Translations under genes and position numbers: made by a program
Shown: positions 1 to 64,000 of the stretch, in pieces
How positions within the stretch are numbered: position 1 is the stretch's first letter
Layout: the number at the start of each line of letters is the position of its first letter
Notes under the pieces: generated by a model
The model's input: only the letters and a program-made list of their open reading frames with translations
Told to the model about the DNA's origin: nothing
Databases searched by the model: none
DNA from: an uncultured Candidatus Rokubacteria bacterium
GTDB taxonomy: Bacteria > Methylomirabilota > Methylomirabilia > Rokubacteriales > DASRDR01
Reading direction: 5' to 3'
Length of the DNA stretch: 64,000 nt
Assembly: GCA_963826115.1 (NCBI GenBank)
Contig: CAWGVS010000012.1
Span: 192,001 to 256,000, forward strand

Positions 1-1128
1 CGGTGGCCTGCGCGCCGCTCGCCACGCCGGGCGGGGGCCGGGCCGCCGAGGCCGGGGGCGCCGCGATCTGGGTGTACGGCGCCGAGCGGTGGACCGCCGA
101 GGAGCGCGATGCTCAGCTCGCCCGCTTCGCCAGCTTCGCGGGCCGGCTCTACCTCAGCGTCGAGGACGGGCAGCGACTCCTGGTCGACGACCCCGACGGC
201 GGCCGGCTCGGGGAGTTCCTCGACCGGGCGACCGGGCGCTTCGGGCTCCAGGTGGAGGCCATGCTGCTCCAGGACCCCGGCTGGGCCGGCGATCCGGTGG
301 GCGCGACCGAGCGGGTCCGGCGCGTGGTCGCCTACCACGCCGCGCGGCGGGCGAAGGGCCTGCCCGGGTTCGCGGGCCTCCACTTCGACATCGAGCCGCA
401 CAGCGAAGAGGTCTGGGCGTGCGCCACGCCGGCCGAGCGCGCGGCCACGCTCCGGAGCCTCCACGAGGTCTTCCGCCGGGCGCGGGCCGCCGTCGCGGAT
501 GGCGCCTCCGCCCCCGCGCCGCTCGTGACCGCCGCCCTGCCCTGGTGGCTCGGGCACCTCTCGGTCGACGTGCCCAACGCGGCGCCGGCCGAGTGGCTGG
601 CCGAGCTCGACGAGGTCGTCCTGATGGTCTACGGCGACCCCGGCGGGACCGCTGGTGGGCGAATCCGTCGCGGCGGTCGTCCGGCGCATCGACGACGAGC
701 GGCTCTGGCGCGACCTGCCGCCGGGCCGCGGGCTCCGCATCGGTCTCGCGACGTTCGAGCACAAGGACCTCGGCGCGCTGCGCGCGACCATCGCGGGCGT
801 CGAGGCCGCGTTCGGCGCGCGCGCCGGGTTCCGCGGCGTGGCCATCTTCGCGAACGACCAGGTCTGGGACGCGCCGCTGGTCCCCTTCGTCGAGGGCCGC
901 GTGGTCGACGCGAGCGGCGGCGCCGTGGCGGGCGCGCGACTCCAGGGCGCCGGCCACGACGTCCAGTCCAACCGCTGCGGCGGCTTCGGCTTCAAGGGGC
1001 TGCCCGTCGAGGGCGTCGAGCTCGAGGTCACCGCGCGCGGCTATCTCCCGGCCCGGGTCCCATTGGGACGGCTCACACCCGGGCGCGTGCGCGAGCTCCC
1101 GCCCGTCCGTCTCGAGCGCGCACCGTGA
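1..1128 (+). CDS. 5'-truncated lipoprotein-like/glycoside-hydrolase-like protein with C-terminal carboxypeptidase-regulatory-like (Ig-like) domain; +1 frameshift near 650
   Basis: Frame +3 reads GFAGLHFDIEPH...EVVLMVYGDPG (TIM-barrel hydrolase-like). It continues in ORF 655..1128 with VEGRVVDASGGAVAGA...FGFKGLP...LEVTARGY. The stop overlaps the next GTG (GTGA). Confidence 0.6.
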
Positions 1129-2916
1129 GGCCGCCCGTCCGGCGCACCCGGCGCGGGAGCCGCCTCCCGCCGCTCCTGCTGCTCGCCGTCGTCCTGTCGG
1201 CGTGGCAGCCCGCCGCCGGCCAGACGACGCCGCTCGACGAGGCGCGCGCCCTCGCCCGCCGGGGACGCCTGGAGGACGCCGCCGCCGTCTGCTCGCAGCG
1301 GCTCGCGGCGCACCCGGAGGACCTCGAGGTGCGCAAGGAGCGCGCGCGGCTCCTCGCCTGGCTCCATCGGCCCGACGAGGCGCTCGGGGACTACGAGCAC
1401 GTCCTGGCGGTGACGCCGCGCGACGCGGACGCCGCGCTGGCCCGCGCGCGCCTCCTCCTCCGGCTGGACCGGGTCGACGAGGCCGAGCGCGCCGTCCGGG
1501 ACACGCTGGCCGCGGAGCCCGGCCTCGCCGACGCCCACGTGGCGCTGGGCGGCATCCTCCTGCGCCGCGGGGAATCCGCGGCGGCGGCGGCCGAGTTCAC
1601 GCGGGCGCGCGAGCTCGCCCCGACCGACGCCGCGCCGCTCCTCGGCCTGGCTCGCGCGCGCGCGAGCGCGGGCGACGCGCCCGGCGCCATCGTCGCGCGC
1701 GCGCAGGCGCTCGCCGCCATCGACGGGCGTCTGTCACGGGACCCGTCGGACCGCGACGCCCGCGTCGCCCGCGCCCAGGTCCTCGCCGGGCTCGGGCGCG
1801 ACGACCAGGCGCTGGCGGAGTACGACCGTGTCCTCCGGTCGTCGCCGGGCGACGTGGAGGCGGTCCTCGGCCGGGTGCCCATCCTCCTGCGCCGCAACCG
1901 CCTCGACGACGCGACCGCGGCCGCGCGCCAGGCCGTCGCCCTCGATTCCAAGTCGGCCGACGCCTGGACGGCGCTCGGCGATGCGCTGACGCGGCAGCAG
2001 CAGCTCGACGAGGCCGCGCGCGCCTACACGGAGGCGCGGGCCCTCGCGCCGGGGGCCGTCGAGCCCGTGCTCGGGCTCGCCCGGATCCGGCAGCGCCAGT
2101 CGGACATCGCGGGGGCACGCGCGGGCTACCAGGAGGCGCTCCTGCTCGACCCGCGCAACCAGGACGCCGTCGACGCCCTGGGTCGCCTCGCCCGCGCCGA
2201 GGAGACGCTCCCGGTCCGGCGGTTCCGGCTCTACGTCACCGGCCGCTACGAGGCGCTCGAGGGGCGCAGCGACTGGATGCAGGAGACGGTGGTCCTCGCG
2301 GTGCGGCCCCGCCCCGGCACCTCGTTCTTCGTCGGCCTCGACCAGTACCACCGGAACGACCGTGACGACACGCAGCTCTCGATCGGCGCCGGCCAGGCGC
2401 TGCCCTGGAACCTTTCGCTCGCGGGCAGCTTCTCCTACGGCATCGACGCCGAGGTCATCGCGCAGGAGATCTACGAGGTCGAGGTCACCCGGCCGATCGC
2501 GCCGTGGATCACGCCCTCCCTGCGCTTCCGCTGGTCCGACTTCGTCGGCAGCACGTACGCCGCCTCCCTGGCCCCCGGGCTCGAGCTGACCTGGGAGAGC
2601 TACGTGGCCGTGCTGATGCGGTACTACTTCACGCACTCCTCGGACGCGGGGGACGGCCACGCGGGCTCGGTGCGGGTCTCCCTCTTCCCCGAGAACCAGT
2701 GGAGCGTGTACGGGTCCGTGGCGCTACGGGCGCGAGACGTTCATCGCGGACACCGCCGAGGAGGCGGTGCGCGGCCTCGACGTCCTGACCCTCGCGGCCG
2801 GGGTCGTCTGGCGCATCCGCGACAACTTCGGCGTCCGGCTCGACTACGAGTTCGAGGACCGGCGGGGGTCGTACACGAAGCATGGCGTCGGAGTCGGCGT
2901 CATCTTCGACTTCTAG
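1125..2916 (+). CDS. TPR-repeat protein fused to YaiO-like outer-membrane beta-barrel; +1 frameshift near 2723
   Basis: Signal peptide (LLLLAVVLSAWQPAAGQ), many TPR-like helices, then amphipathic beta strands. The shifted frame ends ...YTKHGVGVGVIFDF* with a C-terminal Phe barrel signature. Confidence 0.8.
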
Positions 2917-2921
2917 CCGGG

Positions 2922-3990
2922 ATGCTCCCGGAGCCGGCCTACGCCCTGGTCCTGATCGTCGTGGCGTCCATGGGCGCCATCATCGGGCTGGTCTTCGTGC
3001 TGATGATCACGCAGCGCGTGCTCTCGTCGATCGTGAGCGGCTACGCGCGGCGGCGCGAGCGGGTGCTGACCCCGTGGCTCCTCCGGGCGCTCGAGGATCC
3101 CGACAGCCTCCCCCGGCTCCGCCGCGTGCTCCGCCCCTTCGACCGCCTCGTCGTCCGCACGGTGCTGCTCCGGCTCGCGCTCGATCTCCGCGGCGAGGAA
3201 TCGCGGGCCATCGCCGACCTCTACCGGGAGCTCGGTCTCCTCGACGACGAGCTCCGCGCGCTCTCGGCCTGGCGCGCCGGGCGGCGCGCCGCGGCGGCGG
3301 CCAACCTCGCGACCCTGCGCATGCCGCGCATCCAGCGCCAGCTCGTCCGCGCGCTCGACGATCCCGAGCGGCGGGTGCGGATCGCGCTGATCCGGGCGCT
3401 CGGGGAGATCGGCGACCGGCAGGCGCTGCTCGCCCTGATCCCCCGGCTCGGCGAGAGGAGCCCCACGGTCGTGCGGCAGGTGGAGCAGGTGATGGTGGAC
3501 CGCGGGCGCGAGGTGGTCACCGAGATCGTGGCCTATGCGGCCACGACCACGAAGCGGCGCGGGCGCCGGGCGGCCGATCGAGGTGCTCGGCCTCCTCCGC
3601 GCGCCGGGCGCGGCCGACCTCCTCCTCGAGCTCGTCCGCGATCCGGACCGCGAGCTGCGCATCCGGTCGGTCAAGGCCGCGGCCGCCATCGGGGACCCGC
3701 GCTTCCTCGACGCGTACCACGAGCTCCTGGCCGATCCGGTCTGGGAAGTCCGCTGCCAGGCCGCCAAGGGGCTCGGGACCCTGGGGAGCCCCACCTCCGT
3801 GACGCGCCTCCGCGCCGCGCTGGCGGACGACCACTGGTGGGTCCGCTTCTACGCGGCGGTGGCGCTCGCCGAGCTGGGCGGCCCGGGGCACGCCGCGCTG
3901 GAGGCCGCCACCGACGACGCCGAGCCCACGGTGCGCGACATGGCCCGGTACCTGGTGGCGCGCGGGTCGATGCTGCCGGTGCTGCCATGA
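2922..3990 (+). CDS. Membrane-anchored HEAT-repeat protein; +1 frameshift near 3570
   Basis: N-terminal TM helix, then HEAT repeats (LDDPERRVRIALIRALG, LADPVWEVRCQAAKGLG, LADDHWWVRFYAAVALA). The C-terminal part is in ORF 3535..3990. Confidence 0.85.
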
Positions 3991-5410
3991 CGTGGCGGGG
4001 AACGGCCACGCTCCTCGTGATGATCTTCAACGACGCGGTACTGGTCTACTTCCTCGCCATCAGCCTCCAGTACCTCGCGCTGATGGTGATCGGGTTCTGG
4101 GAGACGCTCCGGGTCCTGCGCGAGGTCCAGTGGCAGGACGAGCGCCGGATGATGCAGTCGCCGTTCACCCCGCCCGTCTCCATCATCGCCACCGCCTACA
4201 ACGAGCAGGCGAACATCGTCGAGAGCATCCGCTCGCTCCTGACGCTCCACTACCCCCGGTTCGAGGTCATCGTCGTCAACGACGGGTCCACCGACCGGAC
4301 CCTCGAGATCCTGACCGAGAGCTTCGCGCTCCGGAAGGTCCCCCGCAGCTTCGAGTACCTCGTGCCGTGCAAGCCCATCCGCGGCGCGTACGAGTCGACC
4401 GTCTTCCCGAACCTGATCGTCGTGGACAAGGAGAACGGCGGCTGCAAGGCGGACGCGACGAACGGCGGGCTCAACTTCGCGATGTACCCCCTGGTCTGCG
4501 TGCTGGACGCCGACTCGGTCCTCGAGGACAACGCCCTCCTCCGGACCGTGCTTCCCTTCGTCCAGGATCCCGGGCGGACGGTGGGCACCGGGGGGGCCGT
4601 CCGCATCGTCAACGGCTGCGAGGTCCGCGGCGGACGCGTGCAGCGCGTCCAGCTGCCGTGGCGGCTCATCCCCTTGATCCAGGTCGTCGAGTACCTCCGG
4701 AGCTTCCTCTTCGGGCGCATGGGCTGGAGCCGGCTGAACGCGCTCGCCGATCATCTCCGGCGCCTTCGGCGTCTTCGACAAGCAGCTCATCCTGAAGGCG
4801 GGCGGGTACGCCGGGACCAGCATGGCCGAGGACTTCGAGATGGTCATCCGGCTGCACCGGTACATCGGCGATCACCGGCTGCCCTACCGCATGCGGTTCG
4901 TGCCGGACCCGATCTGCTGGACGGAGGTACCGGAGACCCTCCGGGTGCTCCGGCGCCAGCGCACGCCGGTGGCACCGGGGGCTCCTCGACACGCTGCTCC
5001 GCCACCGGAAGATGGTGGGCAACCCGTCCTACGGACCGGTCGGGCTCCTCTCCCTGCCGGCGTTCGTCGTGTTCGAGCTCCTCGGCCCGATCGTCGAGCT
5101 GCTCGGCTACGTGGTGGTCCCGATCTCGTACATGGTCGGGATGCTCAACACGCGACACATGCTCGCGTTCCTGGCGGTCGCGTTCCTCCTGAGCATGATG
5201 CTCTCGATCTTCGCGGTCCTCCTGGACGACATCACGTTCCGGCGCCACGCGCGGGCCCGCGACCTCGCCCTCCTCATCCTGGTCAGCATCGTCGAGAACA
5301 TCGGCTACCGGCAGATCACGGTCTGGTGGCGGGTGCGCTCGTTCTGGGAGTATTGGCGCGGGCAGACCGGGTGGGGTCAAATGGAGCGTCGCGGCCTGAG
5401 CAACGCGTGA
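3987..5410 (+). CDS. Processive GT2 glycosyltransferase (PgaC/IcaA-like); +1 frameshifts near 4745 and 4965
   Basis: Motifs AYNE, VVNDGSTD, KENGGCKADA, LDADS, ISGAFG and AED. QRTRW (QxxRW) is restored after frame correction. C-terminal TM helices are in ORF 5012..5410. Confidence 0.9.
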
Positions 5411-5428
5411 GCATGAGCGCATGACGTC

Positions 5429-7709
5429 ATGACGCCCCCCGCCAACGACGCCCTCGCCCGCGCCCGGCGCCAGCTGGAGGCGCTGGAGACCGCGACCCGC
5501 GCGCTCGGGAGCGCGAGCGACGTCGGGCCGGCCCTCGCCCGGATCGCCGCCGCGGCCGTCGACCTGGCGGGCGCGGACGTCGCCTACGTCACCGCCACGG
5601 ACCCGGGGAGCGCCGTGCCGCGCGTCCTCGCGCGCGCGGAATCCGAGGCCGCGGGGCGCCCGGGCGCCGACTCGCCGGCGGCGGCCTCGAGCGCCGTGTC
5701 CGGCGAGGTCAGCCTTCCCGTGGTGGTCGAGGCGGAGGTGGTGGGCCACCTGGTCGTCGCCTGGCCGCGGGGGCGGCCGGGCGGCGAGCTGGACATGGAG
5801 GCGCTCGGGCGGCTGGCCGGGCTCGCGGCGGTCGCGATCCGGCACCGGCGACTGGCGACCGCGCTGACGGGCGGGCGCGATCCGGCGACCCCGCGGGCCG
5901 AGGACCTGGTGCGCGTCGCCGGCCAGCTCCGCCGCATCGTGGACGCCGCCAAGGACGGCATCGTGACGACGGACGGCGGCGGGCTGATCGCGTCGGCCAA
6001 TCCCGCGGCCGAGGCGCTGTTCGGCTACCCCGCGGGCGCGCTCTACGGCCGGCCGGTGGCCGTCATCCTCCCGGGGCTCCAGCTCGGCGGGACCGCCGCC
6101 GCCCGGGGGGCGGCGGGAACCGAGGTCGAGGGCGTCCGCGAGGACGGCTCCCGGTTCCCCGCGGAGCTGTCGGTCAGCACCGTGGTCTCGGACGCCGGGC
6201 GGGCCTACGTCGTCATCGCCCGCGACGTGACGGAGCGGAAGGCCGTGGAGCGCATGAAGGACGAGTTCGTGGCGATGGTCTCGCACGAGCTCCGGACGCC
6301 CCTGACGGCGCTCCGCGGCCACGTCGAGCTGGTGCTGGACGGCGACGGCGGGCCCGTGACGGAGATGCAGCAGCGCTTCCTCCAGGTGGCGACCCAGAGC
6401 GCGGACCGCCTCGGGGCGCTCATCAACGACCTCCTCGACGTCGCCAAGATCGAGGCCGGCCGCGTGCAGCTCCGCAAGGAGCTGGTCGACCTCCGCGCGG
6501 TCCTCCAGGAGGTCTCGGGGACCTTCCGGATCGAGGCGACGCGCCACGGCCTCGACTATCCGGGAGGAGCTCGGCGAGCTGCCCGCCGTCGTCGGCGACC
6601 GGGACCGCCTCATCCAGGTGTTCGGGAACCTGGTCTCGAACGCCATCAAGTACACGCGCGCCGGCGCGGTCGGCGTGAGCGCCCGGCCGACCTACGGCGC
6701 GGTGGAGGTCGTGGTCCACGACACCGGAATCGGCATGACGCCGGACGAGCAGCGTCAGCTCTTCACCAAGTTCTTCCGGAGCCGCGACCGGTCGGGACGG
6801 GACCCCGGGGGCACCGGCCTCGGCCTGGTGATCGTGAAGGGTATCGTCGAAGGTCACGGCGGCACGCTCGCGGTGGAGAGCGCGCCGGGCGCGGGCACCC
6901 GCGTCCGCGTCACGCTGCCGGCCGTCGGCGGCCAGCCCGGCGCGGGCGTCGAGCAACGGCAGGAAGCGGCGACGGTGCTGGTCGTCGACGACGAGGTCGT
7001 CCTGCGCGATCTCCTCCTCGAGTACCTCCAGATGTGGAACTATGGCGCGGTGCCCGCCGCCAGTGGCGCCGAGGCGCTGGAGCTCGTCCAGCGCATCAAG
7101 CCCGATCTCATCATCCTGGACGTCGGGATGCTGCCGATGAGCGGGGTGGACGTCCTGCGGCAGCTCAAGAAGGATCCCGCGACCCGGGCGATCCCGGTGC
7201 TGCTGCACTCGGTGGCGGACGAGCCCGAGCAGATGCTGGCGCTCGGCGCGACCGACTTCCTCCGCAAGCCCGTCACCGGCGCGCGGCTCCGCGAGGCGAT
7301 CGTCCGCGCCCTCGACAAGTCGCCGGTCCCCCTGTTCGTGCTGGACGGCGACGACCTCCGGGGCAACCGGATCCGGCTGGTGCTGGAGGAGACCGGGCTC
7401 GACGTCGGGCCGGCCCGGACGCTGGCCGACGCGCTGGCCATCCCCGCGATGCCGGCGCCGATCGTCGTGCTCGGGCCGCGGCTCGCCGACGGGGACGCCG
7501 CCACGCTGGTCGTCCGGTGGAGCGCCGACCCGGCGTTCCGCGACGCCGCCGTGTTGCTCGTGGGACCCTGGCCGCCAGACGCCATCCCGACCGGGCCGGG
7601 CTGTCACGTCGAGCTCCTCCGCGGCCAGCGGGCCACCGATGCGTCCGGACGCGTCCGGACGCTGATCGCCGAGCGGCGCGGCGGGGACCGGAGCCGGGCG
7701 CGTGGCTAG
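5429..7709 (+). CDS. Hybrid sensor histidine kinase (GAF-like, PAS, HisKA, HATPase, receiver); +1 frameshift near 6560
   Basis: VSHELRTPLT, NLVSNAIKYT, DTGIG, GTGLGL and receiver VLVVDDE...ILDVGM...FLRKP. No TM segments seen. Confidence 0.9.
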
Positions 7710-8070
7710 GATCCTGCTGGCGGAGGACGAGCAGCAGATCGGCGACATGGTCGCCTTCAAGCTCACCAACTCGGGGCACCACGTCGTTCGCGTAACCGAC
7801 GGCGAGGCGGCGCTCGCTGCCGCCGAGCAGGAGCGCCCTGACGTCATCATCCTCGACGTGATGATGCCGCTGGTGGACGGGTTCGCGGTGCTCGGGCGGC
7901 TCAAAGCGCATCCCGAGCTCCGCGCGATCCCCGTGATCATGCTGACCGCCCGCGGCCAGGAGCGGGACGTCCTCTCCGGGCTCCAGGCCGGCGCGGCCGA
8001 CTACATCGTGAAGCCCTTCAGCCTGAAGGAGCTGATCGCGCGCGTGGACGTCGCCCTCCGCGGCCGCTGA
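7702..8070 (+). CDS. Single-domain response regulator (receiver only)
   Basis: ILLAEDE, IILDVMMP, MLTA and YIVKPF motifs; 122 aa; overlaps the kinase stop. Confidence 0.95.
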   Translation: MARILLAEDEQQIGDMVAFKLTNSGHHVVRVTDGEAALAAAEQERPDVIILDVMMPLVDGFAVLGRLKAHPELRAIPVIMLTARGQERDVLSGLQAGAADYIVKPFSLKELIARVDVALRGR

Positions 8071-8176
8071 GGCGGGCGGCGCCGCGGCCCGCCCCCTCGG
8101 CGCTGGACAGCCGCGGGCCCGTCTGGTAACGTGGCGAGCGCTTCAGGCGGTTCTCGCCGTCCAGTGGCGGCCCGGT

Positions 8177-8252
8177 GGACAGGTAGCTCAGTTGGTAGAG
8201 CACGGGACTGAAAATCCCGGTGTCGGGGGTTCAACTCCCTCCCTGTCCACCA
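8177..8252 (+). tRNA. tRNA-Phe (GAA)
   Basis: Acceptor stem GGACAGG/CCTGTCC, D arm GCTCAGTTGGTAGAGC, anticodon arm CGGGA-CTGAAAA-TCCCG, T arm GGGGGTTCAACTCCCT and encoded CCA; 76 nt. Confidence 0.97.
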
Positions 8253-8412
8253 TTTTTCTTTGTCCAGATTCGACGGGCACTTCTGGAACGTACTCCTGGG
8301 CTCAGTCGCGCCGTCTACTCCCACGAGCTTTGACCGATTCTTTGCCCAGCGGGACGACGACGCGAGCGGCGATGCTCGCGGAGTCCGATCGAGGGCGCAA
8401 CACGGAGGGGGC

Positions 8413-8754
8413 GTGGAGACTACCAAGCCGAGCGGCACGAGCGAACTCGGGGGAGTAATCGCGCAGGGCAGGCTCGTCGAGTATCAGCCGGGCTCAGTCG
8501 TCAGTCGCACATTGGTCAAGAAGCCCGCGGGCACCGTCACGGCATTCGCATTCGACGCGGGCGAAGGGCTCAGCGAGCACACCGCGCCCTACGATGCGCT
8601 CGTGCTTGGGGTCGACGGCGAAGCGGAGATCTCGATCGCGGGCGTCGTCCATCGCGTGGCGATGGGTGAACTCCTCGCGCTCCCGGCTGGCCAGCCCCAC
8701 GCGGTCAGGGCGGCGACGCCGTTCAAGATGCTTCTGGTCATGATCCGGGCGTAA
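8413..8754 (+). CDS. Cupin domain protein
   Basis: TVTAFAFDAGEGLSEHTAP...PAGQPHAV...FKMLL. GTG start follows GGAGGGG; the longer ORF from 8260 is unlikely. Confidence 0.85.
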   Translation: METTKPSGTSELGGVIAQGRLVEYQPGSVVSRTLVKKPAGTVTAFAFDAGEGLSEHTAPYDALVLGVDGEAEISIAGVVHRVAMGELLALPAGQPHAVRAATPFKMLLVMIRA

Positions 8755-8836
8755 CGTGCGTCCTGGCGTTACGGCGTAGCTCGCGACACCGCTCGTGGTG
8801 AACACCGAGGCCACGGCGGTGCGCCCCACCGCCGTG

Positions 8837-9280
8837 CTAGAACAACGCGCCGGTCCGGAAGTCGACACCGACAATGACGAGGGCGACGGCGAGGGCGGTC
8901 ACGATGAGGATGTGGGCGGCCAGCAACCCCAGGTTGGAAGTGTCGAGCCGAGGGATCAGGCGCAGTCGAGCGTGCAGAGCCAGCGCCACTGTGAGCCCGA
9001 GCAAGAGCAGCTTCGTGCCGATGCGCACTTCGAGGTCGCTCCCGAACGCCAGCCAGCGGCCCACCGGGACGAATTGGCTAGCGAGCCAGATTCCGGTCAG
9101 CACCTGGACGATGAGCGCGGGGATCCCGATCTTCTCGAAAGGCGTTTCGAATGCGCGGAGGATGCGAGGATCGCGCCGGGCCAGCGCGGACGGGAGCACG
9201 GTGATCGCGAGCACCAGATGACCACCCGCCCATACACACGCTCCGAGGATATGCAGCGTCAGCAGCAGAGCGCGCAAGAC
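8837..9280 (-). CDS. CopD-like 4-TM membrane protein (start uncertain)
   Basis: LHILGACVWAGGHLVLA...IGIPALIVQVLTG...ALHARLRLIP...LAAHI, hydrophobic helices carrying His residues. Confidence 0.7.
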   Translation of the reverse strand, partial: VLRALLLTLHILGACVWAGGHLVLAITVLPSALARRDPRILRAFETPFEKIGIPALIVQVLTGIWLASQFVPVGRWLAFGSDLEVRIGTKLLLLGLTVALALHARLRLIPRLDTSNLGLLAAHILIVTALAVALVIVGVDFRTGALF

Positions 9281-9484
9281 GTCACCAGGGAGGTGATGAG
9301 GACGGGCATTGGCGGATCGCGAACCCCACGACACGAGAGTCTCACGCAAGTACAAGAGAGCCAAGATTCATGCCCAGCGGCGAACCGCCGGAGAGAGTCA
9401 TAGCTGGGGCGGCGAAGATCTGCTGGCACGCCAACCGAGAGAGGCTCTGTCCTTTCGGCGCTCCCTCAGCTTACGGAAGGCACC

Positions 9485-10192
9485 ATGATATCCGTTGGAA
9501 TCCGGCGCCCGGAGCGTCAGCGTTCGACGCGGCCGGCGCGAGATGGCATCGCGCTCCAGCAGGTGCTGCTCGTCTCCGGCGTCATCTCTTCGGCCCTGTA
9601 CGTCGCGGCTGACCTGCTCTGTGCCGTGCGGTATCCCGGCTACAGCATCAGGGATCAGGTGATCAGCGAGCTGCCCGCGAGCGGCGCTCCCACGGCGCAG
9701 CTGTGGTCGAAGGCGATGATGATCTACGCGATTCTCGTGCTCGCTTTCTCGATGGGAGTGATCCGGAGAGCCTGCGACAACCGTCGACTGCGGACCACGG
9801 GCGCACTCGTGCTCCTCTTCATCCTTTCCGGTCCACTCTGGTCGCTCGTGCCCATGCATTCGCGCGGCACCGACATTACATGGCAGGACACGGGGCACCT
9901 GATCATGGGAGGCGTAACGATCGTCCTGCTGCTCTTGTTCATGGGCGCCGGCGCATTCGCGCTCGGCCGCCGGTTTCGGGTGTACTCACTCGCCTCGATG
10001 GCCGCGGTCCTCGTCGCCGGTCTGGGCACGTTCGCGTATGTGCCGCTCGTTGCAGCTGGGGCGCCGACACCATGGGTGGGCATGATGGAGCGCCTCATGA
10101 TCGACGCATACTTGGCGTGGATCGCGGTTCTCGCGATCGCGCTGCTGCGCCGCTCCCCAGACGCCGCATTACGCAAGGAGGTCGCCTCGTGA
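9485..10192 (+). CDS. DUF998-like multi-pass membrane protein
   Basis: YPGYSIRDQVISEL...PMH...DTGHL...VGMMERL pattern with about 6 TM helices. Confidence 0.75.
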   Translation: MISVGIRRPERQRSTRPARDGIALQQVLLVSGVISSALYVAADLLCAVRYPGYSIRDQVISELPASGAPTAQLWSKAMMIYAILVLAFSMGVIRRACDNRRLRTTGALVLLFILSGPLWSLVPMHSRGTDITWQDTGHLIMGGVTIVLLLLFMGAGAFALGRRFRVYSLASMAAVLVAGLGTFAYVPLVAAGAPTPWVGMMERLMIDAYLAWIAVLAIALLRRSPDAALRKEVAS

Positions 10193-10241
10193 CGCGCACG
10201 GTCGCAGCGCCTCGCGTATCGATCGAGCTCTACGCTCGGAC

Positions 10242-10288
10242 GACTGAGAATCCCGGTGTCGGGGGCTCAACTCCCTCTCTGGCTACCA
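10242..10288 (+). repeat. Degenerate direct repeat of the 3' part of tRNA-Phe (attR-like)
   Basis: gactgagaatcccggtgtcgggggctcaactccctctctggctacca versus 8206..8252 gactgaaaatcccggtgtcgggggttcaactccctccctgtccacca. Confidence 0.9.
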
Positions 10289-10329
10289 TTTCTTTCTCGC
10301 CACTTGCGGCCCCGGGAGCTCAACGGCCG

Positions 10330-10540
10330 CGCGCGGCGCCGGCGCGCCGGCGGGAGCGGCTGGTGCGCTACCTCGTGCGTGCGCCGCTGGCGCTCGACGG
10401 CTGACGAGAGCACGGGCAGGCGCCTCCTGTACCACTTCCGGCGTCCCTGGCACGATGGCTCCAGGGCGCTCCTCTTGGAGCCCCGGGAGTTGCTGGAGCG
10501 GCTCGCCGCCCTCGTGCCCCCACCCGGCCGGCCGCTGATA
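10330..10540 (+). mobile_element. IS91/ISCR-like (Y2 rolling-circle) transposase remnant
   Basis: RRERLVRYLVRAPLAL, then a frame change to LLYHFRRPWHDGSRALLLEPRELLERLAALVPPP, resembling the conserved C-terminal region of IS91-family transposases. Truncated at both ends. Confidence 0.75.
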
Positions 10541-10560
10541 ATGAGGGCGCTCAGCGCCAG

Positions 10561-12036
10561 ATGTGGGAACATTGCGCCAGCGGTCCTCGAAACGTTCACA
10601 TACCTCAGGAAGAGCCGATCTTCAGACGTGCTGAGCTGAGCCGACTGCGCATAGGAATTCTTGCGCTCGGCGCGACCCTGTCTGCTCTGCAGGGACTACC
10701 AGCGGCCGGGGCAGAGGAAATCGATCCGCCTGCGGAGCAAGCGACGAGTCTTCCACCGGTGCTCCCGCCACCCGCCTTTCTCGCCAACAGAGCTCCCCTG
10801 CCGGATCTACTCCTCAAGGACAAGCGGGAAAACCGATACTTTACCGGCTTTCCGGCATTCGGCTGGAGTCCGGAGACCGGAGTCACTTACGGCGCCGCCG
10901 TGCAGTGGTTCGACAATGGCCCCGCCGATAGCCCGTTCTTTCGCTACACGCCTTACCGCCAGCGTTTCGCAGTGGCAGCAACCAACAGCACCGGCGGCTC
11001 GACCAGTCTGGTCATTGGATACGACAGGCCTTACGTTGCCGACTCTCCGTGGCGCATTCGCGCGGCGGGCGTCTTCGACCAAAACAAGTCCGAGAACTAT
11101 TTCGGTATCGGCGCATCGACCCTCGGCCCGCTGACGTTCCCGGGCTCATTCAAGCGATACGACGATTGGGACGAATACGAGCACGCGCTGAATCAGAACG
11201 TCGGAGGCCAAACCTGGGCCCGCTACAACGACTACCGCAAGACGGAGGTCGGCGGACTGGTGACTGTCGAGCGGGACTTCTGGGGTGGCTGGCTCCGACC
11301 CCAAATGGGCTTGCAGATCACGCACGTGGACGTGCGGGACTACACCGGCGACACCATCGACGGCGCGGTCATGCAGCCTACCCGGCTCTTCACCGACCAC
11401 CAGGCCGGCAAGGTCACCGGCTTTCGCGGCGGCTGGGACAACGCGCTGAAGATTGGCTTGACCTTCGATTCCCGTGACTTCGAGCCGGATCCGGCTTCGG
11501 GAGTCATGCTTCAGGCCGTGGGCCGCGTGTCGAGCGAAGCACTGGGATCGGCGTTCAACTATCAGCAAGTCACCCTCAGCGCGCGCGGATACCACAATTT
11601 TCTCGGCAATTCCGGGCGCCTCATCCTGGCCGGGCGTCTGACCTACGCCATGCAATTCGGCGACGTACCCTTCTACTCCGCTCCGATCATTCCGTTCACC
11701 GACGGCGACGCCGATGGTCTGGGCGGCCACGCCACTCTGCGCGGATTCGTCACGGATCGGTTCGTCGGCCGCGCCGCCGCGTATGCAAACGGCGAATTGA
11801 GGTGGAGCTTCGGCGAAAGGATGCTGTGGAATCAACATCTCCGGTTTATGCTCGTGCCGTTCATCGATGCCGGCCGCGTCTTCGATTCGATAGGCGACAC
11901 GACCCTCGAGAATTGGAAGTTCGACGGTGGAATCGGTTTCCGCCTGGCGTGGAATGTCTCGACCATCGTGAGCTTCGATTTCGGCCGGTCGAGCGAAGGC
12001 AGTATCTTCTACATGCTTCTGGGCCACCAGTTTTGA
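10561..12036 (+). CDS. Omp85/BamA-TamA-like surface-antigen beta-barrel without POTRA domains (start uncertain)
   Basis: Signal-like IGILALGATLSALQG, FDSRD, LGGHATLRGF..DRF (loop-6 motif) and C-terminal LGHQF. Confidence 0.8.
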   Translation: MWEHCASGPRNVHIPQEEPIFRRAELSRLRIGILALGATLSALQGLPAAGAEEIDPPAEQATSLPPVLPPPAFLANRAPLPDLLLKDKRENRYFTGFPAFGWSPETGVTYGAAVQWFDNGPADSPFFRYTPYRQRFAVAATNSTGGSTSLVIGYDRPYVADSPWRIRAAGVFDQNKSENYFGIGASTLGPLTFPGSFKRYDDWDEYEHALNQNVGGQTWARYNDYRKTEVGGLVTVERDFWGGWLRPQMGLQITHVDVRDYTGDTIDGAVMQPTRLFTDHQAGKVTGFRGGWDNALKIGLTFDSRDFEPDPASGVMLQAVGRVSSEALGSAFNYQQVTLSARGYHNFLGNSGRLILAGRLTYAMQFGDVPFYSAPIIPFTDGDADGLGGHATLRGFVTDRFVGRAAAYANGELRWSFGERMLWNQHLRFMLVPFIDAGRVFDSIGDTTLENWKFDGGIGFRLAWNVSTIVSFDFGRSSEGSIFYMLLGHQF

Positions 12037-12287
12037 TCCCGACGACTGCGGATCGGTGTAGACCCTGTCGTCGCATCTCGTGCTTCTGGATTCCGTTCCC
12101 GACCACCGGACTCCGCCAGGAACCTATCCATCACCCGGCGCTCTCAACGACGGGCCACCGCGACCGCGGACACGAACCGGCCGGCGGCGGTGCGCCATGG
12201 CCCCGGCGGCGGCCGAGGGACGGGAGGTCCGGCAAGGAGGCGGAGAGACGTGTCTGGCTTGGCCGCTGCCTAGTGAGGAGGGATCCC

Positions 12288-13106
12288 TTGGGTGCCCGGA
12301 CGCTCGTCGTCGCGATCGCAGCGCTGTCCGTGTTCGCCGTTTCGGCGGGACCAGCCCGCGCGCAGGACGCCCTCCTGCCGGCCTCCTTGCCCGAGGGGAA
12401 CCTCGTGGCCATCGGCGTCGGCATGTATCCCGACTACATCGGATCGGACGACTACACCGTCGGTGCGATCCCGCTGGTGCGCTACCAGTTCTGGGGAAAG
12501 CGGGACGTTCAGCTGATCGGGAACGTGCTGAACGTGAACCTGCTCGATTCGGGCGGCTGGCGTCTCGGGCCTTCGGGCATGCTGCGGTTCGGGCGGTCGG
12601 ACGTGAAGGACGACGTCGTCGACCGGGTGCACGACGTCGATCCGTCCATCGATCTCGGCGCCTTTGCGGGTTACACGTGGGTCGACCCGAACGAGCCACG
12701 GTTCCGCGCGGGCACCACCGCGTGGGTCCTGGCCGATGTCACCGACAGCCACGGGGGCTGGACCGCCGGCGCCAACGTCTTTGCTGCCTACCCGGTTCTG
12801 AAGGCGCTGACCCTCATCGGGGGTGGAGCCTTTACCTACGGCAGCGGCTCGTACATGTCCTCGTACTTCGGCGTGACGCCCGCCGACTCCCAGGCCAGCG
12901 GGCTGAGCGTCTACCAGCCGGACGCCGGGATTCGCGACGTGCGTGGCTGGCTGGTCGCCCTCGTTCACCTGAGTCCACGCTGGACGATCGGTGGCGGCGT
13001 CTTCTACTCCTGGCTCGCGGACGAGGCGGCGCGGAGTCCCATCGTTTCGGAGCGTGGCTCGCGACACCAGTGGATCTTCGGCGCCGGCACGATGTACCTG
13101 TGGTGA
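12288..13106 (+). CDS. MipA/OmpV family outer-membrane protein
   Basis: Signal peptide (...GPARAQD), GVGMYPDYIGSDDY, YMSSYFGV, AARSPIV, terminal YLW; TTG start after GAGGAGG. Confidence 0.85.
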   Translation: MGARTLVVAIAALSVFAVSAGPARAQDALLPASLPEGNLVAIGVGMYPDYIGSDDYTVGAIPLVRYQFWGKRDVQLIGNVLNVNLLDSGGWRLGPSGMLRFGRSDVKDDVVDRVHDVDPSIDLGAFAGYTWVDPNEPRFRAGTTAWVLADVTDSHGGWTAGANVFAAYPVLKALTLIGGGAFTYGSGSYMSSYFGVTPADSQASGLSVYQPDAGIRDVRGWLVALVHLSPRWTIGGGVFYSWLADEAARSPIVSERGSRHQWIFGAGTMYLW

Positions 13107-13265
13107 GGCAACGGTGAACGACATGCGTCGGGTTCCAGTGACGTGGCGCCCGCTCCCCGCCGACGGCGAGACCGGCCGCCCTATCTGAGGGGCTGAAGGC
13201 CGCTGATCATCTCCTCCGGCATCCCCACGCCCGGGTGACGCCACTTCCGGAACCTGATACCTCGA

Positions 13266-13460
13266 ATGCGCGGGCCCAACTTCCTGGTGCTCGGTGTCGG
13301 GCGCGGTGGCACGACGACGCTCCATTCGTGGCGCGCGCGGAATCCGGACGTACTCGGGTCGCGCCCGAAAGAGGCCGCCTTCTCCGATCGCACCTGCGCC
13401 AAGGGCCTGGACGCGTGCTGGAGGGCTCACTTGTCGCACTGGTCGGGCGGCGCGCGGCCG
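13266..13460 (+). pseudogene. Degenerate N-terminal fragment of a sulfotransferase
   Basis: PNFLVLGVGRGGTTTLHSW...NPDV..SRPKEAAFSD....KGLD resembles the 5'-PSB motif region (compare PDLFIVGAPKCGTT...HPDIFMSPLKEPHFF at 46641). It runs into the convergent gene. Confidence 0.6.
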
Positions 13461-13493
13461 GGCGGCCGGCTCGGCTCCCGAGCTACGTGTCGA

Positions 13494-16064
13494 CTAGAAG
13501 CCGTGGGACAGGAAGAGCCCGAACTCCCAGATGTTCAGATCCTTCACGCCGAGGCTCATGTACGCGGCCTTCGCCTCGATGAAGGTGGAGCGCGTCACCA
13601 TGGCCCGCAGGCCGACGCGTACCAGGCCGCTCCACGCCGTGCTGTCGACGAGCTCCAGGTCGCTGGTCCGGATCTTTCCGTCGTTCGGCCGCTCGAACTC
13701 GTAGCTCGCGCCGACCTCGATGTACGGCACGAGGGGCATCCCACCCGGCGTGGTGAAGGTCCGGTTCACCTCCAAAGAGACGTCGGCGACCCCGAAATTG
13801 AAGCTGCTCTTCGGGGAGTGGAGCGAGACGAATCGTCCCCGGACGGTTCCCGTGGTGCTGTAGGCCTCGTTGTCGGTGTGGGCGTAGTAGACCGAAAGCG
13901 TCGGTCGCAAGGAGAATCCGAGCAGGTTGTAGTCGCCGCTCGCGCTCACCGACCCGGAGTACGTCAACGATGTGTAGCTCGCGTCGAGCGGACCGATCTC
14001 GTTGTCGTTCTGGGTCCAGCCGAAGCCCGGTGAGATGTTCAGCGTCCAGTGGGGCAGGATCTCGAAGGCCACGTACGGGCTCAGCGTGAGCCCGATCGAT
14101 TCGCTCTTCGAGATGCCATGGAACTGCTTCGTGTAGTTGTAGGCGATGCTCAGGTTGGCTCCGGCGACCAGGGTCCCGGTCAGGAGCCGGTCCAGGCCGA
14201 TCGTCACGTTCGCGCCATGTCCATCGATGTCGACACCGTGGCGATGGTCCGAGGTATCGGTGTACGTCCCGTCGACCGTCAGGTTCCACAAAGGCTGGAC
14301 GGCGAACTCGCGCCCCGGAGTCAGGGGAGGCCCGCTGCCGAATTGCCGCTCGTCCCCAGGCTGGAGGCGCCGAGTCTCGGGGGGGCAATCGAGTCGCCGG
14401 GTCTTGTCGTCCGTGGGCGGCACCTTCGGATCCCGCACCGCGTCCGGGTCCGGGCAGTCCGCCGAGGGCGCGGTGCGAGTGAGCAACTCTCGTCTCTCGA
14501 GAGGCGTCGTCGTTGCGGACGGAGGCGCCGCGCCCGTACTGCCCGGCGGGATCTCGCCCGCGGGCCGTAGCGCAACGGCCGGCGGGCTGACCGTGCCGGG
14601 GCCACCGGGAGTCGTGGGCACGCCAGGCGTCACGCCGCCGGGCCCAGTCGGGCCGCCGCCCGGCGGCAACGTTCCAACGGGCGGAGTCACGCCACCCGGA
14701 GCTCCAGGGCCACCGACGGGCGGCAGCGTGGGCATGAGGCCGCCGACGTTCGGACCACTGGGCCCGCCACCGGGGGGTAACGTGCCGATGGGGGGCGTCA
14801 CGCTACCGGGGCCGCTCGGCGGCAGCGTCCCGATCGGCGGCGTCACCCCACCGGGACCACTCGGCGGCAATGTCCCGATCGGCGGCGTCACCCCACCGGG
14901 ACCGCTTGGCGGCAACGTCCCGATCGGCGGCGTCACGCCACCCGGCCCACTCGGCGGCAGCGTGCCGATCGGCGGCGTCACGCCACCCGGCCCGCTCGGC
15001 GGCAACGTCCCGATCGGCGGCGTCACCCCACCCGGACCACTCGGTGGCAATGTCCCGATCGGCGGCGTCACCCCACCCGGCCCACTCGGCGGGAGCGTGC
15101 CGATCGGCGGCGTCACCCCGCCGGGGCCGCTCGGCGGCAACGTCCCGATCGGCGGCGTCACGCCACCGGGACCGCTTGGCGGCAACGTGCCGATCGGCGG
15201 CGTCACCCCGCCGGGGCCACCAGCTCCCCCACCGGGTGGCAGTGTCGGCATGAGTCCCGTCGGTGGCAACGTTGCGATCGGGGGCTGTACGCCACCCGGA
15301 CCACTCGGTGGCAATGTCCCGATCGGCGGCGTCACGCCACCGGGACCGCTTGGCGGCAACGTGCCGATCGGCGGCGTCACCCCGCCGGGGCCACCAGCTC
15401 CCCCACCGGGTGGCAGTGTCGGCATGAGTCCCGTCGGTGGCAACGTTGCGATCGGGGGCTGTACGCCACCCGGACCACTCGGTGGCAATGTCCCGATCGG
15501 CGGCGTCACGCCACCCGGACCACTCGGCGGCAGTGTGCCAATCGGCGGCGTCACGCCACCCGGACCACTCGGCGGCAACGTGCCAATCGGCGGCGTCACG
15601 CCACCCGGACCACTTGGTCCGCCGCTAGGCGGCAACGTGGGCATGAGTCCGGTCGGCGGCAACGTTGCGATCGGGGGCTGCACGCCGCCGGGACCACCCG
15701 GCGGCAACGTCCCGATCGGCGGCTGCACGCCACCGGGTCCACCAGCTCCACCACTGGGCGGCAGTGTCGGCATGAGTCCGGTCGGTGGCAATGTTGCGAT
15801 CGGGGGTTGCACGCCACCCGGGCCGCTCGGCGGCAACGTGCCGATGGGCGGCGTCACGCCACCCGGGCCGCCACCGGGCGGCAATGTCGGCATGAGGCCA
15901 GTCGGTGGCAACGTCGCGATCGGAGGTTGCAAGTGTCGACGGCCGGGTCCTGACGGGGACTGCGCGCCTACTTGACCTTTCGGATGACCGGCGGCTTCCA
16001 CGAGGGCCGTCGCGCATGCCTGCGGGCTCGCGTCGCGCGGACCGTCGCCGTCAACCAGCGTCAC
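13494..16064 (-). CDS. Autotransporter-like protein: Pro/Gly/Thr repeat passenger plus C-terminal beta-barrel
   Basis: About 270-aa amphipathic barrel ending GLFLSHGF and a long tandem-repeat region. The in-frame GTG at 16064 overlaps the stop of the upstream gene; start uncertain. Confidence 0.75.
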   Translation of the reverse strand: MTLVDGDGPRDASPQACATALVEAAGHPKGQVGAQSPSGPGRRHLQPPIATLPPTGLMPTLPPGGGPGGVTPPIGTLPPSGPGGVQPPIATLPPTGLMPTLPPSGGAGGPGGVQPPIGTLPPGGPGGVQPPIATLPPTGLMPTLPPSGGPSGPGGVTPPIGTLPPSGPGGVTPPIGTLPPSGPGGVTPPIGTLPPSGPGGVQPPIATLPPTGLMPTLPPGGGAGGPGGVTPPIGTLPPSGPGGVTPPIGTLPPSGPGGVQPPIATLPPTGLMPTLPPGGGAGGPGGVTPPIGTLPPSGPGGVTPPIGTLPPSGPGGVTPPIGTLPPSGPGGVTPPIGTLPPSGPGGVTPPIGTLPPSGPGGVTPPIGTLPPSGPGGVTPPIGTLPPSGPGGVTPPIGTLPPSGPGGVTPPIGTLPPSGPGSVTPPIGTLPPGGGPSGPNVGGLMPTLPPVGGPGAPGGVTPPVGTLPPGGGPTGPGGVTPGVPTTPGGPGTVSPPAVALRPAGEIPPGSTGAAPPSATTTPLERRELLTRTAPSADCPDPDAVRDPKVPPTDDKTRRLDCPPETRRLQPGDERQFGSGPPLTPGREFAVQPLWNLTVDGTYTDTSDHRHGVDIDGHGANVTIGLDRLLTGTLVAGANLSIAYNYTKQFHGISKSESIGLTLSPYVAFEILPHWTLNISPGFGWTQNDNEIGPLDASYTSLTYSGSVSASGDYNLLGFSLRPTLSVYYAHTDNEAYSTTGTVRGRFVSLHSPKSSFNFGVADVSLEVNRTFTTPGGMPLVPYIEVGASYEFERPNDGKIRTSDLELVDSTAWSGLVRVGLRAMVTRSTFIEAKAAYMSLGVKDLNIWEFGLFLSHGF
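14620..15930 (-). repeat. Intragenic tandem repeats: 45-bp unit (GGVTPPIGTLPPSGP) interspersed with a longer unit (GGVQPPIATLPPTGLMPTLPPxGG..GP)
   Basis: Visible in both DNA and protein; synonymous positions vary between copies. Confidence 0.95.
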
Positions 16065-16534
16065 GGGCCGGACGGGATCTCCGGCTCCACCACGTGAGCG
16101 AGGAGCGACAGGGATTCCTGCCAGCCCAGGTAGCACGCCTCGACGGGGATCTGCGGCGGGAGGCCCTCCTGCACGATGGTCAGCTCGGTTCCCACCATGA
16201 CCTTCTTGAGGTCGACGGTGACGTGGATCGTGCCGGGCAGGCTGGGATCGTCGAACTGGTCCGTGTAGCGGAGCCGCTGATGGGGCGTGAGCTCGATGAA
16301 GGTGCCGCCGAAGCGGTGCGTCTGCCCCGTCCCGAAGTTCGTGAAGCTCATGTGGTACTTGCCGCCCACGGTGGCGTCCATGCGGTCCACCTTGGCCGTG
16401 AAGCCGTGCGGCGGCAGCCACTTCACCATCGCCTCGGGGTCGAGGAAGGCCTTGTACACTCGCTCGGGCGGCGCCTTGAGGATCCGGTGCAGGCGCACCG
16501 TCCCGGTGGTCTTGCCGGTCGACTTGTCGCTCAT
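16061..16534 (-). CDS. SRPBCC/AHSA1 (START-like) domain protein
   Basis: VRLHRILKAPPERVYKAFLDP..MVKWLPP...GWQESL; RBS AAGGAG upstream of the ATG. Confidence 0.9.
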   Translation of the reverse strand: MSDKSTGKTTGTVRLHRILKAPPERVYKAFLDPEAMVKWLPPHGFTAKVDRMDATVGGKYHMSFTNFGTGQTHRFGGTFIELTPHQRLRYTDQFDDPSLPGTIHVTVDLKKVMVGTELTIVQEGLPPQIPVEACYLGWQESLSLLAHVVEPEIPSGP

Positions 16535-16576
16535 GTCATCGTCTCCTTGGGTCATTTTCGGGTGGGATCCCGCGGC

Positions 16577-16890
16577 TCACCGATGCGCGACGCATGCGCA
16601 CGCCGGCCGGTGGTATCGGCCGGCGACTTCCACGACACCGCTCCGGCCGTAGGTGCTCCTCGGTCGCAGCGAGTCCGCGAGCGTGTTGCAGCGTCCGTTC
16701 TTCTCCGCCCCTTCGGCGTCGCGTCGACGTACCGATAGATGCCGAGGAACTCTTCGCCGCCGCGCCCGTACGTGGAATAGGTGTGGAGGATCTGTAGCTG
16801 TCGCCGGGCAGGTCCTCGAGCCCAGGGTCCCCGTCCTCATGATTGTAGAACGCGCGGCCCGCAGCGAGCTGTTCCGGTTTGAAGGAGATG
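16577..16890 (-). pseudogene. Frameshifted C-terminal fragment of a DUF899 (thioredoxin-like) gene
   Basis: Across frames: SFKPEQLAAGRAFYN..DPGLEDLPGDS / ILHTYSTYGRGGEEFLGIYRYVDATPKGR / GRYHRPACAC. Confidence 0.7.
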
Positions 16891-17155
16891 CCATCACGGC
16901 TTCTCTCGATGACTAGTCGACGGGACCCCGTCTCATTCGACATGGCTGCATCCCTCCGGCGGGAGGCCTTGGTGGCGGGATTGAGTCCGGCACGCCCCGG
17001 TCGGACGATGGCCCCGAAATCGACGCGCGCCGTCGCCAGGCGGCTCGCAGCAGGGTGGCGTCAGTCGCGAAATCGGAGGCCAATGATCCCAGGCGCCTTG
17101 ACGGTCTTCGTCTACAGACCGCGGTACTCCGTCGCGCCGGCGGAGCGTTCCAGAT

Positions 17156-17262
17156 GTGAGGTGGCCGAGGGTCTTCACGGTGCTGAGGTTGACGACCGGC
17201 GCGAACTTCGTGGGCTGCTCGACCGCAGATCACACGGCGAGGCGCCGCTGAGAATCCTCGGC
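17156..17262 (-). pseudogene. Fossil C-terminus of an ABC substrate-binding protein (ABC_sub_bind family)
   Basis: Reverse strand reads RILSGASPCDL / VEQPTKFAPVVNLSTVKTLG, matching the family motif [32 protein letters not shown], with a frameshift. Confidence 0.7.
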
Positions 17263-17279
17263 CGCGGACGCCCGACGGC

Positions 17280-17804
17280 CTACGGGGTTGCGCGCAAGCG
17301 GAGCGTGCCGCCGGCGTAGACGAGCTCGAGCTCGCCCTCCCTCTGGACGTAGCCCGATACGCTCGTGAGCGCGGCCGCGAACTGGTCGCCCAGCGAGGGC
17401 GGGGCGCAGGCGGCGAGGGTGCAGGCCATGGCAGGATTGACGGTCAGGGAGGCGCCCGCCACCCGGTACCGACCGGCGCAGCGATTGCAATCGACGCGGG
17501 CGCTGAGCGCGCCGTCCGCGCCGAACCGCACGGTGTAGCGGGAGGGATCGGCCACGGTCACGGCCGGACCGGCGCTGGGCTCGATGCTCACGAGCTGCCA
17601 CTCCACGTCCGTTCGGAGAGGAACGGCCTCCGGACCCGTTCCGCCGCCGCCGCTGCACCCCCCGATGGCCAGCGTCGTCACGAGGCACAGGCGCGCCAGT
17701 CGGCCGCGGCCGCGCCGCACGGCCCCTTCGACCGCAGGCGATCCCCCGGGGCTCGCGGGCGCCGCGCGCCGACACGCTGTCATCGCCCCTTCACGCGCAT
17801 CCAT
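17280..17804 (-). CDS. META-domain (HslJ-like) lipoprotein
   Basis: Lipobox-like AIGGC, EWQLVSI, DCNRCAGRY, MACTLAAC; start uncertain. Confidence 0.8.
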   Translation of the reverse strand: MDAREGAMTACRRAAPASPGGSPAVEGAVRRGRGRLARLCLVTTLAIGGCSGGGGTGPEAVPLRTDVEWQLVSIEPSAGPAVTVADPSRYTVRFGADGALSARVDCNRCAGRYRVAGASLTVNPAMACTLAACAPPSLGDQFAAALTSVSGYVQREGELELVYAGGTLRLRATP

Positions 17805-17937
17805 CCGCTGCTAGGCTAACAAGAGAGTCAAGGATATCGGTGGGGCCTCTGCCCAGCCGGGCTCCGGACGGTCGATTTCTCGACGCCCCGAGCGACTAAC
17901 TGGCGGAGCGGGTCTCTCACCCACGCCTGGAGGGCTC

Positions 17938-18297
17938 ATGCGCTACGTCGACGGCTACGTGCTACCGGTGGCCAGAAAGCACCTCGGAACCTATCTCAGC
18001 GTCGCCCGGAAGGCCGGCAAGGTCTGGCGAGAGCACGGCGCGCTCGAGTACCGCGAAAGCGTCGGCGACGACCTGAAGGTCAAGTGGGGCGCCTTGTTTC
18101 CGCGAATGGTCCGGGCCAAGCCCGGCGAGACCGTCGTGTTCTCGTGGATCGTGTTCAAGTCCCGAGCTCATCGCGATCGGGTCAATGCCAGGGTCATGAA
18201 GGACTCCCGGATGGCCACCATGATGGAGAAGGACGCCATGCCCTTCGACATGAAGCGCATGGTCTACGGCGGGTTCAAGGTCCTGGTCGACGCCTGA
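17938..18297 (+). CDS. DUF1428 (YbaA-like) protein
   Basis: YVDGYVLPV...HGALEYRE..GDD...ETVVFSWI...MPFDMKRMVYGGF. Confidence 0.9.
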   Translation: MRYVDGYVLPVARKHLGTYLSVARKAGKVWREHGALEYRESVGDDLKVKWGALFPRMVRAKPGETVVFSWIVFKSRAHRDRVNARVMKDSRMATMMEKDAMPFDMKRMVYGGFKVLVDA

Positions 18298-18652
18298 GCG
18301 CCCGACCCGGCGGGCGCCGAGGCGCCTGGCTTTCGTGGCACACTCGTCGACGCTCCCGACGCCGATGTCGCGCGCTCGGCGCGATGGCCGCCCTCGCGAC
18401 GGACCTGGGTCCGGTATCGGCACCCGCTGCCGCTCGTGCTCACGGCCCCGCCGTGCGGGCGGGCGCTGCGCTCCACGAGCGCGGCCGATGATCGCCGGCT
18501 GGCGGCGGCTGGAGCGTTCCGGTACCCTGAGTCAAAGGGCTGGTCAGCCTCCCCTCCGAGGGACTCGCAACGCCGCGAGATCATCACGCGGGAGGAGTCC
18601 GGCCGCTCGAGACTGGAGCGGCCGCGCCGCTCGCAAAACAGGAGAGACGGGC

Positions 18653-19675
18653 ATGAACGTGGAGATCCTGGAGGCGACCGCCCGGGCGCTCGTGGCCCCG
18701 GGCAAGGGCATCCTCGCGGCCGACGAGAGCCTGCCCAGCATCGGGCGCCGGTTCGAGGCGTTGGGCATCCCGAACACCGAGGACGCCCGCCGCCGTTACC
18801 GGCAGATGCTCCTCACGACGCCGGGCGCGGCGGACCACGTGAGCGGCGTCATCCTGTTCGACGAGACGATCCGCCAGAAGGCGGACGACGGGACGCCGCT
18901 GGTCGAGATGCTGTCGCGCCAGGGGATCATTCCCGGGATCAAGGTCGACCGCGGCGCCAAGCCCCTCGCCGGCGCGCCCGCTGAGCAGGTGACGGAGGGC
19001 CTCGACGGGCTCCGCGAGCGGCTGGCGGAGTACACGGCGCTGGGCGCCCGCTTCGCCAAGTGGCGCGCCGTGATCGGCATCGGCCCGGGCCTGCCGACGG
19101 ACCGCGCGATCCTGGCGAACGCCCACGCGCTGGTGCGCTACGCCGCGCTCTGCCAGGAGGCCGGCGTGGTGCCGATCGTCGAGCCCGAGGTGCTCATGGA
19201 CGGGGACCACCCGATCGAGCGCTGCTTCGAGGTGACGGAGACCACGCTCCGCACGGTGTTCCACCTCCTTCCGGAGCAGGGCGTCGTGCTGGAGGGCATG
19301 CTGCTCAAGCCGAACATGGTGGTCCCCGGCAAGAACTGTCCACGCCAGGCGAGCGTCGAGGAGGTGGCGAGCGCCACCGTCCGCTGCCTCCGGCGCACGG
19401 TGCCGGCCGCGGTGCCGGGCGTAGTCTTCCTGTCCGGCGGTCAGAGCGAGGAGCGCGCCACCGCCCACCTGAACGCGATGAACGCCATGGGGTCCCACCC
19501 GTGGGCCCTCAGCTTCTCCTACGGTCGCGCGCTCCAGGACTCGGCTCTCCGCGCGTGGCGGGGCGATCCGGCGCGCGTGGCGGCCGGGCAGCAGGCGTAC
19601 CTCCACCGCGCGCGCATGAACGGCGCCGCCCGGCAGGGGCGATATACCTCCGACCTGGAGCGCGCGGCCGCCTAG
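18653..19675 (+). CDS. fba: Fructose-bisphosphate aldolase class I (eukaryote-type)
   Basis: GKGILAADES, GIKVDRG, FAKWRAV, VPIVEPEV, LLKPNMV (Schiff-base Lys), FLSGGQS and SFSYGRALQ. Confidence 0.95.
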   Translation: MNVEILEATARALVAPGKGILAADESLPSIGRRFEALGIPNTEDARRRYRQMLLTTPGAADHVSGVILFDETIRQKADDGTPLVEMLSRQGIIPGIKVDRGAKPLAGAPAEQVTEGLDGLRERLAEYTALGARFAKWRAVIGIGPGLPTDRAILANAHALVRYAALCQEAGVVPIVEPEVLMDGDHPIERCFEVTETTLRTVFHLLPEQGVVLEGMLLKPNMVVPGKNCPRQASVEEVASATVRCLRRTVPAAVPGVVFLSGGQSEERATAHLNAMNAMGSHPWALSFSYGRALQDSALRAWRGDPARVAAGQQAYLHRARMNGAARQGRYTSDLERAAA

Positions 19676-19706
19676 CGCGGCGGCGATTCCGGGGAACGCT
19701 CCGCCC

Positions 19707-20963
19707 ATGAAGACACTGGCGATCCTGGTCGGCGGCGGCCCCGCTCCGGGGATCAACGCCGTCATCGCGGCCGCGGCGATCGAGGCGCGGAACCAGGGCC
19801 TGCGCGTGCTCGGGCTCCTCGACGGCTACAAGTGGCTCATGCAGGGGGACCTCTCGCACGTCCACGAGCTGGACATCGACGAGGTCTCCCGGATCCACTT
19901 CGAGGGCGGCTCGATTCTCCGGACGTCCCGCGCCAACCCGACCAAGTCGGAGGAGTCGCTCCGCCAGGTCGCGGAGAGCCTGCGCCGGCTCGCGGTCGAC
20001 TACCTGGTGACGATCGGCGGCAACGACACCGCCTTCGCCAGCGCGCGGATCGCGGAAACGCTCGCCGGCCGGCTGGCCGTCGCGCACGTCCCCAAGACGA
20101 TCGACAACGACCTGCCGCTGCCCGAGGACGTCCCGACGTTCGGCTTCACGACGGCGGTCAATCTCGGCAAGGACCTCGTGCGGAACCTCATGCAGGACGC
20201 GGCGACCACGCAGAAGTGGTTCTTCGTCACCGTGATGGGCCGGCACGCCGGCCACCTCACGCTCGGGATCGGCGGCGCGGCCGGCGCGACGCTGATGCTG
20301 GTCGGCGAGGAGTTCGCGGGCGAGCGCGTGCCGATCGGGCACGTGGCGGACATCCTCGAGGGCGCCATCATCAAGCGGCGCGCCCACGGCCGGGAGCACG
20401 GGGTCGCGCTCCTGGCGGAGGGCATTCTCGAGAAGCTCGACCCCGACACCATGGGCCCGGTGTCGTACGACACCTACGGGAACGTGCGGCTCTCCGACCT
20501 CGAGCTGGCCCGGCGGCTCAGGGACCAGGTGTCGGAGGGACTGGCGGCCCGCGGGATCCAGATCAACATCGCCGCCAAGGACCTGGGCTACGAGCTCCGC
20601 TGCGCGCCGCCCGGCGGCTTCGACATCCAGTACGCGCGGAGCCTCGGCTATTCCGCCGCCCGCTTCCTGCTCGACGGCGGCACCGAGGCGATGGTGACCA
20701 TCCAGGGCGGGCGCCTGCTTCCGATCCCGTTCCGCGACCTGCTCGACTCGCGCACGGGCCGCGTGCGGCTCCGCTACGCCGACGTCTCGTCCGAGGCCTA
20801 CCGGACGCTCTACGCCTACATGATCCGGCTCAAGCGCGAGGACTTCGAGCGCCCGGAGCAGCTCGCCGCCCTCGTCAAGGCGAGCAGGCTCAGCGAGGCG
20901 GACTTCGTCGCCCGCTTCGGGTATCTGGTCGGCGTCGCCCCGGCCCGCTCGGCGTCGGCCTGA
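19707..20963 (+). CDS. pfp: Pyrophosphate-dependent phosphofructokinase
   Basis: GGGPAPGIN, GGND (Asp at the PPi-specificity position), PKTIDND, MGR and LGYELRC. Confidence 0.9.
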   Translation: MKTLAILVGGGPAPGINAVIAAAAIEARNQGLRVLGLLDGYKWLMQGDLSHVHELDIDEVSRIHFEGGSILRTSRANPTKSEESLRQVAESLRRLAVDYLVTIGGNDTAFASARIAETLAGRLAVAHVPKTIDNDLPLPEDVPTFGFTTAVNLGKDLVRNLMQDAATTQKWFFVTVMGRHAGHLTLGIGGAAGATLMLVGEEFAGERVPIGHVADILEGAIIKRRAHGREHGVALLAEGILEKLDPDTMGPVSYDTYGNVRLSDLELARRLRDQVSEGLAARGIQINIAAKDLGYELRCAPPGGFDIQYARSLGYSAARFLLDGGTEAMVTIQGGRLLPIPFRDLLDSRTGRVRLRYADVSSEAYRTLYAYMIRLKREDFERPEQLAALVKASRLSEADFVARFGYLVGVAPARSASA

Positions 20964-20980
20964 GGGGACCCCCCGCCCTC

Positions 20981-21580
20981 CTAGCTCGCGCCCTCGGGCG
21001 TCTCGGCGGGGGTCAGATTCCAGCGCTGGATGACCCGGGTCTCGCGCTCCCAGCCGAGCACGCTGATGGACGCCGTCGACAGCGCGAGCAGGCGGCCGTC
21101 GTCCGGCGGGCGGCCGATCCAGGAGGCGCCGAGGATCCGGAGTAGGTGGCCGTGGCTGAAGAGCGCCACGTCGCCGTCGGCCGGCAGGGCCTGCTCGATC
21201 ACGCGCCGGGCCCGAGCGCCGACCGCCTCGATCGACTCGCCTTCCGGGACCGGGCTGGTCCAGATCGACCAGCCGGGCTCCGTCACGCGGATGTCGGCGG
21301 TCGTGCGCCCCTCGTAGATCCCGTAGTCCCACTCGCGAAGGTCCGCGCTCACCTGCGCGACGCTCTCGTAGCCCGCCAGCCGGCAGGTCTCGCGGGCGCG
21401 CGCCAGCGGGCTCGTGAGGACGAGCGCGAACCGCCGTCCGCCCAGGTGGCGACCGAGCGCCTCCGCCTGCCGGAGGCCCTCCGGGGCGAGTGGAATATCG
21501 GTGCGGCCGGTATGCTGCCCGCTCCGAGACCACTCCGTCTCGCCGTGCCGGATCAGCCAGATCTCGCGTCGAGCCGCCAT
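20981..21580 (-). CDS. Histidine phosphatase (phosphoglycerate mutase family)
   Basis: RHGETEWS..GQHTGRTD, SPL.RA.ET, LREWDYG.YEG and FSHGH motifs. Confidence 0.9.
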   Translation of the reverse strand: MAARREIWLIRHGETEWSRSGQHTGRTDIPLAPEGLRQAEALGRHLGGRRFALVLTSPLARARETCRLAGYESVAQVSADLREWDYGIYEGRTTADIRVTEPGWSIWTSPVPEGESIEAVGARARRVIEQALPADGDVALFSHGHLLRILGASWIGRPPDDGRLLALSTASISVLGWERETRVIQRWNLTPAETPEGAS

Positions 21581-21864
21581 GGATCGGGAGTATAGCGCCG
21601 GTCGACGCCGGGCCGCGTCCGGCGGCGCTTCCCCGGAGGCACTCCGGGGCTTGCGCGGCGATTGCGTATCGCGCGCGGGCCGCTAGGTGTAATGGTGGGT
21701 CTCGTGATCGAGTCAAGCCATTCTGGGCCACCTCCAACGGGCGAGACCGTACGTCTCAGGATTCGCTTCTGAGCACGGCGACTATCCCCCTCCATGTCTC
21801 GCGGCTTTGCGCCGACCTTGCCCGAACCATCGGCCGCCACCAGTCGGTGACGCGGCCCCTACGG

Positions 21865-22818
21865 CTATCGCTTCTTGCGAAACTGCCCAAGGCCCTGCTC
21901 GACCCGGGCCCACGCGATGCCGTCCACGGCAAGGGCGCGTGCGGTGGTGAAGTCCTCCTCGGCACCCGCGAAGTCGCCCGCAGCCTCGCGCACCATGGCG
22001 CGGCCATAGACCTGCCAGGGCGACTTCGGATCCAAACGGATCGCCTCGTCGTAGTCGGTGCGCGCCAGCACGAGGTTTCCCAGGATGAAATGCACCAACC
22101 CGCGAGAATCATGAAACGCTGACACATGGGGCCGCAGCGCCAGTGCTTTCTCGCAGTCCGACAGCGCCTCGCTTGCCCGACGCATCAGTGCCTTGTCCCA
22201 GCAAAGCCGGTTGAAGGCTTCAGCATAGTCCGGGTCGAGTTGCGTCGCTCGGGTGAGATCGTCGATCGCCCGGTCATACTGCCGTAGCTTCTCGTGGGTG
22301 ATCGCTCGGTTGTTGAGAGCTGCGGCGTTGTGTGCGTCCAGCTGGATCGCCCGGTCGTAGTCCTGCATGGCCCGGTCGTATTGTTGCTTGAGGTCGTAGG
22401 CGATTCCTCGCCTGCTATAGGCCGAGGCATAGTTCGGGTTGAGCCGAATTGCCTGGTTGAGGTCCTCTATCCCCCGATCGTACTGCTGGAGGCGCACATA
22501 CGCCCCACCACGGTTGTGGAAGAGAACGGCATTGTTCGGGCTCAACCGGATCGCTCGGCCATAGTCTTCGATCGCCGGCTCATACTGCTGCCTAGCTGAA
22601 TATGCGTTGCCTCGGCCCATCAGCACCCGCGCAGTATCAGTTTCGTTGAGACGGCCGCGCGCCAGAGCACGTGTGCAGGATTCGATCCAGACATCGGCGT
22701 TCTTGTGGTCTCTCAAACATCGAGAACTGTCGGTTTCGACATACAGGAGCCATGCCATCACGGCCGCGATGAGGAACACGGCTCCGGCAAGGAAACCGAG
22801 ACGTCTCTTGGCAGTCAT
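21865..22818 (-). CDS. TPR-repeat protein with N-terminal membrane anchor
   Basis: Repeated AIxDYxRAIxLxP units and an N-terminal hydrophobic helix; more AT-rich than its neighbours. Confidence 0.9.
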   Translation of the reverse strand: MTAKRRLGFLAGAVFLIAAVMAWLLYVETDSSRCLRDHKNADVWIESCTRALARGRLNETDTARVLMGRGNAYSARQQYEPAIEDYGRAIRLSPNNAVLFHNRGGAYVRLQQYDRGIEDLNQAIRLNPNYASAYSRRGIAYDLKQQYDRAMQDYDRAIQLDAHNAAALNNRAITHEKLRQYDRAIDDLTRATQLDPDYAEAFNRLCWDKALMRRASEALSDCEKALALRPHVSAFHDSRGLVHFILGNLVLARTDYDEAIRLDPKSPWQVYGRAMVREAAGDFAGAEEDFTTARALAVDGIAWARVEQGLGQFRKKR

Positions 22819-23227
22819 CGTGCGTTCTCCTGGAACCTCTTCCTCCGCTGGCCATCAGGAACCCTGCACGAGATGTCGAAGACGAAGCAGTATTACTACT
22901 CAGTCCAGAGATGGCCGAGATCATACGGGGTGCCCAGACGGGGCAGCAACACCGCTGTCGCAGGAGTGGCAACCCACTTGGGACAGATCCGTCAGCTCGC
23001 CGCGCCGCAGGCTGCACGGCTCACCGAGCAGCGGACCCGCTCGGACCCAACCCGTCGGCGGGGGTGTCGCCGTCGCGCCCTGACCCCTGGTCTCCCGAGG
23101 GCGCTCGCTCTGTTGGACGCGCTGCGGGGATCGGGCCAGCCCGCGCTCCCCCGCCCGCTCAGCGCGGCGTCGCGCTCGTCACGGTCGCGGCGGGCGCGAG
23201 GTCCGGGCCCGGGCGGTCAGGCGGGCG

Positions 23228-23947
23228 TCAGTTTCGCCGACCGCCCGTGAAGCGGAGCAGGAAGAGGAAGAGGTTGATGAAGTTCAGGTAGAGCGACAAC
23301 GCCCCCGCGATCGCCACCGAGCTGGCCTGCCCGGCAGGAACGGCGAGCGCCATCTGGCGCAGCCGCTGGGCATCCCACGCCGTCAGACCCGTGAACACCA
23401 GCACGCCGACGACCGAGATCAGGAACTGGAGCGCATCGTTCTGCCAGAACATCCCGACCACGGAGGCCAGGATCAGGCCGACGAGCCCCATGAAGAAGAA
23501 CTGCCCGACCCCGGCCAGGCTGCGCGACGTCATCGTCCCGTAGGCGGCCAGCGCGGCGAACATCGTCGCCGTGACGACGAACGTGGCGGCCACGGACTCC
23601 CCCGTGTACGCCAGCAGCACGACGGACAGCGTCACGCCGGTGAGCGCGGAGTACGCGGCAAAGAGGAGCGCCGCCGTGCCGGCCGCCAGGGTGGCCGCCC
23701 GCCCGGAGAGGTAGAACACCAGCCCCAGCTGGGCGGCGATCAGGCCGAAGAACACGATCCGGTTGCCCAGGACCACCTGGCGCAGCGCGGGGGAGCTCGC
23801 GACCGTGAATGCGACCATCGCCGTGATGGCGAGTCCGATCGCCATCCAGCCATAGACCCGTTGCAGGAACGCCGACACGCGCTCCGCGGCGTTCGCGGCG
23901 GTCATCGGCACCGAGGCGCCGGTCCTGATCTCATAAGGTTCCATCAA
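23228..23947 (-). CDS. Bax inhibitor-1/YccA family membrane protein
   Basis: FLQRVYGWM, FTGLTAWDAQRL and ALSLYLNFINLFL; about 7 TM helices. Confidence 0.9.
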   Translation of the reverse strand: MMEPYEIRTGASVPMTAANAAERVSAFLQRVYGWMAIGLAITAMVAFTVASSPALRQVVLGNRIVFFGLIAAQLGLVFYLSGRAATLAAGTAALLFAAYSALTGVTLSVVLLAYTGESVAATFVVTATMFAALAAYGTMTSRSLAGVGQFFFMGLVGLILASVVGMFWQNDALQFLISVVGVLVFTGLTAWDAQRLRQMALAVPAGQASSVAIAGALSLYLNFINLFLFLLRFTGGRRN

Positions 23948-24036
23948 CGTCCTCCTCTCGATTCAGTCTGACGTCCCCAGAGGATACGCTGGCGGCGCCT
24001 CCCTCGACAGCCCCCCGGGCGAGCCAGCCGCCGGAC

Positions 24037-25005
24037 TCATCCGTCGCGCCAGGCGCTGGCCTGCTCGAGCGCCTGGACCGCGCTCGCGTCCAGCGTCAGC
24101 TCGATGCCGCCGACCAGCTCCTTGAGCTGGGCCACCGAGGTCGCGCTGGCGATCGGCGCCGTGATGCCGGGACGGTGGGCGAGCCAGGACAGCGCGGCCT
24201 GGGCCGGCGTCGCCCCGGCCTCCGCGGCGACCTTCTCGACGGCGGCCAGGATGCCGAAGCCACGGTCGGTCATGTACGTCTTCTGGACGCCGGGCGCGCG
24301 CGCCGTCTGCGGCAGCGCCTCGCCGCGGCGATACTTGCCGGAGAGGAAGCCGCTGGCGAGCGACGAGTACGGAATGACCCCCACGCCCTGCTCGAGGCAG
24401 AGCGGCTCCAGCTCCCGCTCGTACTCGTCTCGGAACACGAGGTTGTACTTGGGCTGAAGGCACTCGTAGCGCGCGTAGCCGAGGCGCGAGCTCTCCCAGA
24501 GCGCGCGGGTCAGCCGCCACGCCACGTAGTTGGAGGCGCCGACGTAGCGCACCTTGCCCTGGCGCACGAGGTCGTCGAACGCCCGCAGCGTCTCCTCGAG
24601 CGGCGTCTCGCGGTCGTCCGAATGCGCCTGGTAGAGGTCGATGTAGTCCGTCTGGAGCCGGCGCAGCGAGGCCTCCACCGCCTGCACGATGTGCAGGCGC
24701 GACAGGCCCTTGTCGTTCGGACCCGGCCCCATCGGCGCGCACACCTTGGTGGCCAGGATCACCGCGGTGCGATTCCGCCGCGCCGCCATCCAGGTCCCCA
24801 GCGCCGTCTCCGACTCGCCGCCCTGGTTGCCGGGCGCCCACCGGGCATAGACGTCCGCGGTGTCGATGAAGTTGCCGCCGGCCTCGACGTACGCGTCCAG
24901 CACCGACTCCGACGCCTTCTGGTCCGTCGTCCAGCCGAACGTGTTGCCGCCGAGACACAGCGCGGCGACCTTCATCCCGGTACGACCGAGCGCCCGCATC
25001 AGCAT
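24037..25005 (-). CDS. Aldo/keto reductase
   Basis: LGRTG, FIDTADVY, LATK, SLRRLQTDYIDLYQAH, GKVRYVGASN and YSSLASGFLSGKY. Confidence 0.95.
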   Translation of the reverse strand: MLMRALGRTGMKVAALCLGGNTFGWTTDQKASESVLDAYVEAGGNFIDTADVYARWAPGNQGGESETALGTWMAARRNRTAVILATKVCAPMGPGPNDKGLSRLHIVQAVEASLRRLQTDYIDLYQAHSDDRETPLEETLRAFDDLVRQGKVRYVGASNYVAWRLTRALWESSRLGYARYECLQPKYNLVFRDEYERELEPLCLEQGVGVIPYSSLASGFLSGKYRRGEALPQTARAPGVQKTYMTDRGFGILAAVEKVAAEAGATPAQAALSWLAHRPGITAPIASATSVAQLKELVGGIELTLDASAVQALEQASAWRDG

Positions 25006-25071
25006 GCTTGTCGTCCTCCTCGGCCACTACTCTAGCGCGCCGGGCAGGGCGCCACGCGGCGGAGCGGCGAC

Positions 25072-25626
25072 TCAGCGCCGCCGGGCCGCGCGGAACTCCC
25101 CCTCCAGATTCCAGGTCTTGCCATCCACGTCGAGGGCCTCGCCGGTCCACCGGAACGAATCGCGCGTGATCTCGGTGAACATCCACCGCGTCGGGGTGCC
25201 GTTCGCGCGCGCGCCGATCTGGACGATGTCCTGGCCGATCCGTCGGCCGATCTGCTCCTCGTAGTGGCCGGCGGCCGGATTCTTCCAGGTGATGCGCCAG
25301 GCCTGGATCGTCGGGTCCCACATGCGGAACGTGGTGCCGTACATGTTCTGCGTCTTCTCCTCGCGTCCGGTACGGTCCGCGCGCCGCGGCATGATCCAGA
25401 CGTCCTGGATGGCCCGACCCTCGAGCACCCAGCCGAAGTGGACCTCGCCCGTGAGGCCTCGCCCCGCGACGTCGACGCCCCGGTACCGGACCACCTCCAG
25501 GTCCCAGCTCCCGACGAGCCACCCGTAGACGTCCATCGGCTCGGGGATCTCCGGCGAGCGGCCCGGCGCCGCGAGGGTTGTCAGGAAGCCCACCTGCTCG
25601 CTGGCTTGCACGGCAGTCGTCATCAT
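25072..25626 (-). CDS. Hypothetical protein (DUF1579-like beta-barrel)
   Basis: YGWLVGSWD...HFGWVLEGRAIQDVW...YGTT...WRITW...RWMFTEI; GGAGG RBS. Confidence 0.7.
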   Translation of the reverse strand: MMTTAVQASEQVGFLTTLAAPGRSPEIPEPMDVYGWLVGSWDLEVVRYRGVDVAGRGLTGEVHFGWVLEGRAIQDVWIMPRRADRTGREEKTQNMYGTTFRMWDPTIQAWRITWKNPAAGHYEEQIGRRIGQDIVQIGARANGTPTRWMFTEITRDSFRWTGEALDVDGKTWNLEGEFRAARRR

Positions 25627-25723
25627 TGACCCTCCCAGGGTGACCGTGAGACACAGCACCCACATCATCGATGACCCTGAGACCCCTCAGGAGGCCTCCC
25701 GTGAAACGCCTCCCTGTCCCCGG

Positions 25724-27311
25724 ATGGCTCGAGACCCGGCCGTGAGCGCCTACGCCGACCTTCTCCGGCTCTTCGCGGACTGGCGCCGCTTCCAGCCGCC
25801 GCCCCTGGTCGACGGCGTCCCGGACTACGGGCCGGCCGCGATGGCCGCCCAGCACCAGGAGCTCCGCGGGTACCAGGACCGGCTCGCCGCCATCGATCCC
25901 TCGCCGTGGCCGATCCCGCGGCAGGTCGACTACCACATCGTCCGCGCCGAGATGAACGGGCTCGACTTCGACCACCGGGTGCTCCGGCCGTGGGCCAACG
26001 ATCCGGCCTTCTACGTCACGATCTTCCCCTCCGAGAGCGACCAGCCGGCGCGGGAGGGCCACTACGCGCGCGGGAGCCTCGAGCTGTGGCAGCACGCGAT
26101 GCCGCCCGACGCGGCCGGCGCGGCCGCGATCGGGGCCGGGCTCCGCGCGATCCCGCCGCTCCTCGCCGAGGCGCGGCGGAACCTGGTCGGGACCGGCCGC
26201 GACCTGTGGATCCACGGCGCGCGGCGCGTCCGCGGCCAGATCGGCGATCTCGAGCGGCTCGACGCCCGGCTCGCGGGCGCCGGGCCCCCCGGGCTCCGGG
26301 CGGATCTCGACGCGGGCCCGCGCGGCGACCGAGGCCTTCGCCGGCTGGCTCGACGCGGAGACGCCGGCGCGGACCGGGCCCGGCGGCATCGGCATCGCGA
26401 ACTACGACTGGTACCTCCGGCACGTCCAGCTCCTGCCCTACACGTGGCGCGACGTGCGGGCGCTGATGGAGCGCGAGCTCGCGCGCGCCGGGTCCTCGCT
26501 CGCCTGGGAGGAGTCGCGCAACGCCGGGGAGCCGCCCGACGCGCCGATCTCGGACCCCGCCGAGTACGCGCTCCGCGCCCAGCAGGCCGTCACCGACTAC
26601 ATGGCGTTCCTCCGGGGCCACGACCTCCTGACGATCCACGACGACATGGACGCCGCGCTGCGCGCCCGCGTCGGCGCCTACACCCCGGCGCCCCGGGAGT
26701 TCTTCGTCGAGATCGACCACCACGACCCCATGGTCATGCGCACGCACGGGTACCACTGGTTCGACAAGGCGCAGATGGCGAACCGGCCGCATCCGAGCCC
26801 CGTCCGCCGCGGGCCCCTCCTCTACAACATCTTCGTGACGCGCACCGAGGGGCACGCGACGGGCTGGGAGGAGATGATGCTGCACGCCGGGATGTTCGAC
26901 GCGCGGCCCCGCTCGCGCGAGCTCGTCTGGGTCCTCCTCGCCCAGCGTGGCGCCCGCGCGATCGGCGACCTTCGCATGCACGCCCGGCAGGCGTCGCTCG
27001 AGGAGGCGGCCGCCTTCACGTCGGCACATACGCCGCGCGGCTGGCTGAGCCTCGCGGGCCGGCTCGTGCGCGCCGAGCAGCACCTCTACCTGCGGCAACC
27101 GGCGTACGGAACGAGCTACCTCACCGGCAAGATCCAGATCGAGCGGCTGCTGGCCGACCGGCGGCGGCAGCTGGGCAGCGCGTTCACCCTCAAGCGCTTC
27201 ATGGCCGAGTTCGACGCCGTGGGACAGATCCCGATCTCGCTGATCCGGTGGGAGCTGACCGGCGAGCTCGGCGACGACCTCAGCGAGGTCCTCTCGCCCT
27301 CGCCGCCCTGA
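25724..27311 (+). CDS. DUF885-like protein; +1 frameshift near 26315
   Basis: VDYHIVRAEMNGLDFDHRVLRPW..DP, then in the shifted frame EGHATGWEE and YLRQPAYGTSYLTGK. Confidence 0.75.
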
Positions 27312-27488
27312 CGGTCGGCGTCGCATCGGCCGCCGCGCGCGGCGCCGGCCGATCTCTTCCGAATAGACGATCCCCTCGCCTCACCCGGCGCGACGCGCCG
27401 GATCGCCCTCCGGTCTCATGACCTCCCAAGTAATTGATTCCCTCGCGGGCCGCTGGAACGATGCCCGTACGAGAGAGGAGGTCCACCA

Positions 27489-27713
27489 ATGAAGCGCTAC
27501 AGCACCGGGGACCCCTGGACGGATGCGAAGCTCCTGCACGCCGAGGAGCGGATGGCGGACGCGCGGGCCCACGCGGCCCGACGAGCGCTCCTCCGCAACG
27601 CGGAGTCGCCGCGGCGGCGCGGCGGCGTGCGACTCTGGCTCGGCTCACTCCTGGTGGCGGCGGGGCACCGGCTTCTCGGCGCGGCGGCGCGCTCCGCGGA
27701 GCGCGCCACGTGA
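27489..27713 (+). CDS. Small hypothetical protein (74 aa)
   Basis: Strong RBS GAGGAGG; stop overlaps the next GTG (GTGA). Confidence 0.65.
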   Translation: MKRYSTGDPWTDAKLLHAEERMADARAHAARRALLRNAESPRRRGGVRLWLGSLLVAAGHRLLGAAARSAERAT

Positions 27714-28162
27714 TCGCCGCGGCGCTCCTGGCCTTGACGGCAGCCTCGCCGATCCTCGCCGTGGCGGGGCTGCTCGCCGCTGGGGCCTGGCGGGACCGCC
27801 GCCGGCAGGAATCGGTCGCTCGCCAGATCCGGCTCATCGACGCCCTCGGCGCCGAGCTGGGCCTGATCGTGGCCCCGCTCGTCAGGAAGCCGATCGGGCA
27901 ACCGTGGCGGATCGACATCCTCGTGCCGGTCTGCCGGCCGGTCACGGTCGGCCGCATCGTGGCGATCGCCCACGCGGTCCTGACCGAGTCGGGCGCGCTC
28001 CGGTACGAGCTGGTCCTCCGTCCGGGATCCACGCACCCGGTCACCAGCTCGGACAGGACGCGACGCCCGGCAACGCTCCGTCCGGTCCGGCCTCCGGCGC
28101 GAGGCCGTCGAGGGGACCGCGGATCGCGGGGGCTCGCGCTCCCGGCGAGGTGCTGCGGCTAG
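27710..28162 (+). CDS. Hypothetical membrane protein
   Basis: N-terminal hydrophobic helix followed by WRDRRR..VARQIRLIDA; translationally coupled to the preceding ORF. Confidence 0.6.
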   Translation: MIAAALLALTAASPILAVAGLLAAGAWRDRRRQESVARQIRLIDALGAELGLIVAPLVRKPIGQPWRIDILVPVCRPVTVGRIVAIAHAVLTESGALRYELVLRPGSTHPVTSSDRTRRPATLRPVRPPARGRRGDRGSRGLALPARCCG

Positions 28163-28719
28163 GGCGTGGGCAGGCGGCCGATCGCCTTGTCGAGCAGCGG
28201 TTTGACCTTGTCCATGGCCACGCCCGAGGCGCCGTTGTGGCCAACGGAGATTCCCATGCCCTTCGCCTCGGCGAAGCAGCCCGTCGAGATCGGCAGGCCG
28301 GTCTTCGCCGAGGGCGGCGTCATGAGCGCGCACGTGCCGTTGGCGAAGTCGCGCCGCTGCTCGCTCCAGCCCTGGGACTTGAGGATCTGGAACGCCTGCC
28401 GGAACTGGCCCAGCGCGGCCTCTCGCTGCGCGCCCTGCGGGGCCCGGATGACGGCGACCGCGACGCTGGCCTGGCTGCCGGCGGGCCACGTGCACATGCC
28501 CATCGTCTCGCCCTTGGAGGGCCCGTCCGGAACGACCAGGTTGGTCTCCTGCGGCGGCCCCACCGTCCCCCCAACGACCGCGCCGACCTCGGCGACGGTC
28601 AGGAGCTCACAGGCGCGCGGGGTCTGGGCGCCGGCCCCGCGCGGCCCTGCCGCCATTCCCGCCAGCAGGAGCGCGGCGGCCAGCATCGTCGTCTTCACCC
28701 GTCTCACCTCGCGCCGCAT
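28159..28719 (-). CDS. Secreted Cys-containing hypothetical protein (DUF3558-like)
   Basis: Signal peptide ending AGAQ, then ACELLT.AEV..VVG and MCTW; alternative GTG start at 28698. Confidence 0.7.
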   Translation of the reverse strand: MRREVRRVKTTMLAAALLLAGMAAGPRGAGAQTPRACELLTVAEVGAVVGGTVGPPQETNLVVPDGPSKGETMGMCTWPAGSQASVAVAVIRAPQGAQREAALGQFRQAFQILKSQGWSEQRRDFANGTCALMTPPSAKTGLPISTGCFAEAKGMGISVGHNGASGVAMDKVKPLLDKAIGRLPTP

Positions 28720-28889
28720 CGCGGCCTCCGGATCAGGCGGCGATAGGATAGCCGACCGCTCCGGCGCCGACAAACGTCGCCGCAGAGCGGCTGGCTTCCT
28801 GGCGCCGTTGCCTGTAGTATCGGCGCGCGACCGGTCCTCCGCGCCTGCACATCCCTGGCCCCTGCGAGGGGGGCGAGAGGGAGAGTGTG

Positions 28890-30236
28890 ATGCCCCCCAG
28901 CGCTCGAGCCGCCGCGGCCCGCCCTGCCGACCGCACCCCTGCGGACGCCCGCATCGCCATCCGGCTCAAGCCCACCGCCGAGAAGGCCTCCGGGGATCCG
29001 GACGACGGGATCCGCCAGGCGCTCGCGCGCCCTTTGACGGCGCTCCGTGTCAGCGTGAGGATCGATCCGCTGCTGCACTCGGTGGAGCCCCGTCGCCTGG
29101 CGGCCATGATCCGGCAGGCCCGCGAGCTCGACTCCACCTACACGCCTCCGCGCCTGGCGGCGTGGCGCCAGATCGTCCTGCTCCCCGAGCCCGGGGCGCG
29201 CCTGGAGACGGAGCTCGTCGACGGGCTCGTCCGCTACCTACAGAAGCTGGACGCCGTCGACAGCGTGTACGCCATGCGCGCCGGGCCGCCTCCGACGACG
29301 ATACGCCCCGGCAACGATCCGCGCAGCGCCAAGCAAGGCTACCTGGACCCCGCCCCGGGCGGGATCGACGCGCGCTACGCCTGGGCCAAGGGCGGGACCG
29401 GCGCCGGCATCGGCTTCGTCGACCTGGAGCAGGGGTGGAAGCTCGACCACAAGGACCTCGTCGCCGCGAACATCACGCTCATCTCGGGTCTGAACAAGGA
29501 CTACCGTCCGCACGGCACGAGAGTGCTCGGGGTCGTGCGGATGGTCGACAATCGGAAGGGCGGCATCGGCATCGCCCCGAACTGCACGGGACGGGTGATC
29601 TCCCAGCATCGAAACGACGGCGGCGAGAACATCGCCGACGCCATCACCGACGCGGCGGCGCACATGCAGCAGGGCGACGTGCTGCTCCTCGAGGCGCAGG
29701 AGACCGATCCGGTCAAAGGCACTTACGCGTGGCCCGTCGAGGTCACCGACGGCGCCTACGAGTCCATCCGTCTCGCCACGGCGCTGGGCATCGCAGTGAT
29801 CGAGGCGGGCGGCAATGGCTCGTACAACCTGGATGACTACGCCAACGCCGCCGGCGAACGGATCTTCGACCGCAACGGCCCGGGCTTCCGGGATTCGCTG
29901 GCCGTCATGGTCGGCGCGGCCGACTCCGGTGTACACGCGCGGTGGCAAGGCTCCAACTATGGCTCGCGCATCGACTGCTACGGTTGGGGCGAGAACGTCG
30001 ACACCGCGACGACGAATGAGGCGGGGACCACCTCCTCATACGAGCCCAACTTCCTCGCCACGTCGGCCGCGTCGGCCATCGTCGCGGGCGCGGCCGTGAT
30101 CGTGCAGAGCCTCGCCAGCGCCGGGGCGGGCCTGCTCACGCCGAAGAAGCTCCGTGACGCCCTGGTGGCCGGAGGGACACCGTCGGCCCTGCCCGCGGCC
30201 GACCGAATCGGCGTCATGCCGAACCTCCGCCGTTAG
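28890..30236 (+). CDS. S8 (subtilisin-family) serine peptidase, copy 1
   Basis: Triad motifs FVDLEQGW (Asp), HGTRVLG (His), LATSAASAIVAG (Ser) and oxyanion EAGGNG. N-terminal pro-region; no signal peptide. Confidence 0.9.
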   Translation: MPPSARAAAARPADRTPADARIAIRLKPTAEKASGDPDDGIRQALARPLTALRVSVRIDPLLHSVEPRRLAAMIRQARELDSTYTPPRLAAWRQIVLLPEPGARLETELVDGLVRYLQKLDAVDSVYAMRAGPPPTTIRPGNDPRSAKQGYLDPAPGGIDARYAWAKGGTGAGIGFVDLEQGWKLDHKDLVAANITLISGLNKDYRPHGTRVLGVVRMVDNRKGGIGIAPNCTGRVISQHRNDGGENIADAITDAAAHMQQGDVLLLEAQETDPVKGTYAWPVEVTDGAYESIRLATALGIAVIEAGGNGSYNLDDYANAAGERIFDRNGPGFRDSLAVMVGAADSGVHARWQGSNYGSRIDCYGWGENVDTATTNEAGTTSSYEPNFLATSAASAIVAGAAVIVQSLASAGAGLLTPKKLRDALVAGGTPSALPAADRIGVMPNLRR

Positions 30237-30408
30237 CGCCGGCTGAGCGTCACCTGTGATGGTTCGACGGCGAAACGGTACGATCCGCGCGTCATTGCGG
30301 ATTGAGCTCCGCGTCCGCGAGACCTTGCCGCTCGTTTCTCCAGCCGCGCGTCGGCACCGACCGAAGGAGCGTGGAATGGCCTAGGGATCCTTCACCGGAG
30401 GAGGACGT

Positions 30409-30843
30409 ATGAACCTCATGAAAGTCAGGTTCAAGTGGCGCACGCAGACGTTGGATTTCGACCCGACTGACCCCTGCGGCAATGACGAGACGGACACGCC
30501 GGCCACAGAGGCCCCGGTCGGAAACGCACCGGTTCTGAACACCATCCTGCTGTACGAGGGCAACGGATGTTGGTACGTCAACGAGGGTCAGAACTGGTGG
30601 ACGTGGTGCGCGGCCAATACGGTTCTCAGAGTCAGGTTGAGGAAGAATGGCTCCGTCCAGGCGGTGGCGCGGAGGATCAGCGCCAGCGGCTCGGGTACCT
30701 GGGACGACCTCGATACCGTTGACCCGCCGGGAAACGTCGCTCTCAGAGATGCGTGCACGATCCGTGATGGCACTCCCGTTGGTGCGCCGCCAGCACCGTG
30801 TCGTTGGGTCATCCAGGGCGGGAAAGCCTATAGGATCTGCTAG
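30409..30843 (+). CDS. Peptidase-associated small beta-rich protein, copy 1 (144 aa)
   Basis: RBS GGAGGAGG; clear paralog of 32620..33051; ends PAPCRWVIQGGKAYRIC. Confidence 0.85.
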   Translation: MNLMKVRFKWRTQTLDFDPTDPCGNDETDTPATEAPVGNAPVLNTILLYEGNGCWYVNEGQNWWTWCAANTVLRVRLRKNGSVQAVARRISASGSGTWDDLDTVDPPGNVALRDACTIRDGTPVGAPPAPCRWVIQGGKAYRIC

Positions 30844-30850
30844 ACCCGCG

Positions 30851-30887
30851 CCCGCGGGGCCGCGCGGCGAGCCCGCGGCCCCGCGGG
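30851..30887 (+). terminator. 14-bp perfect inverted repeat after the partner gene (terminator/stabiliser hairpin)
   Basis: cccgcggggccgcg-N9-cgcggccccgcggg; no strong U-tract. Confidence 0.5.
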
Positions 30888-30980
30888 ATGTCCTTCCCGA
30901 CCGCGAGACACGCGCGCGCGGCCGACGTTGCGCGCGAGACGAGGCGACCCCCCGCCGCGGCACCACCGGCGGCGAGCATG

Positions 30981-31040
30981 GAAGACGCGCCGAATGGCCT
31001 GGCGGCCGTCCCACAGAGCGAGGCGACATGAACCTCATGA
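30981..31040 (+). pseudogene. Stump (5' UTR, RBS, first four codons MNLM) of a third partner gene
   Basis: gaagacgcgccgaatggcctggcggcc...acagagcgaggcgacATGAACCTCATGA aligns with the leaders and starts of both intact partner genes. Confidence 0.7.
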
Positions 31041-31105
31041 TGGATCACGCGACGCGGGCGCCCATCTACGTCCAAGAACCCCGGTGACGGGGCGAAGGAA
31101 GGACG

Positions 31106-32473
31106 ATGCCCCCGAACAGGAGTGCCGCGGCCACTCGCCCGGCCCAGCCGGCTCTGCCGGAGGCTCGCATCGCCATCCGGCTCAAGCCCAGCGCGGGAAC
31201 CGGATCCTCCCCCAGCCCGGACGACGGGATCCGGCAGGCGTTCGCGAGCACCCTCACGCCGCCTGGGCTCCGTCTGAGCATCGAGCCCTTGTTCAAGTCG
31301 GTCGGGCCGCGCGAGATCGCGGCCATGATTCAGCGCGCCAAGGCCTTCGACCCAACCTACACGCCTCCGGCCCTCGACACATGGCGCCAAGTCATCTTGC
31401 GCGCCGGCCCAAGGGCGCCTCTCGAGGCATCGATCGTCGACCAGCTCGTCGACGGCCTGCAGAGGCTCGCCACTGTGGACAGCGTTTACGCCATGCGCGT
31501 CGGGCCGCCGCCGGAGGTCCGCCCCGGCGACGACCCACGCACCCCCCGCCAAGGCTACCTGGACCCCGCCCCATGCGGGATCGATGCGCGCCACGCCTGG
31601 ACCTTCGAGGGCGGGACCGGGGCCGGCGTCGGGTTCGTCGACCTGGAGCAGGGATGGCACCTCGACCACGAGGACCTGGTGGACGCCCGCATTGCGCTCA
31701 TCTCGGGCGTCAACAAGAAGTACCGCCCGCACGGCACAGCCGTGCTCGGCATCGTGTTGATGGTCGACAACGCCATCGGAGGCGTGGGCATCGCCCCGAG
31801 CTGCACGGGACGCGTGATCTCCCAGCATCGAGACGACGGCGGCGAGAACATCGCCGACGCCATCACCGACGCGGCGGCGCACATGCAGCGGGGCGACGTG
31901 CTGCTCCTCGAGGCGCAGGAGTATCATCCGGTGATCAAGTCATACGGGTGGCCTGTCGAGATCGTCACACTCCACTTCGATCTCATTGAGTTCGTCACGA
32001 AACAGGGCATCACGGTGATCGAGGCCGCCGGCAACGGCAATTTCGACCTGGACACCTATGTGAACGCTGCCGGGGTGCGCATCTTTGACCGTGGTAGCCC
32101 GGGCTTCCGCGACTCCGGGGCGGTCATGGTCGGGGCGGCCGAGCCGTGGGAACAGCACCCGCGCTGGGGCGGCTCCAACTTTGGCTCGCGCATCGACTGC
32201 TACGGCTGGGGCAACGGCATCGACACCGCGTGGACGAACGACGCGAGAACGAAGTACACCCCCTCCTTCCCAGGCACGTCGGGCGCCTCCGCCATCGTCG
32301 CGGGCGCTGCCGTGATCTTGCAGGGACGGGCACGCGCAGGATCGGGACGACCCCTCTGGCCGCTGGAGCTCCGGAACGCACTGCTGACCGGCGGTACCCC
32401 TTCGGCCCAGCCCTCCGGCGACCGGATCGGACTCATGCCCAACCTCCGGGCCATCATCGAAGCGGGCCGCTGA
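31106..32473 (+). CDS. S8 (subtilisin-family) serine peptidase, copy 2
   Basis: FVDLEQGW, HGTAVLG, EAAGNG and FPGTSGASAIVAG; colinear paralog of copy 1; no signal peptide. Confidence 0.92.
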   Translation: MPPNRSAAATRPAQPALPEARIAIRLKPSAGTGSSPSPDDGIRQAFASTLTPPGLRLSIEPLFKSVGPREIAAMIQRAKAFDPTYTPPALDTWRQVILRAGPRAPLEASIVDQLVDGLQRLATVDSVYAMRVGPPPEVRPGDDPRTPRQGYLDPAPCGIDARHAWTFEGGTGAGVGFVDLEQGWHLDHEDLVDARIALISGVNKKYRPHGTAVLGIVLMVDNAIGGVGIAPSCTGRVISQHRDDGGENIADAITDAAAHMQRGDVLLLEAQEYHPVIKSYGWPVEIVTLHFDLIEFVTKQGITVIEAAGNGNFDLDTYVNAAGVRIFDRGSPGFRDSGAVMVGAAEPWEQHPRWGGSNFGSRIDCYGWGNGIDTAWTNDARTKYTPSFPGTSGASAIVAGAAVILQGRARAGSGRPLWPLELRNALLTGGTPSAQPSGDRIGLMPNLRAIIEAGR

Positions 32474-32619
32474 TCGGCTCACCGTACCCGAGGCACCACG
32501 GGTCGTTTGCGGTTCGAGTGCCGAGTGCGCTAGACTGCCGCTCGTTTCGGCACCTCATCCGCTGTCACTCAACGGAGGCGCGTCGAATCGCCCAGGGGCC
32601 TGAGACAGAAGGAGACGAC

Positions 32620-33051
32620 ATGAACCTTATGAAGGTGAAGTTCAAGTGGCGTACTGCACATCTGGACCTCGATCCGAACGATCCCGCCGCCAACGACGAG
32701 ACCGACGCGCCGGCCGTGTTGTCCCCGCCGGGAATCGTCACTTTGGTGAACACCGTTCGACTCTTTTCGAATTCCGACACGGGATACTGGTACGTCAACG
32801 ACGGCGCGACTTGGTGGCCGTGGCCGGGCGACACGACGTTCAAGGTTAGAGTGAAGCAGAATGGGTCGGTCGGCGCGGTCCTATGGAAGAGGGGGCCGAC
32901 GGATTTCGTGCCCATAGGGTCCACCAACACGCAGCCCGCCGGCGTCGCCCGAAGAGATACCTGCACGATCGAAGACGGCAATGAACCTGGCTCACCCCCG
33001 GCGCCGTGCCGTTGGGTCGTCCAGGGAGGGAAAGCCTACAAGATCTGCTAG
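32620..33051 (+). CDS. Peptidase-associated small beta-rich protein, copy 2 (143 aa)
   Basis: RBS AAGGAG; MNLMKVKFKWRT...PAPCRWVVQGGKAYKIC. Confidence 0.85.
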   Translation: MNLMKVKFKWRTAHLDLDPNDPAANDETDAPAVLSPPGIVTLVNTVRLFSNSDTGYWYVNDGATWWPWPGDTTFKVRVKQNGSVGAVLWKRGPTDFVPIGSTNTQPAGVARRDTCTIEDGNEPGSPPAPCRWVVQGGKAYKIC

Positions 33052-33211
33052 GCGGTCCTCCGATAGTGCCCGCCTGACGGCGGGCCCGTCGTGACCACTT
33101 CTCGGCGGGCGGCCTCACGTGCGGCCTGCGCCGCACGCGAGACCGCAAGCCCGCGGCGTGACATCATGGTCCTTGTTCGACTAGGCACCAGTCAGGTAAG
33201 GAGACGACCCA

Positions 33212-33628
33212 ATGCTGGGCGACAAGATCGGCGAGGAGCGGGGCAAGGTCACGGGCCGGCGGGCCCTCAAGAGCGAGGATCCGCGCTACCTGAAGCTCGA
33301 GATCTCGTTCGAGACGCAGGCGTCCCTCTATGGCGTTCCCTGCATGAGCGTCGGCACCTACGAGGTCTTCGAGCGCGTCCCCGGACAGCTCTACGGCGTC
33401 GGCCAGGGCATGGTGCGGACCCAGGACGGCAGCGAGGGCGCCATCTGGAACGGCCACGGCGTGGGCACACCGACGCCCGACGGCGGCGTCCGGTTCGCGG
33501 CGTCCGTGAGCTACCAGGCGGGGTCCGGCGGCAAGCTGGCCCGCCTGAACCACGTCCTCGTCCTCGTGGAGCACGTCGCGAGCGGCGACGGCAGCGCGCG
33601 GTCGACCTTCACGGAGTGGAAGGCCTAG
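33212..33628 (+). CDS. Conserved hypothetical protein (136-138 aa, beta-rich)
   Basis: MLGDKIGEERGKVTGRR...GQLYGVGQG...EWK; AAGGAG RBS; normal codon bias. Confidence 0.8.
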   Translation: MLGDKIGEERGKVTGRRALKSEDPRYLKLEISFETQASLYGVPCMSVGTYEVFERVPGQLYGVGQGMVRTQDGSEGAIWNGHGVGTPTPDGGVRFAASVSYQAGSGGKLARLNHVLVLVEHVASGDGSARSTFTEWKA

Positions 33629-33652
33629 CGCCGCGACGAGCGCGAGGCGCGG

Positions 33653-33823
33653 CTAGAGGTCGACGAAGCGGCCGCCCACCCACGCGAGCGGCGCGCGGAC
33701 GCGCGTGCCGGTGTACACCGACACGGCGACGCCCCGACCGGCCAGGGCCGCCACCATGGCGAGCCGCCGGCGGGGATGGCTCACCTCCGGCATGCAGAAG
33801 ACCGCGGCGAGCGGGGCGGTCAC
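33653..33823 (-). pseudogene. Truncated N-terminus of a GT1/MGT-like glycosyltransferase
   Basis: AVFCMPEVSH...MVAALAGRGVAVSVYT...VGGRFVDL* resembles the first beta-alpha-beta of GT-B enzymes. GTG is coupled to the methyltransferase stop. Confidence 0.5.
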
Positions 33824-34689
33824 CGCGCGTCGGAGCCGGGCGGGCCGGGTCGATCGGACTCCATGCCGGGGGCGAGCCCCCGCGCGATGTCCGCCTCGGA
33901 CCGCCCGTTGATCCACGGATAGGTCGAGAGGAGCACCGGCGTCCCCTTGAGGGCCGCGACCGTGACGCGGTCCGCCGCCTTCCCGGGCTCGAAGGGCACG
34001 TGGCCCTCGAGCACCGAGGTGAACCCGACGTCGTGCAGCACCCGGAGTAGCGACGGGCGCGTCAGGCGAAAGCTCCAGGCGTTGTCGATCGACCGCAGCA
34101 CGCGCGCGCGCCGGACCTCGGCGGGATCGTGGTCCTCGTGCTCGCGGTGGCGGCGGCCGTGGTACGTGCGATCCCGCCAGGCGGCGGTCTCCTCCCCGTC
34201 CGGGCTGATCAGCGTGTCGACTACCACCAGGCGCTCGCAGATGTCTCCGACGTGCTCCAGCACCGAGAACAGGTCCGGAGCGTCCAGGTGATAGAGGAGC
34301 CCCAGGAGGTACACGACGTCGAACGTCCCGTGCGTGGCGCGGGTCACGCGGCGCACGTCCTCCTGGACGAACCGCACGGCGCGCACGTCGTGGCGCGCGG
34401 CGCAGCCGGCGCCGAGCGCCATGCGCTCGGTCCGGGCGTCGAGCGCCAGCACCTCGGCCCCGCGAAGGGCCGCCTCGATCGCGTACACGCCCTCGCCGCA
34501 GCCGAGGTCGAGGATCCGCAGCGTCTCGAAGGGCCGGCCCGCCAGATCGCGCGTGAGCTGCATGACCCGGCGGACCTTCACCGCGTTCGCCATCCCGGTC
34601 TGCGGCGCGCCCACGCCGGCTTCCAGCCCCTTCCGGGCGAAGAGGAGGAGCGCGTCGGCGTCCAGGGCCCGGGGGGTCTCGTCGGTCAT
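33820..34689 (-). CDS. Class I SAM-dependent methyltransferase
   Basis: ILDLGCGEG and FDVVYLLGLLYHL motifs; AGGAG RBS. Confidence 0.9.
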   Translation of the reverse strand: MTDETPRALDADALLLFARKGLEAGVGAPQTGMANAVKVRRVMQLTRDLAGRPFETLRILDLGCGEGVYAIEAALRGAEVLALDARTERMALGAGCAARHDVRAVRFVQEDVRRVTRATHGTFDVVYLLGLLYHLDAPDLFSVLEHVGDICERLVVVDTLISPDGEETAAWRDRTYHGRRHREHEDHDPAEVRRARVLRSIDNAWSFRLTRPSLLRVLHDVGFTSVLEGHVPFEPGKAADRVTVAALKGTPVLLSTYPWINGRSEADIARGLAPGMESDRPGPPGSDAR

Positions 34690-34749
34690 GTGGCTCCTCT
34701 GGCTCCGTGGGAGTCGAGCGGGCAAGTCATCCGGCGACCCCGCGCGCTG

Positions 34750-35200
34750 GAGTCACGTCCGCTGCCGGTGCCCAGGATGGCCACACATGCAGGAGCTTGC
34801 CCTTCTCCGGCACGCAGGGGGCTTCCGCTCGACGCGCGGCAGGCCGGCGGCGCGCCAGTAGGTGGCCATGACACGCTCCGCGCCCGATCCCGCGCCGATG
34901 GCGTCCAGGAGCGCGTTCCGTACAACCCCCTCGTCGAGCGGGCCGACGCGCGGGTGGACGCGCAGCTCCAAGCCCGGTCCGTCGTCGCCACGATCCGTCT
35001 CGAGGGGCTGGTCGTCCGCCGGCCCGACGCCGAAGCGGGCCGGGAGATGCGTCTCCAGCACGGCGTCGACGTCGAGGACCGTCATCCCGCCCGCCGTGAG
35101 CTTCTCGCGCGGGCAATCGCAGCGGTGACCAGTTGACCCAGATGAGCCACCCCACCAGGGATGGCGTCCGACGAGCGCGACCACACCGCCGCGGCGCGTC
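34750..35200 (-). pseudogene. Degenerate paralogous fragment of the C-terminus of the adjacent PaaK-like gene
   Basis: EKLTAGGMTVLD...LPARFGVGPAD.Q...LRVHPRVGPLD...GAGSGAER...W...ERKP matches EKLTAGGIAFLD...LPARFGGGPADYQ...IHPAVGPLD...GSGSGIER...W...ERRP in 35281..36927. Confidence 0.8.
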
Positions 35201-35280
35201 ACCGGCAGCTCCCGGCGCGGAGCTCGGCGGCGGGCCGGATGTCGTCGCCGAAGAGGCCCACGCCCAGCGTGCTCGAGGTC

Positions 35281-36927
35281 TCAGCCCGGACGGGGTTGAG
35301 GCGTCTCGTCACGTCCGGCCATCCGCGCCCCAGGAGAGCCGACGTGAAGGTGGAGAACCTTGCCCGACGCCATGGCCAGGGGCGGTCGGCGCTCGATTCG
35401 AAGAAACTGCCCGGCCTGCCACAGAAGCCCCGCGAGACGCTCGATTCCCGATCCGGAGCCGGCGGCTTGGAGGAACGCATTCGCCACTTCGTCGAGATCG
35501 AGCGGGCCCACCGCAGGGTGAATCAGGAGCCGTAGACACGGCCGCCCGCTCTCGGCCTCGTCCTCGACCAGCTGGTAGTCGGCCGGGCCCCCGCCGAAGC
35601 GCGCCGGCAAGACCTCCTCGAGCACGCGGACCAGGTCCGCATCCAGAAACGCGATGCCCCCAGCCGTCAGCTTCTCGAAGCTGCGGACGGTCTCGAGATG
35701 GGTCGTCCAGCCATGGGCTTCGAGGGGGCAGCCGCACCTGCGCTGGATCACCCTCGCCTGATCGCCCAGCGACACGTTCAGGAGCACGAAGGGGGCCCTC
35801 GGAAGCAGCGAGGAGACCAGAAGGGTGAGGGGCGGCAGTCCGGCGGCGCCCTCGCCGGATCCGGGCTGGATCAGAGCCTGGGTATCGTGGAGCACGTGGA
35901 CGTCGTCCGGCGCACCCGGGGTGACGCACCCGGCGCCGAGCGGGCCGCCCAGCTCCATGGCCCCGTAGCTCGCGGCGACCGTGGCGCCGGCCATCCGGAT
36001 CGCGTCGAGACGCGTCTCGGTGATCGGCTCGCCCGAGAGCGTGAAACACGCGCCCCGAATGTCGACGCCCTTCTCGAGCGCCGCCTGCGCCAGACGCGCC
36101 GCCGGGCTAGGGGCCATGAAGACGTGCGGGGTGCCCCCACCCCGAAGCACCTCGTGCATCCAGCCGGCGACCTGGAGCGCCTCATCGACGGGGACGTGCT
36201 GGATCCGCGGCAGCGGCACCCCACCCATCAGCCCGCCCCACCGCATGACGCGAGCGCTCCAGCGATACCGAGCGTGGAGCTCGGGTGAGTCGGGATCGAC
36301 TGGCGAGAACCAGCGATCCGGCACCGCCCCGGCGGCCGCGAACCGGAGCAGCACACGCATGGGCGTGCCCCCCGGCACGGCCCAGACGGCGTGACGGCAC
36401 TTCGTCCAGCCCCGCGCGCTGAAGATCAGCCGCTGGTTCACGGCATGTTCGCGGACGGACGCGAGATCGAGCAGCGCCACGGTGGGCAATCCTCGGCTTC
36501 CACCGCTCTGGAGCGGCACGTGCGCGACCGCGAAAGGATTCCGCAGGCGACTCGGATCCACCACGACGGTGGCACTCCCGCGCACCGCGGGTCGCCGGCC
36601 CTTGAACTCGTCCACGGTGAGATAGACGCCCTGCCGGAGCAGAGCACCGAGGGCTCCCTCCACGCCATCGCCGTTGACGAGCTTCTCCAGATCCCCGTAC
36701 TCGCAGCCCGCGAGGTCCAGGAGCTGGCGATAGGGGCTTGCGGCATCGGCGTAGATGATCCGACGGGCCAGGGTGAGGAAGCTGGTCTCCCGGTGCTCGA
36801 GACGTCGGCGAAGGACAGCGCGAGCCTCCTCCAGGCTGACCGGGTGCCGCAGGAAGGCCGGGAGGCGAGCCAAGAACCTCGCGCCGACGAGAGCGTCCTT
36901 CAGTGAGCTCGGGCCGAGCGACTTCAC
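35281..36927 (-). CDS. Adenylate-forming (phenylacetate-CoA ligase/PaaK-like) family protein
   Basis: LQSGGSRG (P-loop-like), SGEP, SYGAMELG, LLNVSLGD, RCGCP and SGKV (A10-like Lys). GTG start after GGAGG. Confidence 0.65.
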   Translation of the reverse strand: MKSLGPSSLKDALVGARFLARLPAFLRHPVSLEEARAVLRRRLEHRETSFLTLARRIIYADAASPYRQLLDLAGCEYGDLEKLVNGDGVEGALGALLRQGVYLTVDEFKGRRPAVRGSATVVVDPSRLRNPFAVAHVPLQSGGSRGLPTVALLDLASVREHAVNQRLIFSARGWTKCRHAVWAVPGGTPMRVLLRFAAAGAVPDRWFSPVDPDSPELHARYRWSARVMRWGGLMGGVPLPRIQHVPVDEALQVAGWMHEVLRGGGTPHVFMAPSPAARLAQAALEKGVDIRGACFTLSGEPITETRLDAIRMAGATVAASYGAMELGGPLGAGCVTPGAPDDVHVLHDTQALIQPGSGEGAAGLPPLTLLVSSLLPRAPFVLLNVSLGDQARVIQRRCGCPLEAHGWTTHLETVRSFEKLTAGGIAFLDADLVRVLEEVLPARFGGGPADYQLVEDEAESGRPCLRLLIHPAVGPLDLDEVANAFLQAAGSGSGIERLAGLLWQAGQFLRIERRPPLAMASGKVLHLHVGSPGARMAGRDETPQPRPG

Positions 36928-37280
36928 CGGTTCAGCCTCCCCGGCACCATAGGACACCGGCCGATGGGTCACAAGTGGGTTCGCTGTCGCAGGGGGTCGT
37001 CCGAGACGGGTTGCAAGCATCGCGAGCGTCGCCAGGGATCGCGGGTCGGTTTCGCCGAAATCGCGCAGGTAGCGAGCCACCGCGACGACCGCGGCCGCCC
37101 TCGGCGATGGTTGACATGGAAAGGGCGCGCGTGGGAGCCTCGGCCCGGCGAGTCCATCCTGGTTTCGCTACCCGCGAGCGAAGCCGCGGCCGAGGCACCG
37201 ATCCGGGATGGCCATGGACGCGATCGGGGCCCGGAGATTCCGGGGAACACCCGTCACCGACTGTCACCGCGGAGGATTCG

Positions 37281-38960
37281 ATGCGATTCGCAGCGCAACG
37301 CTCGCGCCAGGAGGTGGCGCCCCGCTCGCTCGACGTGTGTGTCGTCGGGGCCGGACTCTCCGGGCTCGTGACGATCAAAGAGCTGCTCGACGAAGGGCAT
37401 CGTGTGACGTGCTTCGAGCACGAAGCGCAGGCAGGCGGCAACTTCAACTATCCGACCGGCGCGGCGTACGACACGATGTACCTGACGACGTCCCAGTATT
37501 TCACCGCCTTCTCCTCCTTCCCGCCTCCACTCGACCAGACGCCGCGTCACTGGTCGCGACGGGAGTACGCCCAGTACCTGCACGACTTCTCGATGGAGTT
37601 CCAGCTGCTGCGCCACATCCGATTCGGCATCGAGGTCGTCACCGTGCGACGCGTTCAGGACGGCTCCAGCGAGAAGTTCCTCGTCGAGCACCGGGACTCG
37701 AAGACGGGGCTGTCGACGCGGACCGCGTTCGACGCGATCGCCATCTGCACGGGACCACACTCGGTCAAGACGCCGCGGGTCCCGAGCCTTCCGGGCGCGG
37801 CCAGATTTCGCGGCCGGATCGAGTACGCGACGTCGTACAAGTCCCCGGAACCGTACCGCGGAAAGCACGTCGTGTGCATCGGCCTCGGCGAGACGGCCGC
37901 CGACGTCACCGGCCAGATCGCGGACGTGGCCGCCTCGTGCTGGGCGACCTTTCGTCACTACCCTGCGGTGCTGACGCGCTACATCGAGAAAAAAGCTGGG
38001 CGCTTTCCCAATGACGCCATCTTGGCGCGCCTCGTGCACGCCGTGCCGCGTGCCGTGATCAACCGCATGCAGCTGCGCCGTGCCCGACGCACCCTCGCGG
38101 CTCCTCCCGGGAGGGCCAGCGCGCGGGATCGCCTCATCGCCGAGTGGCGGATCAAGGGCGGAACCCCGGGGCATCAACCGCTGCAGAAGAACGACGAGTT
38201 CATCGACCGAATCGTCGCGGGGACGTTACAGGTGAAGCCGTGCGGGATCGAGCGTCTGGAGGAGGACGCGGTCGTGTTCAGCGACGGCAGCCGAGTGAAG
38301 GCCGACGTCGTGATGTGCTGCACTGGCTTCGACGAAAACAATCCCCCGGTTCTGGTCGAGGGCACCAAACCCTTCACCGTCAGACAGCTCTACAAGCACG
38401 CCTTTCACCCGGACTTCGGCGGACGGCTGGCGTACGTCGGGTGGGCCCGGCCGGTACAGGGCGGCGTCCCGGCGTGCGCCGAGCTCCAGGCGCGATACTT
38501 CGCGCTGCTGTGCAGCGGCCGGAGATCGCTTCCCGAGCCTGCCGACTTGGGCCGTCTGATCGAGAATGACCGGGAGCGCGAGGAGCGCTCCTTCTACGCC
38601 CGCAAGGATCTGGGGACGCTCTGCAGCTACACGACCTACCTGGACTCCGTGGCCGAGCTGATCGGATGTCGGCCCCGGCTGCGAGATCACCTCTTCGAGC
38701 CGAAACTTGCCTATCGCTTGCTCGGTGGGTCGAACATCGCTGCCGCGTATCGGCTACGCGGGCCTCACGCGCAGCCGGAGCTGGCGAAGAGGCTGATCCT
38801 CCGTCTGCCCGTCCTCTTGAGCCCCGTCCAGATGGTAGGCTTCGGCGTTCTGAGCGTGCTCACGCGGGCCGGGGTGCTCAAAGAGCCGAAGCACCCGAGC
38901 GGTCCCGATGATCGCGCGGCTCGGATGCCGGCCATGGCCACTCGGAACGCCGCCGGATAG
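37281..38960 (+). CDS. Flavin-containing monooxygenase (FMO)
   Basis: VVGAGLSG, AICTG, FRGRIEYATSYK (FMO fingerprint variant), IGLGETAAD, CCTGF and AELQARY. Confidence 0.9.
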   Translation: MRFAAQRSRQEVAPRSLDVCVVGAGLSGLVTIKELLDEGHRVTCFEHEAQAGGNFNYPTGAAYDTMYLTTSQYFTAFSSFPPPLDQTPRHWSRREYAQYLHDFSMEFQLLRHIRFGIEVVTVRRVQDGSSEKFLVEHRDSKTGLSTRTAFDAIAICTGPHSVKTPRVPSLPGAARFRGRIEYATSYKSPEPYRGKHVVCIGLGETAADVTGQIADVAASCWATFRHYPAVLTRYIEKKAGRFPNDAILARLVHAVPRAVINRMQLRRARRTLAAPPGRASARDRLIAEWRIKGGTPGHQPLQKNDEFIDRIVAGTLQVKPCGIERLEEDAVVFSDGSRVKADVVMCCTGFDENNPPVLVEGTKPFTVRQLYKHAFHPDFGGRLAYVGWARPVQGGVPACAELQARYFALLCSGRRSLPEPADLGRLIENDREREERSFYARKDLGTLCSYTTYLDSVAELIGCRPRLRDHLFEPKLAYRLLGGSNIAAAYRLRGPHAQPELAKRLILRLPVLLSPVQMVGFGVLSVLTRAGVLKEPKHPSGPDDRAARMPAMATRNAAG

Positions 38961-39046
38961 GATCGGATCTACCGACCCCGGGCCTGTGAGTGTTGATTCG
39001 GCCGGGCGAGGCCGCCCTCGATTCCCGAATCCGCGGGGGGCCTTCC

Positions 39047-41560
39047 CTAGTCCAGCGCCGTCAGCAGGCGACGCTGCGCCTCGAGGCGCTTCGGCCGCTC
39101 CTTCGCGAATCGCGTGACCCCGGCGAGGATCGACTCGGCGTCGAGGTGCGCCTCGGCGATCACGTCGGCCTCGAGCCCGCCGGTCAGCCACTGGTTGTCC
39201 CAGTCGGCCGTCAGCGAGTAGTCGTCGGTGAGCGCGCCGACGTTCCGGAGCGGCCACATGCGGCGCGTGCCGGACATGACGAACATGAGGTCCTGCTTCG
39301 CCTCGGGCGGCAGGACGGCCCGCTGGTACGCGGCCGGCTGCCGGTCGAACAGGTCCTCGCTGATCGCGGCGATGACCTTCACGTTGACGCCGGCCTGCTC
39401 GAGGCGCGGCAGCACGCTGACCAGGTTGAACGTGGCGCTCGAGCCCTGCGCGACCACGTAGCCGTGTCGCGGCCCGGGCGCGAAGTCGCGAACGACGTAC
39501 AGGCCCTTCGCGGCCGCGCGGAGGTCCGTATCGGCGAACTTGGTGCGGTCCGCGACCTTGAAGTCGGGCCGCGCCACCTCGATGACGATGACGCCGACCT
39601 TCTTCTCCCGCGCCGCGATCTCGGCCGCCGCGAAGTACCCGGGCGCGACGTCGTTGTAGTCCCAGAAGCTCAGGTGGATCGTCTGACCGCGCGGGAACAG
39701 CTTCCACACCTGCGGCGCGAAGATTCCGAAGTGGGTGCGCGCGTCCGCCGCGGTCTCCGGGCCGGAGTGCCCGGCGAGTATGTGGAGCACCCCGGTGCGG
39801 AACTTGCTGTCCTGGTTCTGCTGGCTCCACACGCGCGCGGGCAGGTACATGAGCGGCGTGAACGCGCCGTAGGTGCCGCTGAACGCCCACACGCCCGCGA
39901 ACTTGTCGGGGTCGACCGACGCGCTCTGGCTCACCAGACCGATGGCCGTCGAGGCGTTGCCCGCCTCCTGGATCGCCGCCTTGAGGCGCGTGCCGAGCGG
40001 GTTCGTGTCGGGGTCGTAGTGGCCCCAGATGCTCCCGTGCTCCAGGTTGACCGACTCCGACAGGTCCGCGGCCAGCGTGAGCGCGCGGTTCTCGGTCACG
40101 TAGTTCAGCCACTTCACGATCTCCGAGATGCCGCGGCGGGCCCCCGCGACCTCGCCGTACTTCCGGAACAGCGCGACCTTGAGCTGCTTCTCCGCCCCCG
40201 ACACCGGGTTCTTCACCGTCAGGGTCTGCGGCTCCTCGGGCAGGTTCGCGACGCGCAGCCGCTCGTCGAGGAACGGGTCGCGCCGCACGTCGATCCGCAC
40301 CTTGATGTCGTCGGTCAGCGTGTCGCCGATCTCGACCAGCCGGTCCGCGAGCCACTCGCCCAGTCCGTTCCGCTCGAGCACGGACATCGCCACGTCGATG
40401 TTCGTCTTGAACTGGACCAGCCGCTCGCGCGGGTCGGCGACCGCCCCGTCGCGGATCCCGACGAACTTCACCCCGTAGTGCTGCTCGAAGGTCTCGGCGA
40501 GCGCCACGAAGTAGTCCGAGTTCATCTTGAAGGCGTAGGGGTGGCTCGGGAACCCGACGATCTGGTCCGCGTGCGGGAGCTTCCCGTTCACCGCGCCGGG
40601 CCAGTACCCCTTGATCGTCTTGCCGAAGACGATCATCGGCCGGCGGTCCCGCGGGTCCCACTCCTCCATCTGCCGCAGCACCCGGACGATCTGGTCGTAG
40701 TCGTGCCCGTCCGGGATGGAGAAGACGTTCCAGCCGTAGGACGTCCACTGGTCCATCAGGCGGTAGCCGTCGAACTTCCGGTTGACCACGCCGCCGATCA
40801 GCGCGTCGTCGATGCCGGCGTTGTTGTCGGAGAAGAAGATCCGGAGGCGCTTGCCGACCTGGAGGGCGATGGCCTGCGTCTTCAGCTCCTGGGCGTGGCC
40901 CGCGCACATCGCGAACTCGCCCTCGAAGGCGATCACCTTGGGCGACCCCGGCGGCGCGCCGATGAAGTCCCAGAACGCCGCCTTCCCCGCGGCGGTGGCG
41001 ATCCCGACGCCCGAGGGGCCGCCGTTGACGTCGTTGGTCACGTCCGTCGACTCGATGTGCCCGGAGAGCGAGCGGATGCCGCGCCCCCTGGCCTGGGCGA
41101 AGAGCGCGTGGTCGGCGAGCCCCTGGTCCTGGAGCAGGGTCCGGAGCGCGCCGGCGCCGCGCCGGAAGCCGAGGGCGTCGACCGAAAGCATCGTCGCGTC
41201 GGGCGCCACGTGATAGCGGCGATCGCCCGTCGCCTCGTGCCGCCGGTACAGCGCCTCGCCCATGATCATCCAGAGGGCGTAGCAGGTCGGCGCGCAGTGA
41301 CCCGCCGCCAGCATGAACTTGTCGGCGTACGGGTGCTTCTGCCGGCGGTAGTCGAAGCGGAGGCCGCCCGAGGCCGGGCCTGCCAGGTGGGTGGCGACGT
41401 TGAAGGGCGTGTACGCCGTCGGCCCGCCGAAATGCCCGGTCTGCGCGTAGTTACCGAGCAGCGTCAGCGTCATGCAGGTCATGTAGCCGATGTCCTCGAG
41501 GCGCTCCCGCTCCGAGGGTGCCTTCGATGCCCCGACCGACGCTGGCGAGACTCGACTCAT
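39047..41560 (-). CDS. Divergent transketolase-like ThDP enzyme
   Basis: GHFGG, AAGHCAP, LSGHIE, GPSGVG, SDNN, DGHD, TIKG, AADL, AIQE and ADARTH in transketolase order. Confidence 0.85.
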   Translation of the reverse strand: MSRVSPASVGASKAPSERERLEDIGYMTCMTLTLLGNYAQTGHFGGPTAYTPFNVATHLAGPASGGLRFDYRRQKHPYADKFMLAAGHCAPTCYALWMIMGEALYRRHEATGDRRYHVAPDATMLSVDALGFRRGAGALRTLLQDQGLADHALFAQARGRGIRSLSGHIESTDVTNDVNGGPSGVGIATAAGKAAFWDFIGAPPGSPKVIAFEGEFAMCAGHAQELKTQAIALQVGKRLRIFFSDNNAGIDDALIGGVVNRKFDGYRLMDQWTSYGWNVFSIPDGHDYDQIVRVLRQMEEWDPRDRRPMIVFGKTIKGYWPGAVNGKLPHADQIVGFPSHPYAFKMNSDYFVALAETFEQHYGVKFVGIRDGAVADPRERLVQFKTNIDVAMSVLERNGLGEWLADRLVEIGDTLTDDIKVRIDVRRDPFLDERLRVANLPEEPQTLTVKNPVSGAEKQLKVALFRKYGEVAGARRGISEIVKWLNYVTENRALTLAADLSESVNLEHGSIWGHYDPDTNPLGTRLKAAIQEAGNASTAIGLVSQSASVDPDKFAGVWAFSGTYGAFTPLMYLPARVWSQQNQDSKFRTGVLHILAGHSGPETAADARTHFGIFAPQVWKLFPRGQTIHLSFWDYNDVAPGYFAAAEIAAREKKVGVIVIEVARPDFKVADRTKFADTDLRAAAKGLYVVRDFAPGPRHGYVVAQGSSATFNLVSVLPRLEQAGVNVKVIAAISEDLFDRQPAAYQRAVLPPEAKQDLMFVMSGTRRMWPLRNVGALTDDYSLTADWDNQWLTGGLEADVIAEAHLDAESILAGVTRFAKERPKRLEAQRRLLTALD

Positions 41561-41806
41561 GTCCGTGTCCTACCCTTCCTGTGTGAACGACGTTCAGCCC
41601 GAGGATCCATGGGGCGCCCGCGGCACTCCCCGGGCGCGCGCGGCGATGTCCGAGACTGTTCGAGGATTTTACCCGAAGTCGGGCAGGCCTGCCGACCCGG
41701 CCCGGGGGCCGATCCGGCCACGCGGGGCCCGGTCCCCGCCGCCGCCCGCCACCGGGCCCGGGCCCTCTGCTACACTGGCGGGACCCCACCCAAGGAGGGC
41801 TCGAGC

Positions 41807-42769
41807 ATGGCAGGCGGAGCGCCGAAATACGCGTGGATGAACGGCAAGGTCGTCCCCTGGGACCAGTGCGTGGTGCACGGCCGGAGCGCCGGCGGCTTCA
41901 TGGGCAGCAACGTGTTCGAGGGGGTCCGGGCCTACTGGAACGCCCGGCAGGGCGAGCTGTTCGTGTTCAAGCACGAGGAGCACCTCCAGCGGCTCGCGCG
42001 CTCGATGAAGACCGTCCGGCTCGAGGTGCCGTATACGCTCCGCGACATCGAGCAGGGGGCGATGGACCTCCTCCGGGCCAACGAGTTCCGCGAGGACGCC
42101 CATTTCGTGCCGGTGGCGTTCTTCGGGATGGGAGCGCAGAACTTCAACACGCTCGGGCCGACGATCGACAACGGCGTCTACATCACGGCGGTGCCCTGGC
42201 CCCAGCCGGCTGCGCTGTCGAACGGCGTGGCGGCCTGCGTCGCCTCGTGGCGGCGCATCAGCGACGACAGCGTGCCTCCGCGGCTCAAGGCGGGCGCCAA
42301 CTACCAGAACAGCCGCCTCGCCCAGACCGAGGCCAAGGTGAACGGCTACGACACCGCGATCATCCTGAACCACCGCGGCACGGTGGCGGAGGGGCCCGGC
42401 GCCTGCCTGATGATGGTGCGGGACGGGAAGCTGGTCACGCCGCCCGTCACCGCGGGCATCCTCGAGAGCATCACCCGGTCCACGCTGATGGACCTCGCGG
42501 TCCGGGAGCTCGGCATCGACGTGGTCGAGCGGGAGATCGACCGGACGGAGCTCTACGCGGCGGACGAGGTGTTCATGTGCGGGAGCGGCCTCGAGGTGCT
42601 GCCCATCACCTCCGTGGACCGTCTCGCGGTCGGGGAGGGCGCGCGCGGGCCCGTCACCCGGCGCATCCAGGACGTCTACTTCGCCGCAGCCCGCGGCGAG
42701 ATGCCGGCCTACCGGCAGTGGCTGACGCCCGTGTATCGCGCGACGCGCCAGCCGGTGCTGGCCGGCTAG
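41807..42769 (+). CDS. ilvE: Branched-chain amino acid aminotransferase (class IV PLP)
   Basis: VFEGVRAY, HLQRL, LKAGANY, EGPG, ILESITR and ADEVFMCGS. Confidence 0.9.
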   Translation: MAGGAPKYAWMNGKVVPWDQCVVHGRSAGGFMGSNVFEGVRAYWNARQGELFVFKHEEHLQRLARSMKTVRLEVPYTLRDIEQGAMDLLRANEFREDAHFVPVAFFGMGAQNFNTLGPTIDNGVYITAVPWPQPAALSNGVAACVASWRRISDDSVPPRLKAGANYQNSRLAQTEAKVNGYDTAIILNHRGTVAEGPGACLMMVRDGKLVTPPVTAGILESITRSTLMDLAVRELGIDVVEREIDRTELYAADEVFMCGSGLEVLPITSVDRLAVGEGARGPVTRRIQDVYFAAARGEMPAYRQWLTPVYRATRQPVLAG

Positions 42770-42830
42770 CGTCCCGATCCGCCGCGACGGGATCGGGCGC
42801 GGCGGTGGCCGCGCCCAGCCCGACCAAGCG

Positions 42831-44069
42831 TCAGGACGGGGCGGCGGCGCGGAAGCTGAACGCGGGGTCGAGGGGCGGCAGCGGGGCGCCGAAGAACAGG
42901 CGCCGCTGGAGCCGGGGAAACAGCCCTGAGCGCACCGCCAGCGGCAGCACCTGCCGGACGACCCACCGTGTCATCGGGCTCCGGCTCCCCGACCCGAGGA
43001 GCGTCTGGCCGGCCCGTCGCTGGAGCGCGTGGAGCGTCCGCACGTCCGGCTCGCGGATCGCCTGGACGCGGGCGAGGGCGTCCTGCGGGATCGGCCCGTG
43101 CCCCAGCCGCGGGTAGATCTCCTGGGCGGCGATCGCGGCCGTCGACAGCGCGACGTTCACGCCGATCGCGCCGGCCGGGCTCATCGTGTGGGCGGCGTCG
43201 CCGATCAGGAGCGCGCCGTGGCGCGCCCATTCGCGTACCAGCAGGATCACGGCCGGCAGCGGGAAGAACGGGGTGAAGTCGCGGAGGCCGGCCGCGAAGT
43301 CCGCGAACAGGGGATCCAGCCGCCGGATCCGCTCGGCGACGGCCGGGACGCCCTCCTGGCGCCAGCTCCGCCAGACCTCCTTCTCGAGGAGGAGCCCCAC
43401 CTGGATCTGGTTCGGGTACTTCGGCAGCATCAGGAGCGGGACCTTGCCGATGGAGAAGTAGATCGTCCGCGGCCAGTCCGCGGGCGGGTCGACGACGAAC
43501 CAGATCACGTCGAAGTCGTCGTGCTCGTACTCGGTGACGAACCCGCCCAGGCGCCGGATCGTGGAGTGACGGCCGTCGGCGCCGACAACCACGTCGGCCC
43601 GCACCTCGAACGCCTCCGCCCCGTGCCGGCGGCCCCGGACCCCCACCACGGCGCCGCTCTCCACGACCAGCTCCGTCACCCGCGCGCCCATCCAGCACTG
43701 GAACCCGGGGTAGAGCGCGCCCTTCCGCTGGAGGGCGTCGAGGAAGACCGGCTGGGGCATCCAGATCGCGTAGGGATACTCCGGGACGACCCGCCGGAAG
43801 TCGAAGCCCCCGGCGGGCTTCCCGTCGACGAGAAGCCGGCCGACGGTCAGGGTGATGTGCGGCTGCGCCTGGACGTACTCGAGGAGTCCGATCTCGTCGA
43901 GGAGCCGCGCCGTGCTCGGCTGCAGGACCTCGCCCCGGAACTCGCGGTCGAAGTTCTCATGCCCCTCGAGCACGACCACCCGGGCCCCGCGCTTCGCCAG
44001 GAGCAAGCCGAGCAGGAGCCCGGCCGGGCCGCCGCCCACCACGCAGACGTCGACACGCGACTCCGCCAT
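42831..44069 (-). CDS. FAD-dependent oxidoreductase/monooxygenase (UbiH-like family)
   Basis: VVGGGPAG, DFDREFRGE-like motif, VGADGRHS and IGDAAHTMSPAGAIGVN. Confidence 0.9.
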   Translation of the reverse strand: MAESRVDVCVVGGGPAGLLLGLLLAKRGARVVVLEGHENFDREFRGEVLQPSTARLLDEIGLLEYVQAQPHITLTVGRLLVDGKPAGGFDFRRVVPEYPYAIWMPQPVFLDALQRKGALYPGFQCWMGARVTELVVESGAVVGVRGRRHGAEAFEVRADVVVGADGRHSTIRRLGGFVTEYEHDDFDVIWFVVDPPADWPRTIYFSIGKVPLLMLPKYPNQIQVGLLLEKEVWRSWRQEGVPAVAERIRRLDPLFADFAAGLRDFTPFFPLPAVILLVREWARHGALLIGDAAHTMSPAGAIGVNVALSTAAIAAQEIYPRLGHGPIPQDALARVQAIREPDVRTLHALQRRAGQTLLGSGSRSPMTRWVVRQVLPLAVRSGLFPRLQRRLFFGAPLPPLDPAFSFRAAAPS

Positions 44070-44124
44070 GCCGATTCCCTGCGTCGATCATAGGGCGCGG
44101 GCCCGCCCGGCGGAAGGGCCGCGC

Positions 44125-44616
44125 CTACAGGAGGCGACGGACTCCGGTCAGCGCGGCGAAGGGGGCGAACACGCGCAGGTTGTTGCTCCCGGGATCGAGC
44201 GGCACGAAGAAGAGGCCCGCGCGATGCCGGTCCAGCTGTCGCGTGTGCCCGACGAGCTCCTCCCCGTCCCGGAAACGCACGCTCACCTTGCGAGTGTCCG
44301 GCGGGCGGGGCTGGTAGAGGTCCTTGGACTCGTCGCGGCTCGGGTCGCCGTCGAAGCTCCGCACGAAGAACACGGCCTTGAGGTCCGTCATGGCGACCTC
44401 GACCCCGTCGCTGTCCGGATCCGACAGCGGGGCGACCCGGAACGTCGGCTGCTCCGGGTCGAGGTCGGCGTAGCCCTTCAGGACTCGCCCGTCCGCATAC
44501 CGGACGACGACCCGCCCGGGACTCCGGCTGACCCAGAGCCGGCGGCGCCGCGGCGGCGCGGGCTCGTCGAGGGCGGCGGGCCCGCGCCGGCCGACACGGT
44601 CCCCCTCTGCGGCCAT
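44125..44616 (-). CDS. Conserved hypothetical protein (DUF6982-like duplicated small beta domain)
   Basis: RVVVRYADGRVLKGY...LKAVFFVRSFDG and KVSVRFRDGEELVG...SNNLRVF. Confidence 0.75.
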   Translation of the reverse strand: MAAEGDRVGRRGPAALDEPAPPRRRRLWVSRSPGRVVVRYADGRVLKGYADLDPEQPTFRVAPLSDPDSDGVEVAMTDLKAVFFVRSFDGDPSRDESKDLYQPRPPDTRKVSVRFRDGEELVGHTRQLDRHRAGLFFVPLDPGSNNLRVFAPFAALTGVRRLL

Positions 44617-44714
44617 GTCAATTCCACCGTAGCAGGCCCTTCGGGCGCGGCCCGCAGAATTGTGCCGGCCCCAGCCAGACCGGACCGCGTCGAGGACGCG
44701 CCGGGCGCGGCGCG

Positions 44715-45734
44715 CTACTCGGCGTCGGCCGCGCGATCCGGCCGACAGACCCCCTCGATTCCGGACCCTCGATGCGGCCGGACGTCGGCGCCCCGGAGCG
44801 CGTCGCCGACGCGCACGGCTTCCCGCCGGAGCCGGAGCCCCACGACTCGCACCAGCATTCCGATGCCCTCCTGATGCCCCACCCGCCGCGCGGATCCGAT
44901 GGCGCGACGGAGCCCGGAGCCCAGCCCCGCACCCCGGTCTCTCTGCCCCTCCGCCGGGACTCGCCCCGGAGGGCGCCGAGGGCCCGGCGCCGTCAACGCG
45001 CGACGACACACGGGTCCGGCTTCCTCGCACAGGGCGTGATAGACCTCGGCCACCTCGGTGGGCCACGCCCCGGCGCCGGGGCCCGCGTGCCAGCCGTCGC
45101 CAGGCGAGACGATCGCGCAGGCCCGGGCGATCGTCTCCGGGGATAGCGAGAGCCCCAGGGCGCCCGTCACGCGCTCGAGCTCCGCCGGCGCGTCGTGGAG
45201 GTACGCGGCGTAGTGCGTCACCACGCGACGCTCGACCGGCGTGGCCGCCAGCACCTGGCGGTTGTACGCCAGCCAGAGCGCCCAGCCGTCGACGCCCGGA
45301 CGGCGGCCGCGACGACCGAGCGAGGCGACGATCTCGGACGGGTCGCGGACACACACCACGACGCGAAGGTCCGGGATCATCGCGAGCCAGAACGGCAGGG
45401 TCAACGAGTTTCGCGGATCCTTCCAAAACCAGGGCTCCCGGCCGCGATAGCCCGCGAGCAGCCTCTCGGCGCGCTGGCGGAGGCGGGACAGCCGCGGGCT
45501 CGACGCCCAGCCGGGGGGCAGGACTGGTGGCCGATCCCAGAACCCGCCGAACCGGGCCAGGATGTCGTCGTTGAGGCGCAGGAACTGGAGGTTTTCCCCG
45601 AACCCGTCGGCATTGTCCGGAGCCGGCGCCACCAGCTGGGTCGGCGGGCCGCAATAGAGACCGCTCGCCGCGAGGAGCCGGGCGACCAGCGAGGTACCGG
45701 AGCGATGCATGCCCGCGACACACGCCGCCGGCAT
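44715..45734 (-). CDS. Sulfotransferase family protein
   Basis: VAGMHRSGTS (PAPS P-loop), WFWKDPR and VRDPSEIVASL. Confidence 0.85.
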   Translation of the reverse strand: MPAACVAGMHRSGTSLVARLLAASGLYCGPPTQLVAPAPDNADGFGENLQFLRLNDDILARFGGFWDRPPVLPPGWASSPRLSRLRQRAERLLAGYRGREPWFWKDPRNSLTLPFWLAMIPDLRVVVCVRDPSEIVASLGRRGRRPGVDGWALWLAYNRQVLAATPVERRVVTHYAAYLHDAPAELERVTGALGLSLSPETIARACAIVSPGDGWHAGPGAGAWPTEVAEVYHALCEEAGPVCRRALTAPGPRRPPGRVPAEGQRDRGAGLGSGLRRAIGSARRVGHQEGIGMLVRVVGLRLRREAVRVGDALRGADVRPHRGSGIEGVCRPDRAADAE

Positions 45735-45744
45735 CAGGCGCCTC

Positions 45745-46641
45745 TCAGCCCCGGCACCAGTGCGTCAGGTCGCGGCCCAGCATCGCGCCGAGCCGCGTCA
45801 CCTCGGGGAGGACGTCGGCCTGGAGTCGCCGTCGCAGCTCCGGGGCCATCGGCGCCCGCGGCGCCGCGCGGCTGTTCAGGCGCCGGAGCCGCGCCAGGAG
45901 ACCGGCGCGCGCGGGCCGGTCCAGCACGGCGCGGCCAAGCCACCGGAGTGCGCGAGGCGGCTCGTGGATGGCGCGGGCCAGTCGCGCGCTTCGCGACCGC
46001 CGGTGGGCGTTCTCTGCGCCGACCGCGCCCGCAACGTCGGACCGAACGCCCAGGAACTCGAGCGTGGCCCGGCCGACCGCCGCGGCGTCCGCCCGGAGGT
46101 CGTCGTAGACGATCACGTGGACGCGGGCGCGGCCGAACGCCTCGAGGTAGCGGGCCAGCTGGTCCGGGTAGCGAACGACCGAGCGATACAGGCCGGCGTC
46201 CCGCATGCCGCGGCGGGGCAGGCCCTGGCCGGCGCGGCGCGCGGGCTCCGCGTCCAGCGCCGCCGCGAAGTCGGCGACGTCCTCGCTGCCCTGGAGCCGC
46301 CGCTCGGCATGGAGGGCCTGCATGACGTCGACCGGATTCCGCAGCATGACGATGATGCGCGCGTCGGGGCTGAACCCCCGGATCTCCGTCGCCGCTCGCG
46401 TCGAGTAGAGATACCAGACCGACCCTTCCCCCGCGAGACGGTGGTCACGCGCCCCGGCGAAGCACGCGAGGTACTCAGGCTCGCCGAGGGGCGCCCGGTC
46501 CGCGAAGCAGAGGTCCGTCCCGAAGAAGTGCGGCTCCTTGAGCGGCGACATGAAGATATCGGGATGCCGCCCGAGATAGGCGTACAGCGCGGTCGTCCCG
46601 CACTTGGGCGCTCCCACGATGAAGAGGTCGGGCCGTCTCAT
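45745..46641 (-). CDS. Sulfotransferase family protein
   Basis: PDLFIVGAPKCGTT, KEPHFF, GEGSVWYL and MLRNPVD; ATGA-coupled to the upstream GT. Confidence 0.9.
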   Translation of the reverse strand: MRRPDLFIVGAPKCGTTALYAYLGRHPDIFMSPLKEPHFFGTDLCFADRAPLGEPEYLACFAGARDHRLAGEGSVWYLYSTRAATEIRGFSPDARIIVMLRNPVDVMQALHAERRLQGSEDVADFAAALDAEPARRAGQGLPRRGMRDAGLYRSVVRYPDQLARYLEAFGRARVHVIVYDDLRADAAAVGRATLEFLGVRSDVAGAVGAENAHRRSRSARLARAIHEPPRALRWLGRAVLDRPARAGLLARLRRLNSRAAPRAPMAPELRRRLQADVLPEVTRLGAMLGRDLTHWCRG

Positions 46642-47774
46642 CCGGCGCCCTCGGCGACGCTCGAGCGCGGCGGCCGGCCCACTGTTGGGGCGCGCCGGGG
46701 CGCGCTGGCCGCGGCCGGCGCGGGACGGCCGATCACCGCCCGGAAGAGCGCGACGTACCGCTCGGCCGTCATCCGCCACGTGAACTGCCGCGCGCGCAGA
46801 AGCCCCCGCTCGCGCAGCGAGCCATGGAGCGTCGCGTCCCGCATCCGCTCCATGGCGCCGGCGATCGCCGACGCCGAGCGCGGGTCGACCAGCAGCGCCG
46901 CGTCTCCCGCGATCTCCGGACACGCGCTGACGTCGGATGTGATCACGGGGCATCCGCACGCCATCGCTTCCAGGATGGGGTGCCCGAAAGTCTCGTGCAA
47001 CGAGGGAAACACGAGGGCCCGCGCCCCGCGGTACCAGCGCGCCAGGTCGGCATGGGCCAGCGTCTCGGGAATCAGGCGCACCCCCTCGATCCCGGCCGGC
47101 CCTCCGGGCCAGCCGGGGACGACCGCGACCAGGTCGGGCCGAGTGGCCCGCGGGAGGCTCGCGTAGGCGGCGAGCAGGGCCGTGAGGTTCTTCCGCGGCG
47201 AGTACTGCGCCACCGTGAGGAAGTACGGTCGCGCGCCCGTCGTCGGCGGGCCCTCGCCGTCGGGCCGGAACGTGGCCAGCGAGACGCCCGGATAGATGCG
47301 GTGAAGCCTCGCCGCCGGCACGCCGAAGACCTGCCCGACCTCGCGCATCCCGAAGTCCGACACGCCCACGACGACGCCGTTGACGCGGGTGTTGAGCCAG
47401 CGCCAGTCCCTCCGCGCGCGGCGCTTCCGGAGCTGCCCCCCCAGCGCCCGCGCGCGAGTCCGCCAGACGTCGCGCCACGCCAGGACGAACGCCGCGGCGC
47501 CGTGGGCCGTCACGACGATCGGGGCGCTGGCCGGCAGGTCCCGCAGGCGGCGCGGCCCGCGCGTCCCGGCAATCCCCGGATCCCAGAGCAGATCCGCGCC
47601 GGGAGGCGGGCATGCGCCTTCCGGGACGGCCGTCGGGGTGCAGCCGAGCGGGGCGAGCTCTCCGACGATCGCTTCTCGCGCGTGGGCGAGACTCAGCGCG
47701 TCGCGCGGCCGCGTGACCACGGCCACCGCCAGCGGACGGTCGGCAGCGGGGAGACCGGCGGCCGCGCCTCTCAT
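46638..47774 (-). CDS. GT4 glycosyltransferase
   Basis: PRKN and LVFPSLHETFGHPILEAMACGCPVI. Confidence 0.9.
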   Translation of the reverse strand: MRGAAAGLPAADRPLAVAVVTRPRDALSLAHAREAIVGELAPLGCTPTAVPEGACPPPGADLLWDPGIAGTRGPRRLRDLPASAPIVVTAHGAAAFVLAWRDVWRTRARALGGQLRKRRARRDWRWLNTRVNGVVVGVSDFGMREVGQVFGVPAARLHRIYPGVSLATFRPDGEGPPTTGARPYFLTVAQYSPRKNLTALLAAYASLPRATRPDLVAVVPGWPGGPAGIEGVRLIPETLAHADLARWYRGARALVFPSLHETFGHPILEAMACGCPVITSDVSACPEIAGDAALLVDPRSASAIAGAMERMRDATLHGSLRERGLLRARQFTWRMTAERYVALFRAVIGRPAPAAASAPRRAPTVGRPPRSSVAEGAG

Positions 47775-49114
47775 CGCGTGCGGGGTTGCGCCGAGGCGGG
47801 CGCGGACTCCGCCGAGGTGCCCGCGGACGCCCCGTCGAGCGCGAACCGATACGCCGCCAGGAGCGCGGCCGACGTGCGCTCCGGCGAGAAGTCGCGCGCC
47901 ATCTTCGCCCGACCGTACGCGCCCATCTCTCGCGCCCGATCCGGCGAGTCGAGAATGGCCCGGATCCGGCCACACAGCTCCTCTCGCTCCTGGCTCTCGA
48001 GGAGAAAGCCGTTCCGGCCGTCCTCGATCACGTCGGGCACGCCGCCCACGTTCGTGCCGATGACGGGAACGCCGTGCGCGGAGGCCTCCATGAGCATCCG
48101 CCCCAGGGCCTCGTAGAACACGCCCGCCATGATGACGACGTCGGCCGCCGCGTAGTACGGGCCGAGCGCCTCGTTCGTGATTGCCCCCAGGAACCGCGCG
48201 CGCGCCCCGAGCCCGAGCGCGGTCGCCTCCGCCCGCAGCGCGGCCTCGTGGCGTCCCCGTCCGATCACGAGCAGCGTCGTGCCCGGGAGCGCCGGCATCG
48301 CGCGGATGACGTTCTGGACGCCCTTCTCCTCGACGAGCCGCCCGGCGTACATGAGCACACCAGCGTCGCGGGGGATCGCGAGCGCCGCCCGCGCGCTCTC
48401 CGGGACCTCCGCCGGAACGCGAACCGCGTTGGGGACGACCCGGACGCGATCGGGCGGAAAGCCGAACCGCACGAGGTCCCGAGCCAGCCCCCGGCTGATC
48501 GGGAGGAACGCCGACGCGCCCCGGACGCTCCGCGCGAGCTGCGCCATGTGCGGATAGCTGTAGAGCCAGAACAGGACCGCCCGCGCGTGGCCGCCGAGAC
48601 CGCGCCCGCCGCGCCAGTCGAGGATGGCCCGGAGGCGCCGGAGGCCGCGGCAGCCGAGGCAGTCCCGCCCCGCGCGATCCCGCCCGATGCTGGTCGGGCA
48701 GAGTAGATGCGGCTCGTTGACCGTCACCACATACGGGAGCCGCCGGCGCCGGGCGGCCCGCGCGACCCCCGGCACGGCGCGGCTGCCGAAGGCGTGCAAG
48801 AGGCCGGGCCGGAACTCCTCGAGGACCGATCCGAGCCCCCGTCCGATCTCGTGGTGGAGCCACTGGCGCTCCGCGAACGGTCCAGCCCCCGGGAGACTCC
48901 GCATCGGGAGCCGCGTCAACCGGACGCCGTCGAGGAGCTCGTCGCTCCGCGGCCGGCCGCGCACGAAGCTGACGACCCGCACGTCGGCGCCAGCCTCCAC
49001 CAGCGCCCGGGCCTGCTCGCGCACGCTGATCGGCCCGCCGCCGATCGGGTCGGACGACGACACCTCGGGATGACACCGGAAGGAGACCAGGAGGACCGGC
49101 GGGAGCGGCGTCAT
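47771..49114 (-). CDS. GT4 glycosyltransferase
   Basis: YAGRLVEEKG and YEALGRMLMEASAHGVPVIGTNVGG; Cys insert LLCP...CLGC. Confidence 0.9.
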   Translation of the reverse strand: MTPLPPVLLVSFRCHPEVSSSDPIGGGPISVREQARALVEAGADVRVVSFVRGRPRSDELLDGVRLTRLPMRSLPGAGPFAERQWLHHEIGRGLGSVLEEFRPGLLHAFGSRAVPGVARAARRRRLPYVVTVNEPHLLCPTSIGRDRAGRDCLGCRGLRRLRAILDWRGGRGLGGHARAVLFWLYSYPHMAQLARSVRGASAFLPISRGLARDLVRFGFPPDRVRVVPNAVRVPAEVPESARAALAIPRDAGVLMYAGRLVEEKGVQNVIRAMPALPGTTLLVIGRGRHEAALRAEATALGLGARARFLGAITNEALGPYYAAADVVIMAGVFYEALGRMLMEASAHGVPVIGTNVGGVPDVIEDGRNGFLLESQEREELCGRIRAILDSPDRAREMGAYGRAKMARDFSPERTSAALLAAYRFALDGASAGTSAESAPASAQPRTR

Positions 49115-51480
49115 CGCTGGCCCGAACCGGGCCCGCCGTCGAAGCGCAGCGTGAATCGCACGGCGCCCGCCACGACCGCCAGACAGCCCGGCTCGGGGCA
49201 GGACGCGGTGGGCGGCGGCGCGACCGGCTCCCCCGGGACCTCGGCGGACAGCGCGTGGCAGGCCAGGGCCGGATCCGACGCCGACCGGGCCGTCGCGTCG
49301 ACGAGGTCCACGCGGACCGCGCGACCGCGCGGGTTGGTGACCGTCGGGCCCATCCGCGGCGCGACGGCGAGCCCGGACGAGACGTGGAGGACCGTGGCCA
49401 CGACGGCGCCCCCGGGCCCGGCCGCTCGCACCTGCCCGGACGGCGTCACCGACACGGTCCAGCCGTCGTCGGCCCGGAAGGCCGCGGCGACCAGGCCCCG
49501 CACGGTGAGGCCGCGGTGGGCGCCGACGGGCCGGACCCGAGTGGCGACCACGACCGTCCGGCCCACGAACGCGTACAGGCGGTCCACGTCGGCGCCACCG
49601 TACCGGTGGCGCAGGTGGATCGTCGGTACCGGCCCGGCGACGGCCCGGAGCGCGCCACGGCCGAAGGCCGCGGCGTCGCTGACGAGCGGCAGATCCGTGA
49701 TGGCCCCCGGGCCGGCGGCGGGCGGGTGGTCGAGGATGGGCAGGAGCGCGCCGCGGCCGGCGAGCCCTAGCTGCGCGAGGCCCGCGACGCCGGTCCGATG
49801 GGTCCGGCCGCTCCAGAGGTAGGAGGGCGCGCAGCCCGAAAAGACGACGCCGTACAGGTCGTCCGTCCGGACCGCCGCGAAACCGGAGTCGTCGAGGACC
49901 CGCAGGTAGCCGGGCCGGTCCATCGGCAGCGGCGCCTCCTCGATCGGCGCCTCGTGCAACCGCGCGGCCTTCTGGAGGAGCGTCGCGACCAGCGCGTTGT
50001 ACGGCGTCTCGCAGTGGTTCCAGGCGACGCGCTCGGCGACGAGCCGGTTCATCGCGGTGGGGAGCATCCCGTCGGGCTGCTGCCAGGGCGCGAGCTGCTC
50101 GGCCAGGAGCCGCGCGCCCCGCCGGTACGCGCCGGCCTCGGCCGGATGGTAGGCGCGCAGCCGGGCGGCCGCCTCGAACGCGAGCACGGCGCTCGCCACG
50201 TGGTAGACGTTGTTCCCGCCGCGCCCGACGTAGGCGATCTCGCCGTCCGGGGTCGTGAGCGCGAGCGAGAGGGCCGCGCCCGCGAGGAACCGCCGGCACG
50301 CCTCGGGATCGTCCCGCCACGCCAGCCCCTGGGCCAGCGACGCGAGGCTGTACTGGTGGTAGGTGAGGTCGTGCGCGTCGGGATAGTGGACGTAGTTGTC
50401 CTGGATCAGACCCTCCGCGGTCTGGTCGCGCCGCACGCGCGCCAGGCACCGCTCGATCGACGCCTCGTCCTCGGTCGCCACCGCGGCGCGCGCCGCGCGC
50501 CAGTGGAATCGGAGCGCGAACACGTTGGTGGGGTTGTAGGTGCCCTCGGCGAACCGCCCGATGAGCGCTCGCGACACCGCCAGCTCGTCGGCGTCGAGCA
50601 GGCCGGCCGGCGCGAGCAGCGACTCGACCGTCTCGAGGAATGCGGGGTTCTTGAAATCCGAGTGGTGGAACGCGAACGCGGTGGCGGCGTACTGCGGGTA
50701 GACGCGACGGACAAAGGCGAGAGCGGCCCGGGCCGCCTCGAGGTACGCCGGGCCGCCTCCCTGCCGGTAGTGCCAGGCGAAGGCGTAGGCCGCGTATGCG
50801 TCCGCGTACTGGTTGCCCGCCACCTGCGGGGGCAGCCGCACGCCCTCGCTGTTCAGGTGACGGTCGTAGATGCCGCCCGCGTCGTACGCCTCGAGATCGA
50901 GCCGGCGGCCCGCCGGGTCGATCCGCCGGAGGCGCCACGTCACGCCCTCCACCTCCGAGAGCTCGAACGCAGGCAGCCGTTCGAACCGCAAGAGCCGCGC
51001 CTTCACCATCGCGCGGGCGGTTGGCCGGAACCGACGGAGCCCGGCCTTGAGCCAGGCCACGGGCCCGCCGGCCGGCGGCCGGACGCCGCGGAACCCGGGC
51101 AGGCCGCTGACCCGCCCGACAAGGTCCACGCGGAAGAGCTCGCCCTCGCTCAGCGGCCCTCGTCGCTCGCCCCGGTGCTCGCTCCACACCCGCCACGCGC
51201 CGCCCTCGGCGCGAGCAATGAGCGGGACGGAGAGTGGCTCGGCGCTGCCTCGAAGCGGCCGCGTCGTGAGCGTTCCCGAAAGCTCGCCACCGGGCCCCGG
51301 TGCCAGCGCGACGACGCTGTCCACCGTGGTCACCTGGCTCGTGAACAGGAACTCGACGAGCCGGCGGGTGAGCGGCTCGTACGCCGCGAAGCCGGCAGGA
51401 CACCCGGCTCCGGGTACGGGAGCCGTCCGGAGTTCCCGGAGCGCGGGCAGTCCCGGTGATCCGTGGCGGTCGGCGCTCAC
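49111..51480 (-). CDS. Large hypothetical protein, possible alpha/alpha-toroid + beta-sandwich carbohydrate-active enzyme (start uncertain)
   Basis: Helical region with NQY, HHSDFKN, DLTYHQYS, TPDGEIAYVGRG and QPDG repeats, followed by a beta-rich C-terminus; coupled to the GT4. Confidence 0.55.
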   Translation of the reverse strand: MSADRHGSPGLPALRELRTAPVPGAGCPAGFAAYEPLTRRLVEFLFTSQVTTVDSVVALAPGPGGELSGTLTTRPLRGSAEPLSVPLIARAEGGAWRVWSEHRGERRGPLSEGELFRVDLVGRVSGLPGFRGVRPPAGGPVAWLKAGLRRFRPTARAMVKARLLRFERLPAFELSEVEGVTWRLRRIDPAGRRLDLEAYDAGGIYDRHLNSEGVRLPPQVAGNQYADAYAAYAFAWHYRQGGGPAYLEAARAALAFVRRVYPQYAATAFAFHHSDFKNPAFLETVESLLAPAGLLDADELAVSRALIGRFAEGTYNPTNVFALRFHWRAARAAVATEDEASIERCLARVRRDQTAEGLIQDNYVHYPDAHDLTYHQYSLASLAQGLAWRDDPEACRRFLAGAALSLALTTPDGEIAYVGRGGNNVYHVASAVLAFEAAARLRAYHPAEAGAYRRGARLLAEQLAPWQQPDGMLPTAMNRLVAERVAWNHCETPYNALVATLLQKAARLHEAPIEEAPLPMDRPGYLRVLDDSGFAAVRTDDLYGVVFSGCAPSYLWSGRTHRTGVAGLAQLGLAGRGALLPILDHPPAAGPGAITDLPLVSDAAAFGRGALRAVAGPVPTIHLRHRYGGADVDRLYAFVGRTVVVATRVRPVGAHRGLTVRGLVAAAFRADDGWTVSVTPSGQVRAAGPGGAVVATVLHVSSGLAVAPRMGPTVTNPRGRAVRVDLVDATARSASDPALACHALSAEVPGEPVAPPPTASCPEPGCLAVVAGAVRFTLRFDGGPGSGQR

Positions 51481-51666
51481 GGGAGGCGGATCAGCGGCCC
51501 GACCTCGCCGCGCGTCGCTGTCCCCGCAACGAACCGCGCGTGGCCAGGGGGAGGAGGAGGTCGCGGGCGCGAGCGGCGGCGCGGCCGGGCGGCGAGCATG
51601 CCCTACTCTACCGCCGCCCCGGGACGCGTTTCGAGCCGTCCGGTCGCCGTCGGCTAGACTGGATAC

Positions 51667-52113
51667 ATGCGATCCACGTGGCGCGGCACCCGCGGGGGTG
51701 GCGGCACGGCCCTCCTGCTCGCGCTGGTCCTCGCCGCCCCCGTCCTGGCCCAGCAGCGAGCTGAAATCCGCGTGAAGGTCGTCGGGCTCCGATCCGATCA
51801 GGGCGAGCTCCGGTTCGCCCTGTACGACAAGAAGGCGACCTTCGCCACGAAGGACGGTCCCCTCGTGAGGGGCGCGCACCCGATCCGGAACGGGCGGTGC
51901 GAGTTCGTGATCCCGGACGTGCCGTACGGCAGCTACGCCGTCATCGTCGGCCACGACGTGAACCACGACGGCAAGATCGACGAGAACCCCTTCTCGTCGG
52001 AGCTCAAAGGCATCTCGAACTACACGGGCAAGATTCTCTGGTTTCCGGACTTCGACAAGGCGCGGTTCCCGGTCGACCGCCCGTCGGTCACGATCGAGAT
52101 CCGGGTCTACTAG
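51667..52113 (+). CDS. DUF2141 family secreted protein
   Basis: Signal peptide, GLRSDQG.LRFALY, GSYAV..GHDVNHDGKID and PDFDKARF. Confidence 0.85.
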   Translation: MRSTWRGTRGGGGTALLLALVLAAPVLAQQRAEIRVKVVGLRSDQGELRFALYDKKATFATKDGPLVRGAHPIRNGRCEFVIPDVPYGSYAVIVGHDVNHDGKIDENPFSSELKGISNYTGKILWFPDFDKARFPVDRPSVTIEIRVY

Positions 52114-52219
52114 CTCGCGCGCGGGGCGGCCGGGCCGGCCGGCGCCCGGATGACGGGCCGAGTCGGCGATGCTAGGATCGGGCCGTCATTCGACCGCCCG
52201 CCCGCAGGAGGACGTGCCG

Positions 52220-53092
52220 ATGGCTCTTCGGTTCCGCCCGCTTCATCCCACGTTCGTCGCCGAGGTCAGCCCCGTCGACCTGCGTCAGGTCCACGACGCG
52301 GAGACGCTGGCGGAGATCCGGGGCGGCATGGACGCGTACGCGATCCTCGTCTTCCGGAACCAGCCGTTCACCGACGACGAGCAGCTCGCCTTCGCGCAGC
52401 GGCTGGACGGGCAGCTCCACACGAAGACGGGGACCGCCGCGCTCGGGCTGAACCGCCTCGGCAACGACGCCCTCGTCGACATCTCGAACCTGGATGCGCG
52501 GGGAGAGATCACGGCGTCGGACAACCGGCGGCGCGTCTACGCTCTCGGAAACCGGCTCTGGCACACCGACGCGTCCTTCCAGGACCCGGCGGGACGGTAC
52601 TCCATGCTGTCGGCCAAGGTGATCCCGCCGGTCGGCGCCGACACCGAGTACGCGGACATGCGGGGCGCCTACGACGCGCTGCCCCCCGAGACCAAGGCGC
52701 GCCTCGAGGGCCTGCGCGTCCACCACTCGATCGCGTACTCGCGCCAGACGCTCGGCTTCGAGTTCTCCCCGGATGAAGCGGGCCGGCTGGAGGGCGCGAT
52801 CCACCCGCTGGTGCGCGTCCTGCCGCGCTCGGGGCGCCGCTCGCTCTACCTCGCGTCCCACGCCTCGCGGATCGTCGACTGGCCGCTTCCCGAAGGCCGG
52901 CTCCTGCTCCGTGACCTCACCGAGCACGCGACGCAGCCCCAGTTCGTCTACCGGCACCACTGGGCCGTGGGCGACCTGGTGATCTGGGACAACCGGGCCA
53001 CCATGCACCGGGCGCGGCCGTTCGACGACATGACGCACCCGCGCGAGCTCCGCCGCGTCACGACGCTCGACGTCGAGCCCGCCGCGCGCTGA
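52220..53092 (+). CDS. TauD/TfdA family Fe(II)/2-oxoglutarate dioxygenase
   Basis: DISNLD, NRLWHTDASF, SLYLASHA and IWDNRATMHRA. Confidence 0.92.
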   Translation: MALRFRPLHPTFVAEVSPVDLRQVHDAETLAEIRGGMDAYAILVFRNQPFTDDEQLAFAQRLDGQLHTKTGTAALGLNRLGNDALVDISNLDARGEITASDNRRRVYALGNRLWHTDASFQDPAGRYSMLSAKVIPPVGADTEYADMRGAYDALPPETKARLEGLRVHHSIAYSRQTLGFEFSPDEAGRLEGAIHPLVRVLPRSGRRSLYLASHASRIVDWPLPEGRLLLRDLTEHATQPQFVYRHHWAVGDLVIWDNRATMHRARPFDDMTHPRELRRVTTLDVEPAAR

Positions 53093-53124
53093 CCCGCGGC
53101 GCGCCGGGACCGGGCGCCCTGCGC

Positions 53125-54393
53125 CTAGCGGGTGAGGTAGGGGATGGTCATCGGCCCTTCGGGGAGCACGGCCACCGGCGCGTCGGACCCGACCTGCCGG
53201 AGCTCCTCGGCGAGGCGCGCCCCCACGTCGGCGACCGGCTCGACGTGCGCGCGGCGGAGCTCCTCCGCGGGCATCTCGCTGTAGAGCCCCGCCCGGGCCC
53301 GGACGAGGATCATCGCCAGCACCTGGGCCTCCCACTGGTCGAACATCGAGAAGCCCGGCGTCAGCACGGTGTCGAGGATCGCCTGCGGCGTCCGGTGCTC
53401 GACGAGCAGCTTCCGGAAGTTCCCGTGCGCCGGGAAGCCGTCGTTACAGCGGGCGGCCGTCAGGATGTACCCGCCGTCCTGGACCACCTGCGCCCCCGCC
53501 GACATCCCCTTCACCGTCTGGTAGAGGTTCTGGTCCAGCGGGTAGCCGCCGTTCGTCGTGACCACGATCGGGAACGCCCGGTCGCAGCCGACCATGGCGC
53601 TCTCGCGGGCGGCGGCGCAGCCCTCCTCGTGCGCCACGATCGGGTCCCCGCAGTAGAAGCCGGTGATCGCGCGGTCGCGGTTGAGGGTGATGTTGACGCA
53701 GAAGTCGAGCGGCAGGAGCGCGCCGTTTGTCCGGATCTGCGCCTGCGTCGGGTTGCCGTCGAGCACGCCCCAGGTCGACCGCGGGTCGGCGATGACCGCG
53801 GCCCGGTGGTAGTGCGTGATCGAGTCGATGTCCGCCAGCGCGGGGAAGATTCCCTTGTAGCCGCCGGAGAACCCGGCCATGAAGTGCGGCTCGATGAAAC
53901 CGACGACGATCCGGCGGTCCGCTTCCACGTACGCCCGGTTGAGGAAGACGGGACGGCCGTCCGGCGCCGCGCCGGCCGGCGCGAGCGCCGACGCGTCGTG
54001 GGCCGCGTGGTTGACGATGCGGTACGCCGCGGCCACCTCAGGCCCGACCATCCGCGCGAGCTCGGCCGGCGTGTTGGGCCGGTGCGAGCCCGTGCCGTTG
54101 ATGATGGTGACGCGCCGGGCCGGGACGTGGGCGAGCTCCGCGAAGAGCCACGGCAGGAGCCGGTCCGACGGCATGGGGCGCGTGATGTCCGGGATCACGA
54201 CCGCGACCCGGTCCTCCGGGCCGACGAGCTCCCGCAGCGGGCGCGTCCCGATCGGCCGGCGCACCGCGGCGCGGAAGGCGGCCGCCTCGTCGCGCAGCCC
54301 GGGCACGTAGCGAGGCTCGATCACGGTGAGGTCCGCCGCGTCGGTGTCGAAGGCGAGGCCGTCCGTGCCGTACTGGAGGCGCAGCCGCCGCAT
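53125..54393 (-). CDS. larA: Nickel-pincer-dependent lactate racemase (LarA) family protein
   Basis: PDITRP, GTGSHR, FIEPHFMAGFSGGYK, YPLDQNLYQTVKG and LPEGP. Confidence 0.85.
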   Translation of the reverse strand: MRRLRLQYGTDGLAFDTDAADLTVIEPRYVPGLRDEAAAFRAAVRRPIGTRPLRELVGPEDRVAVVIPDITRPMPSDRLLPWLFAELAHVPARRVTIINGTGSHRPNTPAELARMVGPEVAAAYRIVNHAAHDASALAPAGAAPDGRPVFLNRAYVEADRRIVVGFIEPHFMAGFSGGYKGIFPALADIDSITHYHRAAVIADPRSTWGVLDGNPTQAQIRTNGALLPLDFCVNITLNRDRAITGFYCGDPIVAHEEGCAAARESAMVGCDRAFPIVVTTNGGYPLDQNLYQTVKGMSAGAQVVQDGGYILTAARCNDGFPAHGNFRKLLVEHRTPQAILDTVLTPGFSMFDQWEAQVLAMILVRARAGLYSEMPAEELRRAHVEPVADVGARLAEELRQVGSDAPVAVLPEGPMTIPYLTR

Positions 54394-54399
54394 GGGCCG

Positions 54400-54451
54400 A
54401 TGATAGCGCACCCGGGGGCCCGGACGCCGCCGCGAGCCGCCATGCTAGAGT
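54400..54451. promoter_or_regulatory. Divergent -10 elements directly upstream of start codons (putative leaderless transcripts)
   Basis: Minus-strand TATCAT (54405-54400) lies 6 nt before the larA ATG. Plus-strand TG-c-TAGAGT (54443-54451) lies 8 nt before GTG 54460. Neither has an SD sequence. Confidence 0.5.
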
Positions 54452-54459
54452 CGCCGCAC

Positions 54460-56829
54460 GTGCTCTCGTCATCGCGCCGGGACGCCGCGATCCGCCCCGC
54501 CCGCCGACGGACCGGGCGCCGCCGCTGGCTCGCGCCCGCGCTCGCCGCCCTGGCTCTGGTGGCCGGGTGCCAGCCCGCCGACCAGGCCACGAAGGCCCCG
54601 CCCGCCGCCGCCCCGACCTTCGTGGGGAGCGCGCAGTGCGCGACGTGTCATCCCGACCAGATGGCCGCCTTCCGCGAGTCGGACCACGCCCGTGCCATGC
54701 AGGCCGCCAGCGCCGAGACGGTCCTCGGCAACTTCGACCAGGCGACCGTCAGCCACCGGGGCGTCACGTCGACGTTCTTCCGCCGTGACGGGAAGTTCAT
54801 GGTCCGAACCGACGGGCCGGACGGCAAGCCCGGCGAGTTCGAGATCACCTACACCTTCGGCGTCAGGCCGCTCCAGCAGTACCTGGTCCCGCGCCCCGAC
54901 GGACGCCTCCAGGCGCTCGGGCTCGCGTGGGATGCGCGGCCGCGCGCCCAGGGCGGCCAGCGGTGGTTCTCGCTCTATCCCGACGTGACGCTGCGGGGCG
55001 GCGATCCGCTCCACTGGACCGGGCGCGACCAGACGTGGAACTTCCAGTGCGCCGAGTGCCACTCCACCGATCTCCGGAAGCGCTTCGATCTCACGAAGAA
55101 CCGCTACGACACCACCTGGGCGGAGCTGACGGTCTCCTGCGAGGAGTGTCACGGCCCCGGCTCCGCCCACGTCGCCTGGGCCCAGGCGCGGCCGGCCGGC
55201 GCCCCCCGCGCGGCGACGGGAACGACGGGCCTCGTCGCGCGCCTCGGCCGGGGCGACGGCGCCTGGGTCATGAAGGACCCTCAGCGCGGCATCGCCGAAT
55301 GGACGGGGCCGGCCCGGTCCTCGGCGGAGGTCGACGTATGCGCGCGCTGCCACGCGCGCCGCCGGCCGATCGTGGACCCGCACCCCTACGGGCGCCCGTT
55401 CCTCGACACCCACGTGCCGGCGCTCCTCGACGCGCGGCTCTACCACCCCGACGGGCAGATCCTCGGCGAGGTCTACGAGTGGGGCTCGTTCCTCCAGAGC
55501 CGCATGCACCGCGCGGGAGTCACCTGCTCCGACTGCCACGAGCCGCATCGCGGGACGCTCCGGGCGCCCGGCAACGCCGTCTGCGCCCAGTGCCACCTCC
55601 CGGCGAGGTTCGACGCGGCGGCGCACCATCACCACGCGCCGGGAACCGAGGCGGCCCAGTGCGTCAGCTGTCACATGCCCGCGCGCACGTACATGGTGGT
55701 GGACCCGCGCCGCGACCACAGTCTCCGGATCCCGCGGCCCGACCTGTCGGCGGCGCTCGGGACGCCGAACGCCTGCACGGGCTGTCACCGGGACCGCGCG
55801 CCGCAGTGGGCAGCCGACCGCATCGCCGCATGGGGCGGCGCGCCGCGCGCCGCCGGGACGGCCGTCGCCCGGACCCTCGATGCCGCGCGGCGCGGGGCGA
55901 GCGACGCCGCGCCCCAGCTGATCGCGCTCGCCAGCGACCGCGACCAGGCGGGGATCGTGCGCGCGACGGCGCTCGCGCACTTCCCGGACTTCGCGACGCC
56001 CGGCATGGCCGCGGTCGTCGAGGGCGCGCTCCGCGACGCGGATCCCGTGGTCCGCCTGGGGGCGGTCCGGGCCACCGACGCGCTCCCGCCGGAGCGGCGA
56101 GGCGCGCTCCTCGGGCCACTCCTCCGGGATCCGATCCGGGGCGTGCGGATCGCCGCGGCCCAGGGACTCGCGGGCGGGGGCCTCGCGGCGCTCCCCGTCG
56201 AGCAGCGCCCGGACTTCGATCGCGTCCTGGCGGAGCTCGTCCAGTCCGAGCTGGTCAACGCCGACCGGCCCGAGGCGCACATGAACCTTGCCAACCTCTA
56301 CGGGCGGATCGGGCGGCCCGCCGAGGCGGAGTCCGAGCTCCGGACGGCCCTGTGGCTCGACCCGTCGTTCGTCCCCGCGATGGTGAACCTCGCCGACCTC
56401 CTGCGCGCCGCGGGGCGCGACGCGGACGGCGAGCGGTTCCTCGAGCAGGCGCTCCGCGCGGCGCCGGACCACGCGGAGGCGCTCCACGCGCTCGGGCTCC
56501 TCCGCGTGCGGCAGAACCGGCTCCCCGACGCGGTCGACTTCCTCCGGCGGGCCGCCCGCGCGCGGCCGGACGTCCCGCGCTTCGCCTACGTGTACGCGGT
56601 CGCGCTCCACGACACCGGCCGGGCCGGCGACGCCATCGGGGTCCTGGAGAGCGCCCACCGCCAGCGCCCGGCGGACCGCGACGTCCTCGCGGCCCTCGCC
56701 ACGTACGTGGGCGAGCGCGGCGACACGAAGCGGGCGCTCGGGTACGCCGAGCAGCTCCTGGCCCTCGACCCGGCCGACGCCGCCGCGCAGCGGCTCGTCG
56801 AGACGCTCCGCCGCCGCGCCGGTGGCTAG
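54460..56829 (+). CDS. Octaheme cytochrome c lipoprotein with HEAT and TPR repeats
   Basis: Lipobox LVAGC; eight CxxCH motifs (CATCH, CAECH, CEECH, CARCH, CSDCH, CAQCH, CVSCH, CTGCH); C-terminal HEAT/TPR repeats. Confidence 0.9.
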   Translation: MLSSSRRDAAIRPARRRTGRRRWLAPALAALALVAGCQPADQATKAPPAAAPTFVGSAQCATCHPDQMAAFRESDHARAMQAASAETVLGNFDQATVSHRGVTSTFFRRDGKFMVRTDGPDGKPGEFEITYTFGVRPLQQYLVPRPDGRLQALGLAWDARPRAQGGQRWFSLYPDVTLRGGDPLHWTGRDQTWNFQCAECHSTDLRKRFDLTKNRYDTTWAELTVSCEECHGPGSAHVAWAQARPAGAPRAATGTTGLVARLGRGDGAWVMKDPQRGIAEWTGPARSSAEVDVCARCHARRRPIVDPHPYGRPFLDTHVPALLDARLYHPDGQILGEVYEWGSFLQSRMHRAGVTCSDCHEPHRGTLRAPGNAVCAQCHLPARFDAAAHHHHAPGTEAAQCVSCHMPARTYMVVDPRRDHSLRIPRPDLSAALGTPNACTGCHRDRAPQWAADRIAAWGGAPRAAGTAVARTLDAARRGASDAAPQLIALASDRDQAGIVRATALAHFPDFATPGMAAVVEGALRDADPVVRLGAVRATDALPPERRGALLGPLLRDPIRGVRIAAAQGLAGGGLAALPVEQRPDFDRVLAELVQSELVNADRPEAHMNLANLYGRIGRPAEAESELRTALWLDPSFVPAMVNLADLLRAAGRDADGERFLEQALRAAPDHAEALHALGLLRVRQNRLPDAVDFLRRAARARPDVPRFAYVYAVALHDTGRAGDAIGVLESAHRQRPADRDVLAALATYVGERGDTKRALGYAEQLLALDPADAAAQRLVETLRRRAGG

Positions 56830-56886
56830 CCGGCCCGCGGGCGCGGCCTTCCCAGCCGCCGGACCCGTGCGCTAGGATTCGGCGTC

Positions 56887-57723
56887 ATGGCCGCGCCGCC
56901 GGGTCCGGACATCTCCGCCCGCGAGATCGAGCGCTATCACGCGGCCGCGCTGGAGCTCGCCGACGAGGCGCGGCGGATCGTCGGGCCCGCGGTCCAGCGC
57001 GGCCTCCAGGTCGAGACGAAGCGCGACCGCTCGCTGGTCACCGACGTGGACCGCGCGGTCGAGCGGTGCTGGCGCGACCGGCTCGAGCGCTGGTTCCCGG
57101 ACCACGGCGCGCTCGGCGAGGAGTATCCGCCCGCGCGCCCGACGAGCCCGTTCCAGTGGATCATGGACCCGATCGACGGAACCGAGGAGTTCGTCCACGG
57201 CATCCCGACGTTCGGGACCATGCTGGCCCTCCACCACCGCGGCGTGCCCCTGGTCGGGGTCATCGACCATCCGGCGCTCGACATCCGCGTGCACGCGGCG
57301 GTCGGCCTCGGCACTCACCGGAACAGCCGGCGGGTCCGCCTCGACGAGGCCCCGGCCGCGGCGCGGCCCGAGGACGTGCGGCTCGTGCTGAGCGCGCGGG
57401 TCAACTTCACCCGCCACGTCGACGAGGGGCCGCTCTTCGAAGCGCTCACCGAGACCTACCCGAATCACCGGATCTACCGGGCGGCCTACGCCCATACCGC
57501 CGCCGTCAGCGGGGCCGCCGACGCCATGGTGGACATGCACAACCAGGTGTGGGACCTCGCCCCGAGCCAGGTGCTCGCCGAGGAGGCCGGCGGCCGCTAC
57601 GTCGTCGTGCGCGACTTCGCGGCGCCCGAGGGCCGCATCCTGAGCGCCGTCTTCGGCCGCCCGGCGGTCGTGGACCGCGTGGTCGCCCTCTGCCGCGACC
57701 ACGGCGCGCGGGAGGCGCGCTAG
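56887..57723 (+). CDS. Inositol monophosphatase family (histidinol-phosphate phosphatase-like)
   Basis: SLVTDVD, LGEE, WIMDPIDGT and WDLAP..VLAEEAGG. Confidence 0.9.
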   Translation: MAAPPGPDISAREIERYHAAALELADEARRIVGPAVQRGLQVETKRDRSLVTDVDRAVERCWRDRLERWFPDHGALGEEYPPARPTSPFQWIMDPIDGTEEFVHGIPTFGTMLALHHRGVPLVGVIDHPALDIRVHAAVGLGTHRNSRRVRLDEAPAAARPEDVRLVLSARVNFTRHVDEGPLFEALTETYPNHRIYRAAYAHTAAVSGAADAMVDMHNQVWDLAPSQVLAEEAGGRYVVVRDFAAPEGRILSAVFGRPAVVDRVVALCRDHGAREAR

Positions 57724-57725
57724 CG

Positions 57726-58274
57726 ATGCGCCTCGCGAGCGCCGGGCGCCGGGCGGTGGCGGGCGGGAGCCTCCTCCTCGCCCTGTCGGGCTGTGTGCTC
57801 CCCCTGCCCGAGAGCGACGGCTCGTCGGCCTCGTCGTCCCCGTCGGTCTACCCGGGGGCCGGCAGCGGCTACACGAGCGTGTTCGGGGGCAACGAGCGTG
57901 TCGAGTACCGCGGCGAGCTCCCCTCCGGCACCTACACGGAGAGCTGCCGCGACATGCGGGTCGACCGCGACCGCCTCCGGCTCGAGGCGGAGTGCAAGCG
58001 GCGCGACGGGCGCTGGCGCGACACCCGGCTGGACCTCCGCGAGTGCGACCGGGGCATCCTGAACGTGGACGGCTGGCTCACGTGCCCCCGGCAGCAGACG
58101 GTGCGGCTGCCCGCCGGCAGCTACCGCGAGAGCTGCCGCGACTTCTCGGTGGAGAACCGCCGCCTCGAGGCGCGCTGCCGGAAGAAGAACGGCGAGTGGC
58201 GGGACACCGAGATCGACTTCTCGCGATGCAAGAACCCCATCCGGAACGACGACGGCCGCCTCGTCTGCGGCTGA
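57726..58274 (+). CDS. Lipoprotein with two CVNH (cyanovirin-N-like) repeats
   Basis: Lipobox LSGC; twice P.G(T/S)Y.ESCRD...LEA.C....G.WRDT..D...C...I.N.DG.L.C. Confidence 0.8.
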   Translation: MRLASAGRRAVAGGSLLLALSGCVLPLPESDGSSASSSPSVYPGAGSGYTSVFGGNERVEYRGELPSGTYTESCRDMRVDRDRLRLEAECKRRDGRWRDTRLDLRECDRGILNVDGWLTCPRQQTVRLPAGSYRESCRDFSVENRRLEARCRKKNGEWRDTEIDFSRCKNPIRNDDGRLVCG

Positions 58275-58302
58275 CGTCCCGCCCCGCGCGAGCTGCCCGC
58301 GG

Positions 58303-58776
58303 CTACTGACAGTTCCCGACCCCCTGCCGGAACCGCGCGGGGATCGAGAAGGTCACCGTGAACGTCTTGGTGGCCCCCGGTTGCAGGAGATCCACGTTCT
58401 TCGTCACGGTCAGGTTGACCTGATTCGGTGGCCAGGGCCCCCATCGGATGTTGACGCACTGGCAGTTGAAGAGGCACGGCAGCACATCCAGCTCGGCCGG
58501 CAGCTCGAGCGGCGCCGTCGGCGGGACCAGCGGACCCGCGCCGAACAGTCCGTTCCGGATCTTCCGCCGCTCGGCGTTCGTGGGCGCGGGCACGATGTTC
58601 GTGATGTTGCCGGCGTTCGGCGGGGCCCACTGGAACTGCAGGCGGACGCAGGCGAAGACCTGACAGGAGAGCTGGACCTGAGCCGGCTGGCCGGTGACCG
58701 ACCCGATCGGGGCGGTGTCGCCCTCGCCCTTCCGTCGTCGTCCCCCACGTTCGCGCCGGGTCACCGGACCTCGCAT
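58303..58776 (-). CDS. Orphan Cys-containing hypothetical protein (157 aa)
   Basis: GGAGGAG RBS before ATG 58776; Asn/Gln/Ile-rich composition unlike the GC shadow ORFs; fills the intergenic gap. Confidence 0.65.
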   Translation of the reverse strand: MRGPVTRRERGGRRRKGEGDTAPIGSVTGQPAQVQLSCQVFACVRLQFQWAPPNAGNITNIVPAPTNAERRKIRNGLFGAGPLVPPTAPLELPAELDVLPCLFNCQCVNIRWGPWPPNQVNLTVTKNVDLLQPGATKTFTVTFSIPARFRQGVGNCQ

Positions 58777-58972
58777 GGGCTCCTCCGTGAACGGGCTCGG
58801 AGCGCGGCGCGGCCCTCGACGTCGCATGCCGGCCCACCGCGGCCCGATGATGGGGGCCGCCGACGGGCAGCGTCAAGGCCGCACGCCTCCCGCGGCCGCG
58901 CGCGGGGTAGAATCGCCCCCGGCGTCGCGCCGGGCCCACCGGCCGGCGGGCCACAGCGAACCGGGAGGGTCC

Positions 58973-60118
58973 ATGCGAGTCGGTCGCGTCGAGGCGTTCG
59001 CCGTCCGGTATCCCGAGCCGAACAACGACGGCAAGATCCGCGCGCTGACGCTCGTGCGCGTGGAGACCGACGACGGGCTCGTCGGCTGGGGCGAGGCCAT
59101 CACGGGCGGCCAGGAAACCTCGCTGGCGGTGGCCTTCGTCGTCGAGCGGCGCCTCGCTCCGCTCGTGGTGGGGAGCGACCCGCGCGACGTCGCGGGCGTC
59201 TGGAGCCGGCTGCGCGACGCAACCTTCTGGGACGGCAACGGCGGTCTCGTCACGTTCGGCATCAGCGCCGTCGACATGGCGCTCTGGGACATCGCGGGCA
59301 AGGCCGCGGGGGTCCCGCTCTACCGGCTCCTCGGCGGCAAGCGTCGCGATCGCGTCCCGGCCTGCGCCTCGACCATCTTCGCCACGAACGACCTCGACCG
59401 CGTCGCCCGCGAGTTCCGCGGCTTCGTCGCCGAGGGGTACCGCTACGTGAAGGGCGGCTGGGGCCACGACCTGTCCATCGCCTTCGGAAGCGACGAGCGG
59501 CGCGACCGCGCGATCGCCCGAACCGTGCGCGACGCCATCGGGCCCGACGTCGACATGATCGTGGACGTCGCCGCGCTCATGGGCTGGGACTCGAGCCACG
59601 CCATCCGGATGTGCCGGGCGATCGACGACGAGGTGCGTCTCTACTGGTTCGAGGACCCGCTGGTGGAGCAAGACCTCGACGGCTACCGGCGCCTCCACGC
59701 CGCGGTGGACACGCGCATCTGTACAGGCGAGAAGGGCTGGCACGCGGCGCACTACCGCGGCCTCATCGAGTCGGGCGCGGTCGACGTGATCATGATCGAT
59801 CCAGGCCGGGCGGAAGGCGTGACGGGGGCCTGGCGGGTCATCGAGATGGCGGCGGCCGCCGGGCTCGCGTGGAACGCGCACTCCTGGAGCAGCGCGCTCA
59901 ACACGGCGGCGTCCCTCCACCTGGCGGTCGCGGCGTCCAACACGCTTCTCTTCGAGCTGAAGCCGGTGCCGTCGCCCATGCAGCACGAGCTCGTCACGAA
60001 TCCCATCGGGCACGTGGACGGCTGGGTGGCCGCGCCCGAGCGTCCGGGCCTCGGCGTCACCGTGGACGAGGCGGCGGTGCGCCGGTACCGGTTCCGCGAG
60101 GACGCGCTGGGCCGATGA
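58973..60118 (+). CDS. Mandelate racemase/muconate lactonizing enzyme family protein
   Basis: VRVETDDGLVGWGE, ISAVDMALWDIAGK, MIVD, WFEDP, TGE and NAH motifs. Confidence 0.92.
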   Translation: MRVGRVEAFAVRYPEPNNDGKIRALTLVRVETDDGLVGWGEAITGGQETSLAVAFVVERRLAPLVVGSDPRDVAGVWSRLRDATFWDGNGGLVTFGISAVDMALWDIAGKAAGVPLYRLLGGKRRDRVPACASTIFATNDLDRVAREFRGFVAEGYRYVKGGWGHDLSIAFGSDERRDRAIARTVRDAIGPDVDMIVDVAALMGWDSSHAIRMCRAIDDEVRLYWFEDPLVEQDLDGYRRLHAAVDTRICTGEKGWHAAHYRGLIESGAVDVIMIDPGRAEGVTGAWRVIEMAAAAGLAWNAHSWSSALNTAASLHLAVAASNTLLFELKPVPSPMQHELVTNPIGHVDGWVAAPERPGLGVTVDEAAVRRYRFREDALGR

Positions 60119-60228
60119 GCAGCGCCGGGCCGGGCGGGCCGACCGGACCGCCCACGGCAGAGTAGAATGGCCCCGGCGTCGGACCGGATGGGCGCGGCGT
60201 CATCCGGCGACTCCGAGGAGGAGCGGCC

Positions 60229-61104
60229 ATGGCGAAGTTCGTGATCGAGCCTCACTTCCGGCTCCAGGAGTGGGTGGCCGAGGAGAAGGGTTACTTCGCC
60301 GCCGAGGGGCTCGACTACGTCTTCCGGGAGCTGGTCCAGTCCACGGACGGCCAGATTCACAATCGCGGCGACCGGATCGGCGCGTACCAGTCGCTCGAGG
60401 CGGGCCGGGCGGCCGACGTGAGCTGCGCCTGTCACTGGACGGTCGGTGTCGCCGCCGCCGCCGGTCACGGCAAGCTCTACCCGGAGGCCTACTCCGTGGC
60501 GCCGGCGGGCATCTTCGTCCCCGCCGACTCGCCGGTGCGGAGCCCGGAGCAGCTGGCGGGGGTCCCGATCTCCGTCGGCTACCAGTCGGGCAGCCACTAC
60601 TCGACGATCCAGGCGCTCGAGCCGTACCTCCGCCTCGACCAGCTCCACCTGTCCTTCAACGACGGCATGCTCTTCCGCCGCATGGAGCTCCTCGTCGAGG
60701 GCCAGTCGCCGGCGGCCGCGCTCTTCAGCGGCCCGTACTACTTCGCCGAGCAGCTCGGCTTCCGCAAGATCATCGACACCACGTTCATGATCACGACGAT
60801 GATCCACGGGGAGCCAGACCCCGAGGACGTGCGGCGGTTCTTCCGGGCCCTCCAGCGGGCGCAGCGCGACATCGACGTGCGGCCTGACCTTTACACGCAC
60901 TACTACCGCAAGGAGTTCCCGGTCCGCTTCCACCCGCTCATGGACACGCGGCGGTGGGGTCCGGGCGAGCGGATCGTGTTCGAGCCCTACACCAAGGACG
61001 TCTTCGACCGGACGGTCCAGTGGATCGCCGAGCACGGCATCTTCGCCCCCGGCAGCATGGGCTCGTGCGACTACGAGCAGTCCATCGCGGGCCCGGCGCG
61101 GTAG
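60229..61104 (+). CDS. PBP2/NMT1-THI5-like substrate-binding-fold protein lacking a signal peptide
   Basis: WVAEEKGYFAAEGLD, VPADSPVRSPEQLAG and GSHY; no N-terminal hydrophobic segment. Confidence 0.8.
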   Translation: MAKFVIEPHFRLQEWVAEEKGYFAAEGLDYVFRELVQSTDGQIHNRGDRIGAYQSLEAGRAADVSCACHWTVGVAAAAGHGKLYPEAYSVAPAGIFVPADSPVRSPEQLAGVPISVGYQSGSHYSTIQALEPYLRLDQLHLSFNDGMLFRRMELLVEGQSPAAALFSGPYYFAEQLGFRKIIDTTFMITTMIHGEPDPEDVRRFFRALQRAQRDIDVRPDLYTHYYRKEFPVRFHPLMDTRRWGPGERIVFEPYTKDVFDRTVQWIAEHGIFAPGSMGSCDYEQSIAGPAR

Positions 61105-61123
61105 CCCGCCGGCGGAGGCGCGC

Positions 61124-62413
61124 ATGAGCCCGCCGGGCGAGTGGGACTTCGACGCCGCGGTCATCGGCGGCGGGCCGGGCGGCTCCAGCACGGCGACCGC
61201 CCTCGCGCGCCGCGGGCGGCGGGTCCTCCTCCTGGAGCGGGACCAGTTCCCCCGCTTCCACATCGGGGAGTCCCAGCTGCCCTGGAGCAACGAGATCTTC
61301 GACGCCCTCGGCGTCAAGGAAACGATCGCCGGCGCCGGGTTCGTCCACAAGTGGGGCGCGAGCTTCTCGACGATGGACGGCGCGAACGAGCAGTACGCCG
61401 ACTTCGCCCAGGCCTGGGAGACCCCGACCCCTCAGACCTTCCAGGTGCCGCGGGCGACGTTCGACGATCTGCTCCTCCGCCACTCGGAGAAGAGCGGCGT
61501 GGACGTCCGCGAGCGCCACCGCGCGCTCGAGGCGATCTTCGACACCGGCGGGGTGACGCTCCGGTTCGCCGATCCGGAGGGCGCGGAGCATTCGGTCCGC
61601 GCGGGCGCGATCGTCGACGCCTCCGGCCGGGCCGGGTTCCTCGCCAAGAAGTACGGGCGCCACGCCATGGACCCGCTCCTCCGCAACATCGCGGTGCACT
61701 CCCAGTACGAGAGCATCCCGCGCGCCACGGGACGGCGGGCCGGCGACATCCGGATGTTCACGCGCCCCGACATGGGGTGGATCTGGCTCATCCCGCTGTC
61801 GGACCGCGTGACCAGCGTGGGCGCCGTGATCCCCCAGTCCGTGCACCGCCGCGAGTCGCGCGACACGCCCGAGGCGAGCCTCGCGCACTACATCGAGAGC
61901 ACGCCGGGGGCGGCCCGGCTCATGACGAGCGCCCGGCAGGTGACGCCGGTCCGGTTCGACGCGGACTACTCGTATCTCGGGACGGTCATGGCCGGCGACC
62001 GGTGGGTCACGGTGGGGGACAGCGCCGCCTTCCTCGACCCCATCTTCTCGACCGGGGTCCTGATGGCGATGCAGGGCGGGCTGGACGTCGCGGCCGCGAT
62101 CGACGCCGGGCTCCGCGATGGCGACCTGTCGCGGCGGCGCTTCGCCCCGTACGAGCGCCTCGTGCGGACTCGGTACCGCCACTTCCGACGCTTCGCGGTC
62201 GGCTTCTACAATCCGAACTTCCGAGACCTGTGGTTCAACCGGAGCGAGCGCGGGGGCATCTACGAGTCGGTGCTCTCCGTCCTGGCCGGCAACTATGCCC
62301 CGTCGCTCAGGGTGCGGCTCCGGCTCCACTTCTTCTTCGTGCTGGTCGCCCTCCAGCGCGTGTTCGACATCGCCCCCCGCGGCCCCCGGGCCCCGCAGGA
62401 GCGCGGCCGCTAG
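61124..62413 (+). CDS. Flavin-dependent halogenase-like oxidoreductase
   Basis: IGGGPGG, FPRFHIGES, FVHKWGA, VDASGR, GWIWLIP (WxWxIP) and GDSAAFLDPIFSTG. Confidence 0.85.
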   Translation: MSPPGEWDFDAAVIGGGPGGSSTATALARRGRRVLLLERDQFPRFHIGESQLPWSNEIFDALGVKETIAGAGFVHKWGASFSTMDGANEQYADFAQAWETPTPQTFQVPRATFDDLLLRHSEKSGVDVRERHRALEAIFDTGGVTLRFADPEGAEHSVRAGAIVDASGRAGFLAKKYGRHAMDPLLRNIAVHSQYESIPRATGRRAGDIRMFTRPDMGWIWLIPLSDRVTSVGAVIPQSVHRRESRDTPEASLAHYIESTPGAARLMTSARQVTPVRFDADYSYLGTVMAGDRWVTVGDSAAFLDPIFSTGVLMAMQGGLDVAAAIDAGLRDGDLSRRRFAPYERLVRTRYRHFRRFAVGFYNPNFRDLWFNRSERGGIYESVLSVLAGNYAPSLRVRLRLHFFFVLVALQRVFDIAPRGPRAPQERGR

Positions 62414-62474
62414 GCGACACGGACCCAAGGACGCGGCCGGATGGCCCCGCGGCCGCGACGCGAGGAGGCGAGCG

Positions 62475-62810
62475 GTGGACGCGGTCTCCGACTCGAGCCA
62501 TCTCTACGCGGTCGAGCGCCGGGCCCGGCACGCCGAGCGTCCGGGCTTCCGGATCTCGGAGCTCCAGATCTCCCCCACCCAGCAGGTGCCCTGGCACTAC
62601 CACTCCCGCATCCAGGACACGTTCTACGTCCTCGAGGGCCGGCTCCGGCTCTTCCTGCGCGAGCCCGAGGAAGAGGTGCCCCTCGGGCCCGGGGAGACCT
62701 ACTCGGTCCGTCCCGGGCGCCCGCACCTCGTCACCAACGGGGGCGGCACGTCCGCGACCTTCCTGGTCCTCCAGGGTCTCGGCGAGTACGACTACGTGCC
62801 CTTGCCATGA
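62475..62810 (+). CDS. Cupin domain protein
   Basis: [18 protein letters not shown]...PGRPHLVTN; GAGGAGG RBS before the GTG. Confidence 0.85.
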
Positions 62811-63196
62811 CCACGCCCCGCCGCCCCGGCTGGCCACGTCCCGAGGAGCACCGCACGGCCATCGCGACCGACCGCGTGACCACCGCGATGGGCTTCGAGG
62901 GGTACCGCGTCGTGCAGCACCGCGGCGTCGTGCGCGGGATCGTCGTGCGCTCGCGGAGCGTCGTGGGGAGCCTGGGAGCGTCGATCCAGACCCTCTTCGG
63001 CGGGAACATCACGCTCTACACCGAGCTCTGCGAGCACGCCCGGCAGGACGCCTTCGACCTCATGCTGCGGCACGGCGGCGAGGTCGGCGCGAACGCCATC
63101 ATCGGGATGCGGTACGACGCGAACGAGATCGCCCCCGGCGTCACCGAGGTGCTGGCCTACGGCACCGCCGTCGTCATCGAGCCGGCCGGCCGCTGA
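62807..63196 (+). CDS. YbjQ/UPF0145 family protein
   Basis: GYRVV..RGVVRG..VRSR...FGG...[11 protein letters not shown]...EVLAYGTAV. Confidence 0.9.
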
Positions 63197-63248
63197 CGGT
63201 GCTATGCTCGGCGCGCCGGTCGAGACCGCCGGCCCCGCGGAGGCGCTC

Positions 63249-64000
63249 GTGAACACCAGCTGCGACACGCTCGTCGCCCTCGGCTCCGAGACGCGGAGCG
63301 GGCGGACGCTCTTCGCCAAGAACAGCGACCGCCCGGTCATCGAGTGCCAGCCGCTCCAGGCCGTGCCCGCGGGGCGTCACCCGCCGGGCGCGACGGTCCG
63401 GTGCACCTACCTCGAGATCCCGGAGGCCCCGGAGACGCTCGCGGTCCTGGGCAGCCGCCCCTGGTGGATCTGGGGATTCGAGCACGGCGTCAACGAGGCC
63501 GGCGTCGCGATCGGCAACGAGGCGCTCCACACGCGCGAGACGCCGGCCGAGACCGGCCTCCTCGGCATGGACCTCCTGCGCCTCGGCCTCGAGCGCGGCC
63601 GGACCGCCGACGAGGCCAGGCGCGTGATCACGGACCTGCTCGAGGCGCACGGCCAGGGCGGCAGCGCCCAGCACGGCGGCCGCCGCTACTACCACAACAG
63701 CTTCATCATCGCGGACCCCGGCACCGCGTGGGTGCTCGAGACCTCGGGCCGCCACTGGGTCGCGCGCCGAGTCCGGGGACGGGCGGCGATCTCCAACCTT
63801 GCCACGATCGGCGACGACTGGGACAACGCCTCGCGGGGGATCGAGGCCTACGCGGCGGAACGCGGGTGGTGGACGCCAACGCCGGGCCGCCGCTTCGACT
63901 TCCGCGCCGCCTTCGAGAACCCCGAGCCGCGCTACCGGGCGGAGGCGCGCTACGACGCGCACTGTCGGTTCCTGGCCGCCGTCGGCCGCCCCGACGTGCC
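63249..64000 (+). CDS. C69 family dipeptidase/secernin-like Ntn hydrolase (3'-truncated by the window end)
   Basis: Translated by eye: SCDTLVALG...LFAKNSDRP, WIWGFEHGVNEAGVAIGNE, LLGMDLLRLGLER and YHNSFIIAD. Confidence 0.88.
   Translation, partial: MNTSCDTLVALGSETRSGRTLFAKNSDRPVIECQPLQAVPAGRHPPGATVRCTYLEIPEAPETLAVLGSRPWWIWGFEHGVNEAGVAIGNEALHTRETPAETGLLGMDLLRLGLERGRTADEARRVITDLLEAHGQGGSAQHGGRRYYHNSFIIADPGTAWVLETSGRHWVARRVRGRAAISNLATIGDDWDNASRGIEAYAAERGWWTPTPGRRFDFRAAFENPEPRYRAEARYDAHCRFLAAVGRPDV

Follow-up and report, generated by a model that had tools for sequence, protein, structure and literature searches.

The question raised by this locus is whether an S8 peptidase gene and the small gene that follows it, found here twice in succession, form a functional pair and, if so, what the small protein does to the enzyme. 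In the window, by which we mean the whole 64,000-nucleotide stretch of a soil bacterium's genome that was analysed, the open reading frames at 28887–33051 form two units on one strand, with an S8 peptidase leading each unit and a partner of about 144 residues coming after it, and the following features:

28887..30236, + strand: S8-A, 449 aa from a GTG start, the next ATG being at 28890
30237..30408, + strand: spacer between S8-A and partner A, 172 nt, with the ribosome-binding site GGAGGAGG at its 3' end
30409..30843, + strand: partner A, an all-beta orphan of 144 aa with 7 Trp and 6 Cys
30848..30891, + strand: GC-rich hairpin, 5 nt past the partner A stop
30983..31043, + strand: remnant third copy of the partner 5' region, upstream of S8-B
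31106..32473, + strand: S8-B, 455 aa, the paralogous subtilase zymogen as read from its sequence
32474..32619, + strand: spacer between S8-B and partner B, 146 nt, with the ribosome-binding site GAAGGAG
32620..33051, + strand: partner B, 143 aa, lacking the first Cys pair
33068..33085, + strand: weaker 7-bp GC hairpin, past the partner B stop

The direct tandem arrangement reported in a preliminary description of this DNA holds at the nucleotide level. Unit 28911–30843 aligns with 31124–33051 at 72% identity over 1970 columns, the two conserved spacers included, and the products share 65% (S8-A and S8-B) and 51% (partner A and partner B) of their residues. The ribosome-binding sites described as strong lie 5–7 nt upstream of both partner ATGs. 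The S8-A/partner A spacer shows no significant RNA fold (z +0.66), and no Rfam family reaches its gathering score there. Each unit has its hairpin 3' of the partner and not between peptidase and partner. The one after partner A (−40.6 kcal/mol, z −3.3; 2 of 200 shuffled sequences reached this energy) was recovered as a palindrome in the alignment of the two units; it was not called in a scan for T-tract terminators and is likely to be the end or a stabiliser of the unit-1 transcript. Downstream of partner B, a 61-nt window reaches −28.9 kcal/mol (z −1.9). The remnant third copy, which belongs to a repeat family of three copies (D10) and is 75% identical to 32576–32635, holds a ribosome-binding site and ATGAACCTCATG at 31028–31039 with an ORF of only 19 codons, and alignments identify it as the junction of a natural variant of the locus (L011).

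The partner regions are, as had been noted, more AT-rich than their surroundings (GC about 0.62 versus 0.70–0.76), and GC3 runs from 0.77–0.78 in the partners and 0.87–0.90 in the peptidases to 0.92–0.97 in flanking genes; both peptidase and partner depart in codon composition from what is typical of this genome. Next to the units lie genes for an unknown 138-aa protein, for an opposite-strand methyltransferase and for metabolism; no defence-island or mobile-element genes were found around the locus.

Judged from sequence, both peptidases are divergent subtilase zymogens with an intact triad. They match PF00082 at 33.2 bits (S8-A) and 37.8 bits (S8-B), the cut-off being 21.8, in agreement with the genome scan, and the D/H/S triad, already recognised in the preliminary description, is invariant in an alignment of 120 sequences as D179/H209/S393, together with the oxyanion residue N310. 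The pro-region proposed there takes shape in the S8-A model (pLDDT 90.8) as a predicted alpha/beta prodomain at about 22–130, followed by a low-confidence, flexible linker (139–147) and by a catalytic domain that extends to the C-terminus. Foldseek returned subtilases for this model (best E 1.6e-15; all 46 matches listed of the 326 in the PDB at E ≤ 0.001), and it aligns with pro-subtilisin E, pro-Tk-subtilisin, EpiP and fervidolysin over 445–491 columns. Pfam prodomain models did not match residues 1–150 even at E ≤ 10, and the best PDB sequence match (E 5.6e-4) places both enzymes far from classical subtilisins.

Neither peptidases nor partners have a signal peptide by hydropathy, as stated earlier: the maximum 15-residue Kyte-Doolittle mean within the first 60 residues is 0.75–0.87 for the former and 1.0–1.4 for the latter, and no further upstream extension of the ORFs is possible. 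Both enzymes do stop where the catalytic domain stops, whereas 61 of 119 homologues run on for at least 290 residues, in an extension of about 320. In a sliding window, the identity of S8-A to S8-B is lowest at about 271–315 (0.43 versus 0.65 overall), a segment that we take, by alignment with subtilisins, to line the substrate cleft and in which S8-B leaves a family consensus that is otherwise conserved. At least 1789 proteins make up the S8 clade, and fungal (Sordariales) proteins are among the homologues of the two enzymes.

The partner belongs to a very rare family, with about a dozen relatives among roughly 15 billion proteins, and has no known family or fold. That its family could not be recognised from the letters is borne out by searches with Pfam, NCBIfam, PADLOC and PHROGs models, none of which matched; at E ≤ 0.01 Pfam and NCBIfam gave 0 families for either partner, their peptidase-inhibitor profiles, including Streptomyces subtilisin inhibitor, among those that neither matched. 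Structure prediction of the partner alone, which had been proposed as a check, gave for partner A a confident single all-beta domain of ten strands (pLDDT 87.2, pTM 0.83) with no fold match among solved and viral structures (best Z 4.0). A conserved N-terminal strand (K9, T12) is predicted to lead into an acidic, lower-confidence linker (about 12–41) before the core. The motifs said to be common to both partners are indeed present in this 51% identical pair (the N-terminal block, WYVN..WW.W, NGSV and the C-terminal PPAPCRWV.QGGKAY.IC); W55, W63, W64, P107, C131, G137, G138 and C144 are conserved, and the alignment columns for residues 91–110 and 121–130 are variable. Beyond acidic composition, no cleavage motif is conserved across 13 partner sequences. 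Across the alignment, the two residues of the first Cys pair occur together or not at all, which is what a disulfide would produce. An oxidising, extracytoplasmic site is suggested by the paired cysteines, yet an export signal is absent by hydropathy. With dN/dS values of 0.16 (partner A) and 0.34 (partner B) against the L011 orthologues, both partners are under purifying selection.

We searched the family's other 20 genomes and found neither the peptidase (E ≤ 1e-20) nor the partner (E ≤ 0.01 in protein and E ≤ 0.001 in profile searches). Natural variants differ in content, with a single unit, both units, or two partners beside one peptidase; in L011, S8-B is gone and partner B is intact, a state compatible with a binder retained alone. 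This copy-number variation fits a fast-changing locus, and also plain duplication and loss. Order, strand and spacer are kept in both diverged units and in related strains. All examples of adjacency come from close relatives with 77–94% identity and thus amount to a single evolutionary observation. Further away, one genome (G018) encodes a truncated partner relative (C-terminal half only, 23.7 bits) with no S8 gene in the 16 kb fetched, about 8 kb on each side, and no S8 of this clade elsewhere in that genome at E ≤ 1e-20. None of the 119 best S8 homologues has a longest contig equal in length to that of any distant partner homologue, a weak hint that distant partners do not lie beside a close S8 relative. 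An S8–partner fusion was absent from 1.84 billion representatives except for one protein (P0124), apparently a deletion product. Given about a dozen partners and at least 1789 peptidases, the S8 clade as a whole does not need the partner.

The preliminary description had proposed both that each peptidase acts on, or is inhibited by, its partner and that the array serves a conflict or peptide-product role. The first part, taken as a functional link between each peptidase and its partner, remains plausible, because the units were duplicated whole, spacer included, because the codon composition of both genes is atypical and neither gene was found in the 20 related genomes searched, and because a hairpin ends each unit after the partner and both partners are under purifying selection. 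The second part found no direct support: PADLOC gave 0 matches for the 7 proteins searched, and neither a RiPP family nor a defence island was found. Hallmarks of two known kinds of system were looked for at the locus and not found, namely those of a gasdermin–protease or IetAS system (0 PADLOC families for the 7 proteins, no gasdermin or IetA ATPase neighbour) and those of a RiPP precursor with its leader peptidase (no leader family, maturase or exporter beside the locus).

The reading that we put forward, tentatively and with less than even confidence, is that of a laterally acquired, duplication-prone two-gene cassette in which the partner would bind its cognate peptidase and inhibit it or hold it back. 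Gene 1 would supply a signal-less subtilase zymogen that consists of a prodomain of its own and a catalytic domain that ends the protein, and gene 2 a compact, all-beta member of a very rare protein family. The partner may dock on the mature catalytic domain by exposed, fast-changing loops (about 91–110 and 121–130, the latter ending at the invariant Cys131) and would keep the enzyme from acting, or from leaving, until it is released; once duplicated, the pairs would have diverged into two enzyme/partner specificities. What the analysis shows is the anatomy, the duplication of both genes as a unit, their joint presence and absence, the purifying selection and the want of a known family or fold; binding, inhibition, contact loops and cognate specificity are our inference. 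Against a cognate binder, the peptidase already carries, according to the model, a prodomain, the usual intramolecular inhibitor; the G018 relative has no S8 in 16 kb; and there is no genuine fusion.

Two known pairs resemble such a cassette. In Myxococcus xanthus, where popD lies directly downstream of popC and for which we know of no duplication array, PopC and PopD are likewise a signal-less subtilase of about 50 kDa and a small partner of no known family. The present enzymes, too, are signal-less subtilases with an extra N-terminal part, a likeness of architecture only. PopC is described as a 50.8-kDa subtilase with an N-terminal part and without a signal peptide, whose secretion is blocked by PopD in complex with it (PMC6434023). 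It is placed in the subtilisin group proper (PMC9549277), unlike S8-A and S8-B, which at 33–38 bits to PF00082 are far from classical subtilisins. The potempins of Tannerella forsythia are reported as beta-barrel inhibitors of 98–132 residues, co-transcribed with and specific for their peptidases, and PotC inhibits the S8 peptidase mirolase via a disulfide-tethered loop (PMC9890683). The KLIKK-peptidase/potempin pairs are alike in being several co-localised pairs of a peptidase and a small all-beta protein, one of them with an S8 enzyme, and differ in that, as described, the potempin genes lie upstream and encode lipoproteins with signal peptides, whereas the partner here is downstream and signal-less. 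The partner has no sequence relation to any Pfam model, and no potempin is among its best 50 structural matches (best Z 4.0), which does not exclude the potempin fold, an OB-fold or a beta-barrel of eight strands built from hairpin repeats.

The adjacency could also mean nothing functional, an orphan gene beside a peptidase having been copied jointly with it by segmental duplication, which we judge unlikely though a serious contender. It comes from one lineage, the partners differ from the peptidases in GC3, the spacers, at 146–172 nt, are longer than a tight operon would lead one to expect, no S8 accompanies the G018 fragment in the 16 kb fetched, and natural variants drop S8-B yet retain partner B; these points are set against the joint absence of the pair from related genomes, the preservation of order, strand and spacer in both diverged units and in related strains, the position of the hairpin after the partner and not between the genes, and the purifying selection on both partners. 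A rather unlikely alternative is that the partner is a pro-protein substrate cut by the adjacent subtilase, for example in the acidic linker. By an equally slender estimate, what such a cut sets free or activates would be a Trp-rich beta domain stapled by disulfides, with a role as a cell-death effector, a signal, a secreted toxin or a bacteriocin-like protein. The conserved strand and the acidic, lower-confidence linker between it and the core would suit a pro-protein, and the co-variation of the Cys pairs suggests that the end product is extracellular, but the strand is modelled inside the fold and not as a detachable leader, and the 13 sequences conserve no cleavage motif. L011, with one peptidase and two partner genes, is like a maturase with several precursors, and leader peptidases of the LanP/EpiP type are precedents for a dedicated S8 enzyme beside small genes, EpiP being a full-length match of S8-A. 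Unlike RiPP precursors, however, the partner is a folded 144-residue domain and not a short, leader-bearing peptide, and no leader family (NHLP, Nif11 or similar), modifying enzyme, transporter or other exporter was found nearby. A further precedent is HET-Q2, an S8 protease whose gene is reported to adjoin that of HET-Q1, the gasdermin that it cleaves and activates (PMC8851545). The HET-Q2 triad, D35/H105/S266 (PMC8851545), indicates an enzyme without a long N-terminal prodomain, unlike S8-A and S8-B, and the partner is half the size of gasdermins, with no PADLOC match and no likeness to gasdermins or solved pore-formers above background (best Z 4.0).

We regard it as improbable that the partner serves the peptidase as an accessory subunit, held non-covalently, which would aid targeting or the binding of substrate in place of the cis C-terminal domains of most relatives. 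Both enzymes end where 61 of 119 homologues enter their extension, and the partner is Trp-rich (7 W), as are many binding modules. Bacillus plasmid homologues of the peptidases carry C-terminal binding modules, and in a locus of the same phylum (L017) the small beta domain at the C-terminus of an S8 recurs just downstream as a separate protein. Profile comparison, on the other hand, gave the partner probabilities of 0.3% against the C-terminal and 0.8% against the N-terminal extension, only 3 of the 61 extension queries had weak in-frame tblastn matches to partner B (E 0.003–0.04), and no natural partner–peptidase fusion was found among the 1.84 billion representatives. The boldest proposal, a long shot in our estimation, is a new fold family of small, Cys-stapled, Trp-rich beta effectors gated by proteolysis, which their N-terminal strand would keep inert until the cognate cytoplasmic subtilase cuts the acidic linker and whose core would then act as a toxin or as a membrane-active cell-death or competition factor, making the array an undescribed conflict module.

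Whether the partner proves to control the peptidase or to be its product, it is a domain modelled with confidence for which no relative was detected among solved or viral structures, and this rare family offers a well-defined and cheap target for studies of expression, binding and structure. Should the partner be activated by the protease, it would represent a small secreted or cell-death protein of a new kind. If instead it binds and controls the peptidase, it would add a new, structurally unrelated family to the few known bacterial subtilase regulators (PopD, the potempins and SSI), and the two units would provide a natural pair of diverged enzyme/partner specificities in which to study the co-evolution of an interface.

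The preliminary description had proposed an S8 peptidase gene followed by a small gene, repeated in direct tandem, and this arrangement was confirmed as four plus-strand genes at 28887-33051 of the window, which lies within contig C12 of a 6.24 Mb host genome of ~72% GC:

28887-30236, plus strand, peptidase S8-A, 449 aa
30409-30843, plus strand, partner A, 144 aa
31106-32473, plus strand, peptidase S8-B, 455 aa
32620-33051, plus strand, partner B, 143 aa

Aligning the two units (28911-30843 against 31124-33051), we observed 72% nucleotide identity over 1970 columns, with the peptidase-partner spacer included. The peptidases are 65% identical at the protein level and the partners 51%; the motifs quoted earlier as common to both partners are present in their alignment, and a strong ribosome-binding site precedes each partner gene, as had been stated. 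Synonymous divergence is lower for the peptidase pair (0.51) than for the partner pair (1.1), and a 300-nt block of the S8 genes (29389-29688 against 31608-31907) is 86% identical, compared with 71-81% in other duplication blocks, which could be due to gene conversion or to stronger constraint near the Asp/His region. The peptidase-partner spacers measure 146-172 nt and contain no significant RNA fold. A 19-bp GC hairpin (-40.6 kcal/mol, z -3.3) lies 3' of partner A and a weaker one 3' of partner B. The Rfam scan returned just two sub-threshold snoRNA-like matches, both within S8 genes, and scans of the plus strand for sigma-70 promoters and T-tract terminators found none.

S8-A and S8-B are members of family S8 by profile, catalytic triad and fold. 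Their modest PF00082 scores (33 and 38 bits, cut-off 21.8) and best PDB sequence match (E 5.6e-4) place them in a divergent S8 clade; two canonical S8 genes elsewhere in the same genome score 134-140 bits. The D/H/S triad, noted before as kept, is invariant in an alignment of 120 sequences (D179, H209, S393), as is the oxyanion residue N310. The S8-A model (pLDDT 90.8, pTM 0.92) places an alpha/beta domain at 22-130 ahead of the catalytic domain, with residues 139-147 as a low-confidence linker between the two, and matched subtilases in a structure search at E 1.6e-15. Its alignment across 445-491 columns with pro-subtilisin E, pro-Tk-subtilisin, EpiP and fervidolysin identifies residues 22-130 as prodomain-like, in keeping with the pro-region claimed; no Pfam prodomain model matches this domain. 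Signal peptides had been described as missing, and indeed no hydrophobic N-terminus was found in either peptidase and neither ORF can be extended upstream. The two peptidases are least alike at residues 271-315 (43% identity against 65% overall), where S8-B departs from the family consensus and which, by comparison with subtilisin, we take to border the substrate cleft.

The clade is large, with at least 1789 proteins at E<=1e-10 among 8000 candidates scored, and its members extend to Sordariales fungi and, on plasmids of the Bacillus cereus group, to secreted proteases with several domains (Bacillus accounts for 184 of the 195 plasmid records). A conserved, unannotated C-terminal extension of at least 290 residues is present in 61 of the 119 best homologues and an N-terminal extension of at least 150 residues in 18, the remainder being short or intermediate forms. 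The C-terminal extension (~320 residues, NLAPDLY.RD...YVR.LNRGG...GHYCFVA..., homologues P0006-P0122) has no Pfam annotation and is common to bacteria and Sordariales fungi (Podospora, Triangularia, Apiosordaria); the N-terminal one is TPM-like and membrane-spanning and replaces it. In the catalytic-domain tree (FastTree), S8-A is sister to S8-B plus the homologue P0004, and the three sit on long branches within a group of mostly short forms. No partner-like gene was seen near S8 homologues at 12 same-phylum loci or at the plasmid loci. Another arrangement of an S8 gene with a small downstream beta protein occurs at locus L017 (945-3003, genome G119, same phylum), where a 592-aa S8 homologue ending in a small beta domain (...YWICVTNLTNQPVAIEGRYAVLGW) precedes an 84-aa protein consisting of a copy of this domain alone (...TYWLTVHNLTNQTINFEGRYAVLN); the small protein is unrelated to the partner. 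We rejected an origin of the partner by detachment of the terminal extensions seen in longer S8 relatives: the hhalign probability was 0.3% for the C-terminal and 0.8% for the N-terminal extension, the partner HMM found nothing in the 119 S8 homologues, and weak in-frame tblastn matches to partner B from 3 of the 61 extension queries (E 0.003-0.04) were not significant.

The partner had been assigned to no recognised family, and this held in Pfam, NCBIfam, PADLOC and PHROGs; in the literature, where the search was aimed at analogues, the family being nameless, no description of it was found. An exhaustive HMMER scan of 1.84 billion representatives returned 10 matches at E<=0.001, seven of which are proteins of 143-165 aa, and a profile search added two members (P0133 and P0134). 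Distant homologues of full length comprise P0125, P0126, P0127, P0129 (on an 8.7-kb contig), P0131, P0132, P0133 and P0134 (on an 89-kb contig). P0124 (319 aa), another of the ten, joins S8-A-like residues 1-~205 in frame to partner residues ~36-144, and we read it either as a deletion product in a related strain, with both genes destroyed, or as a misassembly or assembly collapse. Two repeat proteins, P0128 and P0130, which matched through 5-6 repeated short stretches (E 7e-6 and 3e-5), were discarded as spurious; against the partner profile they gave E 1.7e-5 and 0.0074 in the 132-sequence set, with per-domain scores of ~2 bits. Within the phylum, partner A also gave six weak matches (16-20 bits, E 5e-4 to 7.5e-3), several of them interrupted by stop codons and one in the unpublished genome G217, on which no conclusion here depends; these were set aside, as were the false loci L010 and L013, whose 13 matching residues lie antisense to a different ORF. 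Pattern searches gave 15 matches in the genome contig collection (one passed), 15 in metagenome contigs (three passed) and 40 in the viral contig collection (none passed). The plasmid collection, queried with the distant partner homologue P0129, gave no match, and the partner profile had none in any of the 401 genomes sampled from the phylum to which genome G251 belongs, an uninformative blank. In genome G018, of the same class, a 103-aa ORF (locus L037, 8019-8330, contig C77) matches the C-terminal half only of the family (…CWYVIVGGRAYRIC; 23.7 bits with the profile, GC3 0.66). It is flanked by a TonB-dependent-receptor fragment and an IS200-like transposase, with CHASE2-cyclase and FecR-TPR genes upstream, and may be a decayed or minimal member.

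Residues W55, W63, W64, P107, C131, G137, G138 and C144 are invariant in the 13 aligned members, in which the last Cys is the C-terminal residue or lies at most 2 residues from it. The first Cys pair, formed by a GCW motif and the Cys after WW.W, is present in 10 of the 13 and jointly absent from the three of the partner B clade. This pattern would fit two hairpin-stapling disulfides, predicted as C54-C67 and C131-C144, though the Cys count of partner B is odd. The partner model, built on this shallow alignment of 13 sequences, is all-beta with ten strands (pLDDT 87.2, pTM 0.83). Foldseek gave no PDB match at E<=0.001 (best 0.34) and a best E of 0.06 in BFVD, the ESM Atlas gave no usable match, and an exhaustive VIA-align comparison with 48,161 chains gave none at Z>=5; the best Z of 4.0 (3typ_A, rmsd 4.7, 85 residues) is below the typical background reported by the tool. 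We conclude that the partner, as modelled from so shallow an alignment, has no detectable known fold. Its most variable stretches are loops 91-110 and 121-130, the latter ending at the invariant Cys131.

Related sequences show the locus in other states. A 1569-bp metagenome contig (L011, 85% nucleotide identity) contains the S8-A C-terminus, partner A and partner B and lacks S8-B. Its junction coincides exactly with a 60-nt remnant copy of the partner 5' region upstream of S8-B in the window (30983-31043, including ATGAACCTCATG at 31028-31039), with 75% identity between this remnant and the real start region of partner B; the simplest account is that S8-B was deleted by recombination between the remnant and partner B start repeats. 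A soil-metagenome contig (run X5, record 28, 2789 bp, ~94% identical) covers 29073-30951 and resumes at 33198, with 184 other letters between, and shows a single unit, S8-A plus partner A, with a 138-aa gene downstream of it. The same gene follows partner B in locus L012. These variants indicate that the locus gains and loses units. Since the 138-aa gene has homologues in 7 of 14 cassette-free genomes of the genus, it lies outside the cassette; its homologues in G244 and G232 have no other gene in common with the window, and homologues of the flanking genes are on different contigs in relatives, so no insertion borders could be placed from these comparisons. Further downstream, 33820-48100 and 61124-62413 hold tailoring-type genes (SAM methyltransferase, an unannotated 599-aa protein at 35281-37080, flavin monooxygenase, transketolase-like protein, FAD monooxygenase, sulfotransferase and, further on, a Trp-halogenase-like gene), which may form a biosynthetic cluster unrelated to the cassette, and 53245-56829 encodes a 1194-aa protein with multihaem cytochrome c motifs and C-terminal TPR repeats.

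GC3 is 0.77-0.78 for the partners, 0.87-0.90 for the peptidases and 0.92-0.97 for the neighbours. A clade peptidase was found in 11 of 250 other phylum genomes, all members of another family, with identities of 37-42%, and in none of 20 other genomes of the window's own family; in the same 250 genomes the partner was found in none with the protein query, after discounting the six weak matches, and in one with the profile. The dN/dS values against a related strain (partner A 0.16, partner B 0.34, S8-A C-terminus 0.33), together with co-duplication, low GC3 and this distribution, make the cassette look laterally acquired and maintained.

We tentatively favour the reading in which the partner is a cognate binder of the peptidase and would act as an inhibitor or hold-back factor. 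That it is an unrelated neighbour is a lesser yet serious prospect: all observed cases of adjacency involve close relatives, so that the link rests on one lineage; the G018 ORF has no S8 gene within 16 kb around it (~8 kb each side) and its genome no clade S8 at E<=1e-20; and the best 119 S8 homologues and the distant partner homologues have no longest-contig size in common. We counted these observations, and the spacers, as against a link or neutral to it, and a predicted complex of S8-A 140-449 with partner A, from separate alignments for the two chains, gave neither support nor evidence against. We consider it rather unlikely that the partner is a pro-protein processed by the protease, and the conflict or peptide-product role suggested earlier gained no direct support, as nothing typical of defence systems, RiPPs or gasdermins was found. 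A trans-acting targeting subunit seems improbable, and what probability remains is left for readings not considered here.

This ranking draws on the variable partner loops, the divergence of S8 residues 271-315 and two experimentally studied precedents, PopC/PopD and the potempins, whose anatomy would fit the cassette. In excerpts of the reports, PopC, a subtilase of 50.8 kDa, resembles our peptidases in having an N-terminal part and lacking a signal peptide, and is bound by PopD, which keeps it from being secreted (PMC6434023); PopC belongs to the classical subtilisin group (PMC9549277), whereas S8-A and S8-B fall in a divergent clade. Excerpts on Tannerella forsythia describe six KLIKK peptidases, each co-transcribed with a specific beta-barrel inhibitor of 98-132 residues, and PotC blocking the S8 peptidase mirolase via a disulfide-tethered reactive loop (PMC9890683); unlike the partner, potempins have a lipoprotein signal and a gene upstream of the peptidase. 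HET-Q2, with its triad D35/H105/S266, is in the excerpted account (PMC8851545) without a long prodomain, unlike S8-A. The cassette pair may work like PopC/PopD or a potempin pair, a likeness of description that need not mean family membership. With the partner as a cognate binder, the cassette would pair a peptidase with a dedicated partner of an undescribed protein family; both that family and its possible new fold are genuine and could be tested at low cost.
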